Assembly: GCA_964276515.1 (NCBI GenBank) | Contig: OZ193909.1 | Coordinates: forward strand, 8,866,001 to 8,930,000 | Reading direction: 5' to 3' | Source of the DNA: Gordius albopunctatus | Taxonomy: Eukaryota | Length of the DNA: 64,000 bases | Shown: piece after piece, positions 1 through 64,000 of the stretch | Numbering within the stretch: the first letter of the stretch is position 1 | Layout of the letters: each line of letters begins with the position of its first letter | Notes under the pieces: model-generated | Databases searched by the model: none | Told to the model about the DNA's origin: nothing | Seen by the model: only the letters and a program-made list of their open reading frames with translations | Translations under genes and position numbers: made by a program

Positions 1-120
1 CATAGTTACCGAAATGCTGGTCAACATCCTGAATATATGCTCTGACGATGAGTTGTTTGTCGAAGGCGAAGACGCTGAAAGTATATTTAGTTGCTCTTTA
101 ATTTTTTAGGTCCCCCCTAT

Positions 121-270
121 TAGTGTCGTAAAAACGGCTTTAGTCGACTAAACCTAAACAAACCAAAGATATTTTGGTGTATTTTCCTTAGTTGTAGGCT
201 TAGTCAAATTTGAAAAATAGAACAGAGTCTACCGTTAGTCTTAGTTAAATCAGCCGTTTTTACAACACTC
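121..270. mobile_element. MITE-like element with terminal inverted repeats
   Basis: Ends tagtgtcgtaaaaacggct and agccgtttttacaacactc are near-perfect inverted repeats; no clear TSD. Confidence 0.55.
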
Positions 271-2593
271 ATATATATACATATATATATATATATTACT
301 GTATATGCATTGTTAAGGCGCTGCTATGGGTGCGAGGAAAGAAGTTATAAAGAATAAAATTAGAGCCATCGGTAAAATGGCCCGTGTTTTCACCGTCCTT
401 AGGTAAATTTTAACTTATTCTTGAAATTCTTGATATTTCAATATTTAGGGAAGAGAACGAATGCGTTTTGAAATTAAAGGGATTAACTCCGACAGGCACC
501 ATTCCCCAAGGGTTGTTGTCGCAAGGAAGGTATTCCTTGCACGAAGGTATATTTTTGTGAATTTCTTTCGCTTTAATGCTATCAGTTCGATCATTAAATT
601 TTGTAACGCACAATAAACTTTCTTATAAGATGAGCGTGACTTTTCATGGCAAGCGTTTTTTGAAAATAACATAGTTTTTTGTTTTAAGTTTGATCGTAAA
701 ATTCCTTTAATATACTTTGATTCCACATATGCCTAAAAACGTTTAAATGAATATTTGTTCAAAGAATTTGACTCTCTTTTTTAGTCCTAAAAAGGACGGT
801 TATAAATGGGACTAGTTTAGTCTACTAAAGGGTATTAATATTTTATCGTTTTTGCTTTTGAGGTAAAAATGCTATTTTATTTTAAACTAAATATTAGTTT
901 GCGAAAACATGCCTATAGTAATTTTTTTATGTTTATATCATTTGCTCAACCAGGATATGAAGGTATTACAATTTTTTTACTACAATTGTTTATCTCCTAC
1001 TTCATTTTCCCATATTATTTCGCTTTTATCCACTCATTCACTTAGCTCTTAAAAATTTGCAATTGGACGGCACTGGGCAAATCAAGGGGTTTGCTGACGC
1101 CAAAAATTTGGATTCCGTGAACGAGAGGATGCCACCACGAAAAGATTCGCAAATGAGCAGCGGGGCCTCTTCACCCTACTCCGCTAAATCTATCACACCC
1201 AACGTCTCCCTCACCTCAGGCGGGACTGCCAATAATGCCTTACACAACCACGCCAACGATAGCACCGCCAGTGCCACGGCTAATAATCACGTTAGCGTCG
1301 GCAACAAATCATCTAATGATGGGAGTGGGAAAGGTGCTCACACAATGGGCAAAACTTCACCCAATTCAGCCCCTGTCTCTAATTCTAAAAAGTCTGGCAA
1401 CAAAAATAATACCGCCGCAGACCATAGAAAATAGGATATGTTTTTTATTGCGTTACACACATTCTAATCCCAGCGATTTACCCGTACCTAGATACCTTAG
1501 CGCGCTTTAATGCTCTACCGACCGCTGTACATAAATTGCAACGAAATATAAACCTCTTATATCCCCCTCCCCCGATATCCATGTAAAATTTATATATTTG
1601 AATTAGCTAAGAAAAATGAAAGTTTCTCGCAAACTTCAGATTTGACTATGTGCTTTCAAAGTTAATCGTTGTACACAAGCCACTCATTCATTTATTTCGA
1701 CTTTCCTTTTATTCGCTTTTGTTAAATGTGATCAATAATTGATAATTTTTCCTTCAAAACCCCGGGTCGCCTTTAATATACCCACAAAACACCTCGAGAA
1801 CTATGGCATGAATATTGTTTGTTGCGGATACCTCACTCTCCTTCCCAAAATGCATACAACCGCCGTAATATATCGTTTCGCACCTGTAACGCCTTACGTT
1901 TATTCAATTCATTGAACTCTCAATATCGTATTATTTTCACTCGTGACTCTGTAGTGCAATTAATTACAATGACACTTATTATAATCTCCTACTTTTCCCC
2001 CGCTAACCAAATATCATTTATCGTTCATTTCACTCAAAACTATGTGTATCACTCCTTTGGTTTACCATAACTATGCAAATATTACTTCTCATCTTTGCAC
2101 TAATAATTCATTGTTTCCTAAAATTACATCTTGCTTTCTTTAGTCATTGCAAAACAATTTTTATACTTTTTGGAATGCACCCTCCATATAAATCCTGTCA
2201 CTATAACTTCATTCAAAGCACCACTAACCTTATTGTGTCATCGTTAGAATCTTCATCAACTTGTCGTTTTATCATATAAATGTTGTAATCGTATGAATTT
2301 ATCTTACACTCTGGCCCCCTACATTATTTATTAAGGTATTTATACGACTAAAGGAATATACATTATTGTTGTTTCTGCGTTAATTGTAAAATGTTAAATT
2401 TGCTATGTTTTTGGCTATTTTGTTTAACGGTTTTGACCTTTCGAATATTTATATAAAATAAAAAATAATTCGATCATTCAGTTTTGTACTTAATTGTTAG
2501 TTTTATCATTAAGCCTTGATCCCTGTTGCTACAAAATGTAAAATTTTAAAATATTTTTTAATTGCTATGCAATTTATGGGCTCGTTTTTTGTT

Positions 2594-2667
2594 GTCCGTC
2601 GTTAGTCCACCAAGTTATTTACAACGGCTTTATGACCTGGAGGTTTGGATCGAGACCCGGAGAGGAC
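2594..2667 (+). other. tRNA-like (SINE-head-like) sequence
   Basis: 74 nt with gtcc...ggac ends and a B-box-like ggatcgagaccc; the 3' part is repeated at about 2953-2972. Confidence 0.3.
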
Positions 2668-2699
2668 AAAAATTGTTAATTTTTTTATAATTAAATTAA

Positions 2700-3505
2700 T
2701 ATTTTGTTCTTGTTAATACCATTGATAATATGACTTTTTGACCCTCCGCAGGCTACTGACCAATGAAAAAAATGACCACTGGCCAAATAAATCGAAATTT
2801 TTAGTTTTTGAATAGTTTAACATTGATAATTACCCTATGCCCTCCCCTACAAGGGCCTATGCCTCTATTGATATGGTTCCCTGTTCCCCTCCAAAGGCTT
2901 ATGCCTCTATTTATTGTGGGTTTGAATCCCGGGTAACGTTTTAAATTGCTGATTCGAGACCCGGAGAGGACAAATATTTTTATTTTTTTTTAAATTAATA
3001 TATTGTTCTTGTTAATATCATTGATAATATGACTTTTTGACCGTGTTCTGGATACTGACCAATGAAAAAATGACTATTGGCCAAATTTTGTTCGAAATTT
3101 TTTTTTCGTTTTTGAATTGGTATATATATATATAATGCAATTTTTATGATTTTTCCTGTTACTACCATTGCTATTATGACTTTTTGGCCGTCCGCTGGCT
3201 GCTGACCGATGGGAAAAATGACCATTGGCCTAATTGTGAATCAAAATTTTTTTTTCCAATTTTTTTGACTCTTATGATTGTTCCTGTTAATACCATTGAT
3301 AATATGACTTTTTGGCCGTCCGCTGGCTGCTGACCAATGGAAAAAATGACCATTGGCCAAAGTGAGCATCAAAAATTTTTTTCCCGTTTTTTTTGGCTAT
3401 CATTGACTTATAGAGGAGTATCTGTTGGTACTGACCAATGGAAAAAAATTACCATTGGCCAAAATGTAAATCGAAATTTTTTTTTGTTTTTTTTTGACTC
3501 GTATG
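2700..3505. repeat. Degenerate tandem repeat
   Basis: tgaccaatggaaaaaatgaccattggcc recurs at about 2757, 3056, 3203, 3331 and 3433 with shared flanks. Confidence 0.8.
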
Positions 3506-3740
3506 TATTTATAGACAAACATCTTTTATTAATTCATATATTACAATTTATAAAAATCATGAGGTAATAAATGTTTATTTGATTTTAACAAAATATTATT
3601 TTCAAAGTTGTCATCTAAAAGACATGTTCGCTTGTCTCCAAATAAAATTTTGCCCAAGTTAAATAATCTTTCCACAGGGGCACTTGATGGTAATGGCGTA
3701 TTATATTTAATAAATAGTTTTTTTAATGGGGAAAACTGTC

Positions 3741-6700
3741 TTCTTCTTCTTTATCGTGTTGAAAATTCCACAGACGTGGGGTACGTTTTCAGCAGCCTCT
3801 TCCATCTGAGTCGTGTGAATGCCATGCCAATTTCCATCTGTTTGACGTCCATATCCTTTTCGACCAGTCGTTTCCAGGTAGCACGTGGTCTGCCCCTTCC
3901 TCTTCTTCCAGGCACGTCCATCTCCAGCGTTCGGCGTGTGACATCGTCTTCGTCTCTTCGTAATACATGGCCGTACCACCGCAGTCGCCTTTCTCTTAAG
4001 AAGTCCTTCGTCGCTTGTATACCCATCTTTGTCATCAAGGATTCGTTCGTCATGCGATCCAGCTTGGTGTAGCCTAAGCTCCATCGCACCATTCTCATTT
4101 CCGTAACTTGCAAGAGTTTCTCCTCCGCGGTGGTTACAGCCCATGTTTCGCTCCCGTAAAGCAAGACCGGTCGCACGATGGTTTTGTACGCCTTGCTTTT
4201 CAACCAAATTGGTATCTTTTTGTCACACATGACACCGGAGATGCTGCGCCACTTGAGCCATGCTTTCTTGATCCGAGAATGGACTTCGGCGGTACATCCT
4301 CCCTCTTGATGTAATAGCGAGCCAAGATATGTGAACTTATCAACCTCCGTGTACCTTGGACCGTCAATTTTGTGCATTTGCGGACTACCGCCCATCGTTT
4401 GCATGTAAACCGTTTTCTTCTCGCTGACCTTTAACCCTAATTCCGAGAAACGTTCTGACCATTTTTTCGCCTGATGAAAAACCCCTTCTCTTCTTTCATC
4501 GCATAGGACAATATCGTCGGCATATAGCATAGTCCAAGGGGCTGGCTTGTGCAAGTCCTTTGTTATTGTATCCATAATTAGATTAAACAAGAATGGGCTT
4601 AACGCTGATCCTTGATGTAGTCCGATCATTATTCGGAAGGGTTTCGTTACTCCTACGGTAGTCTTAACAGATGCAACAGCGCCATTATACATTTCCTTGA
4701 TAATTCGAACTCGGAACCGTATCGTAGGCCTTTTCTAAATCGATGAAGACCATGTGTAAGTTCTTTCTTATGTCGCCATATTTTTCCATCGTCTGCTTCA
4801 ACGCAAAGATTGGGTCCATCGTTGATTTACCGGCCACAAATCCAAACTGATTGGGCGAGAGACAAACTTCGTCATTGAGCCTTTTCACTAGCACCCTTTC
4901 TAATAGTTTTAGTGAGTGGCAGGTCAACTTGATACCTATAAAGTTGCCACATTCCTGCGCGTCTCCTTTACCTTTATATATGGGTATGATCGTACTTTCC
5001 CTCCATTGGTCAGGGATACGACTCTCATACAGCATAGCGTTAAATAGGCCTGTCATTATATCGATTCCTTCTCCTTTGCACCCAAGCCAAGCTTCGATCG
5101 GTATATCATCGGGACCTAGCGCTTTCCCTTTCCGCATCTTCGTTAGTTGCGCTCCTATTTCATAAGCCTGAAATGGTAAAACCAAGTTCGAATTCGGTTC
5201 CACCCTCTCTAGCGGTCTTCTATCATTCGTTTTGTTCATCATATTTTGGAAATAATCTTTCCATCTTTTGATGACTTCCTTTGGTTTGCACAACGTTCGT
5301 CCCTCTTCGCTTTTAATGACTTTAAGTGTCCCGACATCTCGACTTTTTTTCTCCCTGATCTTTGCGAGTTTATACATGACTATGTCGCCGCCCTTGGTAT
5401 CGAGCTTGTTTGCCATCTCGGTGTAAGCCTCGTTTTTCGCTATCGCGACCGCTATCTTAGCTTTACGTTTCGCTTCACGATATGCCTCGTAGTCTTCTCC
5501 TTTCTTCGTTTTGTACCATCGTAGGTACAACGCCTTCTTTTCTTCTATAACCTCTTTGACCGAGTCATTCCACCACCATAGTTCACACTTGTGAGCTCTG
5601 CCGCCCTTAGTTCGTCCCAATATTTGAAAGGCCGTTTCCTTTAGAACATTTGCAACGGTGCCCCACCTTTTGTTAATGTCGCCCTCCAAGCCTGCAACCT
5701 TCAAGAGCGGAGTTGCTCGAGCGTGAAACATTTCATTTGCATGATCATCCTTAAGCTTTTCGTACTTCGTCCTTGGTGTGTAGACTTTTCTCCTTACGGG
5801 AAAAATCTTTCTTGCTATATCGAGGACAACTGGCCGATGTTGTTTGGCGATTTCTTCCCCCGGTGTAACCTTGCAATCTTTAACTTGCCACAAATTTTTG
5901 CGCTTCACTAAGATGTAGTCGACCTGTGTAAGGTGATCCCCACTATTGTACGTCGCTAAATGTTTGGTACGCTTCTGAAAGAAGGTATTAACAATGGCCA
6001 TATCGTAAGCTTGCGCCATCTGTAGTAACTTCTCTCCCTCTTTATTTTTTACTCCATAGCCATGCCCGCCGTGATTTCGTTCGTACACGCCCCTTTCTTT
6101 CCCAACGTGCCCATTAAAGTCTGCTCCGATGATGAGATTCTCGTCAGGCTTCACGTAGCGTATTTCTTCTTCGAGCTTCTCATAGAATTCGTCCTTCTCG
6201 TTTTCGGAACATCCAACCTGGGGCGAATACGCACAAATAACATTGACAAGGCCGCCTTGATCCGCCAGCTTTATGCACATCAATCTATCTGAGCATCGTT
6301 TGACTTCGACTACCTTGTCCTTAAAGGAATCGCTAAGCACTATACCGACCCCGTTCTTCCGTGATGGGGACCCGAGTAGTATAGCTTGTAACCATCTCCT
6401 AGCTCCCTGGCTTTTGTTCCATGCCACCGCGTTTCTTGTAGACACGCTATGTGTATCCTTCGCCTTTTTAGCATCTGCGCAACCTCGATGCTCTTCCCCG
6501 TCAGCGTGCCCACATTCCAGCTAGCCACTCTTGTCCGTTCGACAACTAGGTTCCTTAACCGCCTTCGTTGTGAGTGAGGCGGTGACCCTTGTATACTTTT
6601 CACATTGCACGGGCGGATGATGCAATGCGCGTCGTTTGGGGAGGACGCCCTAGCATTCTGGTATAAGTTCGTATTTGTTGAAGCTGCCATGGTGTTTGGA

Positions 6701-6781
6701 GTTGCTTTTTACAGCCGGCTTCCGACCTGACGCCAACCCTCCACTTTTTCACACGGACTTGGGACCGTCGTTGGTAGTGTT
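3741..6781 (-). mobile_element. Full-length RTE-clade non-LTR retrotransposon (APE endonuclease + RT), two frameshifts
   Basis: ORF pieces 6340-6690, 4685-6445 and 3751-4692 carry SWNV/LQET, GADFN, QGSALSP and YADD motifs. (GAA)n tail. TSD taatggggaaaactgtc at 3724-3740 and 6782-6798. Confidence 0.95.
6733..6781 (-). ncRNA. Twister ribozyme core at the RTE 5' end
   Basis: Minus strand reads AACACUACCAACGACGGUCCCAAGUCCGUGUGAAAAAGUGGAGGGUUGG. This matches the P1-type twister pattern: CAC/GUG stem, ACGG/CCGU stem around UCCCAAG, ACC/GGU pseudoknot, GAGG. Confidence 0.8.
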
Positions 6782-7238
6782 TAATGGGGAAAACTGTCTA
6801 AAAGATTTAAATTCCGGTTATTAGAAAGCAAAAAACGTTCAATTGATTCATTCTTTTCATCATTTTTTAATGCAAAAAAATCCATTTCTGATAAACTAGG
6901 TCCAGCCTGTTGAGATTTAGGAACAAACAAATTGATAGGAATATGAAAAAAATTAAAAACCAATTAAAGGAAATGAACTTTATATAAATTACCATAAGGC
7001 GAAAAATTTATTTAACAAACACTACCGTGAATAAAATACTAAATAATATTTAAATTATAAATTAATTTAAAAATTTTTAATGCAAATTGAAATTCGAAAA
7101 AGGAACTTGTAAGTAGTTCCTTTTGCGATAAATTGAGAAAAAAAGGAACTAGTTCCAGTTCCTTATTTTAAAAAGGAACTTATTAGTTCCTTTCTTTTAA
7201 AAAAAAGGAACTAGTTCCTTTAATAGCTCTATTTATAA

Positions 7239-7492
7239 GGAACTTTGCCCCCCTCCCTTTATTTGTCCCGTTGGTTCGCGCCCCCCCCCCAATTTTTTAC
7301 CGTCTTTCTCACCAGAGGGGGGGGGGGATGTTTTGCTCCTACCCCTTATATTTTACCCTCTTTTTACTGGTGCCCCCCCCTATTTTTACCCTCTTTTTTA
7401 CCAAGGGGGGAGCCCTCTCCTCTGGTGAGAAAGAGGGTAAAAAAAGGGGGGGGGCAAACCAACGGGACAAATAAAGGGAGGGGGGCAAAGTT
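7239..7492. mobile_element. Foldback MITE
   Basis: About 35-bp TIRs (aactttgccc...tgtcccgttggtt / aaccaacgggaca...gggcaaagtt); atttataa flanks both sides. Confidence 0.8.
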
Positions 7493-7765
7493 ATTTATAA
7501 TATATATAAAAAATTTTATCACAATTTTTGGATTAATATGATTGGAAAATATTGATTCGCACTATATGTCAGGTGCCAACTCTAATAGTAAGCTATAATA
7601 AAATCTGCTGAAAACCATGTTTAGTTTCAAACAACATTGCTAGATACCACGGTTTATATCAAGCAACTCTTATTATATCTTACTCAACCGGCACCTATCA
7701 GCAGCTTCAATCTGCTAGTGCTAGTAACCGGGTTATTAAGCACCATCTGCTCATTATGCTAGATG

Positions 7766-9077
7766 CAGAGGTCAGATTTGTTGGGAATTTTCTGCCCGAA
7801 CCCGGCCCGACTAAATTTTTTACCTTCATTGCCCGTCCGAACCCATCTAAGTGTCCGCCGGGGCCCGCCCGAATTGTTAAAGCTGCCCGAATTGCCCGGC
7901 CCGAAATATTAAATTTGCCCGTTAGTCCCGAATTTATGAGGTCCCAAAAAGAGGTCGGAGTAGTTTAAATTTTTCTGCCCGAACCCGGTCCGGTCCAATT
8001 TTAACTAAATTGCCCACCTGAACCCTTCTAAGTGTCGGCTCAGCCATGCCCAAACCATTAGAGCTGCCCGGCCTGATTAATAAAATTTTCCCGGTAGACC
8101 CGAAATTATCCAATCCCAAAATCTTTAGCCACTATTACAAAATAAGAAATGGCATATTGATCCAAACAAAGATGACATTCCGGGGATAATCTTGTGCGTC
8201 TTTCCTCTATTAATCTTCCTGCGATAGAAAAACTTCTTTCACTAGCAGCACTCGTCGCCCGGATGGCAAAGAGTATTTTTTTAAACCTTGCTAATTTAGG
8301 ATACCTAAAATAGTTATAATTTTTAGTTTGCTTTATTTTTCCACCGTGTTTTTTTAGTTGTTAAGAAATTAAATGAATTACAATTAGGCGCATCGTTAGA
8401 AAATGGCATGAGCCTTTGTTTTAAGTCTAGACGGCACACATGTGTAGTGTATTGCGAACAATGAAATGACTTTGGCTACTACATAAATATAAATAATCCA
8501 ATCCTTTGAATAATGGAGTAGGGCAAAGATTTAACTGAACGCGATAAAAATGTAATAAAATAATTTACTACCAGAGAGTAAAATGGTTTCTTCCATAGTA
8601 TTATTAGATTAGAGTAGCAGTTTACATGGACGTAGCGAGCATTAATATTAGAGGGGGGCAATAATGATTTAGGGAGGGGCAAAATGATCATTTTTTGAAA
8701 ATTTAGCCATAATTTTAATAAATTTTTGAGTTTAGAGGGGGGCAGCTGCCCCCTTGTCTACGCCCATGGCAGTTTAAATCGTTGTGATTTTATTCTTTTA
8801 TAATATAAACTGAAAATTAAAAATTTTTGATCTTGAGATAAACCAGTTAAACTAATTTATTCGAAATAAAATTTAATTTTGAAGAAATTGAAATTAGGAC
8901 ATTATATAAACGTACAATGAAGATTTAAGCGATGGAAAAAAATCTAGTCAAATTTATTATGGCCCAAAATTGTTAAAAGCGAATTTATCTTTTTTCAAGG
9001 AAAATTAATTTGATAAAATTTTGGGCATGCCGAATCTTATCAGCGTGCCCGCCGAGCCGGGCATTTATGGTCTCTGG
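7766..9077 (-). mobile_element. hAT element remnant with dimerization-domain fragment
   Basis: cagag...ctctg ends and subterminal gcccg repeats; about 8180-8303 on minus reads YPKLARFKKILFAIRATSAASERSFSIAGRLIEERRTRLSPE. Confidence 0.65.
8625..8768. mobile_element. 144-bp hAT-type MITE
   Basis: TIR catgg(a/g)cgtag; perfect 8-bp TSD gcagttta at 8617-8624 and 8769-8776. Confidence 0.85.
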
Positions 9078-10236
9078 TGCCAATTACCAGGGATTCTTTA
9101 CATAGATGATTTTATTCCATCTACATTTTGTTTTGTTATAAAAAAATGCTTAAAGATCTAACCTACCATGATGGACCTTTAGATTCTTAGGTGAAAAGTC
9201 TCGGAAATGATTAATTTATCTGTAAAGTACAAATGTATCCTCATTTAGAAAATGGTGGCCTAACATGTGGTAAACCATGTTAGATATGTGTTTTCTGTTT
9301 GTTTTTCTTTACATTATTTTTGTTATATATATATATTAATAAAATTTTGGAGAAATCATAGAAATGGTTTGCAAACTCAATTGTCACTGACAATTAATAT
9401 GGAAGTCAAAAACTAACAAAAAAATATTTATAAAGTACAAGTACATGCAAACAAATTTTTTAAGGTATAAAATGTATTGGTAATCAATAAATGTATGAAA
9501 ATTTGTCTATTCTAGAGATAAATTAAATGTTAAGTAAAGAAATTTTATATTATATTACTCTTAAATTGTCACTCAAAATTAATAGGGAAGTCAAAATATA
9601 GCAAAAAACATATTATAAAGTATAAGTACATGCAAACAAATCGGACTTCTACCTTAAATATCAGAGGCTGTAAAATCCTGAGGCAGGGCTATTATTTATA
9701 AATTAAATTTATTATTATAAAAACACCAAAAAATCTTTTGTCTATTCTTAGATTTCTATAAATATTAAGATACCTTGCCTGACTTTCGAAAAATGGAATT
9801 ATTCGGTTCATAAAATAGTTTTGTACAATGCTTATATGTATTAAATAAAATTATGTATGGATAATTAGAATACTTATTAGCTATTGATTGTCAAATTCAT
9901 GTATGATTTTACAATAAAGTATTTAATATTGTAATAAATGTATAAAACTTTAAATAAATTAATCCATATTTTAAGAATTAGTACAAGACTAAAGAAATGA
10001 TAAATGACATTGTTCTAAAAATTTATATTGACATCAAGTAAAAATATTTTATAATTCTAAATATATTTAGCAGATTTGGCTATTTATACAAAACAAATTT
10101 ACATACACTTAAATGCATCTTTGAAAAAATCCAATTTTCATAGTTACAACACAACGACTATATATAAAGTGATCATTTTATTATAAAGTTCACATTTTTA
10201 AATGGTAATGTATATCTTTTTATAATCATATATAAT

Positions 10237-11752
10237 TTATGCTTTTTCCTCTTTGACAACATCTTTTTTAAGTGGCCCCTAAGAAATTTAAGTTTAATAA
10301 AAAATATCATTTTTACCATAAATGAAACTCTATCATGTGTAGTTTGAAATCGTCCATGGCCAAATTTAGATGATGTGTCTATAAACTTTAATGTAATCTT
10401 CTCAGAAGCCACTCTCTTGGTTTGAACTAACAATGACTAAAAATTTTTATATATATTAATTCAAATACACAACCTTTCTAAGTGTAATAACACGCTTTTT
10501 GGCACCCATTACACATCCTTTCAACATAATAAAATCATTTATAACTTGCCCATAATGAGGGAAACCACCCTAAAAGAATAAAGCAACCTATTGGGTTTAA
10601 AATACCATAGGAGTTATTGACTTATCAGTGATATCATATTCAGTTGAAGCATTATTTTTAATAATCTTGCCATCCTTTTTATGAATGCCTTGACCAATTC
10701 TATATATTTTTTTGTTTATTTCAGTGCGGTGATGATATCCCTTTTGACCAGCTCTTGCAACTGTAAATTGTACACGACTAGGATGCCATGAGCCTATACA
10801 TGCAACCTTTCTAAGTCCTTTGTGAGTCTTTCTGGGTAATTTCTTAGTGTGCCATCTAGATGTAACACCTTTAAATCCTCTACCTCTTGTAACTCCAATA
10901 ATATCAATCATTTCATCCTGTGAAAAAACAGAATTTACAGGAATTTGTTTTTCTAAATGCTCCCTTGCCCAATCAATTTTTTCAGGCACAGTACCACCAT
11001 TTACTTGAATCTCCATAATATGCGCCCTTTTCTGGCCTTTGTGTAAAAGTTTCATCTAAATAGATGTTAAAACAAATGTATTCTTTTAACCTGTGTATGA
11101 GCTATTACGCGTATTGTAGAACAATATCTTTTCATCTTTTCAAAATCTTGTTGAATCTCTTTTTTTCCTGTTTCATCCTGCCATTTTAGGGCATATTTAG
11201 TAAAAGCCTTCTTCTTACACTTGTACCTTAAAATATTAGATTAAATATGAGTCTCATTGTAAAAACAAGAGGAGACTAAGTTTTTAGACAAGTTTATAAT
11301 TGGATATACTTACCAATTCTTATAGAAGCGTCTTTTACAATCTTCACTAAGATGCTCAGAAAAAATAGTTTTAAAGGTTCTTAATCCTTTGGGGGTGTCA
11401 ATATATCCAACAATACCTATAATAGCCATTGGAGGAGTTTCAATAATAGTGACGGCTTCCACAACCTCCTTTTTATTTAATTCTAATCAATTATAGTAAG
11501 AACAATATATAATACTTGATCCAGGCTTTTCTACATCCCTGACAATATGAGTCATGCCAGCTTTGAACCCAATAAAAGCTGTAAGGTGTATGGGTTTTGA
11601 CGGATCATCTTTTGGAAAGGACTTAACCTTTCCTCTATGGCGTCTACTCCTCTTCTTTGGAGTAAAGCCCATATGACCATGTCTAGGCGCTGAAAACTTT
11701 CGGTGAGACTAAAGATGTATTAGGTATAAATTTACACAAAATTACTTACCAT
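10237..11752 (-). CDS. RPL3: 60S ribosomal protein L3 (uL3), 8 exons, 402 aa
   Basis: Exons 11752-11750, 11708-11516, 11482-11314, 11226-11091, 11055-10606, 10569-10474, 10436-10317 and 10278-10237 total 1209 nt with GT-AG introns. Motifs [22 protein letters not shown] and [12 protein letters not shown]. Confidence 0.97.
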
Positions 11753-11778
11753 GGCAAAAAAGAGGAAATGAAATGAGG
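11753..11778 (-). promoter_or_regulatory. 5' TOP / TCT-like polypyrimidine tract
   Basis: Minus strand catttcatttcctcttttttgcc lies immediately before the RPL3 ATG, as is typical of ribosomal protein genes. Confidence 0.7.
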
Positions 11779-13479
11779 TATGTGGAAATTACGAAATGTA
11801 TGTATGGTGGATATTGTTAAAATCCAATTCGTCACTTTTTGCCAGGTAAGTGTCACACCATAAAGTATGGCTTAAGGGGGGGGTAGGGTGGCTAGTATTC
11901 TTTCCACTATTGACATCAAAAAAATTCTTGATCTGATCGTGTAGTAACAACCTTGTTTAAACTTAATTTAAAATTCTTGTTTCTTATAAATTTAAAAAAT
12001 ATAAACCTCATAGTATGGTTAATTGATTTTTAAAAAAATTAATAAATTATTATTACTTAGTCCTCTTTATTAAACGCACACAGTTGGTATGGACAAATTT
12101 AAATTTACAAATTAATTTGAAAATCAAATAAAATATATGAATTTCCTATTTAATACAAATTAAAATTAAAGACCTATTGTGGGTCAGACTTAGACATTAT
12201 TTTGTTATTGTTTTCTAGCTTCAAATATACAATTCCCTGAAATGTAATTTTTTCGTCTTTTACTCACCAAATTTATTAAGTTTTTTATTCCACAAATAAA
12301 TACCAATTCATCGCTCAACGCGGATTAACAATAATGAAAATTTCGTACAATGCGGTATAATAATAATAATATTTTGTAAAGCACGGTTTACAAATAATAT
12401 ATTTTTATGGAGTAAAAATGATCAGAGAAAAGCGCGAGAAGGAGGCGAGGATGAACGCGCAGAATAAAAATAAAACCTTAAAATAAACATTAATCAGCAT
12501 AATAAAATATGCTACAGACTTAAAAGATAATCATGCTTTCGGATTAAGTATAAGTAAGACACCTCTCCGACCTGGCAAATTATTTAATTACTATATTTAT
12601 TTGTGTATTTTAATTTATAAAAAATGGTGTGTTTTATGATGTTTTTCTAATTTCATGATTTTTCAATATTTAAAACTTATAATGTAAATAATATTAATTG
12701 ATCATAGACATTTATTGATATAATTTGCGCTTTTTATATTAGTGGACCGTGGTAGTCTTGATATTTTTATGGCTAATTTGACGTTTTCCAAATTCATAAA
12801 TGGTTTTTTGACGGGCTATAAGTGTAAGATAAACGGGTTGCTTATTTAAAAAAACATTTGAGACTAAGAAATTCATTATTATTTTACATTATTATTATTC
12901 TTGGGTATTTTCAACTTATATATGATTGTTTAAATAGTGAAAAAATTATTCGCATTTAGGGAGTCGAAAATAAAAAATCTAGTCTAATTAGTCTCTAATT
13001 AAAGATATGTCCTATTCGAGCGTATTTTTAGTCTCGGTAAATTAATTTTCAGTGAAAAGCGAACTAGCTTATTAGATGACAATACAGAAAATAACGTATT
13101 ATTGAAATCGAATTATCATTTATTACCTTCTGATTTTTATATAAATTTTTAAATAAATAATATCAAAAAAGAGTATTTCTCGTAACTTTAGGTGTAACTA
13201 GTTCCATCAGGTAAGTATCTGGAACTGTAATCAGTTACATTTGAAAATTTTTAACTGTAACTGTAATTAGTTACAATTTTGTGAAAGTAACTGTAACTTA
13301 ACTAGTTACTGTAGTAAAGTAACTTTAACAGCTCTGGTATTAATATATGAAAACTCGATTACAATTGGTAATTTTTTTTTAATAACAAATCTTATATAAA
13401 ATTTAATTCATTCGCTTGCTAATCTATATCGTATTATATTGGCAATTTAAAATGTATATATAAATACATTTAGTACATA

Positions 13480-16400
13480 CAGTCAAAATCGCTTAAGTGA
13501 GAATTGCTGGGCCTTAATTTAAAAAAAAATTCTCATTTAAGCGATTTTTAGCACTTATACGATTAATTTAATTATTTATTTAATTTATGAAGAGTTTTGC
13601 ACTCATCCTATATTTATGAAGCTATAGATTCCAAAAATTAATATTCGTAACATATAATATATATATATAGATAAATTATTTAGATAAAGTTAAAATTTTA
13701 AGCATACTTAACTTTATGCACTTTTAATGGTAAACAGAATCAGCTGACACTTGTTGCATACTATTAAAATTTATAAATTTTCTAATATATGAAAGAATCT
13801 AGATAAATATTTGATTTATATTTATCTTATTTATACATTCTATAGTAATATCTGTAGAGGCTACGAATTTAATTAAAAAACCTCCTTTCGCACGATACTT
13901 TCCCTTGACCCCGTCTAGGCAAATTATTATTCACGCACCCTAATAATAGCTCCTCGCTTATACTTTATCATCGCCTGACTTATTCAAATTATTATTCACG
14001 CACCCTAATCATAAAAGTGAATACATTTAAGTATTTGAATGTCTCGCAATTCACCTTATTATACACACAAATAACCTCGCAGAGATGTGTATATAAACGC
14101 GATGTTATTAAATAAAAGTATTCATTCATTCATTTTTCCATTATCTTTAAACTTAACAGCTCTTTAAACTTAACATTTGGTGACCCCGACGTTTCGGGGG
14201 AGCCTAAATTTTTGTTTATTCCTCCCCCCTATAAATTTATAACCCAGGTCTACATTGACCAGACTTTCAGGGGACACATAAATTTTCTCCACAATAACAG
14301 TCCCGTCAGTAATGGTGTTTGGTTTTCTTAGTTAAAATAAAACAATTCAGATATAGGGCATTATCTTCTAAATTCGGCATCCATATTTGTCCGACTGCTG
14401 GGAAAGATACAATCTACCTAACTATCTAATTGTTAATACGAAGAAAACCAGGTTACCCTACTACTTCGCTACACAAGCAACAACATCGTCTACTGAACGT
14501 CCTATTGGTCCACTGCCCTGCCAATGAATTTATTTACAAAACACATCGCAGGACCGCTTGCAACGAGCAAAGACGACGTTCGGCAACGCAAAAACACTTA
14601 CTACTACCTACCACTATCAAGGTTTTAACCAATACTGACCGATTTAACTGAGGGAAGAATGCGATTCTAAAATAGATATGTCTGCTCCGACAAATCTAAT
14701 TATATATTGGATAGCACATCAACTTCTAGGGTCCTCGGTCACAACACCAGCAAACACTAGTGCAAACAATAAGCCTTTGATAAACTAAGCTAACTGAGTA
14801 TTTTTACTACAACACTGATACCATAAAACATTCAATTACCCTTAAAGCTGCCAATCGTTGCATCAAAAATTGCCTAGGAGATGCATTATTTCATATACAG
14901 AATGGTGAGGAGAACCAGTGGCATATGCATTAAGGAAATTACAGCGGAACAATAATACTCTTCAATAGAACGAGATTCATTACCCATTGCCTATTCCATC
15001 AAAATATTTAACTCCGACCCAGACCTAACAAAATCAAAAGAAAACCTATACATCACATCGAGAGGAAGGCACGTGCATTGGCGCTATAAACTACTACACT
15101 AACCACAACTCTCCGAGTGAAGGCCCGATGATAGTTGTAGAGGCTACGAATTTAATTAAAAAACCTCCTTTCGCACGCTACTTTCCCTTGACCCCGTCTA
15201 GGCAAATTATTATTCACGCACCCTAATAATAGCTCCTCGCTTATACTTTATCATCGCCTGACTTATTCAAATTATTATTCACGCACCCTAATCATAAAAG
15301 TGAATACATTTAAGTATTTGAATGTCTCGCAATTCACCTTATTATACACACAAATAACCTCGCAGAGATGTGTATATAAACGCGATGTTATTAAATAAAA
15401 GTATTCATTCATTCATTCATTCATTCATTCATTCATTTTTCCATTATCTTTTAACTTAACAGCACTTTAAACTTAACATATCCAATCAGAGGATATATAT
15501 TCAAAATTTACTATTTTAATAGTATGTTTGTTAAATTTTATAATAAACTTATGAAATCTTAAATGAATTTTAATCATGAAAATATTATAAATAAATCTTT
15601 ATTTTGTAATTGTTTTATATTTGCATATGTTTTATTATTACTAAAAATTGATTACTTTAACAAGCCTATTCCTTTTAAGATTTTGTAATGAAGTAATTTA
15701 GCAAGAAAAACTTTTTTCTAGGTTTCTTCACATTTGAAATAAAACTAAACAATGGACAAAAATTACTGTGATAAGTTTATTTAAATATACAAATTATTTG
15801 GTAAAATATCGTATTATAAGTTGCTGATGACTTTCCCATTTAAAGAGTTTTTTTTTCAATAAAGAATTCAAACTCTCTAAATTTTTTTTGATCTTTTAAT
15901 ACATGATGTGCATATTTGGCTAAAGTAAAGAATATCATTTGTGCATCTTCTTTGGCTAATTCAACTTCATTTATATCATCATAGGTACAATTATCTTGTC
16001 TTTCCAAATTTTATAAAAAATTATAAATTAAAATGTAAAATTACCTATTTCCTCTATAATATCAGCATCAGTATAATCACCAAAACAGCTAATACGATCA
16101 TCATCATAGTTAAGTGAATCATCATAGGATTGTTTTCCAATAACAAACATTTGTTTGTCAGTGCCTGTCTGATTTGTTAAAAAAAGTATGGTGAGTCTTT
16201 CTTTATTTGATTCTAAACCCATGACTTTTTCGGTATTAAAAGCAAAAGTGCTTTTGCTTCCAGCTTTGTAAAATAAACCTGTTTCATAACAATTGTAAAT
16301 ATTATCTGGATCATAATATTCAAGAAACTGTGGTAATAATTTTTCTCTCCAATATGAAGCTGTAACAAAATCAGCATTACCCATTTCATTATTTGTAGAG

Positions 16401-17115
16401 TAGCAATTGATATTGTTCCTTGTACGGAATCTCTGTATCCAACTAGAATCTGGAATGCCTAAGATTATTATTTAAAAAATATAAATTTGTTCAAAAAGGC
16501 TAATTAAAAATTATAATAAAAACTTGATCATTGATGATAAAAATATTAATTTAAAAAATTTACCTCCATTAAAATGATTTGAAAAAGATTTTGCTTTTGT
16601 AAGAAGCAAAGGACCATTAATTGCACATTGTTTTGAACTAATTTCTGAGAACCATTTTAGAAGGGCTTGTTCTGTCTTTATGTATTGTGCTAAATTAAAT
16701 AATTTTTATTTATACAAACAATATTACTTTTTCTTTGTCTTTTTTAATGAGATGTTATTAGAAGCAGTTGTTTTCAAATCGGTAGCATTTTTGCATATAC
16801 GGTATATTGTTCCTAATCCGACATTGTAATTTTTGGCTAAAGTTGATTTACTGGTAAGTTTGGCTTCTTCTATAATTTTCAACTTTTCATAGTAAGTTAA
16901 ATTTTTTTTCATTCTCACTTAACACATATTATCAAGTATAAAAATAATAAAATACCTTTAAAATTTTCCTAGTAATGCGATTTTTATCACTTATACAATT
17001 CTCACTTATAAATATATTTTGCTCAAAATTTAAATGATGTGTTCAAAATATCGCGGTTATTTATCATTTATAAATATTACCATTTATCCGATTCTCACTT
17101 ATACAATTTCGACTG
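13480..17115 (-). mobile_element. Tigger/pogo-like DNA transposon with an internally deleted, intron-containing transposase
   Basis: Imperfect TIRs cagtcaaaatcgcttaagtgagaat / attctcacttatacaatttcgactg with TA flanks. HTH-psq exon 16918-16728, CENP-B HTH exon 16689-16564, then YNCYETGLFY...KERLT. Confidence 0.85.
13853..15478 (+). mobile_element. Non-autonomous LTR element (TRIM-like) nested in the Tigger
   Basis: Near-identical TG..CA LTRs at 13853-14175 and 15136-15478; TSD tatc; PBS tggtgaccccgacgt (tRNA-Trp-like); 960-bp interior without a pol ORF. Confidence 0.9.
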
Positions 17116-17394
17116 TATATAGATATATTTAATATCCATATATGCTATATAATATAATATTATATATAATGAAATAACATTAGCACATTTAGTTATTAAA
17201 AAAATGCCAATTATTATATCATTTAAATAATTTCACCTATAACTTATTATTATAATTAAGAAATATTTTAAAATATCTATTTCTTATAACCTTACTATAT
17301 AATGCATTACTTTATTCAATTATATTTCTTTTTAAATGTTTAAGATATGTGTCTTATTTGTGTCGTAAGTGAGCTGCGTTATAGTTCAGTTGAA

Positions 17395-20130
17395 CTGGAT
17401 TCCTGCTGGGCTTCACCACTGCACATGGCGCCCAAAAAGAACAATGAGTGGAGATCATGCGGGGATTATCGAGCCCTAAATATAAAAACAATTCTCGATC
17501 GTTATCCTCTGCCCCACATACATGATTTTTCACTTTCCCTGAAAGGAAAAAATATATTCACCAAATTAGATTTAGCACGAACTTATCACCAAATTCCAAT
17601 GGCACCAGAAGACATAAAAAAAACCGCCATCACAACCCCATTCGGTTTATTTGAATTTGTACGCATACTTTTTGGTATCAGAAATGCAGCACAAACATTT
17701 CAAAAATTCATTGACAATGTTCTCAGAGAATTTGACTATACATTTACTTATTTGGATGACATATTAATTGCCAGTTCTTCTCTAGCAGAACACGAAATAC
17801 ACGTAGAACAGGTAATTCAACGACTATTCGATAATGGGATTAATGTAAATATGCAAAAATTTAAATAGGGTGTAAAGGAAATTGAGTTCTTAGGACACAT
17901 AGTGACGTCTTATGGGTTAAAACTTATACCCGATAAAATAGACGCCATTGACAAATTTCTAACCCCAACTTCAATGAGACAGTTGAGAAGATTTATCGGC
18001 ATAATAAATTTTTACCGAAGGTTTATCCCTAATTGTGCAGATCTCCTCAAACCATTAACCGATGAACTCGACGATACTAAAAGACCAATAGATAAAGAAG
18101 CATTTATTCAGGCAAAACAAGCCCTTAAACAAATAACTTGTCTATCTCATTTAGACGAAAAGAGGAAACTGTCACTCACTACTGATGCTTCCAATTTTGC
18201 AGTAGGAGGAGTTCTACAACAACAAACAGCAAACGGTGATATACTACCACTTGCCTTCTATTCAAAGAAACTTTTAGAAACTCAAACACGCTATAGCACA
18301 TTCAGGCGAGAACTACTGGCCATTTACCTTATGATAAAACATTATAGCCATGTTCTCGAAGGACGCAATTTCACCGTATACACCGACCACAAACCCTTAA
18401 CTTATGCACTTAAAGCCAAGTCGGACAAATATTGTTCTCGAGAAATTCGTCAGCTGGACTACATCTCTCAATTCACATCGGACATTTAATACATTCGAGG
18501 TATCACAAACATTGTGGCTGATACCCTGTCCCATACAGACATCGGCACAATCCAACTCCTTGCATCACAGTCATTGCTGGAACTCATAGCTACGAGACAG
18601 AAGGTTGAAAATTAAACAAATGATGAAACTAAATATTTAATATTGGAACAATTTCCAATACCTGATTCAAAACAAAATATCATTTGTGATGTTTCTATAA
18701 CAACACCTCGACCTCTGGTACCTTCTAACTTACAACAAACAGTTTTCAATCAATATCACGGATTATCACATTCTGGTATCCGTTCAAACCTGAAACTAAT
18801 TGCAAAACTTTTTGTCTGGTCTAAAATGAATCAAGATGTACGAAGATGGGCTCAACAATGTCATAATTGCCAGGTCAGCAAAATACATAAACATGTTAGA
18901 TGCTCGATTCAGCCATGTCCACCTAGACATCGTTGGTCCGTTACCACCATCCAATGGTTACAACTACATTTTTAAAGCCATAGATCGATACACCCGGTGG
19001 CCAATAGCAATCCCTATAAAAGATACTTCAGCCGAAACCGTGGCTAGTACCTCTTTAACACAATTATTTGGAATATAAATTTGATTATAATCAATACAAA
19101 AAAATCCATTTTTATTTGAATTCCTTTATTTTTCGGTGTTCTAAGCACAATAACAACTGACAGAGGATCGCAGTTTCGTTCAACGCTATTCCGGCAATTT
19201 TCCGAGCTTCTTGGTTATCATCACATAAACACAACGGCCTTTCCACCGTTAGCTAAAGAGTTCGATCATGGCAAAAAAACAACGCTAAAAAATGGTCCGA
19301 ATCACTTCCGTTGATACTACTAGGCATTAGAACGACAATCAAAGAAGATCTAACCTCTTCTAGTGCTGAACTAGTATATGGGACTACCTTACGTCTCCCG
19401 GGCGACTTCATACAATATTCGTCACTCGACACCAATGCTACTGAGTTTGTACAACGCCGTCGACACAACTTCGACAACGTACGTTTCTCACCATCACGTC
19501 CGTCAAACAACAAACAACATATCCCTACGGATTTGTTTTCTACACCTTACATTTTTATCAGGACTGATAAAGTTCGAAAAAGCTTATCCCCACCATACGA
19601 AGGCCCCTTCAAAGTTATTGACAGACAAACTAAATACTTTGTGGTAGACAGAAACGGTAAACAAGATAACATTTCTATCGATCGGTTAAAACCTGCATAT
19701 ACCGAATCAGTTAACCTTACAAAACCACTCATAAAAGGCCCGACCATTCAAACCCAACCTTCCACCTCTACATCCACAATAATCTCAACTAACACTACAA
19801 CAAACCCTACAACAACAAAATCAGGACGAAAAGTTCATTGGCCAGTTAAATTAGCCGAATACTTATATTTCTAGCACTCCTTGCAAACGGGAGGGGGAAT
19901 TATATGGTTACCTATTCATATAGCTTAACCTTTATTATTTGAATATATCAACTCTATCATTGGTTAACTATTCTAATACTTAACCTTTATTATTCAAGTA
20001 TTCACTCACCCTAATCATAAAAGTGAATACATTCAAGTATTTGAATATCTCGCAATTCACCGTTATTAAGATGTGTATATAAACACGATGTTTTAACTAA
20101 AATTTATTCATTCAATTCTTTCTATTATTT
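17395..20130 (+). mobile_element. 5'-truncated Ty3/gypsy pol (RT, RNase H, integrase) pseudogene with PPT and degraded 3' LTR
   Basis: YLDD, TDAS, DHKPL, HHCC, TTDRGSQF and PYEGPF motifs with stops and frameshifts; purine tract at about 19888-19899. Confidence 0.9.
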
Positions 20131-22379
20131 GGAAATAAAAATGTTATTTGCTCTCATTAAATCCCTTGTCTAATAAAATACTATATTTATTAATATTTAT
20201 AAGGACGACGGCAGTAACAGTATTTGTTTTTTTGGATTTTGACAAGCTTAATCTACATTTTTTATATTTAAGTGTATTAATCTTCTATCACTTAAAACAA
20301 AATTTAATTTGTAATGTAGTCAAAATCTGGCAAATTGATTTAATATCACTCACTTAAAGGCATGATGTAGGTGATTGTTAAAATTTACAATTATTCATCA
20401 ATAAAAAAGTATTTTCATTTTTATAATAAGACTAGCTGTGCCCGGCCAAGCTTTGCTTTGGCTCAGTCCTTAAGTGGTTAAATAAGTATAACCTATTAAT
20501 AAGACTTATCTAAAATGGGGTCATATATGAAATAATGTGAAAGGTCCGAATGCTAATGCAAATAAATATTCATAATATTTATTTAAGAGCGATATAAAAT
20601 ATTTATTAATAATTCATAAGAGTATATAAGCATTAAAATATAAAAAGCTTATAATAATGTATGGGTAATAAAGAGCTGTATGAAGATTTTGGCTGAAAGT
20701 ATAATGTAAAAAATCATGTAAATAGTAAAATAAAACCTGCAAGGGAAAGTTGATGGATAAAGGGTAAATCAAAGATAGGTCTGTCTTATGAAGAATAAGG
20801 TAATACGCGTACAGTATTATAGCTTCTTGTAAATGTCTCGGCAAATTTGGTTATAATACTCTGGCGTAATAAAAAGGGGAGAAATGCTAAAATAAATATA
20901 AAATTATAGAATTTAAAATGTGATTATACGCGAGTAAAATCAATGGGCTTTAATGGTAATTGCTAAAAGTTATGAGTGGATAAATAGAAATAATACTAAC
21001 TTTAATTATTCATGCAGATAAAGAGGGTTGTAGGTTCAGGTAAGAGATGCTTCACAGCTTAAATTCTTCCTTAGAAAGAAATAAATTGCTATAATGCTTG
21101 GAGATAGACAATATTTTTGACCATGTTATTATCTGTGTAGATATACAAATTTTGTGGATTGCCAACGCGCGAACATGCAACATATAATTGTCCATGTGAA
21201 AAACAATCTGTTTCTAAATCTATACCACAAATTTCTAGAGACTGGCCTTGAGCTTTGTTAATGGTAATAGCAAATGCGAGTTTAAAAGGAAATTGCAATC
21301 TTGTGAATTCAAAGGGTAAATCTGTTGGAATCAAAGGGATCCGTGGTATGAGGACATCTTCTCCAGTGAAAGGTCCAGTCAAAATCGTGGCCTCAACAAC
21401 GTTGCACATTAAGCGTTTAATAGCAAGACGTGTGCCGTTGCAAAGTTTTGGCTGATTAACATTGCGCAACATCATAATCGGCATACTAATTTTCAAATGC
21501 AAAACGTGTGGTGGTATGCCTGGGAGATCTAGCGAATTTAAAAATTCGAGCGGATAATTAACAGCGTCATCAGCAGTAACAACAGTATCAACCGATTTGT
21601 AGGTAACTGGAGTGCCTTCAATTGTAGACAGAATGAGATTGTTAAGTTCTTGGACGTCTTTATTCTTTGGGGCAAGAATAGCCCGTTAACGGAGCCATAT
21701 TCGATCTTGATAATGGGTGTTAATATTTGGAAAAACTTTTTCTACCAAAGCTGTTTTGGACGACACAAAATAGCAGAATTTGGTATGAAATGAAATCCGT
21801 CCTGAGTTTATATCGACGTGCACGGTTCCGTTTCCAATTTCTAGCAATTGATGGGAGAAGAACTCACATGCTTGATTTTGTAACATTACACGCATATTAG
21901 TAGTTAAATTTAAATGGAAGTAGGGAGCCGGCTTTATGATAAATTTGGCCCTTTACCTTGAATGTAGGCATGAATTGTGTGGTTACAACATCAGCGCCAA
22001 ACGACGTCATTTGGAAACAGGAGTTGTATTTCCTGATGTTAGATAGAAAATGTTTAGAACCAGTTGTATAACCAGCCAGCAATGTTTGTAATGGCTCAGG
22101 CGGTTCTGCAAGGTGAGGCAGTTTAACTTTTCCGGCTGCGCAACACATTCCAGTGGTTTCTCCAGCAAATTTCATAGACATAGTACCAATGAGAATATGG
22201 CGACGTAAACTTTCAATATTAGATGGGTAAGAAAATGCTAGGCGGTTGCCTGCGGGTAATGGCTGAGCACGTGAAGGTGGCTGAGGCAGAGTTGCAGAGT
22301 GTTATAGTTCATTTTTAAGCTCAAGAGTACGCAATCGGCGCAATCGATCCGCATTTCGTGTACTATGTTGCTGCTCACA

Positions 22380-22600
22380 AAAACAAATGAATAAATACTT
22401 TTCAAATATCGCGTTTATATACACTACTGGCGAGGTTATTTGTGTGAATAATAACGTTGAATTGTCAGACATTCAAATACTTGAATGTATTCACTTTTAT
22501 GATTAAGGTGTATGAATACTTGAATAATAAAGGTTAAGTTTTTTTCCTAGGTAACCGATGCGAGTTGCTTTATTCAAATTGCCTAGGTAACCATAACTAC
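22380..22600 (-). mobile_element. LTR-derived fragment inside the Helitron
   Basis: Reverse complement shares aatcataaaagtgaatacattcaagtatttgaat with the LTRs at 13853, 15136 and about 19900. Confidence 0.75.
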
Positions 22601-22753
22601 GTCCAATAGATGTTTTCTTGGGGCGCATGAATCTAAAGTCGATATACCAAGAAAATTAAAAATACATAAATAGGTCGAATTTTTTTTAAAGTAAAACTTG
22701 TTTTTATTAAATGAAACTTTGTATGCTAAAAATTATTAAAGTAAAAATGTAGT

Positions 22754-23520
22754 CATACACTTTAATAAAGTTTAAAGATAACAATTTAAAAGATATAAAC
22801 ATGAAATTAGCATTTAAGATAGCATTGCATTGCTATGAAAATTTAATTATATTAAATATATGGATTTTAAATATGATGAACTTTCCTAAAATTGTAATTA
22901 TTTATTGCTTGATTAAATTAATATTAAATTTATTGTTAAAAGACTCTAAATCTCTGAGGATATTACTTAACTAACATACACTTTAATAAAGTTTAAAGAT
23001 AACAATTTAAAAGATATAAACATGAAATTAGCATTTAAGATAGCATTGCATTGCTATGAAAATCAAATTATATTAAATATATGGATTTTGAATATGATGA
23101 ACTTTCCTAAAATTGTAATTATTTATTGCTTGATTAAATTAATATTAAATTTATTGTTAAAAGACTCTAAATCTCTGAGGATATTACTTAACTAACATAC
23201 ACTTTAATAAAGTTTAAAGATAACAATTTAAAAGATATAAACATGAAATTAGCATTTAAGATAGCATTGCATTGCTATGAAAATCAAATTATATTAAATA
23301 TATGGATTTTGAATATAATGAACTTTGCTAAAATTGTAATTATTTATTGCTTGATTAAATTAATATTAAATTTATTGTTAAAAGACTCTAAATCTCTGAG
23401 GAAACATACACTTTAATAAAGTTTAAAGATAACAATTTAAAAGATATAAACATGAAATTAGCATTTAAGATAGCAATGCATTGCTATGAAAATATGGATT
23501 TTAAATATGATGAACTTACC
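22754..23520. repeat. 221-bp tandem repeat, about 3.5 copies
   Basis: catacactttaataaagttt occurs at 22754, 22975, 23196 and 23405. Confidence 0.9.
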
Positions 23521-25059
23521 ATATCCTGTCACAGATCACAAACGTGGGAATGTACAAATATTACTTTAATTATATTAAATATATGGATCCCTGTCACAGA
23601 TCATAAACGTGGGAATGTGCAAATATTTCCGTAAAAATGGAAAAAAATCACGAAACTTGTGAATGTTTCTAAAAGCGCGCGTTATATTTATTTAAGTATA
23701 TGGTGATGTATTACGGTATCTAGAATATTTATTTGAAAAATTTATATATTGTAAAAAAACCGGGCGTAGTTTGGTAAAAAATTGAGACAAATAAGATAAA
23801 GCAATAGTGGAAAAAAGTTTAAGGTAATTGGTAGCACCATAACGATAAATAAGTACAAAAAACGTAGTATGAGCAATCCGCTAGATGGCGGTATAGACTA
23901 CCAAAAAACATGGTTCCCACTGTCGCAGGTTGATAAAAAGTATCTATAAACCTTCTACAATCCTAAGGAAATTATCTGGCCAAATTTGGTGGCAATCGGT
24001 TGAGAACTCTAAAAGTTATTAGCGTTCAAAAAAAGGGACTTAGATATATATATAGATTGCTGTGTGATCATTGTTTAAATTTAGAACATAATTATTATGT
24101 AAAATCAGAGTGTTGATTCTTTTCTCATAGCAATTTAATGTATATCTTTATTTGTGATTTGCTGTTTATATTTTTGAATGCATCTGTGACGGGATAATTG
24201 TACAAATAAATGAAGAGTTATAAGGCCTAAGTCAATTTAATACCAATGCATTTTTTAATAATAGTATAAGGAAAACAACAACCTATATGTTTTGTTTTCT
24301 TGTATTTATTTTATTGTTAGCACTTTTAATGATTATTCAAAATCTAATTTAAAATATCATTATTTAAGTCTATGTTGTTTAAATATTATCCTCAGAGATT
24401 TAGAGATAACATTAGTAAATATAATACTAATTAACGTGTCAACATCAAACAATAAATATTCATAATTATGAAAGTTTATCATATTTTAAATTCCATATAT
24501 TCAATATATAAATTTTCATAGTAATGTAATGTATATCCCAATTTTTTATTTCATGTTTATATTTTTTAAATGTTAATTGAATACCAATTTATTTATCAAT
24601 ATTAGATACTTATATTTTTTGTTTATGCTTATTATATGTTTATTTAATAGCATTATGCAAATGATTATGTATTCACTAATTTAAAATATCCTTCATAAAG
24701 TCTATATTCTATCAATATTATCCTCAGAGATGAAAAGTTCCTATAACTCAAGAAAATTTATATATTAATTCATTTGTCACCAAAAAATATATAATTAATA
24801 ATTATAAGAAAGTTTACCATATTTTATATATTTCATCCAAATTTTAGACAATATCAATAGATTCAAGAATGTGCACTAGTAAGATGGCAAACTTTCAAAT
24901 TATAATTAATTTGCTAATATCTAACTATATATAAGTATAATTAACTTATGAATTTTGTTATAAAGTGAATATATTTTAGCAGGGTTTCTTTCAAAAAAAA
25001 TGCTCCGGGTGGGGGGGGGGGGGGTATTTTCAACTTTCGGGGGGGGGGGTTAAATTTTT

Positions 25060-25322
25060 TTAATTGCTAAACCATTTTGTATAATATTTACTGATTTTTA
25101 TTAGTGATATAAGTGTTTTTTGTTGAATAAATAAATCGTTTTTGTTGTAAAGAGAACAGACAGAGCATAAAGCCTCACCTAAGGCTTTATCAAAAATTAG
25201 CCATTTGTATTTAGATGTCCATGAAATCATAAATTTATATGATGGTTTAAGTTTTAAATTTTGCCCATGTTTTTCACTTTCAAAGACTGAACAATTAGTA
25301 GAGCTGCCAATGCACTCATCTT
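25060..25322 (-). pseudogene. TTF-type zinc-finger fragment (hAT transposase N-terminus-like)
   Basis: FMISWTSKYKWLIFDKALGEALCSVC matches an F..W...Y.WL......CxxC pattern. Confidence 0.5.
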
Positions 25323-28300
25323 TATAAATATATATTAATAAAATAAAAACAAGTTGCATAATTTTAATTACCATCATTTTTATCATAGGAAAAAGAAGAG
25401 ACAGTTTTCCCCACTCAAGCAGAATTACAATTTTCATCTTGACCTAAAAAATAAAAATATATATAATACTTCTATATTAAACCAAAATCTTTCTTGCCTC
25501 TTTGAGAGTTCATGTGAATTTCACTGCTGGAAGCAGAATAATATCTGCTTTTAACTTATATATACTTAAAATATCTAATGCTTAAAAATAATTACCATAA
25601 TTTCCCATAGTAAGGGATAAAACAAGAGTTTTTTTTAATTGAGTCCCATCTTTACCTATTACAAACAAACATATTCATGCCTTATTTTATATAAACACAA
25701 ATACCCATAGTATTCCCGACACATCTCTTCTCGCCTTTTTCTAATTCAAAATCAAATAGATAAAAAAGATATTTTATCTATATCAGAACTTAAATGCATG
25801 ACAGATAATTATCATTAGTTATAAACATTATTTTGTGTATATAAATGTAAATACCATCGTTTTTATTTTAACAATCTATGGAATAAACCAGTTTCTTCGC
25901 AGAATTATCCTCGCCCTTTCGTAATATATAATTGATTAGACAAAAAAAGATCTTTTTTATATGCTTGCAAGCGAATTATCATTAGTTAATATACATTTAA
26001 AATGACCAATATTTTGTTAGTAATATAAATACCATCCTTTTCATTATAAAATTGGATGGAACAAACCAGAGTTTTTTCTACAGAGCAATTATTCACATCT
26101 TCACCTGTTGCATAATTAAAATTATTTAGGCTTTTCCTTTTTACTAAATTAGTGTAAAAGAGTACTTTTATATTTACCAGGCATCTGCAATTCAAAATAA
26201 GGATATTATATCAATAAAAAACAAACAATAGAATCTATTATTAATAATAATTCTTTTTAAGTTTATAAGTAAGATAGTCATTAATAATTCTAAAAGCATT
26301 TATTTATGTTTATTTACCTATTGATATTTTTTAATTAAAGATAATTAGTAACTTTCAAGATTGTAAAAAATGCCTATTAAAAACTCGTTTAAATTAGGGT
26401 TCACAGAGAATCATGCACAACATCGTGAAATTTTAACATCGAGACTAGGTTGACAAATTAGACAATATATCTGAAGCATCAAATTAATATTAAAAAATAT
26501 ATGTATTTTGTACAAATTTCAATTAATAATAAAATATTAGATACTATTGTATAATCAATATATATTAATTAACTATATAGTAAAGGTTTTATAATAACAT
26601 TGTATTGATATTAAATAGTTGCCTGTGAAGACTATAGATATGAGCAGTGTATCATAAATAAATGGAAAGATATTAGTTTGTTATATAATAATGTATGATT
26701 TCCTTTTTTATAATATAGGATCATGTATAATGTTTTATATCAAATGAACTTATATTTATGTGATTGCTAATATATGAAGAGTCATTATAAATTTAATTGT
26801 ACTTAAATTTTATAAATAATTATGTAGTAGTTTTATTAAGGATAAAATATTGTAAATTAAATAATATATAGTTTTATATCAACAAATCAAAATTATCATT
26901 TCAAATAATGTAATTTTAACTTTAACATGTGAACAAAATGCTTAATATCGTGGATAACCTTATATTGTTTATATAAGTATAGCAATGGCTTATCTAAATT
27001 CGCAGAAACCTATTACTATCCTAATCTTATATATTTTTGTAATTATATCTGTAGTTTTTTATATAATATTTTATAATTTTATAATGTTCTATATTAGCAC
27101 AAGATCTGGAGAAGGAAAAAATGGCAGTTTGATAATAATATAATCTTTATGAAAAGGGTTTGTAAGGAAACACCCACAATAAGACATTAGATAATTCATA
27201 GATTTTTAGAAATGTGAGTGCTTAAACGAGGAGGAACGTGACATATTGTCTTTGAAAACTCTTTTGTCAGATACCAAATCCTTTTAAATAATGGAAGGGC
27301 ACTAATTTAAAGAGTACATGATCAAAAATTGTTGTTTGTTAAAAAATAATGTTACTTTAACATTGTAAATAAACTATTTGTTTACATTCTATTTGTATAT
27401 AGCATACATTGATATTGTTCTCAAAGTTTTTAGCATTTACAACTTTTTGACTCTTATATTTATATATTACATGATATTTGAAATACATGATATCCAAAAC
27501 GTAAATGTTTATTCTTCTCATATATAATACCCAAAAATTATCATAAGTTATGGTATAAAATAAAATTATCATATACTTTAAATTAATGAAGAGTTAAATA
27601 ATAATTATAAATCAACTCAATTTAACCTTGCAGGTAACACTTCTAGTTCGGCCGAACCAATTTCTATAAAATATTTTTTGAGGCATCTCAATATGCTCTA
27701 GATAAATAATTCAAAAATTCTGAAAAAATTACTTAGTTCCGGAAATAAAGGGGTGCCACCTAAAGGTTACACTAGGAGGCATAAAAATAAGCTCATTTTA
27801 AAATTTTATTAAATGACTAAGATAAGTGAAAAAAAGTTAATTATATTAAAACGATGATCAACAATAAATGTGAGGTCTGATATTGCAGTATGGGCATAAA
27901 ATTATTGTTGCTTAGTTGCATACAGAGCAGCGTCGTTGAGTTCACTTTTTTGAAGGGCGGATGCGTCCTGACGATTCGTCACTTGTCCCATGAGATAAAG
28001 GCCTTTTTCTAGAAAATGACTACTCCTGTATTGACCTGTTTGCACCCTTCAGCGATACTCCCGACCCCCTAGGATCATCAGAGCATCGTAAATCCGTAAA
28101 ATATTCAGATTTATTAGAAACCTCCATTTTTAATCCTATCGTCTCGCCGTGCTCATAGATGTTAGGGAAAAGCGCTTTATTTTTTTAAAGTACTTAATAC
28201 ATAAAGAAGACGAAGAAACGGATAATGTCTTTCAATCATTTTTTATAAATATTTTCGTTCTTGTATTTTTTTTAAATTACACTATATATTTTTTACTTTT

Positions 28301-28403
28301 CTATAATAAAGCATGTCAGTTGACCCTAAAATTTGTTTAACCCCTTTAGCAATTATTTACACCACGTGTGATTACTATAGCATGTTACTTTACAACAAAG
28401 ATT

Positions 28404-31230
28404 TTATTCGGAGTCACTAGTATAATCACTAGTGTCTCTTTCACGCGAAATAGTATTAACATCAAGTGAATTATTATCAAAATGCGAGTTCGAAGAAAAA
28501 TTAACAAGATTATAAACGCGCGAAGTACCACTATATGATATATATTTAGCTATATTGTCTACATAGTTTAAAATATTGTAATTACGCGATGTATCCATGT
28601 ATAAATCGCGTAAAATATTAATAGGCGTATTTTTATAGCGTACATGTTTTTTTATAGAAAATAATACTTGACCTTGATCAATTTGAAAAATATTAATCTC
28701 AGCCTTGGTGTTAATTTGAATTAAAAATGAAACGCAAGTGTAAATGTCGGGATGGGATACTCCAATAAGAGATTTGAGGGAATTGTGATAACCCTCGAGG
28801 TGATTGTTGGTCCTAGGACCAACAGCCTCGTATCTCTGCCACATTTCATAGGAAAATGTGACTGAGTGGCTCACCCAAGTGTTAAATACATACGAAAAAA
28901 AGAACGTAATTTTGCATGCTGGGAGACAATAGGGTCATCCCAGCAGGCTCGAAAAACGGTTAAAACGTCCTCATATCGTAAGAAAGAGAAAGCGGACACC
29001 CTTCGGACCATTTTTCGAATGTTCTGATCACTTAGGTATTGTTTTTTGAATTCCAACTTTTCTACTCGCCTCACCAAGGCTTTCGAAAAATGAAATAAAC
29101 AACCTTAAATAAAAAATTAGTACGACAGATAAATTATTACCTTTGATCACACCATTCGGAAAACACCTTTGAAGAGCGCTCTTCGCAGAGCGCTCAAAGT
29201 CTATTTGTATATAGGTCGGGTTTAATTCCAAATTAAACTCTAGGCAAAGCTCTTTCAACTTATCAAATATAGCACAATACGTTAATCGCTTCCTGTCGGG
29301 CATGAAGGCATAAACTATTGGGATCATATGATCCTTATAGTACCCGTGTATGGTGTAAAGCTAAAATCTCAAATCTATTAACGCATAAAATTAATTACTT
29401 GGTAGAATAAAGTAGGGCATACTTTAAAGGTACCATCCATGTAGATTGAGGTTACCTCACACAAGATTCTCAACATAGAAGGGGTCCCGAAAATTAACAA
29501 GTTGTTATTTTCGTTCCATAAAAGGAACCGCTCATTCCTCGGAGTTAGTGTTTGGGCTTCAGTCAAAATAATTTGACTTCTGTTGGCAGGTATAGGAAGC
29601 CTATTAATAACGCCTCTTTTCATCGTCGACCTTACGGCTTTAAAAGATGGCATAGCCATAGGAAATTCCGTAAGGTCAGGCACCTCAAGCATTCGGGCGC
29701 TTATGGTTTGATGATAAATTTTGCTAATTTTGACACCGGGATTAGACGCAACAGCGTTTTTCAACTCCCTCTTCGTCACCAAAGCCTCGTATTCTTCCCT
29801 TGGAGGTTCATGGTTATGGTGACGATTGATAAGAATTCTACCATCAACCTCCAAGGCTGTTGCGGGGCAAGAGAAGTCGCGGCATTTGTAGTAGGTTTTC
29901 TCTGAGGCCTTCCTGCTTTTAGCATAGAGATAAGAGGAGTAATATAGTATTACTCCTCCATTTGATCTGATATACTCTGGAGATGATGCTAAAATAATAT
30001 AAAAAGCTTAAATAAAATATACATACCTTCGCTTGATTCCATCTGATTTGTAACATCCATGAGAAGCATAGCATCTTGAAGTGATTGTGGACCTAAAAAG
30101 TACAAAAAATCCTAGGGTAATATACTTGGAGAGGCAAATAATTGTGCTTGAATTGGAAAATTAGGTGGACGAGGAGCTATTGCACTTATTCTTCCAGCTT
30201 GTGGATCTAAAAAGTACAAAAAATCCAAGGGTAATATACTTGGAGAGGCAAATAATTGTGCTTGAATTGGAAAATTAGGTGGACGAGGAGCTATTGCACT
30301 TATTCTTCCAGCTTGTGGACCTAAAAAGTACAAAAAATTCTAGGGTAATATACTTGGAGAGGCAAATAATTGTGCTTGAATTGGAAAATTAGGTGGACGA
30401 GGAGCTATTGCACTTATTCTTCCAGCTTGTGGATCTAAAAAGTACAAAAAATCCAAGGGTAATATACTTGGAGAGGCAAATAATTGTGCTTGAATTGGAA
30501 AATTAGGTGGACGAGGAGCTATTGCACTTATTCTTCCAGCTTGTGGACCTAAAAAGTACAAAAAATCCTAGGGTAATATACTTGGAGAGGCAAATAATTG
30601 TGCTTGAATTGGAAAATTAGGTGGACGAGGAGCTATTGCACTTATTCTTCCAGCTTGTGGACCTAAAAAGTACAAAAAATCCAAGGGTAATATACTTGGA
30701 GAGGCAAATAATTGTGCTTGAATGAAAATTAGGTGGACGAGGAGCTATTGCACTTATTCTTCCAGCTTGTGGATCTAAAAAGTACAAAAAATCCAAGGGT
30801 AATATACTTGGAGAGGCAAATAATTGTGCTTGAATTGGAAAATTAGGTGGACGAGGAGCTATTGCACTTATTCTTCCAGCTTGTGGACCTAAAAAGTACA
30901 AAAAATCCAAGGGTAATATACTTGGAGAGGCAAATAATTGTGCTTGAATTGGAAAATTAGGTGGACGAGGAGCTATTGCACTTATTCTTCCAGCTTGTGG
31001 ATCTAAAAAGTACAAAAAATCCAAGGGTAATATACTTGGAGAGGCAAATAATTGTGCTTGAATTGGAAAATTAGGTGGACGAGGAGCGATTGCACTTATT
31101 CTTCCAGCTTGTGGACCTAAAAAGTACAAAAAATTCTAGGGTAATATACTTGGAGAGGCAGTTCCAGGCAAAGTTATCCTAGGAGCAGTTGTAATGAGAC
31201 ACATTCTCACAAAATTTAGAGGTTGACCTA
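28404..31230 (-). CDS. FLYWCH zinc finger + MULE transposase-like gene A (spliced, apparent frameshifts)
   Basis: YYKCRDFSCPA..HHNH, MDGTF, IDFE, CLFHF and RTNNHLEGYH across small introns; frame break near 28880; 5' end uncertain. Confidence 0.8.
30089..31160 (-). repeat. 114-bp tandem array: 33-nt intron + 81-nt exon
   Basis: Ten gtatattacc...tttttag intron-like segments separate nine near-identical exon-like segments encoding PQAGRISAIAPRPPNFPIQAQLFASP. Confidence 0.9.
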
Positions 31231-31658
31231 AAGTTTTATATTTTAAAAATTCATACACAATGTATTACTACAAATACTCTCAGGTTTTGATGTTTCGGTA
31301 ATTGCAGAAATGTGGCTCATGTTGCTAAAATAATATAAATTTAAGATTGGAACTATTTTGCGATAATCTGATTAGTTGTTTAAATTTTATCTTATGACAC
31401 ACGCTCTTAGTGTTATGGCACACGCTGTTAGTGTTGTGACCCATGTCGTTAGTGTTATGACATGTATTTTGCAAAAATTTGGGCATATATGATTGGCCGT
31501 CGTGACGATGGAAAATCTGAAGGCTGTGCAGGAGCGTTCACAGATGTTAAAAAATGGATTTGGGTGGTATCTTTTCAATTGACAAAAGTTCATTTGTAAA
31601 AATCTCTAAATCTCTAAATATCTAAACTCCCGCGAATTTTAAATTTTTCAAGTGTATA

Positions 31659-32320
31659 ATGTCAAAAGTTACATATGTTTTATTCCAAAAAAAACAAACG
31701 AATTTTAGTGTATGAAAAATATGAATACACTAGAGTGAATGGTAGCAAGGATCACAGGGAGTACTATAAATGTAGAGCTAGCCATTGTGTAGGTCGTGGT
31801 GTTTTATATAATGCAAATTTTATAATACCCGCACAATGAGATCCCACACAAAGGTAACATTTATAATTGTTACCACTTATATATGATATAACTTATAAAA
31901 ATCATGGGTGCATTGCTGATCCTCTGCACCAATTCACCACCTCCATATATCATAGTTGTAAGTCTATTTATGAACATTATATCATTTATCTAGATTGTTT
32001 ATCAATTCCAGCTATGATTCCCAACCCTGTACAAGCACAAGCCTCATCCTTCACCACCTCCAGATGTCATAGTTGTAAGTCTATTTATGAACATTATATC
32101 ATTTATCTAGATTGTTTATCAATTCCAGCTATGATTCCCAACCCTGTACAAGCACAAGCCTCATCCTTCACCACCTCCAGATTTCATAGTTGTAAGCCTA
32201 TTTATGAACATTATATCATTTATCTAGATTGTTTGTCAATTCCAGCTATGATTCCTAACCCTGTACAAGCACAAGCCTCATCCTTCACCATCTCCACATC
32301 TCGTAATTGTAAGATAATTT
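31659..32320 (+). pseudogene. FLYWCH-like gene fragment D with a 117-bp exon-intron array
   Basis: EYYKCRASHCVGRG fragment; gtaag donors at 31958, 32075, 32192 and 32309; 36-nt introns and 81-nt exons. Confidence 0.65.
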
Positions 32321-33291
32321 GTTAAAATATCTGCTTTTAATACTTTGTAACAAAATTACCTTAAAATATCTTGTCTAAAATACCTATTGCAGATGAAATA
32401 GCTAAGAGTATAGAGAAATTTAAACAGTATCAGTTAAGACCAATATTAAATTTTTTTGCCTTAAAAAATAAAAGGCCCAAAATTGCATAAGTTTGAACAT
32501 TTCTATTTTCTTTGTATTTATATTTAGTTTAAACTTTCTTTTATATAATCCTATTGATTAAACCCTAAAATCAAATATATTTTTTGGGTATGAGCTAAAA
32601 TATTCAAGAAAAAATTTTGGGGGTTGCTCTAATTATAGTTTTAAAATTTAAACCACTTGATCAATTAGCCAAATTAATATATTAATGAACTTATAAGAGT
32701 GTAAATATTATTCTTGTAATTTTTGACAAGTTCATATAGAAAAACATGTTTAGGGTAATTATGACCTCAAATACCATCAGTGTTAGCATTTTTGACCCAA
32801 CCTACGAAGGGTTAAGTGTTAATTAAAATTACAAATGATAAATAACAATATATTAAAACCTTCAAATAAACTTATTACTGTAGCTCACCTTTTCCCACAC
32901 TCGCTATCTCCGTGATTTTCCCACACTCTCAACCATTAATTATCTCATTAGTTAATTCCCTCTTAGTTTTTAGATGTTAGGAATACATCATCGATCATTT
33001 TAGTTTTGTATTTTTAAACAAGTTGACCTTCGTATATTTTAACAAATCCACTTATTATTCCCACGCTATTCCCTATATATTGACAATTTATTGCATATAT
33101 CGGGTTCTTGCTTTTTTCGCATATAATTCTTCTTGCTATTTTCCGTTCTTGTAATCGAAGCTATAAAACTTATCATTTAATAAAGGCTCCATCGTTGATG
33201 CAGAAAACATGATTGATGAAGTGCAACGAGTACAAAGCCTTCAGCAAAGTAATTATACTTTCAATATTAAATAATATTCCCTTTTTTAGAT

Positions 33292-34404
33292 ATGCGATTT
33301 GTACCCTCCCGCAAAGGTACCCTTCTGTATTTCAGGGATTATCTTTATTGTAAAACAACTAGAACCTCGTCTGCTACATACTATCGATGTAGGACTCGAA
33401 CTTGCCCTGGTAGGGCTAGAATTACAACCTCCCCAGAAGTTATACATGGTCATAATCATGAGCAAGCGAGGGAGGACTATGAATTTTTAATTACAGTGAG
33501 GGATTTAAAGGATGCGGTGCTGGCAGAGCCACGGGAGAAGCTGAGGAAAATTTATCATAGAATTATTAACTTTTAATTTATAGGCCTACACAATCCACAC
33601 ATATTACCGGGGTCGCATGATTCCCGTCGTGTATGCCCTCTTACCTGACAAAAGCTTCGAAACCTATAAAAGGGTTTTCAACAAATTGAAGGAGTTGAGC
33701 CTTGAGCATAATTTTGTGTCACAACCTAATTATGTTCAGGTAGACTTTGAAATGGCTAGTATACAGGCCCTTCGAGAATGCTTTCCAGGTGTTTCTGTAA
33801 AAGGTTTTTAATTTATTAAATAACATATATTTAATTTAGGATGTTTATTCCATTTTGCTCAAGCTATTTTTCGAAGACTTGGGCATGATGGAATACGCGC
33901 CGATTACGATGATAACCAACATTTCAAGAAATTGGTAAGGCGCGCATTAGCCCTTCCATTTTTGAAAGAACACGATGTGCTAGCTGTGTTTGGATTATGT
34001 GCTTCTGACCCTCTGGTTCGCTCTAACCCGAAAATGCAAGACTTTTTCCATTATATACACAGAACCTGGGTCTGGTCAACCGCCACTTTTCCCTATGAAA
34101 TTTGGCAAAGGTTTAATGCTGTGGGGCCCCGTACAAACAATCATTTGGAGGGCTTCCATAACAGCATTAAATGCCTTGTTGGCCAGGCCCACCCCGTTAT
34201 TTATAATTTTATTGAATTCTTACGGAAGCAACAGGCTATGACGGAAATTAATATATTGCATATTTCTCAAGGTAAGCAGGTGTTACCAATATAAATCGAT
34301 TGATAAATCAATATAGATTTAACGAAATTGATGTATATGAATTTATTGACAATATTTCTGTATATATGTATTTACAATCGCATGAATTAATTGTTGACAT
34401 ATAA
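33292..34404 (+). pseudogene. FLYWCH + MULE transposase-like gene B, internally deleted
   Basis: YYRCRTRTCPG..HGHNH, VDFE, GCLFHF and RTNNHLEGFH are present; the DGTF segment is absent. Confidence 0.8.
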
Positions 34405-34617
34405 ATAAAATATATTTCTAATTATATATATATATTGTTAGAAATCTTAAGTTATAAGTAGATCTTTTAAGTAACAAGTTCCCTCTTGACATATACCCTA
34501 CAATAAATCAAAGTAAACGTTATTTTTTATTAAAAGAATATTCAAAATGTATTAAAAACACAAATTGTAAAAGATATCATCATATAAAAAAAATACATGT
34601 TTTTTTTCATATAAAAA

Positions 34618-34847
34618 ACTTACGTAAGAGCATTCTTGGGGTAAAACAGAACCCCACGAGCCAAAAAAGCTTCTATATTTTAAAAAGTATTAAGCCAAAA
34701 CTTATGAAATTTTCGCCTAACCTAGTTCTTGGTAAAATTTTAAGTTACTGAAAAGACCTAATTTATTAGACTTAAATTGCGTTCAATATTTTAATTCATA
34801 ATTTGCGTGGGGTTTCGAAATACCCCACGAATACTCTCGCGGGTTAG
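34618..34847. mobile_element. Degenerate MITE
   Basis: gagcattcttggggtaaaacagaacccca and tggggtttcgaaataccccacgaatactc form imperfect inverted repeats. Confidence 0.45.
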
Positions 34848-35529
34848 ATAAAAAGACATCATAGAAGGGTATATTCAAGGATATAAAAGATCTTCATGTA
34901 ATATATATAGATATTATATAGAACTATAAAAATAGGAAAGATTAAGAAGAAAATTATAATTAAGTTACTTAATAAACATAGTATAATAAATTCATTATTT
35001 ACTATAAAATATAAACTCTTAAAACTACAAAAGTAGATTATAAAACAAAGCTAAAATATTGTTATTTGCTAATTGTAAGAGCTCAATTTTATCAAATAAA
35101 AGCCTATGCTAGATATATATAGATTAAATGAATGAAAGTATAACCAATCTTTTACTCGTTGATAGATTACTCATTATTTACACTTTTTAAACCATAAATT
35201 CAATAAATTCCATAAAATGTTATCAGAAATATACATGTAATATTTTCCAAAACAAAATTTTTATAATGTGGGTCTAACTTAAATTTCTATATGATAATAA
35301 GTATAAGCACTTTTTGTTAAGTTAAATATCTCTTGCAAATTATTAAAAATGATTGTTATATTACCATTATATAATATTTTTATATTTACAATATATATCT
35401 AATGCGATTTTATTTATATTTTAAATATGTATCCAAATGCGGTTTATTTTACATATGCCCTTTTGTCAATTGAACCAGATTCATAAACATATGGATATTA
35501 TAATATATTTTAATTTTATAGTATCAAAT

Positions 35530-35960
35530 ATAAATTAGATTTAGTTGTTAATAATGGTAATAGTTAATAATTAATGAACATGTATTATTAAATTGGTTTA
35601 ATGTTTATATATAGCATAATTATAGTTAGAGTAAGGCTAAAAACGTTTATAATTATATTTAATGTTATATAAAACATTTCAATTACATTTTAACAAATAA
35701 ATTAGATGTAACTGTTAATAATCAAAATAGTTAATAATTAATGAACATGTATTATTATCAATTAGTTCAATGTGTATATATAGCATAATTAAAGTTAGAG
35801 TAATGCTATAAAACGTTTATTATTATATTTAATGTTATATAAAACATTTCAATTACATTTTAACAAATAAATTAGATGTAACTGTTAATAATAAAAATAG
35901 TTAATAATTATTGAACATGATTTACTATCAATTGGTTCAATTTGCATCTATAGCATATGT
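35530..35960. repeat. About 170-bp AT-rich tandem repeat
   Basis: aattagat..a..tgttaataat recurs at about 35533, 35700 and 35870. Confidence 0.75.
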
Positions 35961-37660
35961 AAAGCTAAACGTTATGCATTTTATATCTGTTGTACTATGT
36001 ATCTTATATAAATAAAATAAAGCAATAGTTAATGATATATATAAAATGAATAGATATTATCACTACTGTGTTTAATGTACAATATTGTATAAATAAAATA
36101 AGCTTAATACAATAAAACATACTATTGTTACATTTAAAAATAAATAGTGTGTAAAATAATGTATGAAAGTAGTTAAAAGAATCACTCAGGAATATTAGCC
36201 ATAATTATAAAAAATTCTATGTTATAAATATATATGCAGCAGCTAAATAACAAGTATAAGCATAGGTTTGTTATAAAGGCGAGCTCATAACAAAGAGGGG
36301 GGGTATTGGTTGAGAACCATTTTAAAGAAATTCGACCAAAAAGTTAGGATAAATTTTATCGTTCTTGTTAGGTTATGTTTGAATTAGCAAGAATCAATTT
36401 AGACAATTTATTTTTATAAAGTTAGCTGATATAGGATTTATTTATTGATAATAACATAATTATGTCCTAGTCAACTTTAATAACGTCTATTGCCATATTT
36501 AGTGATGAAGATTTGCTCCAATGAGTATTGCTCACTGTGAGCTCTGCCCCCTTACACGCATTGCGTATCCTACTCTACTCATGAGGCTGTTGATGTACTA
36601 GATGACAATGCTCGAGAGGCGAAAGGGTAGTAGCGAAAAGTAACTCATGTATAGAGCTGTGTGCCTGAGCAGCATTATAAGTTGACTAACCGATTTCATA
36701 TGAGCAAATGCTATGAGCAAGCAGTTTATCTAAACTGCTCATAACATAATGTTCTAATTAAAGCGTCCTTAGTTTTAACACAGTACATTCTGTTCAACAA
36801 TTATTGTAGCTATTTGAATAGGCGTAAGTCGGATTTCCTAAAGGGGTGGGGGGGGGGGTAAAAAAATTTTAAGATCACATTTTTTTGCTAATGATCTTAT
36901 AATTTATTTTTTATACATGCCAAAAATTTAAAAAAATTTATTTAATTATAAATTTTTAAGTTTTCTGTCTCACCCAGGCGGTAATAATCTGTTTGACAAT
37001 TTTAATATGGTTTAACTTTATATTTTATCGTTTTTAAGAATAGGTGTCGATGTTAAAATTTTATTAAAGGTACTAACTAATATTTTTTTCGAATATCATT
37101 ATATAAATCTAAAATGATTTAAAAAAATTTATTTTTTATAAATGGCGAAATTATATTTTAGTGTATAAATATTTTTTGACATTCTTAATATGACTTAATG
37201 TTTCTAAATTTATATTTAATAATATTTTTAGTCCAGGTCACAATGCAAAGTTTTATAAAAAGTGGGAAATTTTGTTTTATAGAATATTATTTATATATGG
37301 CTAAAATATGCTTAATGATATTAAAATTTATTTTTTATACACGAAAATTTTAAAGGTGTGAATTTATTTTTTTGGCAAAAGATTTTGAAATTTATTGTTT
37401 AAAACATGTCAAAAATATTTTTATTTTATTTACATATATTTGATTTAGATGTCTTATATCTGTTTCTAGTTCAAATTAAAGTATTGACACCAAATCAGCA
37501 TTATTATTTTATTAAATTTCGAGATGATATAATTTTCCCAAAATGTACAATTAAATCTAATAATATAAGATGGTCTATGAGTAAATATAAAACACATGCA
37601 GCGCGAATTAATAACATAACTTCAAGCTTGTATTTAAAAATTAAAACAAATTTATATTTA

Positions 37661-39223
37661 TTATTGTAAATCAATTTCATCAAATAACGGGGCATCGTGA
37701 CCTTGTAAGTGCATATAATTAGAGATGGCATCAACATATGAAAAAAGGGGCATAGGGTTAGATACATTTGTATATTGAGCTATAAGACGATTTATATTAT
37801 AATTAATAGAAGCGTATTTTTTATTTGTTTCATACACTCTTTTTCCCTGAGAGATGTGTAGCAAATCAACATTAGTTTTTTCTTGTAGGTCTAGCAGGAA
37901 ATCAACAAACACATATATAGTAGGGTGGGTTTGTGTGAGCCCACTTTTAAGAGCATTATGAAAAACTTCGAAGTGGTTTTTGGTTCGGGGCCCCTCTGCA
38001 TCAAGCCGTTGCCACATATCATAGGGGAACAAGGGGTCCCTCTCAAGCCCAACCCAGGTATTGTGGACGTACAAAAAAAAATTCTCAATTTCTCTATCGC
38101 CGCGCACATTGGGCTGGGCCATGCAAAGGATCATGACATCGCGGATGTGCCCTCTCTTTACAAATGGTAATGCTAAAAGACGACGAACGCTGCGCTTGAA
38201 ATCAGCATTTGATGAATAAAGATTCTTCATTTTGCCAGACCCAGCGTGTCGATAGATCGCCTGGCCAAAATGAAACAAGCAACCTAAAAATTATATAAAC
38301 AAAACATTAAATTTTACCCTTTATAATAATATTAGGGAAACAGGCTTCCAAGGCCCCGATGCTTGCCCGTTCGAAATCAACCTGTGCATAAGTTGGGGCG
38401 AAAACTAGCTGCAAGGTAGCACAAATCTGAATAAGTGCCCTGAACACTTTCTTATAAGTATATTCTGTTTTATCAGGCAGAAGGGTATATACTACTGGAA
38501 TCATATGCTCCCGGTAATAGGTATGAATTTTATAAATCTAAAAACATTCACAATATATTTTAATACTCGAGATTGAGATCATAGGCAAGTTTTGGGCAAT
38601 AGTATTGATTGTCACAGAGGCTGGTCCTAAAAAAATATATAATTCACAATATATTTAAATACTTGAGATTGAGATCATAGTCAAGTTTTGGGCAATAGTA
38701 CTGTTTGTCACAGAGGCTGGTCCTAAAAAAATATATAATTCACAATATATTTTAATACTCGAGATTGAGATCATAGGCAAGTTTTGCGCAATAGTATTGC
38801 TTGTCACAGAGGCTGGTCCTAAAAAAATATATAATTCACAATATATTTAAATACTTGAGATTGAGATCATAGGCAAGTTTTGGGCAATAGTACTGCTTGT
38901 CACAGAGGCTGGTCCTAAAAAATATATAATTCACAATATATTTAAATACTTGAGATTGAGATCATAGGCAAGTTTTGGGAAATAGTACTGCTTGTCACAG
39001 AGACTGGTCCTTTAGATGGGGGTGTTGATGCTGATAAGGAGCATTTACTTGATGTATGTAGTTTTGCAAGGGAAAAGGAATGGGACATGGTTCCTTTTCC
39101 CTTACAAGTGTAGTTTCTACACTTGTAATATATCTTATGCTCAGTCTCATTAACCTTAACATAAGATATATTATTATGAATTAAAATTCTTTTTTTCTGT
39201 CTGCTGAGTGTCCAGGAGATCAT
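37661..39223 (-). pseudogene. FLYWCH + MULE transposase-like gene C with a 96-bp exon-intron array
   Basis: IYYKCRNYTCKG, VDFE, CLFHF and RTKNHFEVFH; repeat at about 38540-39010 is a 36-nt intron plus 60-nt exon; the DGTF segment is absent. Confidence 0.8.
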
Positions 39224-39933
39224 TACTTTATTATAAATCCTATGTATATGAATAGGAAATGTGTGATTGGCAGCGATTCGAGTTATAAATTAACAATGAA
39301 AAATCATGCATATTAAAATCTTTATGAAGGATTAAAATCTTAATAAAGGTTTCTTTTTTTAATCCAATATTCGTTAATACTAATAATCTATATTATTATA
39401 AGGCGTTAATTTGATATACAAACCAAAATAAAGTGTTAATAAATTGTCATAATTCTATTTTTAAAATAAAATCCGAGTTTTTATGTCTTGTTTGTAAGCA
39501 ATCAAGTTGGCAATCAAGTTTGGCAATCAAAGTTTTGAATGGAAGGGCATTTTAACGGTTGACCCAAAACAAAAAAATGATGTCTATGAATGATTTCCAC
39601 CTTATTTGTAAAAAAATTTAATCTCGCAAATTTTATATTTTTCTTATTGACAAATTAAAATATTTTATTGAATTTAAATTTTAGCCTATTAATATAATTT
39701 ATGACTTCATGATGGAACTTGAGTTCATGCTTCAATCAAAACTCTCCGGGGGGAAGGTATTTGAAATTTTTGAAGGGGGGGAGGGGTTCCCCCCGGGCTC
39801 CCCCCTGAAAGAAACCCTGTATTTTAGTCTATAACAAGCCAAAATTGTAATGCAAATGTAATTGTATGTATATAAAAAATGCAAAATTAATTTAAAACAT
39901 AATCCTTATTCTACTGTTATTAAATAATATTAT

Positions 39934-42442
39934 TGTTGCGATCGTTTGATTTAACTTTATTCTAACTCCATACACTTTACAACATAAACGAGACGAGACG
40001 CGATACAACTAAAATATATGCGATAAAACTACAGTATGCTAAAAATATTACAATCCCCAATAGGGAAAACGCATAACACGTGTTCTATATATTTTACTCC
40101 ACCAGTATAATAGAACTTAAGCGTAAGTTACACTTCGTCAATTATCCTCTACACTTCCCCCTTTTCACAAAGATAATGCCTTAGGTAGCTTGGGGCCTGT
40201 CGTACCCGGCGTGGGTATCTAACATCAGGCGGGGCGTTGTTAAGCTCCGGAGCCATGGGAGCGACACTGTGTTCCCCCGCTCTTGTAGCGGCACTATCAT
40301 TCGGAACCGTTGGCAAGGGACCCTGACTGGACGCCGTTGGTAAGGGCTCGCATCACTTGACTCGTTCGCGAGTGTATCCCGGTGCGGCCAACCATTTTCG
40401 TGTCCAACCATTCTCCAGTACAGTATTTTCCTTCGTCTCACTTGATCTAAATGTCGATGGTGGCTTCTCCCTAGGGCCTTAACGTCGAACGAGTGCGCCC
40501 CGCGCTTGGAAATAATGGTGCCCTCCACCCATTTATCGGGCCCCAGGTACATACGCACCCACACTGGGTCTCCGACGTCGAACACTTGCGCCTTTCCTGC
40601 ATCTCTCCACTGGGGTGAGATAGGTTCTCTTAATACTTCCCTTGACTCGTGCAGCTTAGGTAGGTACTTTTTGTAGCGTAGCCTTGGACCGACAACTACT
40701 GTTGTACCGCGCGTACCCCTAATCCACTCTTTGCGCTGCCGTAAAGTCCCATCGCTGGCGGTGTACTGTCGTATAACGTCCAGTGCGATGGACGCGTTCG
40801 CGATATCCTCTAGTACATCTTCGGTAACTTGGAACGAATGCTTGCTTGGTCGTCTCGACACAACAATGAATGCGTTATCCTTACCCTTGATGGCAGCCAT
40901 GGCTCGACCTTGATCTTGGTCCGGTGTCGCGTTCCTAGAGAGAGGCTTATTGGGGTTGGGTGGAATTACAGATTGTTGCTGAGACGAGGAGCCAGGATCC
41001 CTAGAAACCGCTTGCGGCGGTGCTACGCTGCTTTGTTGTTGTGGTAACTGACCAATCAAACCGGGTTGCTGTTGGTCGGGGAAGAAAACTGGGCCCGGCA
41101 TTAAGACGGGTGGAAAAATCCAGCTACCGGGTGGCCTACACATTGGGCCCGCACCCAAGGGAGGCATTTGACTATATTGCATTCCGATACTCACGGGATC
41201 GCTAGGTCTCGGCTCTTTCGTGACCTTCTCCTCGACAAAATTAACAACGTATTGCTCCATGACGGCTCGCGAACTCTATCGGGTTAGTTCCCATACGTCC
41301 TTTCCTAACTCTTTTATCCAGTTTGTCCCGAGTAACGGCGGTACCTTCACATCCACCACCAGCATCGAAAGGCGCTTTCGGTTGGGACCTAGCCGGACCT
41401 CGGCTGTTATGTCCCCGATAATCTTTATCTCCTTGCCGCCAAACGCATACACGGCAGGTCTCGAGTTTGCTTGCACGGGTAAGCGTTCCTTCCACAAGTT
41501 GGCCGGTACGATTGTAACGGTGGATCCCGTGTCCATAAGAAAAGTTATTAATGTTTTATTAACAAATACATCAATAGTCATAATATCTAACGCATGGCCG
41601 AACCTGGTCATACTCGGGCCCGTCCTCGTCGCGTCGACCGCAAATGCCTCGTCAACTGGCTGATGCATTGTCCTCAGACCCTCGCCGATTGCCTTCCGAC
41701 CTAGGGCAATCTCCACGGCCTTGTCCCATTTCAGATCCCTCTCGGCCATCAATGCAGCCTGCACCGTTGGATCGTGGAGTCCTAGAATCAGCTGATCGAG
41801 CATCCTGGCCGATAATTCTCCAGGCTGGAACCCGCATTCCTTTGATGCCTCTTTTAGCCTTCGAATATACCGCATGAGCTCCTCCCGGGCATCTGACGAA
41901 TATTTCCAAATCTGAATCTCTGTGGAAGCGGGCAGGTTTTCCCTTTAAATACTTTCCTTGCCCTCTTGGTCGCTTCCTCGAAAGTCCATTCGGTAGGGTT
42001 ATCCGGGTACGCGTCGCCCGCGATAACCTTAAACGCCTCCGCCGATAACGAACTTAGGAATATGCACGTTTTCTGGGTATCCGATAACGTCCCTGACTGT
42101 GCCTTGAAGTTGGCCTCGAATTTAATTAGGAATGTTTCGATCGCATTGGACAACTGGAATAAATTCATAATGTAAATCCAGAATAATATCCTCAGACTAA
42201 TTTCCCGGTAGGTTCTCGCAGCGCCAATGTTGCGATCGTTTGATTTAACTTTATTCTAACTCCACACTTTACAACACACACGAGACGAGACACGATACAA
42301 CTAAAATATATGCGATAAAACTACAATATGCAAATTATTACAATCCCCAATAGGGAAAACGCATAACACGTGTTCTATATCTTTTACTCCACCAGTTAAT
42401 AGAACTTAAGCGTAAGTTACACTTCGTCAATTATCCTCTACA
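39934..42442 (-). mobile_element. Non-autonomous Ty3/gypsy (Mag-like) LTR element
   Basis: LTRs 39934-40153 and 42228-42442; TSD attat; PBS tggcgctgcgag; PPT aaaagggggaag; gag, DTGS protease and integrase C-terminus present; no RT. Confidence 0.92.
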
Positions 42443-42555
42443 ATTATAAGAACACATAGATATAAGATAATCATTATAATAAAATTAACTGTATAAAGAG
42501 CTATTAATTAAAAATAATAACATATGGCTAGCTAGTCTCTATAAGTATTCATTAA

Positions 42556-42780
42556 GTGGGAAAATACAAATACCTCAGCAATATTATTTTTATACCAGTA
42601 GTGGCCACGACCCTCGGTAATCTAGGTCCCGAGGGCTGCCAATTCATTAAACAAACATCAAAAATTATAACCTCCATCACACACGATCCCAAAGAATTTT
42701 TCTACATCAAGCAGAAAATCACCATGGAAATCATAAAATCTAACACAATCTCAATCCATGGCTCGATGCCAGCTTATTAA
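42556..42780 (+). pseudogene. C-terminal restriction-like endonuclease region of a CRE/NeSL-type non-LTR element
   Basis: KY..L...FIPVV.TTLG.LG...F..IKQKI..EI.K.N pattern. Confidence 0.55.
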
Positions 42781-42800
42781 TTTAATATATTTTAGCATAT

Positions 42801-45800
42801 CTTCTTCTTTCTATGACTGCTTGTCACCTAGGCTGGTGGTCAGTCCCTTCAGCATTCGTTTCCATTTGTTTCTATGTTTAAATAGATCTTTCTTTATCTT
42901 GTGGACTTTCATATCATGCCGTATTTTATGAATCCAGGTAAGCTTGGGTCTTCCTCTCCTTCGTTTTCCTGCGAAATTTATTAACTCGATTTTCTTTCCT
43001 ACGTAGCTATCGTCCCTTCTTTCGACATGGCCATACCATCTTAGTCTATTTGTTAGGAGCTTTGTCTCAATTGATGTATTACCCAAAATTCTTCTTATTT
43101 CTTCATTTCGCCTATTTTCGCTTACTCCCAGCACCCATCTTAGCATTCTCATCTCCATGGCCGCAAGAGGTTGCTCTTCTCTCTTACGTATAGCTAGAGC
43201 TCTGCACGGGCCACCTGAAGCCCGGCCGGGCCGGGCTCGGTCAAAATTTTATAATATAATCGGGCTCGGGTCGGGCCTGGTGTGGCGGCCCGACCCGAGG
43301 CCCGAGCCCGGCCCGAATTGAACTAAAACAAATTAATCTCTTATAAAATAGGATTTAAATAAAATTCGATATTAAATAATATTTTTTTCGCACAGCGTAC
43401 ATTATATAGCTTCCAAACTTTAGCTTTTTTCCTTGTCTATTATAATATAATTGACCTGAATTTCAAATCTTATTCTAGTATTTAAATAGATTTATAGTAG
43501 CTGTTACAACTTTAGAAATAAGATAAGTAAATATTTCAAAAGGTTTTTTTTGTTTGAACTTTTAAAAATATATATTATAAAGTTAAATTTTTAGCTTTAA
43601 ATGATTAACCGAATAAATTATAACGAGTGAAAAATTTTTTATCTCAAACTTCTCCTAGTTGTAAATACGTGTAATAATAATCTAATGCATTTTATATTAA
43701 GATGGTGAAATATTTTTCAAAAATATATTTCTCAAAAATTTTAAAAAATCGGGTCGGGCTCGGGCAAAATAAAATTTGAGAAGTCGGGCTCGGGCCGGGC
43801 TCGGGCAGAAGAAATTTCATTTTGCAGGGCTCTACGTATAGCCCATGATTCCGAGCTATACAGGACTGTTGGCTGTATGATGGATTTATACAGTGTGCCT
43901 TTTAGTCTTCTCGAGATGTTTTTGTCACACAGAACACCTCTCAAGTCCCTCCACTTGAGCCATCCAGAATTTATCCTTGGTTGGATTTCTTTATCCATTC
44001 CATCATCCGATTGAAGTGTTGATCCTAAATATTTGAAGGAATCCAAGCTTGTGAGTTGCCAATCGCCTAAAGTAAGGGGTGCACTTTGCTGGTTTTCATC
44101 CGATTTAAACTTTGTCTTCATGTATTCTGTTTTCTTTCGATTTACCTTGAGACCATTTTCTTCTATTGCATTTACCCAACTATTTACAGTATTTATTAGC
44201 CAATTCTTGTTCACTTTTGGCATAGAGGATTATATCGTCTGCAAAGATCATTGCCCAAGGAGCTTCCTCGCCCAAGTCCTTGGTAATATTATCCATTATC
44301 ATTATAAATAGGAAGGGACTAAGAGCTGAACCTTGATGGACTCCAGTGTTAATGGCAAAGCCCTTTGTAGTCCCCACCGATGTTCTAACGTACGTTCTAT
44401 TTCCCTTGTACATATCTTTTATTGCTCTGACGTATACTTCTGGCACATTGTTTTCTTCAAGACATTTCCAAACTAAATTACGAGGAACTTTATCGAACGC
44501 TTTTTCTAGATCGATGAAACACATGTGCAAATCCTCTTCCCTTTCTTTGAACCGTTCCATTAATCTTCTAACACTGTTTAGGGCGTCTGCTGTAGACCTC
44601 TCCGGCATAAATCCGAATTGATTATCTCGAATTTGAACCAAACTCCGAAGCCGTTTTTCGATCACTTTTTCCCACACCTTGAAAGTGGGACTCATAAGCT
44701 TTATCCCTCTGTAATTGTTGCAATCCTGAATGTCCCCTTTCATCTTATATATCGGGATCATGTAGCTATCTCTCCACTCTTTAGGCATTTTACCCGTTTT
44801 CAAGATATTGTTGAAAAGGTTGGCGAGGAATTGTGTACCAGTATTGCCTAATGCTTTGAAGCCCTCTATTGATATATTGTCGGGTCCAAGGACTTTTCCT
44901 GATTTTAGTTTACCCATAGCAACTTTGATTTCCGTTTCCGTGATCCAGTCCGCTGTGTTTAATTCTCCTATTGTGTTCTCCTGGTTAGTGTCTTCGAAAT
45001 TGATAAATCGCTATAATAGTCGTACCATCTTTGTAGTATATGGCTGTCGTGTGTTAGTATTTCTCCCTTTTGACCCTTGATTAGCCGGCATTCTAGGTAA
45101 TCTTTAGAATTTCGGGCCCTTGACTTTGCGATTTTGTAGATCAATCTTTCTCCTTCCTTTGAGTTGAGTTTTACATTTATATCGTCGTACACCTTGTTTT
45201 TAGCTTTCGCTACGGATTTTTTAGCCGATCTTTTAGCTACTTGGTAAGCTTGCTTATCATTACTATCCTTGCTTTTATACCAAACTTTGTACAATCTCTT
45301 CTTTTCCTTAATACATTTTTGCACTTCTTCATTCCACCACCACGTCTCCGTGAGAATTCTTTTAGTAGGCTTGCTTTCACCTAGTATTTGTCGTCTCGCT
45401 TTTCGCATTGTGGCAGCTATACCATTCCATTGATCCTCACATGAAGTATTTTCCTTAAATTCAGCATGTTTAATTACCTGTTCCTTAAAATGTTGAATAT
45501 TATCGGCCCTTTAATATAAAGTCCATCACCAACAGCTTGTGTTGGCAGGCCAATATTTCACTCGGTATTACCTTAACATTTTGAACATACTTTAAGTGCG
45601 CTCTGTTTACTAGAAAGAGATCTATCTGAGTGGTACGGCTGCCGCTTTTGTACGTTATAAGATGTTCCTGTCTCTTTTTGAAGAAGGTATTTCCTATTGC
45701 TAGGTCAAAAGCTTGAGCAATTTCTAGAATTTCCGTACCTCCTTCATTTCTTAGGCCGTAACCCCGACCACCTTGATTTATTTCAAATCCTCCCCTTGAT

Positions 45801-46442
45801 TTGACTACGTGTCCATTGAGGTCCACTCCGATAATTATTATTCCCTCTTTACCGAATTGGGATAGAACATCTTCAAGCTCCTTCCAAAAACACTCTTTTT
45901 CCGTCTCAGAGCAACCACTTTGAGGGGCGTATGCTGATATAACGTTTATCGTAGTAGATTTATAAAAAAGCTGCATCGCCATAATTCTGTCATTGATTCT
46001 TTTAACGTCGACGACAGTTTGCTGAAATTCTTCCGATAGCACTTTACCGACGCTATTCCCGTGAGTTTCTGTACCGTAAAAATAAAATTTGTATCCGTCC
46101 CCTATGTATTTTGCTTTTTGGCCCTTCCATTTGGTCTCTTGTATACACGCGATATCGATTTTTCTCCTCCTTAGAACTTCTGCCAATTCTCTGCTCTTGC
46201 TAGTCATTGTACCAATATTCCATGACCCAAACTTTATCCTACGCAAACTAATGTCTTTAACCGCTTCCGTTTGTTGAGAGAGCGGTAGCCTTCGTTTATT
46301 TCCCACACATTCCAGGCGAAGAATGCGCGCGTCGCTTAAGGGGGACGCCCTATGGTTTTCATTCTGCGTCTTTGTTGTAGTATACATTTTGGTTTATTTG
46401 GAATGAGGGAGTATTGATATCCCGGCCTTCCAAGCCTGACGG
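42801..46442 (-). mobile_element. Second RTE retrotransposon, frameshifted and MITE-interrupted
   Basis: ORF pieces with SWNI/IQET, QGSALSP, FADD and RLRWYGHV; GAA tail at 42801-42812. Confidence 0.93.
43195..43834. mobile_element. hAT-type MITE inside the RTE
   Basis: TIR tagagctctgca / tgcagggctcta; 8-bp TSD cgtatagc at 43187-43194 and 43835-43842. Confidence 0.92.
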
Positions 46443-49400
46443 AACTATGTTAGATTTTGGCGCTTGACTTCCTACTATTCTTTATGATGCAGTCATTATT
46501 GATAGGCTTAATCTAGCACTTCCATTTCACTAAGTACTCCCTCAAAAAGCTCAGAAATTTTAGTCTGACCCTTCACCAAGAACCTTGCCAATAGGGTGAC
46601 CCCACCAGTAACAAACATAAAAATTGTGTTTGGCTACCAAAGGTATAGCTTCTTGGATCACGAGAGTACACAGGCTCAACCACCACTACAAGGTATTTCT
46701 CATACAAAATTATTTGGAAATAAACTTCTATCGATGTAAAAAAAATTAAAAGCCTATGCATATGTTATTTATTTTTTATTAATAGCTTTATATTTAGTAA
46801 TTTTTTAATATATTACAATTTTGCCATTTAAATTATAGTTTTTAGTTTTTGTGTCTAGTTTGTTATAGTCATTGGCGTTGTGGATGATTGGCATTATGAA
46901 TGGGATTCGTTATAGAAAGTGAAATATGAAAATATGACTATAAATAAGCCTAAAGTATAGAATATATTTTTTTTAGTTTTTGTGAATTATAACATTTATA
47001 TTAAATTTACTGTGTCAAATAGAAATACACATAGAAATTTTTAAGTTGACTTAAATGTGACTTGGATATATATGGGCTAATTCAAATACTTTTTTAACAC
47101 TGGCTAAGGCCTAAAGCTCTAAGTAAACCCTCTGTTTAACTAATCTAAGGCAAACTTTATAGTCCATTGATATTACCATCATCAATTATAGCCCACAGAA
47201 TTTATTGCTTGATATAACGTTATAAACCAAAAACCATTGTATACTTTTAATATTAGAATTTATAAAATGGAACGTTTAAAACAACAATAAAAGTAGCATT
47301 ATTGGAATAAGAACATAAGGTTTATTATTATTTTTTCATATTTTTAAACAAGATGAAATTTATATTTGTACAGGATAGGGGGATATATCGGGCCGGGTAA
47401 GGATAAAACTTGCCTCTCCAAAGGGAGACTTACTTCTATTATTTTCTCTACATCTTTATTATACTAAAAACTACGTGAAAATCATAGAATAAATTAATAA
47501 TTCAATCTATGAAAAGTTATCGGCACGTATCAAAATTAATGATGCGTGTTCGTGTTGATCAATAATATATATGGGGAAGAAATAACAAATACGTATAAGC
47601 GTGTGGGGGGGAGGAAAAGTCACACACACGTAAGTAAAATTAAATGTAAAGGAAAAGACGTGTATACTCCAGTATACCACAATTTTGTTATTAATTTTAT
47701 ATATAATTTTATAACAAAAATCATTGTAATAAAAAGTAAACTACGATATTAAAGTTTAAGGTCCCATTTTATATTCCAAAAAATTGCCTCCCATTTTTAA
47801 CTATTGCCGTTAAATATTTATTTTCTAAAACAATATATATCGTGTATTGAATTTGCAGAATCCCCATATAGAAATTTTTGTTAAATGCACCAGCCAACCA
47901 TATTTTATAAGTTCTTCTTTATTAAATGATAATTTTGAAAATGATATTCAAGTCCAATTCCCATCTACTTTAGCATGATTTCTATTATCACCTGTAGATA
48001 TATATATTCCATTGTTTAAAATGAAAAATAAAAGTTTTATACATAGAATGGTTTTTCAAAATTATATAGCCGATTTAGTTTTGTATAAAAATAGCTTGCT
48101 GGTCTATGAAAAATGTTTATTAATATTTTATAATTTAAATTAAACAATAATAAGTTTAAATAATTAAACTCAATCATCAATAAAAATTTTATTCATATAA
48201 TTTTAAAATTGCTGATTGAACTTAGATTTAAAAAACTGATTTTGAATGAGATAAAACATTTTTTGTAAACCCCTCGCATCGGATTAAAAGTCTATAATAT
48301 TTAACAGAGATATGAACTGAACTAGTTCATTTTGTAAAATTTGAACTAAGAACTGAACTAGTTCGTTTTTAAAAAAAATTTGTTTATTCATGATAGTTTA
48401 GCAAAACTTATCAGTGTTTTTCATAGATATATTTTCGGAAATCGTCTTAACACCCTCGACAATTCGGTGGGAATTGCATCTTTCCACGGCGATTTCAACG
48501 GGGAGATGATTTGTTACGTGATCACATCCGTGTCCACGGTACCCGCTTTGTCTACTAGGCCACCAGGTAGTAACATGTTATCCATAAAGGACGTTTGTGA
48601 AAACATATCGTTTCCAGGGACGGGGTATTGGACTGGACAGTGGTTATGGTGAGTTGAGTTTGGCAAATTAGGCCAATGGTGGTCATGTCCAAGTCTTTTT
48701 TAGCTCTTGGCATAAGCAAGGGTGTTGTAGATGCCTTTACGCTTATGCAAATAAGTAAGAGAAATAAGGCTTAAAGTAATAGGTGTGCGAGTAAAATATT
48801 CTGTAAACGAATATGCAAATGGCAGGCCTCAAGTTAGTGGAGACGTGCAGTATATCGAACTGTCGGGAAGCATCCCTCATCCAAATGAGGAGGGCATCGA
48901 CAGGGTGTAAATAGCGGGCATTTTGCCATGATAGAATCAGTTATTAAATTTGTTATTTAGTCCTGCGGAAGCAGTTATTTGTTTGTTTTCTACTCGTTAG
49001 TCGTGTGGGGCGGGAGGGATATTTTATTTCCATCTTTAGATCCCGTTGGTCCAGCGGTAGCATGAACGAAGAACCAAACGGTCTCCCTTGCCCAACACCT
49101 CCAATTACTCGTAGATGGCACTAATCTAACAGATGGATCTCACGGCAATTTCTCCACGGCCATCGTCCAATCCATACATTTATATATCGAAAATCATTGT
49201 CGGATTCTTTATTGATTTATATTGTTATAACCCGATTGTACAAATTGAATTTATTAGAATAAAGGATTTAAAACCAGAAGTTGCGGTTATATAAAGGTAC
49301 TGGCTGGAAAAAGGGGGTAGATAAGGAAAAAACTAGTAAGTTTAGGGGTGTTACAACGTCTGGCGCCAAAACGGTAGGTAACAGAGAAACAAGATAATTG

Positions 49401-49503
49401 GCTGAAAAATGGGTCCTCAATTATAGTCCGATTCTTAGGTTAATCTACGGTTTTTCGCCCAATGGCCGAAAAGTGCTGAAAGCGCTTAGTATATGGTTTA
49501 AAG

Positions 49504-52500
49504 TACGCCTCTGGATTTCGAATCGAATCGAATTATTCGATTCGGATTCGAATTTTTTCCTAAAAAAATATTCGATTCGAAATTCGACAAATATTAAAAT
49601 GAAGATTCGAATTCGATTCGAAAAAAATTTAAGGATTCGAAATCGATTCGAATATTTATTAAGTTTTTTTAAATATTAAAAAACACATTAAAAAGGCTAC
49701 TATGAATTTTAATTTGCATATACATTTGAAATATTTATTTAACAGATATTTAAAAAATACACACATCAAAAATAAAAATATTAAAGGCGAACAAAAACTA
49801 TGATATGTTTAAGACAATCAAGAACAGTTTTTAGACAACTTTTAAGGCAAATTATCTTCCTAACACTAATTCTTTAAACAAAATTGGTTCGGGTTAGGGA
49901 TGGATATTTTCCCGGGAAATTTGCTTAAGGGAAAATTATGGGAAAATACGGGAAATAATGGGAAAAAACGGGAAATAATGGGAAAAAACGAGAATTAACG
50001 GGAAAAAACAAGAAATTAAGGGGAAATAACGAACAAGACAGGTAAATTAGTATTAAAAAATGTCCATGAGTATGATTAAGATTAATAAAATTTATTAGTT
50101 AAACAATATAAAGAAGCAAATACAAGAAAATCATTAGATAGCCAATGCTAATTTTTCATCTAATTTCTCTTGCTGAGTTTGGGTCATGCTATCACATACC
50201 TAATAATATTGGATGTTGATGGTTTTGGGTCCCATGAAGCAGATGTTTGTTGTATAGGGCATTTTTCAAGCATTACCTCACAAATTGATGATTGTGGAGA
50301 GGGGGCATTAAGAAAACTTCTTGACAATTCTTTTCCTTTATAAAATCTGGTCACTTAGCTATATTATTTGTCATTTTGTTTGAGTTTGGAAATGTATATT
50401 TTAAATTGCAATAATTGCAAACAGCAATACAACCTTTCTTATTTGAAGATAAATTCTTAGAAAAATGTTTACAAATGTCAGATGTTTTTCTTGGCATCTA
50501 TTAGTCAAAAAAACTAACCATTAGTCAAAAAAATAAGTTCAATAATATTAAATTTTTACATTTATTGTTTTCAAAGGATTACAGATTATTTTTACAAGAA
50601 TTGTGTGTAAATTCAGTTTAAATAAAATGTAGAAATTTTAATTTAGTTAGATATAACAAATACTTCTATATCAAAAAACGAAATACTAGCATAAAATAAA
50701 TATCTATTTAAGATTACTTGATTTGAAGTTGGTAAAAATATTTTCACAGTTAATGGCAATAAAAATATAATAGATTTTGCTAAATATCTTAAATATTCAA
50801 ACATATGTAAATTTACCTGTTAATATAACTTAAAAGCTTATCTAGGATTATTGTAATAATTAATTTCAGTGTAGATTGCAAATTCTCTAATGTTAAATAA
50901 AAAGTTGATATATTTTTTAAATATTACTTATACTTACTATTAAGTTGATATATGATATTTTCAGATTTAGAGTAAAATGGCAATATAAAATTTAAATGAT
51001 TTTACTAAATATTTTGAATTTACAAGCATGTGTAAATTTACCTGTTAATATAACTTAAAAAGTGGATATATTTTTTAAATATTACTTATACTTACTATTA
51101 ATTTAGTATATAATATTTTCAGATTTAGAGTAAAGTGGCAATATAAAATTTAAATGATTTTGCTAAACATTGAAATAAATTTACAAGCATGGTAAATTTA
51201 CCTTATATGGAAAGAATTTTACACTAGAGAACTAATTGTTAATGTAATTATATTGTTTACTGAGATAATTAACTTTAGTGTAGATTGCAAAATCTTTTAA
51301 GTTAACAACTAGATGTTAATAGTATTTAAGCAAATTTTCACAAATTATAAATTAGAAAATATTTAAAATATTGGGTACCACAAGGTAAATATGAAATTAA
51401 AGTAAATTAAAATAATATATACCTTAAATTAGATCATACATATTTGATTTAAAAAATATATTTTTAGGGGAATTTTCCCTGGGGAAAAATGATTTTTCCC
51501 CGAGGAAGTTTCGCGGGAAAATATGGGAATTTTCCCGGGGAAAATTCCCATTGTGCCATCCCTAGTTCGAGTTAAAAATATTCTTTTGCATGGGCTAAAT
51601 GATCCAGGTATAGATTTTTTGCCAATTTTTTGGTGGCTGGAAAACGACGTTGATTGAAATTTTCACTATTGTAAAGGCTGAACATTGGAGGCCACACGTG
51701 GTTTTTGCAAAAATGTCTCTAATGATGACTTAGCGTTCATGTTGCTCTTAATAAACTATCCAGTATTGATAACTCGCTAGTTGATACAAAATCGGGCTGA
51801 CTTCATATAGCAGTTTTCCAGTCATCTTTAATTTCTCTACAGGATATGCCATGTACTGATGAATCACCCCAGTGGTGATAAACACTCAAATTTTGAACCT
51901 TAAATCGACGACACTCACTAATAAAGCTATCTTCTTATTGAATGCCATATATCTTCAATTTTCTGTTTGGCCATTTTGACAGCATGATCTTCTGTGCCTG
52001 GTTGATAATATACCGGTAATACCAAGTTAATTGTGGGATTTGCCCGCGGTTTTTAAATTATTTGCATTGTAAAAGGGAAAAAGTATCAATTTAAACTTTT
52101 AAATTTGTTCCCATTCAATGTTGGATAGCAATTCCTCCTTAGGGAAATTTAAAGGCCAAATACAATGCCTGCCTTACTAAAATAGCCTTTTCTATCATTA
52201 TATAGGTGCTGTTCCACTTGACTAGGATGTCAAGTTTTGCCTTTATTAGATTAATTGGTGGGTCGAATTCTTAACATATAGCCTTTAATCGTAAAATGTT
52301 TTTGTGCTATCTTGCAATTTTTTTCAAAGTATATAATTTAATTAAATTGTGATTCTCGTTCTCCATAACTTATGTAAGTTTGAAAAATTTCAAATTAAAC
52401 TTTTTCAAATTGTAGCAGGAAAATAATTAAAATGCGGTAAGATAAAAATAGCTAAATATTTAAATCTCGTCCATTTAAATTAAACTAAAAAAAATAAAAT

Positions 52501-52624
52501 TGGAATTTTCAAGGATTCGACTAGGATTTTTGAATCCTAGCAGCGTAAATATTCGATTCGAAATGGATTCGAATTCGATTCGTTACGAATTCGAATCGAA
52601 TCTCGAATATTTCTCAGAGGCGTA
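49504..52624 (-). mobile_element. Decayed hAT transposon
   Basis: TIR tacgcctctg / cagaggcgta; ttcga subterminal repeats; LDILVKWNSTYIMIE at about 52190-52235 on minus; no TSD seen. Confidence 0.75.
49895..51564 (-). mobile_element. Nested hAT element with a BED-finger remnant
   Basis: TIR tagggatgg / ccatcccta; TSD gttcgggt / gttcgagt; MPRKTSDICKHF...AVCNYC from about 50498 on minus. Confidence 0.85.
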
Positions 52625-52689
52625 AAGGTCAATAAACGGTTTACATGGACCCCAACCCTAGATGACCATCTAAAGTACCCAAAAGCAGA

Positions 52690-53220
52690 CAGGTTTACAC
52701 ACATTGCTTGATGTTACATTAAAAGTAAAGTGGCGCAACAGGAGTGCTTGCCTGGATTCAAGTACTGGTGTTATGTGAAAATTCCAATATGGTTAAAGAA
52801 CAAATTTTTCAAATCCATCGTAAGACCGCTGTTACTCTATGGAAGTAATGGGTATTAAACACCAGGGAAGAAAAGCTATTACAATTTACGACGGAGACAA
52901 GAATGATATGGTGGAGCTTAGGGTATACTAAGTTCGACCATATGACGTACTTTCTCATGACAAAATGGGTATCTATTGGGGATATGATTAACGAAAATCG
53001 GATAAGGTGGTATGGGCTAATACTAAAAGGGCGACGAATAATTTGAATTGAAAATTACTTGACATGGAGGTACAGGGGAAGAGAGGAAGAGGACGACCTC
53101 GTTTAACGTGGAAAGGGCCAGTCAAAATTAAGACATAGCACTTACTCGATCAAGATGGAAGAAACTTTTCAAAACAAACCCCGCGACTGTGGGACCAAGA
53201 CTTGATAAAGAAGAAGAAGA
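52690..53220 (+). mobile_element. Decayed, 5'-truncated RTE fragment
   Basis: Similar to the 3' end of the first RTE (IVRPLLLYGS, RWYG, GKRGRGRP); aagaagaaga tail. Confidence 0.8.
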
Positions 53221-54832
53221 CGTGCAAAGATATTCAAGACACATTGTACTTGGAGATGATCCGTAAATTTCCGAAAATACTTTAATTTACATAAAATTTT
53301 TGGTTCCTCACCAGGAGCAAAGGCAAGAGGAGGTCGAATAAACCAGCATAGATTTTTTTGATCTTACAAAATCGGGTGCCCTTAAAGAATGCTTCCATAC
53401 ATTTATTTTTACATATAATAATAATTGTTCTTTAAAAGCCTTTCTAGATTAAAACAACTTCTTATCGAATTTAATGTCCCACTACCGTTGAGCGCCCCCC
53501 CCCTCCCGTCAAGCGCTTTTTAAGTCTCGGTAAATTACTCTTTTGTAGAGATGTAATGATAGAGAAATTTAGTGGGAAAATAGGGAAGGGAAGTTTCAAA
53601 TTTCCATGTAATTTCCCTAGGAACCTTTCAAATTCCACTTCGATTTCGCTTTGAGTTTATCATATCTTCTTATTTGATATATCATATATTTTGTTTTTTA
53701 AAAGGTCTTTCATTATAATTGGAGACTATTTAAATTTATATTTTTGGCGTTTAAAACATTTGGTTCAAATTTGATGTGAATATTAATTAAGTGATTATAT
53801 TTTCATGACATTTATATTTCGAATTATTTGAGGTCTATATTACAAAAAATTTTGCTTTTTAAACGTTTTACTATGCTAAAAAAGATTCCTTCTAGATTTA
53901 AGTAATTAATTAATATATTATTACGTCAAATATTTCTTGATTTATTTAAGGACTGTTTTTCAAAACATAGTGCTGCTAAAATTAATTGTACTACAAAGTG
54001 AAGAATGACTAATTAAGTGTTATTATGTCAAATATTCCTTTATTTATAAAATCTTTATACTTAACTTTATAGTAAAAGATAACCAATTGCAAAAAAAGAA
54101 AGGTAATTCCATTGAACGTTCCAGGTCCTACTGAATAGAGCGGTGTTGTTATTATGCTTGAATGCTTATAAAGCTATTTTTTAAGAAATAGCCATAAGTG
54201 AAGGTTTGTTGGTAAAGACAAAAGGCAAATTTTCATAGACAATGATTATTCATCTTTTTGATTTAAATCACTACCGTTTTTAGGCCGAATATTCCCTAAA
54301 ACAGTGCAGGTAGAGGAAGAGTGAGCATTTATCTGATTTTCATGAAGCATGTTACTCCATAAAAAAATTATTGAAAAAAAATTCATCGTGAAATAGTGGC
54401 AACAGCTATTGGATTTTAATGTTCCCATGCTTTATAAACAGTAAAAGTAGACTATCCAAATTTGTATTTGTGTCTGGTTGACACCTGATACGAATTCATA
54501 TAACATATGACTTTTTTGCACGTTATATCTGTGGCCTCTATAGCTTTAGGTCCTTCGTTGGTGTTACTTTTTACCACTGTTTTATCCGATCCCTTAAAAT
54601 GCGTTATTCTAATAGCAAGGTATCTTTGCTTAAATTAATTTTACAGGATTTAGCGCTTTTTTTTGGCTTCTTTCTATATTTGTTACATCAATTGTGTGGT
54701 ATGTTATAATTCCATTACGTGATAAGATCTTGTTTTCTGTGATATTGTCAGTGATATTACAAGAATGTTTTAAATATATATGGTACCGAATGTTAAGGTA
54801 AAATTTATGGCTAAACTTCATTAATCTTGTAG

Positions 54833-55638
54833 ATTATCAGAAAAAGGGTTGCAAAAAATATCAAATATAGGAGACAACAATAATCAGTATATACATTTTA
54901 AAGGAAGAAATGATAGATTGGTTATATCATATGGTAATATTTTTCTATTTTTACACCATATTATTGTCAAGTATTATAGTAAAATTATCATTTTATAGTT
55001 TGTGGCTTGGGATTTGGTTTAGCTAATGCATTTTTGTCCATTATAAACCCTTTATTTGATTTAAATGGGCCAGGAACATATGGAATATATGAGCTTAGCT
55101 TTAAATCATACTTATTGACTAAATGTAAGTTTATTTTATTTCATTAATATACATGCTCTATTTTGAATTAGCCTACTTTATATATTCTATATCAAAATGT
55201 GTGTATGAATTAAAGTTCTTTATATATATTTAAGGTTAATTTAAATATTTCTATCTTTACAATAAAATATGCTATATATATTTATTTAAGGTTTATATTA
55301 TAAATTTTATACTAATATTTTTTTAGCATTTTGCTCTCAAGGTTTCATATTCTTTAACATTTTTTGGACAGTCATTTTGTATAATGGTTATGACAAAAAG
55401 GAGTATACCAAGGTTGTTCTTGCAATAGTCACACATTTGTTAGCAGTTCTATTGGTAACACTACTAAGTTATTAATTTATTTTATTTTTAGACATATTTG
55501 AATGTGTTTAATTTTGAACTCACCATTTTATTTATTTATTTGCTAATGATAATTTTGGCTGTCTATACTATGAAGATTTGGGGAGTCACTTTTAAATCCC
55601 TATGTAAAAGTATTAAACTGTTTACTGGAATTGATTAA
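54833..55638 (+). CDS. aph-1: Gamma-secretase subunit APH-1, last four exons
   Basis: Exons 54833-54933, 54999-55124, 55327-55454 and 55492-55638 splice in frame: LSEKGLQKIS...SYVCGLGFGL..FLSIINPL...GPGTYG...FFNIFWTVI...THLLAVLLTYLN...stop. Confidence 0.85.
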
Positions 55639-56539
55639 GCTCCAATTATTCAATACAATGAATTAGCAAGTTGGAATACTGTACATATATAGTCGCCATT
55701 TAGTAATGTTTTATAATAAAGTTTGTTCAATATTTAATTAGCAATTGCCAATGAAACAGATTTTAAAATAATTTAGTCTGATTTTGGGATATTTAAAGAT
55801 GATGTTAATTAAATCTATTATTTATTTATTTGTATGTACTCTATGACATAATAGTCAGAAAAATTAATAAAATAAGCAGACCAATTTGATGATATAATCT
55901 AAATTGTACTCTTTAATATTTGATTATTTATTAATAAAGTTGTTAATGAAGACATATAACATAACTAGATTTAAAAAATATTAAATAGTTATAATTTTAT
56001 AAACTTGAACAAGACACATAAATTTAATCTAGTTTGTCTGCTATATATTTGTTCTCTGCTGTTCGAGTAGATAAATAAAAGTGGTGGTTTGACATTATTA
56101 ATATATTGAAAACATGTGGCAAAGAAGAATATTATAAACTTTACAAAATACTGATTCTAAGATAAAAAAATTGGCACTGGTTTAATTGCCAAAACTATTA
56201 TTAATAACCTATTCTAGGTCTAATAATACTTCTGTTTTCTAAATTTGTGTTTAAATTACAACAACTGTGGCCAGTTGTGAGACAAAAATGGAATTTATTT
56301 AAAATTTTGACTAAACTAAATACATTATGGGATAACAAATTTTATTTTTAATTAAGTTGGAATAGTAATAGAAATATTATTTGTGTCACGTCTGATATTC
56401 AAAATTTTAAATTGTGGTCTAAAATTAGTGATTTAAAGGACACATCGAGGGGTCTGCTAGAGTGATATTATGGTGTGCATATAGCCTTACCATATTGCTA
56501 GTCTTTCTTTCTTTTGAGGAATTTCAATGTGGGTGTAGT

Positions 56540-57258
56540 CAAGGGTTTGAACCTGCCCAAAATAAAATCGGGTTCGGGTTTGTCATAAATTTTGAATTCG
56601 TCTTCGGGTTTAAGGAATTGGGACCGGGTACAGGTTCGGGTTCAAGAAATTATATTATACTAATAATACATTTTTACCTTCAAAAATTATTGAATAGTTA
56701 ACTTAATTTTTAAATAGCACCTAATTAAATTCACATGCCAATTATTTCATCTCATTATGCATAAGTATTAATGTTTTAATTTATTTATGGATTTAAAAGC
56801 AATAAAAATATAATTAATAAAAGCCATACCATATTATAAATTACACAAAAATATTTTTATTCAACGTATTACTTCATATCATGAAATATAAATACAGTTG
56901 ACACATAAATTATGTATAAAAAACTGTTATTATAATTAAAAACCATACTATAACTAATATATATCAATTATATATATAATATATACAAATAATTCTTGAG
57001 ATAATTGGTATTGATTAATGAATGATAAATGCCGGAAACATAAAAATATTGAAATTAAAATCGTATGGTTTTCGTTACATTGTCATGATTGAGAAAACTA
57101 AGATATTCAATTCACAATATATTTTTGAATTAAAAACCCGAACCCTTTTTTGTATTCATCGGGTTCGGGTTTTAAGGGTATTTTTAAAAATGGGTTCGGG
57201 TTCTGTAAAACATCGGGTTTTACCCGTTTCGGGTTCAGGGGTACGGGACAAACCCCTG
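56540..57258. mobile_element. hAT-type MITE
   Basis: TIR caagggtttg / caaacccctg; cgggtt repeats; degenerate TSD ggtgtagt / gatgtagg. Confidence 0.7.
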
Positions 57259-57319
57259 GATGTAGGGTAAACTAACAACAATTAATTTATCGGAGAGACT
57301 TGTAGGGAAACAAATTACA

Positions 57320-58950
57320 GTTACCTTGGAAGAGATTTGGTTGTAATACGTACAAGGTGAAAATAGAAAGAATACACACACAGAATTAACTTTCATTTGA
57401 AAGTGTGCGATTCCAAGTTGACATTGATGGCCAGGTATTCCATGATTGTCCTAGGTTCCAGCGAGGATTTATTGTGGTTAATGGTAAGGTTCCAACATTT
57501 AGGCAGGTATAAGAACCGCAGAGTGTCAGCCTTGACAAGTGTTTTGGAATGCTCATAAATCGTTGTATTTCGACTTTGTCACTGCCTTGCTACATAGGTC
57601 CATCATCACTTGTTGTAGCACGAAGGGTGAAAACCCAGCCCCCATGGGCAGTACCTTGTAGGAATACTTTTGTCGTCTGTATCGGAAGCCGAAGAATTTG
57701 GAGGATTCCACTGCCGGAGGAATAGAGAAAAACGCGGCCTTCATATCAATTTTGGTCATGAATAATGCGTCCGACAAAGAAGAAGCGATTAAGGGAATGG
57801 ATATCAGTGTAAACGGGTACTTTATAAAGTTTTTCAATATATGGTATAAATCAGCTATCAGTCGTGGCGACCCGTCACTTTTAGTGATAAAGTACTTGGG
57901 TGACGGAATGGCTTCTGTGTTGCTACGGACAATATTGCTGAGGATAATTTCATCTACCAAAGGTTTGTGCTTACGGGGGATAGCCTTTACATACCGAGGG
58001 ACATAGTATTTCCCCTTGTTATCTGCAATGGCTTTTCGCGAAATCTTTGGTTTAAACCCGTGAGTCGCAATCCTATGAGTGAATCGTGATTGCATGTGAT
58101 GTGGTTTCAGGATTGTTGTTCGTATGGATAGGGGAAGATCAAAATGTGTAAAAGAGGATAAGGCGTGGGAGGGGAATGAGGGAATGTTGGATGGTTCGCT
58201 AATGATAGGTGGGCTGTCGCTATCCAAACCCACCTCCCTCCATTGATCGTGGAGATGTCCCGGCACATTTAAACGTTCGGGTAGCGGCGCGTCGGAAGGA
58301 TGAATCGGTTCCTCCAACTCCAGGCCATCGTCGGGAGAGATGATGTTTAAAGCGATATTCCTGGCAATGGCAGTATAGTTATTTAACCATGTTGGAATAG
58401 TACCATCCCTCGTCGACCTCGGCGGGTTAACACCACAGCCGAGGGTCGCCGCTACCGTCCTTACGTATCTACGTTCGTTCCGCCCGAGGCGGAGGCGCCC
58501 CTTTCGCGTAAGCGCCCTTCTTCCTTGGAGCATTGAATCTATTAGGCGGCCGAAAAAGCTGCACTGGTTCGGTATATTGCCCCATACCCATTTTTTCGCC
58601 CCAGTCTTTGGGTTTTCCCGTGACTGCTTGCCATCCGTAATGTGACCCCATGGCTATTGTTCTGACTCTTTCTGAGAACTTGTCGATAGTTTTATCATAG
58701 TCGTTGATGGAATCTTCCAGACTGAGTAGGAACTCCGCCTCATGTTTCTGATAGGCTGGCATCGAGTAGTTTGTCTCTACTGCCTAACGTAGGCCCTTGA
58801 GTCGCAGTTTCAAAACCACAATATTAGAGTTGGGGGTGCATGATGCCCTAGCACGTTCGCTGGCCAGTAAGGTCCATAGCTCCGCACGAGTCATGGTTAC
58901 AGACTCTGCCGGTTGGGACGGCGCCCAATGTGGCCGATCCACCACATTGA
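57320..58950 (-). mobile_element. DIRS/Ngaro-like retrotransposon fragment (gag-like + RT)
   Basis: RT motifs KIDMKAAFFSI and LPMGAGFSPFVLQ, thumb INHNKSSLEP..EYL, and an overlapping upstream gag-like ORF. Confidence 0.75.
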
Positions 58951-58951
58951 T

Positions 58952-60440
58952 TAGTGATGCGGAAAAACCGAGAAAAATCTCGGTCTCGTCTCGTCTCGAA
59001 AAACCGAGACGAGAATTTAAAAAATGGAGTCGAGATCGAGACGAGACGAAATTTTATCGGCGAGATCTCGACTTTTTTTATCGTTATATTTTAGTAAATT
59101 ATTGTGTATTTTAATTTGCATGATTTACATTTAAGGTATTAAGTTTAAATTAATACGTATGGAATATATTTGACATTAAAAAATTCCTGTAAATATTATA
59201 TTTTTTGTAGGATTTACCTAAGTATGGTTGACCCTTAGGGTATTGAATAATTTTATAATATCTTTATCACATATTTAAATCCATAGCATTATTAAATATT
59301 ACAAAATTATAGGCTTAGAATGAGTTCTGATTGAATAGTAAATATAAACAAAGCATATTTATATTTCGCAGTTATTCATCCTGCATAATGCAGTAATTAT
59401 AAATTGGTGGTCAATCAGTTTGAATAATTAAACTAGTTAAGCTAAGGTGGCTCGAGATTTTTTAGCACCTGCTTAACGATTTCAAAAGCACCGCAATAGA
59501 TTAGATCTAAAGCATGAGTTTTCTAGAAGTTTTATGCTTCAACTATATTCGATAAATAACTATTTAATGTCAAAGTTAGTTAGAATTGGAAGATAATTAT
59601 TTGGAATATAAATTGATTTTTGTCATAAATTTAAATACGTGCAATTTAGAGTTTAAAACCTTATATTCCTAATCCTATAATAATGCTGCTTTTATTGTTG
59701 TTTCTACCCGTTTTTATATGTGCATCTAGTTATCAATTCTGTAAATAATAATATAATTGATTAAAAGTCACTCGCACATTGTGGTTTATAACGCTATAGT
59801 AAACATGCAATAAACACTATGGGCTATAATTAATAATGGTACTAATGGACTTTAATGTTTGCCTTAAATATGTTAAGGTCTACTTCGAAGCTTTAGCCAA
59901 GGTTAATAAAGGGTCTCAATTTGCTAAATTGTGCAACTAAGTCAACTATAACCGAAATTATTATTTTTTAAGTCTATATAGTTGACAAACACGGTGATTT
60001 GATACAAACGTTATAATTTGCTAGAACAATAAAATTTAATTTTCTATACTTCAAATTTATTTATAGTTTTTTAGTCTGCACTTCCCATAGAAAATGTTAT
60101 TTTTTTGAATGAATTCATATCTTTATATTCACAATGAGATGTCGTATCCCGATATTAAAAAGTTTGTGTATTAAAGTTTATCAAAAAATATAAAAATTTG
60201 CCATTTTAATTTTTTAAAACTTATTTAATATTTTTAATAAAACAGGAGAAATTTTCATTCCGTATATATTTTTTTTTAAAAAGTCGAGACGAGACGAGAA
60301 TTCTAATCGAGACGAGATCGAGATTTTTCTAGACCAACACGAGATCGAGATTTTCATAATCGCTGTCGAGACGAGACGAGATTTTGTTTTCGAGACCGAG
60401 ACGAGATCGAAACAATTGATCGTTTCTTCGCTTCTCCCTA
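58952..60440. mobile_element. hAT-like non-autonomous element
   Basis: Ends tagtgatgcg / cgcttctcccta with dense cgaga subterminal repeats at both ends; no TSD. Confidence 0.65.
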
Positions 60441-60454
60441 GCATGTTTCTCAGA

Positions 60455-60860
60455 GTAGTAATATTCAGGCGGAAAGGATGGTGGGATTGGTGAAGAGCTG
60501 GTTGAATAAAGAGTTCAGCGGAGGAGGTGAGAGTTGGAAAATGAGGTTAATGTCCCTGAACGCGAGGAAAGGTAAAGGTTTATCCCCTGCAGAAAAGTTT
60601 TAGGTGCCCGAAGAAAAACATGGTTGGATTTTATGAAAAGGTGTGATGAAGAAAAGGTTAAACACGATTGTAAGTTTAAGAAAGGACAGTTGGTTTGGAT
60701 CAGAATGTTTGGGAAAGGTGTGAAATGGCCTAAGGGAACTTTAGTAAACACGGTAGGAGGATTTAAATGTAAAGTTAAAGAATTAGAAGGAAAGGAATGT
60801 TGGAGACACGTGGATCAGCTAAAGGTGAGAAAGGAGATGGAAGGTGTGAAAGGGTTATGA
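60455..60860 (+). pseudogene. Gypsy integrase C-terminal fragment
   Basis: QAERMVGLVK, then FKKGQLVWIR...KW.KG...RHVDQL. Confidence 0.7.
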
Positions 60861-61199
60861 ATTAATCCATATATTTTATACTTATATCTTTTGTCTATTA
60901 ACTATTTTAAGATACCATTTAAACTTCTTAATTGGATGAACAACAGAACGTCGAAGTCTGAGAATATGACAAAGGGGCGAAGGTGGACTGGGAAATTACT
61001 TTATATCCTCTTACCCTACTAATCTACGACATATTTTCTTAACCTACCCTTACGTCAATATTTATTTGTAAACTATTTGCTATACCTTTTCTTCTATATT
61101 TATTTGTAAACTATCTTTAAAAGTAATTTGTATTCATCCAAAAAAAATTAAAAAAAAATAATAATAATCGGTTAGCCTAGTAAAATAGGCGAGCGATGT

Positions 61200-61930
61200 A
61201 ATAGCCGTCAATTATAAAAGTCTTGTACTCACTCACCTCCAAATAATGTGTTCCCCCCCTCCGTCGATTATAAAAGTCTTGTACTCAATCACCTCAAAAT
61301 AATGTGTTCCCCCCGTCGATTATAAAAGTCTTGTACCCACTCACTTCAAAATAATGTGTTTCCCCCCCTCCTCTTGTCAAAACGCGATTAAATTTTTGTC
61401 AAACCATGTGCAATAGCCGTCAATTGCCTTATATAAAAGTCTTGTACCCACTTATCTCAATTTCATGTGTCCCCTATCCCCTAGCCGAATGATCCTATAT
61501 TTAAGTCTGTTACCCATCTTCAAGCCATGTGATTCCCTCCCCCTCCTCCTAACCACGATCATATTTTGTCAAACCATGTAGTTCCCCCCTCCCCTCTTCT
61601 AAACCGCGATCGTATGTTGTCCCTGGAGGGACTAAATATATCGAAAGAGTCGAAGCCCTGTGGTCTGCCCGCTACAGCCGCATGATCCCATATGGAAGTC
61701 TGTGACCCATCTCAAAGCCATGGGATTTCTTCCCCCATCCTCCAAACCACGATCATATTTTGCCACCTGTCCGCCCCAAATATATGAAATATTGAGACCG
61801 TGTAGTTTTACTCCCCCCCCCCCTTTCTCTCTCTCTCCTCTAAACCACTAGACATGGTGTAACCTGTTCGTCCCAAATATATGAAGGTTAAAGCTTACTC
61901 ATATAAAAACCATGTGATTCCCCCCTCTTC
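61200..61930. repeat. Degenerate minisatellite
   Basis: tataaaagtcttgtac occurs four times (about 55-bp spacing at first), followed by ccatgtg/cccctcc repeats. Confidence 0.7.
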
Positions 61931-63499
61931 CTACGTTAAAAAACATTGAGCGTCTGTATGGGAGCAATCTCCATGTCTGCCAGGGAGAATTCCACCTATT
62001 ATCTAGACCCCCTCCCCGTCGGGGTTATGATAAAAATGGGACATGTAGTATACTACTACTTCCTTTCCTAGACCATGCCTTCCCTTAATTATTAAAGAAA
62101 GCCGATTACGTTATGCCCTTTGTCTACCGGCGAGCAGATGGCAAGATTCCCACTATACAACCATACCTTACTCGAAGACATCTGAATGATTAACGTCAAC
62201 AACTGTATTACTACTTCCCTTCTCAGCCCATGCCTTCCCTTAATTATCAAAGAAAGCCGATTACGTTCCCTTACTCTAAGACATCCGAATGACTTGACTG
62301 TGTGATGGGCGCCGGCATCCCTTATTCTAGGACATTATAATGATTGGCGCCAACAAGTTACAACTCCGAAAACAGATGCAAAAAATTCTAATTACACACG
62401 AAGTTCATACAACCCCCCTTTTCTCTTTACCTTTCCCTTTACCCAGCCAGAAGTACATGAGTGCAGACAACGCCCGAATAAAAGAATAATAGATTTTATA
62501 CACAACTAGAGTTTTGATTTTCGAATTCCCCCTTTTAACAAACCCCGACATCTTTAATTCTCGTTATAAAATACACTCGCTTCGCTAATGTCTAATTCGC
62601 ACTTTATATTCGCTCGCTTAATAAATAAATTACCATCGGTTTATCTATCATATTTTAATTCTATTCTATTTAATAATTTTTGGTTTATTTAATTATTTTA
62701 AGGGGTCAACTTTTCCTTAAGTTTGGACAACTCTATTTTTTAAAGATTTTTAAGCCAAATTTTCTAGATTTATAGTTACAACATAATTTTATATTTTTAT
62801 TATCAAAAAAGTTATGCTAAGATCCAAATTTAATCACATAGGAGAGGATTTTTGGGATTAAATCAATTTTGTATAACACCTGATAAAATAACCTATAGTA
62901 GATTACTTTAATGTTAAAGCATAATGCTTTTAAAATTTGAAAAGTTGACGATAGCTATTTAATGTTTTGGGTCATCAGAGTACCTTGGATGTGTTTAGCA
63001 ATTTATATTCGATTCTGTGTTGTCTAATTATTCGTACTGGCTGTGGGGATATTTATTATTTATAGTCTGGGGATTGTTTTATTTGTAACTTTATTCACTC
63101 TACTCTGTTATACTCCAAATAATAGTTTATTGTTTCTGTATCACTCTAAATAATAACGATAGATATATATATATATAGCGTAGCGACGACACGTATCGGG
63201 GAAAAGGGGGAAAAATTTAGATTCTCGGGAGAAGCGTTCAAAACCCAACGTTCTCTTCGGATTCTGCGGAGAAACGTTCTGATAGACACGTTCTGCTGTG
63301 TATCGATTTTCGTGGGGCTTATATAGGTTTTATTTTTTTGGCGTCGTTAACCATTTCCCATCCTTTGACCTCCTTCTTCGTTCCAATCCTTAATTTATTA
63401 CCCATCCCTTTCAAGGTCTGGCTTCCTTGGCTCCTTTTCGTTCCAAACTTTTTGGGGATCTTAATTTATTACCTTACTGTTCTCAATGGCACGTTCCTT

Positions 63500-64000
63500 T
63501 TAAGTCTCTGCTCTACTCCGCGAAGACGCCCAAGAGCTTAGTAAGTGCAATCTAAGGTTGGGCCCCTTCTCACGCCAAATGGCGCATAAGGTCACGTTGG
63601 TGACAACGTGTGGAAAGTTCCTGTAACAAATTTGATCAATATGCAGTATAATTATGGCACGTTTATATGTAATACCCAAATTTATAAGAATTAAAGAGAA
63701 CATTCTGGATGAGCGTTTATTACAACAAGATAGTTGGTTCTTTGAGAACTCTATCCATAGTTTCCTATCTTGCATTATTGTCAACATTGAATCTTAGTCC
63801 TGACCTAATAATTTAATTTCACGAAAAGTCTTGTGAAGCCAACTGCCGTTGCACTTCAAGCCTCTTAGTGAAGGAAGATACCAGAACAGGGAAGACAGGC
63901 AATAGTTTGTTCCCTTCCTCCGGGCCTGATGTGCTAAAAAATTCCACTTCCTTGTTAACATAATATTTTTAACTGGAGGGATCTTACAACGCATCCACAG
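63500..64000 (-). pseudogene. Possible decayed DIRS-like RNase H fragment
   Basis: LRFNVDNNA motif in a frameshifted region that is richer in GC than its surroundings; weak evidence. Confidence 0.3.

Follow-up and report, generated by a model that had tools for sequence, protein, structure and literature searches.

The closest described counterpart of the element analyzed here is Perere-3 of Schistosoma mansoni, which is reported to carry T-variant twister ribozymes at its 5' end (Liu et al. 2021, PMC8501958). The association of twisters with RTE elements in Schistosoma, mentioned in a preliminary description of our locus, is published for this family. In more general terms, the 5' ends of the RTE superfamily have been said to carry 'truncated but catalytically competent' twisters that take part in 5' processing (de la Pena 2020, PMC7761336); this account, in which the general association is the same as here, is one sentence without data, cited there as in preparation, and a follow-up paper was not found in the literature searched. 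R2, RTE and other LINEs are also described with HDV-like ribozymes at their 5' ends, where self-cleavage releases the RNA of the element from read-through transcripts, in the same manner as would apply here; their fold is unrelated to that of twister (PMC6765202, PMC5786205).

Among the literature searched, the twister-headed arrangement has been published in detail for one fluke family only. The window, by which we mean the whole stretch of 64,000 nucleotides analyzed in this study, contains an RTE copy that adds a probable nematomorph to it, and RTE-like elements headed by a twister, belonging to two deep lineages, were found when metagenome contigs were scanned for the pattern. The arrangement itself is already known from Perere-3; the host is probably unreported for it (no nematomorph term was found in one supplement file of PMC8501958), and the only novel lead is a hairpin on the 3' side of the core. 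At stake is whether a copy's ability to propagate is determined by the site where it lands, a question that the 3' hairpin makes testable with short RNAs.

Like Perere-3, as far as the latter is described in PMC8501958, the window copy has a twister-P1 core at its first bases, a duplication adjoining AA, a single APE-RT ORF, a short-repeat tail and GAGGG followed by UUGG, and it corresponds to the '3A' type. It differs from Perere-3 in having a twister without P3, in building P2, T2 and P4 from other pairs, in the distance from the cut to the AUG (91 nt versus about 112 or 147), in the tail ((GAA)n versus GTAA) and in the host (a probable nematomorph versus a fluke).

The RTE element and its junctions

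The element occupies about 6781-3742 on the minus strand, is 3.04 kb long and is flanked by 20-bp direct repeats (Table 1). Both its architecture, an AP endonuclease followed by RT in about 1000 aa and about 3 kb (PF03372 and PF00078), and its ends, a (GAA)n microsatellite tail and a target-site duplication of 17-20 bp, agree with those of the RTE clade, an assignment based on this architecture. The three frames together are collinear with homologues of 969-1013 aa at 41-56% identity. A protein search returned 241 matches at E <=1e-50 among 7994 candidates, with top identities of 45-46%, and the named top homologues belong to moths, fish, plants and nematodes. In a quick RT tree, which contained neither a named RTE reference nor an outgroup, the window copy clusters with homologues from insects, fish and plants, none of them labelled RTE by its source.

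The reading frame is broken near 6349-6373 and again, together with a deletion, near 4710. Both termini are present, yet because of these two breaks the window copy lacks the intact ORF of an active autonomous element and is a dead copy. The 'full-length RTE' of the preliminary description is thus complete at both ends and interrupted in its coding part.

Table 1. Coordinates of the element, its twister core and its flanking duplications in the window
Feature	Position	Strand	Remarks
5' target-site duplication copy	6780..6799	(-)	Maximal 20 bp; 18 bp (6799-6782) with an element start at the predicted cut
L1 5' strand	6780..6782	(-)	A(-1) 6782, general-acid A(+1) 6781, A(+2) 6780; identical with the microhomology
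Twister core	6737..6781	(-)	Lacks P3 and a P1 5' strand of its own
AA	6781-6780	(-)	Bases after the predicted cut
P2	CACU 6779-6776 with AGUG 6745-6742	(-)	4/4 Watson-Crick
T2 pseudoknot	AC 6775-6774 with GU 6758-6757	(-)	By sequence
P4	ACGG 6768-6765 with CCGU 6756-6753	(-)	4/4 Watson-Crick
L4	6764-6757	(-)	Within the twister core
T1 pseudoknot	CCC 6763-6761 with GGG 6739-6737	(-)	By sequence
GAGGG	6741-6737	(-)	General-base G at 6741
Nominal P1 3' strand UUGG and predicted hairpin ending at GUAAAA	6712..6736	(-)	Covariation in relatives
First AUG of the ORF	6688..6690	(-)	91 nt downstream of the predicted cut
ORF piece 1	6340..6690	(-)	N-terminus and start of AP-type endonuclease; PF03372 E 1e-4, below its cut-off
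ORF piece 2	4685..6373	(-)	Endonuclease, linker and first part of RT; PF00078 E 1.2e-9
ORF piece 3	3751..4710	(-)	Remaining RT and C-terminus, stop 3753-3751; PF00078 E 3.1e-14
(GAA)n microsatellite tail	3742..3750	(-)	Last A common to tail and duplication
3' target-site duplication copy	3722..3741	(-)	Perfect repeat; backed in two runs by contigs that skip the element

The longest direct repeat across both ends is a perfect one of 20 bp (6799-6780 and 3741-3722) and is found nowhere else; the 17 bp given in the preliminary description is one valid reading of it. Since three nucleotides, AAA, are common to the target and the start of the element, the 5' end can be placed only within 6782-6779. 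The predicted cut, 6782|6781 in the context A|AA, falls within this interval, and the duplication stands directly beside AA, as in T-variants, within the 3-nt microhomology. The 'exact 5' end' claimed earlier is consequently compatible with the cleavage site and fixed only to this interval, and the U|A given earlier for the cleavage site is A|A here, the base before the predicted cut being A (6782).

The element sits in a host repeat of high copy number (3541-3741 and 6780-6963, minus strand). Element-free contigs from two runs, which skip 3057, 3059 or 3060 nt versus 3058 expected, confirm the insertion into this repeat; their lengths vary in the A-run and leave the exact base unfixed. Frames on both sides of the insertion, in the same strand, resemble what we take to be the C-terminus of a DNA transposase. 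These frames gave no match in a Pfam search and are a possible source of read-through transcription.

The twister core and its relatives

The scissile bond was placed by analogy with the Perere-3 twister (PMC8501958), and the residue roles were assigned from the established twister structure, as given in PMC5408937. The preliminary description had claimed a complete twister core at the start of the element, and this is borne out: A(+1), A(+2), the general-base G, P2, P4, T1 and T2 are all intact, the pseudoknots by sequence. The Rfam twister-P1 model (RF03160), which had been proposed as a check, matched over model positions 1-68 with 38.0 bits, at an E-value of 8e-7 in 501 nt and of 1e-4 in the 64 kb, where it was the top of 10 matches. 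At the gathering threshold of 67.2 the window twister gave no match, and all ten relatives tested (37-61 bits) also fall under that score. A paired descriptor gave a single match in the window and none in 200 Markov resamples (28 kb, both strands).

Stem P1 is the exception, with one of four canonical pairs formed with the native flank in register. Like RF03160 and the P1-less mini-twister of PMC5408937, as these are described, the window copy has P2, P4, T1, T2 and the general acid and base; unlike RF03160, it has no canonical P1, scores below gathering and carries a predicted 3' hairpin that differs from the upstream P0 of the consensus. The conserved core, the three A and the three mismatches in four P1 positions agree with the T-variants of Liu 2021, which have 0-7 A at the cut and tolerate as many as four P1 mismatches. 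Because P1 is wanting here, yet is relaxed in T-variants and can be dispensed with in vitro, we class the ribozyme as a T-variant and not as a canonical twister-P1.

At five paired positions both bases differ from the pair most frequent among the relatives, with pairing retained: P2.2 (A-U, where 21/31 have U-A), P2.3 (U-A, where 27/31 have C-G), P2.4, T2.1 and P4.1, in a test that is partly circular for the relatives, whose 5' strands were located through pairing. A sister twister, seen in the loose-end consensus of run X3, differs in the two unpaired linkers, with its stems preserved. The twister pattern had no match in viral contigs, and no non-circular permutation of twister is reported in the account of PMC10085705.

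The metagenome scan yielded at least 120 loci (120 listed of about 250), and the window element's own family was absent among the 120 listed. A related multi-copy family accounts for 50 of those listed, and minus 4 that were too short and 4 duplicates it comprises 42 copies with distinct flanks. Thirty-two of the 42 start at AA and 10 start 6-41 nt inside, with no start at 1-5 nt inside. The per-position profile, made from the 32 copies selected for AA, is flat at position -1 (A9 C6 G7 U10, 0.03 bits) and reaches 2 bits at position +3. Local alignment placed 15 starts at negative positions; we take these for chance matches to the AT-rich flank of the reference copy and regard the profile as the better measure. 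An RTE ORF lies downstream in 9 of the 23 loci with at least 1500 nt of downstream sequence, versus an upstream match in 0/42 (near-duplicates retained). According to the quick tree, the twister-headed ORFs form two deep groups with 26-29% and about 42% identity to the window protein.

Duplications are seen in part of these relatives. A repeat of at least 9 bp was found in 10 of 35 loci, with 5 of the 10 ending at -1 to +1 of the cut, and the 9-bp repeats may be chance matches; repeats of at least 11 bp number five in the same 35 loci, and three of them, duplications of 11-15 bp in short elements, end at 0 or +1. Five loci (L038, L070, L079, L081, L030) are twister-headed elements with a length of about 130-370 nt, whose duplications lie at the cut or close to it; they are probably non-autonomous RTE derivatives. 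Five others (L023, L028, L093, L110, L111) are GC-rich and twister-like, with no RTE match and no TAAA anchor, and are possibly not retrotransposon-borne.

For the window element's own family, the contig depth in run X1 is about 0.99M at 6624-6747, 0.39M at 6748-6871 and 0.09M at 6872-6995, and runs X3 and X6 have the same trend, in coarse bins where depth does not represent copy number; the drop in bin 6748-6871 is a weak hint at the 5' end of this family. In X3 and X6 the depth at 6500-6749 also exceeds that of the element body, and loose ends in the same region show the sister twister and a different downstream sequence. The excess is possibly due to short or sister elements with a common head.

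Proposed formation of the 5' end and possible role of stem P1

The window copy is a frameshifted end-to-end RTE copy whose first bases form the twister core and whose 5' end very probably goes back to a parent RNA that had cut itself immediately ahead of AA. Under this proposal, the parent RNA would arise by read-through transcription from flanking DNA, and the predicted self-cleavage before AA would free an RNA beginning 5'-HO-AA. Target-primed reverse transcription would then copy the released RNA to its end; on the 3' side the tail may pair with the target, as modelled for RTE (PMC6007223), and the 5' junction would be joined with the aid of the A-run common to the target. P1 would be unneeded: its 5' strand is missing, its nominal 3' strand is predicted to fold into a downstream hairpin of the element's own, and the flank might only tune activity.

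It is at the P1 step only that a second model rivals this proposal. The model, put forward in PMC8501958 and again in the preliminary description, agrees that the end is ribozyme-set and holds that activity depends strongly on a P1 5' strand supplied by the target site. It starts from an observation that stands, namely that the element encodes no P1 5' strand, and the rates of Perere-3 T-variants are in its favor: 3A, 4A and 7A, the first being the type of the window copy, had lower rates in split-strand assays, with A|AA still cut (PMC8501958). Flanks can also matter, as upstream hairpins reduced cleavage in a large screen (0.40 versus 0.85; PMC11662667). The same screen of natural twisters argues against the model in that P1 imperfections did not reduce cleavage and A at -1 gave 0.72 versus 0.76 (PMC11662667), and a twister without P1 was reported to cleave at a rate near wild-type (PMC5408937). 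Furthermore, in the relatives the nominal P1 3' strand has its pairing partner downstream. On balance we regard the model as rather unlikely; the slower 3A type speaks for the claimed dependence on the insertion site, and the dispensability of P1, the single pair out of four and the hairpin of the relatives weigh against it.

Pseudoknot-free folding pairs CCCC of the native flank with the GAGGG strand and assigns to P2 a probability of 0.2-0.65 with the native flank versus 0.56-0.95 without it. In such predictions, inhibition by the native flank would be at least as likely as help, if it has any effect. Pairing in P1 is not enriched among the flanks of 31 relatives (on average 0.71 contiguous pairs versus a background of 0.86), which indicates only that insertion is untargeted, random daughter flanks being expected in either model.

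The evidence for the 3' hairpin comes from 28 representatives anchored on GAGGG and a downstream TAAA-like motif, 17 loci without the latter having been dropped and two more removed later. In 27 of the 28, the base two before the TAAA-like motif is the pairing partner of the fourth base of the nominal P1 3' strand, with all four Watson-Crick types (25/28 versus a shuffle mean of 10.4); UUG was imposed by the search pattern. The long class, 14 of the 28 sequences and of equal length, has a hairpin of nine pairs with 83% of cells paired versus 44-56% in slid controls; eight of the nine pairs show two-sided change, and the covariation score was reached by 0/500 shuffles, which ignore relatedness. 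RNAalifold recovers this hairpin unaided, with the second U paired as well. No support for the hairpin came from a mixed-length alignment with an off-by-one structure (56.7% paired versus 64.4% in the slid +1 control). For the short class of 11 sequences, which the window copy resembles, the RNAalifold fold is different and weak (-0.77 kcal/mol), and single-sequence folding of the window copy prefers other registers, giving the three basal pairs of the hairpin a probability of 0.0.

A more tentative suggestion is that RTE twisters are P1-less by design. The strand shown by Rfam and by Liu et al. as the 3' side of P1 might then be the 5' arm of an element hairpin, kept through covariation in distant RTE families, which could substitute for P1 as the stacking base under T1 or protect the core against random flanks, with cleavage largely independent of the site. 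If true, this would reverse the published insertion-site model, and the hairpin may correct the drawing of P1 in retrotransposon twisters. Descriptions of such a 3' hairpin were not found in the open-access literature searched. Its identity with the known P0 of the twister consensus was considered and rejected, as P0 sits upstream.

Other readings of the 5' end and other features of the window

Two further readings of the 5' end were weighed. According to the first, the 5' end is the transcription start of an internal promoter, with a twister that either has a structural or translational role or survives as an inactive relic beginning there by chance. Pol II transcripts commonly start at A, which counts for this reading, and the cleaved ribozyme has indeed been proposed as a translation aid (PMC8501958). 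Nevertheless, the window copy retains both catalytic bases and both pseudoknots with compensatory changes, the AA start recurs in distant RTE lineages with proteins 26-42% identical to the window protein, and cleavage at the equivalent position is reported as mapped for Perere-3 (PMC8501958); we therefore hold an internal promoter to be improbable. A longer element 5'-truncated by the A-run microhomology, with the match to the cut site arising by chance, is more improbable still: it can draw on the 3-nt microhomology at the junction and on the 10/42 relatives truncated inside the ribozyme, but the contig depth drops to the flank level just past the junction in three runs (coarse bins), and no sequence upstream of AA is common to the 32 AA-starting relatives. 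Self-cleavage before AA remains the reading that we prefer.

The window contains further RTE-like sequences. A second, decayed element at 43741-46700 (minus strand) has patchy identity of 66-79% to the first; no duplication of at least 10 bp was found around it in the ranges tried, and its leader has no Rfam match and an unremarkable folding z of -0.45. The leader may resemble those of RTEs that carry HDV-like ribozymes. A related RTE 3' fragment lies at 52778-53217 (plus strand), and a further RT fragment at 57553-58653 (minus strand).

Among other repeats, direct repeats of 223 bp with 94.6% identity surround a frame for a retroviral-type aspartyl protease at 39934-42445, possibly a small LTR element, and a further LTR element is represented by RT and RNase H frames at 17344-18489. 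Palindromic MITE-like repeats occur at 7115-7511, a Pif1 helicase fragment at 21089-21685, a FLYWCH frame at 29378-30007 and a 114-bp tandem array at 30085-31160. Finally, exons of ribosomal protein L3 are found at 10597-11500 (minus strand), and the exon at 10597-11055 has 93% identity to a Gordionus protein, which makes a horsehair worm the probable host, the other animal matches shown being <=86%.

Follow-up and report, generated by a model that had tools for sequence, protein, structure and literature searches.

Tandem exon-intron arrays in the linker of nematomorph FLYWCH-MULE transposase genes as a likely by-product of short duplications

Three genes in a 64,000-nt stretch of Gordius albopunctatus DNA (contig OZ193909.1, positions 8,866,001 to 8,930,000 of the forward strand; hereafter the window) each carry a different tandem array, in which the repeated unit is predicted to consist of one short exon and one tiny GT-AG intron. 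The arrays are placed in the linker that precedes the transposase-proximal FLYWCH finger, they are in phase 1, and their introns have the sizes usual in the host. They are probably coding tandem repeats that arose by duplication of about 100 bp over one tiny predicted intron, where a mutational hotspot meets weak constraint, and the pattern common to the three of them is likely a by-product of simple duplication and mostly mechanical. The genes, fingers and arrays are the following (positions are those of the window).

28404..31320, minus strand: G1, predicted to encode a FLYWCH-MULE transposase, with array A at the N-terminal end
29810..29968, minus strand: FLYWCH finger of G1, transposase-proximal type (PF04500, E=1.7e-07, above the cut-off)
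30093..31149, minus strand: array A, ten GT-AG introns, all of 33 nt, and nine exons in phase 1, of which eight have 81 nt and one has 79 nt
31659..34294, plus strand: G2, FLYWCH finger, array D, a phase-1 exon, a second FLYWCH finger and the C-terminal half of MULE
31684..31794, plus strand: first FLYWCH finger of G2, upstream of array D (PF04500, E=3.6e-04, under the curated cut-off)
31958..32308, plus strand: array D, phase-1 exons of 81 nt and introns of 36 nt, three of each
33186-33248, plus strand: phase-1 exon of G2 between array D and the second FLYWCH finger
33307..33459, plus strand: second FLYWCH finger of G2 (PF04500, E=5.6e-06, above the cut-off)
37661..39223, minus strand: G3, FLYWCH finger and array C fused out of frame to the C-terminal half of MULE
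38538..39009, minus strand: array C, 60-nt phase-1 exons with four introns (35, 36, 36 and 36 nt) and a hybrid one of 29 nt
39083..39205, minus strand: FLYWCH finger of G3 (PF04500, E=5.7e-04, under the curated cut-off)

By their sequences, G1, G2 and G3 are assigned to a family of Phantom-type FLYWCH-MULE transposases. A full DDE core is present only in G1 among the three window genes; it is complete with D184, D250, E372 and CxxH and contains the motifs YMDGTF, QIDFE, CLFH and TNNHLE (MULE domain PF10551, E=4.7e-07). An assembly error is the likely cause of the G1 frameshift at 28894, a position where an extra base is found in all of the contig depth of public runs X1, X2 and X4. The absence of the frameshift from the public contigs indicates that homopolymer errors are present in the assembly, and the 35-nt intron of array C and the 79-nt exon of array A may be assembly errors too. 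Contig depth was 640-700 for G1-identical sequence against 126-190 for diverged paralogues in run X2, and about 1,030-1,230 against 65-88 in run X4 of organism B, which suggests about 5 (X2) and about 14 (X4) recent near-identical copies of G1, depth being different from a copy count. G2 and G3, as assembled, are classed as internally deleted, defective MULE members because the first catalytic Asp is missing from both. G2 lacks the whole stretch that holds this residue and has two frameshifts in homopolymer runs near its start; the last exon of its array joins the exon at 33186 in frame over a predicted 877-nt intron. G3 also lacks the second finger. The cores of the three genes are 39-51% identical, the level of deep paralogues. 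In a tree of 48 rows, made up of the best 45 of 63 relatives passing the coverage filter and the three window genes, the latter formed one clade with support of 100/99. The support for joining this clade with one unnamed and eight Gordionus proteins was 94/89, which is under the starred level, and a ninth Gordionus protein fell outside the grouping of window and Gordionus sequences.

All MULE genes of the window and the three arrays are contained in a larger element, described by two further features.

24980..39819, no strand assigned: hAT-like element of 14,840 bp
25063..25443, minus strand: remnant open reading frame near the left end of the hAT-like element

The ends of the element are perfect 14-bp terminal inverted repeats (TIRs; 14/14) with an 8-bp target-site duplication (TSD), and a 14/14 TIR with a TSD of at least 8 bp was obtained in 0/10 local shuffles. 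This was the sole strong TIR/TSD pair, and the search of the window found none around single MULE genes. According to the available part of one description, a TSD of 8 bp is compatible with either hAT or MULE (PMC5499845). A piggyBac-like TTAA-CCC end at 28337 was dismissed for want of a matching partner. The remnant open reading frame gave no match in a Pfam search; its ESM Atlas feature scores were 0.97 and 0.96 to clusters with zf-C17orf113 (11% of members) and DUF4371 (16%), families that we take to be linked to hAT. It is likely what decay has left of a hAT transposase, from the zinc-finger part at the N-terminus, and on the strength of this similarity a decayed hAT element is the most likely host of the MULE genes, which would be nested in it or carried by it.

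The three arrays were identified as tandem repeats by TRF, at 30085-31160 for array A (period 114, 9.5 copies), at 31933-32313 for array D (period 117, 3.3 copies) and at 38546-39011 for array C (period 96, 4.9 copies), and all of them fit a predicted repeat unit of one exon and one GT-AG intron that keeps the frame. The intron and exon sizes given by the initial annotation (33+81 nt for A, 36+81 nt for D and 36+60 nt for C) are correct but have exceptions. In array A the introns are of 33 nt in 10/10 cases and the internal exons of 81 nt in 8/9, and the frame is broken, as assembled, at the 79-nt exon (30696-30774); array C includes an intron of 35 nt and another of 29 nt. The same annotation had described phase-1 symmetric exons, introns mostly of a length divisible by three (3n) and low-complexity peptides, and these descriptions were borne out. 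The arrays are in phase 1 throughout, in the frame that leads to the FLYWCH/MULE sequence; introns of 3n length account for 10/10 in A, 3/3 in D and the three of 36 nt in C; and P, S, A, T and Q together make up 58-62% of each unit. A FLYWCH match does adjoin each array, as had been noted, although the fingers beside D and C score under the Pfam cut-off. The P(I/V)QAQ motif attributed to A and D is present in the forms PIQAQ and PVQAQ, but the similarity between these two arrays was borderline when assessed by shuffling (p=0.068 for protein, p=0.050 for DNA), and pairwise comparison showed the three units to be unrelated in sequence or nearly so. The GC content of the array introns is 11-27% compared with 41-45% for the exons. 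When splice-site scores were ranked among 4,897 GT..AG stretches of 30-45 nt, the predicted introns reached the 96.5th (A), 94.3rd (D) and 99.9th (C) percentiles. Reading arrays A and C unspliced was ruled out by stops in frame. The frame of array D is open both spliced and unspliced. No intron-skipping joints were found at G1 across four public runs, which behave as DNA.

The edges of the units give an indication of how the arrays began. The unit of array C is a copy of the last 60 nt of the upstream FLYWCH exon, with 58/60 positions identical, and the unit of array D has 23/25 terminal nucleotides identical to its upstream exon. In array A, the unit has 11 nt in common with the upstream exon and 8 nt with the downstream exon; its central 62 nt match neither flanking exon, so that a single simple duplication is insufficient for the whole of A. 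Among the changes listed between G1 and the public contigs, the three in the A exon all alter an amino acid, against at least 19 synonymous and at least 15 non-synonymous ones in the rest of the gene, in keeping with a loosely constrained linker. The process would have started with the duplication of a stretch of roughly 100 bp over one tiny predicted intron of the loosely constrained linker, and slippage or unequal crossing-over would be the likely means of amplification thereafter. With a linker that appears intron-dense and already in phase 1, a short duplication would often catch an intron, and the copies would persist only when their exon part is a multiple of three, leading to symmetric, skippable exons. 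Splicing would then give transposases with linkers of different length and unchanged fingers. Under this scheme, the recurrence of arrays would reflect a mutational hotspot together with weak constraint, with no dedicated diversifying machinery.

Several of the regularities that had been taken as rules of a new system find an explanation in such duplications. Phase symmetry arises because a duplication over one intron places two copies of that intron around the new exon, and it was obtained in 100% of the frame-keeping simulated duplications. Phase 1 itself is inherited, since the ordinary, non-array introns of the linker are in phase 1 in 4/4 cases; in the RPL3 gene of the window, at 10.2-11.7 kb, phase 0 is found in 5/7 introns. 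Tiny introns are the norm in the window: the seven introns of RPL3 measure 41, 33, 87, 35, 36, 37 and 38 nt, and 12/15 non-array introns measure 33-41 nt. For the longest exon of RPL3, a Gordionus protein gave the best match above the threshold, with 93% identity, and the four remaining ones were 63-64% identical, so that the window likely comes from a nematomorph other than Gordionus montsenyensis. Lengths of 3n, found in 5/15 non-array introns and in 3/13 of the short ones, do not hold as a rule across copies and paralogues of the arrays, because there is a 35-nt intron inside array C and another in a paralogous A unit from the public contigs of run X2 (loose end at 30109, 2 contigs; the exon is recognisable). 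Loose ends in runs X1 and X4 imply A introns of 34 and 35 nt, their sequence stopping before the end of the intron. The arrays change the length of the linker and leave the DNA-binding fingers untouched. Phase-1 symmetry and 3n introns are therefore not supported as rules of a new system. The host genes are transposase genes, two of the three internally deleted as assembled.

Array growth at this place is not confined to the window. A word-index search with a G1 exon matched 0/477 candidates, and a HMMER search detected linker repeats in 3/150 relatives, all 3 from Gordionus. In an enlarged set they were present in 14/183 proteins, 13 of them from Gordionus, a set that is enriched for this genus, counts isoforms separately and contains many other matches that begin at the finger. 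In the homologues of Gordionus montsenyensis, the linker that holds arrays A, C and D in the window has up to four additional units, with sizes of 33 aa (at three loci), 27 aa, 21/22 aa and, in degenerate form, about 46 aa; CAK9299757.1 has 10 copies of the core motif of the 21/22-aa unit. The models of Gordionus sp. m RMFG-2023 in question (LOC135931423, LOC135926362, LOC135931596, LOC135925642, CAK9299757.1 and CAK9291164.1) are uncharacterised, and their layout is the same as that of the window genes, with an optional first finger, repeats, a short spacer, FLYWCH and MULE. The core identity to the window genes is about 35% and the Gordionus units are unrelated to A, C and D. The comparison of unit pairs gave 2/36 with p<0.05, one of which was a unit against its own flanking exon; a relationship is possible between the 33-aa and 27-aa Gordionus units (p=0.011 in this set of 36 pairs). 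The RefSeq isoforms X1-X4 of LOC135931423 have 607, 576, 575 and 574 aa, and the differences of 31, 32 and 33 aa are each one unit long, which fits exon-coded units and transcription in Gordionus. The exon-per-unit structure and the phase of the Gordionus repeats are inferred from these differences, and the isoform junctions suggest units that may extend over several small exons. With repeats at the same linker in these homologues, sequence comparison points to a lineage-wide, repeated growth of exon arrays before the transposase-proximal finger. The idea of a repeated, largely independent amplification of exon cassettes was upheld on this basis, by three nearly unrelated units in the window and up to four more in Gordionus.

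Recurrence in two genomes could come from selection rather than tolerance. An explanation of this kind, to which we give a small chance, is that the variable copy number and the skipping of symmetric cassettes adjust how far apart two FLYWCH fingers stand, or how much of a short motif is present, and thereby end binding, activity or the evasion of host control. In its favour, 3 genes of the window and no fewer than 6 gene models or loci of Gordionus have repeats in this one linker, several unrelated units are alike in composition, and Gordionus isoforms differ by whole units; besides, G1 seems, from contig depth, to have been recently amplified with its array kept. However, no motif is conserved in the units across genes, as the pairwise comparisons indicate, most animal relatives begin at the FLYWCH finger, the few with linker repeats in the HMMER search are all from Gordionus, and G2 and G3 are broken in the window. 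Moreover, skip isoforms called in identical repeats can be mapping artefacts, which possibly applies to the isoforms mentioned above. In its most developed form, the nematomorph Mutator linker would be a modular, splice-tunable array of cassettes, invented anew with as many as seven different units and maintained by selection because it determines the spacing of the fingers or the activity, a model that we regard as unlikely.

The 3n lengths of the introns, which are probably due to chance, count weakly against a passive duplication. The chance of finding three of three founding introns of 3n length is 0.037 under a uniform expectation or 0.012 when taken from the 3/13 short introns, a post hoc calculation, and the excess is weak (p about 0.01-0.04, post hoc). 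It would be a real passive filter if new introns spliced poorly and arrays with 3n, stop-free introns survived more often for that reason, an origin that we find improbable. The 3/3 founding introns of 3n length fit this origin, together with the introns open in frame in D (3/3) and A (6/10), the single 152-aa open reading frame formed by unspliced array D and the low splice scores of A (2.4) and D (0.9) against 3.5-10.1 for the reference introns; both scores lie below those of all 15 reference introns, on which the score was also trained. In-frame stops within 3/4 introns of array C and 4/10 of array A argue against it, and so do the introns of 35 nt in array C and in the paralogous A unit. 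Least probable of all is that the arrays are minisatellites that grew in dead or untranscribed transposon DNA after the loss of function, with a merely inherited exon-intron look, for the missing first catalytic Asp of G2 and G3, the loss of frame in G3 past array C and the 79-nt exon of A stand against exon units of 3n length in all three arrays, a full DDE and CxxH core in G1 whose single frameshift is absent from the public contigs, Gordionus homologues annotated with several isoforms and, among the changes listed between public contigs and G1, an enrichment for synonymous ones.

New exons and introns arise repeatedly at one site of a transposase family that looks active, and this in a phylum that has been little studied and whose introns are tiny. 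The arrays are young and nearly identical, and their breakpoints can be read; they represent a natural test of intron addition by exon duplication and of the filter for 3n, stop-free introns. If the length of the linker were functional, a DNA transposon would have a means of varying its transposase that has not been described.

Known systems provide counterparts for both the genes and the arrays. In the available sections of their descriptions, Muta1 of Aedes and Tm1 of Meloidogyne have, like the window genes, intron-containing genes with FLYWCH and a MULE domain (PMC5225508, PMC5499845, PMC3169594). The DDE spacing is similar, 184/250/372 in G1 and 214/283/419 in Muta1 (PMC5225508, PMC5499845), and CxxH lies 21 residues past the second Asp, as in the Phantom-type transposases covered there. 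In contrast to Muta1 and Tm1 as described in those sections, the window genes are extended at the N-terminus by a region that holds a second finger and the exon-intron array, and, unlike the Phantom-type elements, no long MULE-type TIRs were found around them. The tandem repeats reported there for Muta1 and Tm1 sit in the TIRs and not in coding exons (PMC5225508, PMC5499845, PMC3169594). The literature searched, which comprised papers open without subscription, contained no account of such arrays in either transposases or nematomorphs, and the main text of the nematomorph genome preprints, as far as available, does not mention intron, MULE or FLYWCH. The intron gain by tandem duplication described, in the part available, in PMC2891723 is likewise a short intragenic duplication that creates a new exon-intron structure; there, one coding copy turns into an intron, whereas in the window arrays an AT-rich intron of an existing type is copied with its exon. 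The SmPoMuc genes of Schistosoma mansoni, in the available text of their description, resemble the window arrays in that an exon and its flanking intron are repeated in tandem, with different units in each paralogue, homogenised copies and variable copy number (PMC2576457). SmPoMuc units are of about 1 kb with a 27-bp exon and belong to a polymorphic mucin family (PMC2576457), and by comparison with that text the units of the window differ in their 96-117 bp, their introns of 33-36 nt and their location in a transposase linker. A selected linker array would be the transposon-borne counterpart of such parasite mucin-type exon arrays, an analogy to which we attach a low probability. In conclusion, the growth of exon-intron arrays does not constitute a new system and is a known process, as in SmPoMuc, here in a transposase linker, where it is apparently undescribed.

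Three divergent MULE genes are contained in a 14.8-kb hAT-like element (24980-39819), whose terminal inverted repeats (TIRs) of 14 bp are perfect and whose target-site duplication (TSD) measures 8 bp. The genes may represent nested insertions or else cargo of the element. The starts of the predicted FLYWCH-MULE transposase genes G1 and G2 lie head to head, separated by approximately 340 bp (31320-31659), and a 21-bp repeat (31392-31462) sits between them. Both genes possibly share a promoter. Downstream of G1, the minus strand of 27880-28340 yields a degenerate Cys-rich reading that may resemble a piggyBac C-terminus. A TTAA-CCC end-like motif is present at 28337, and one contig of the public sequencing run X4 (organism B) diverges close by.

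The region of the first catalytic Asp is missing from both G2 and G3, the third predicted transposase gene, with breaks at 33560-33587 and 38538-38566, respectively. Both breaks terminate within the same intron, immediately upstream of the exon carrying the MULE domain match. This common position may reflect a deletion hotspot or intron-intron recombination.

The following features were also recorded:
10241-11752, minus strand: RPL3 gene with seven introns
21089-22301: Pif1 helicase fragments (PF21530)
22754-23493: tandem repeat with a 221-bp unit
35530-35964: tandem repeat with a 170-bp unit
39934-42445: LTR retrotransposon with an aspartyl protease match and 223-bp LTRs that are 94.6% identical
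57553-58653: 366-aa ORF with a reverse-transcriptase match (PF00078), overlapped by a second ORF

The host placement was made from RPL3, six of whose introns are 33-41 nt long and one 87 nt. The LTR retrotransposon starts about 115 bp to the right of the hAT-like element. No gene association was seen for the two tandem repeats, and inverted relatives of the 221-bp unit occur at 24360-24829. The Pif1 helicase fragments, flanked by an inverted repeat (20000-20068 and 22449-22517), are probably a Helitron remnant, and the layout of the two overlapping ORFs may resemble that of a DIRS-like element.

In the second hairworm, Gordionus, the long proteins P0010 and P0022 contain several FLYWCH-like repeats, and their C-terminal end corresponds to the N-terminal helices of the transposase. 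Both appear to be devoid of the catalytic core and were possibly domesticated from the FLYWCH-MULE family to which G1-G3 belong.
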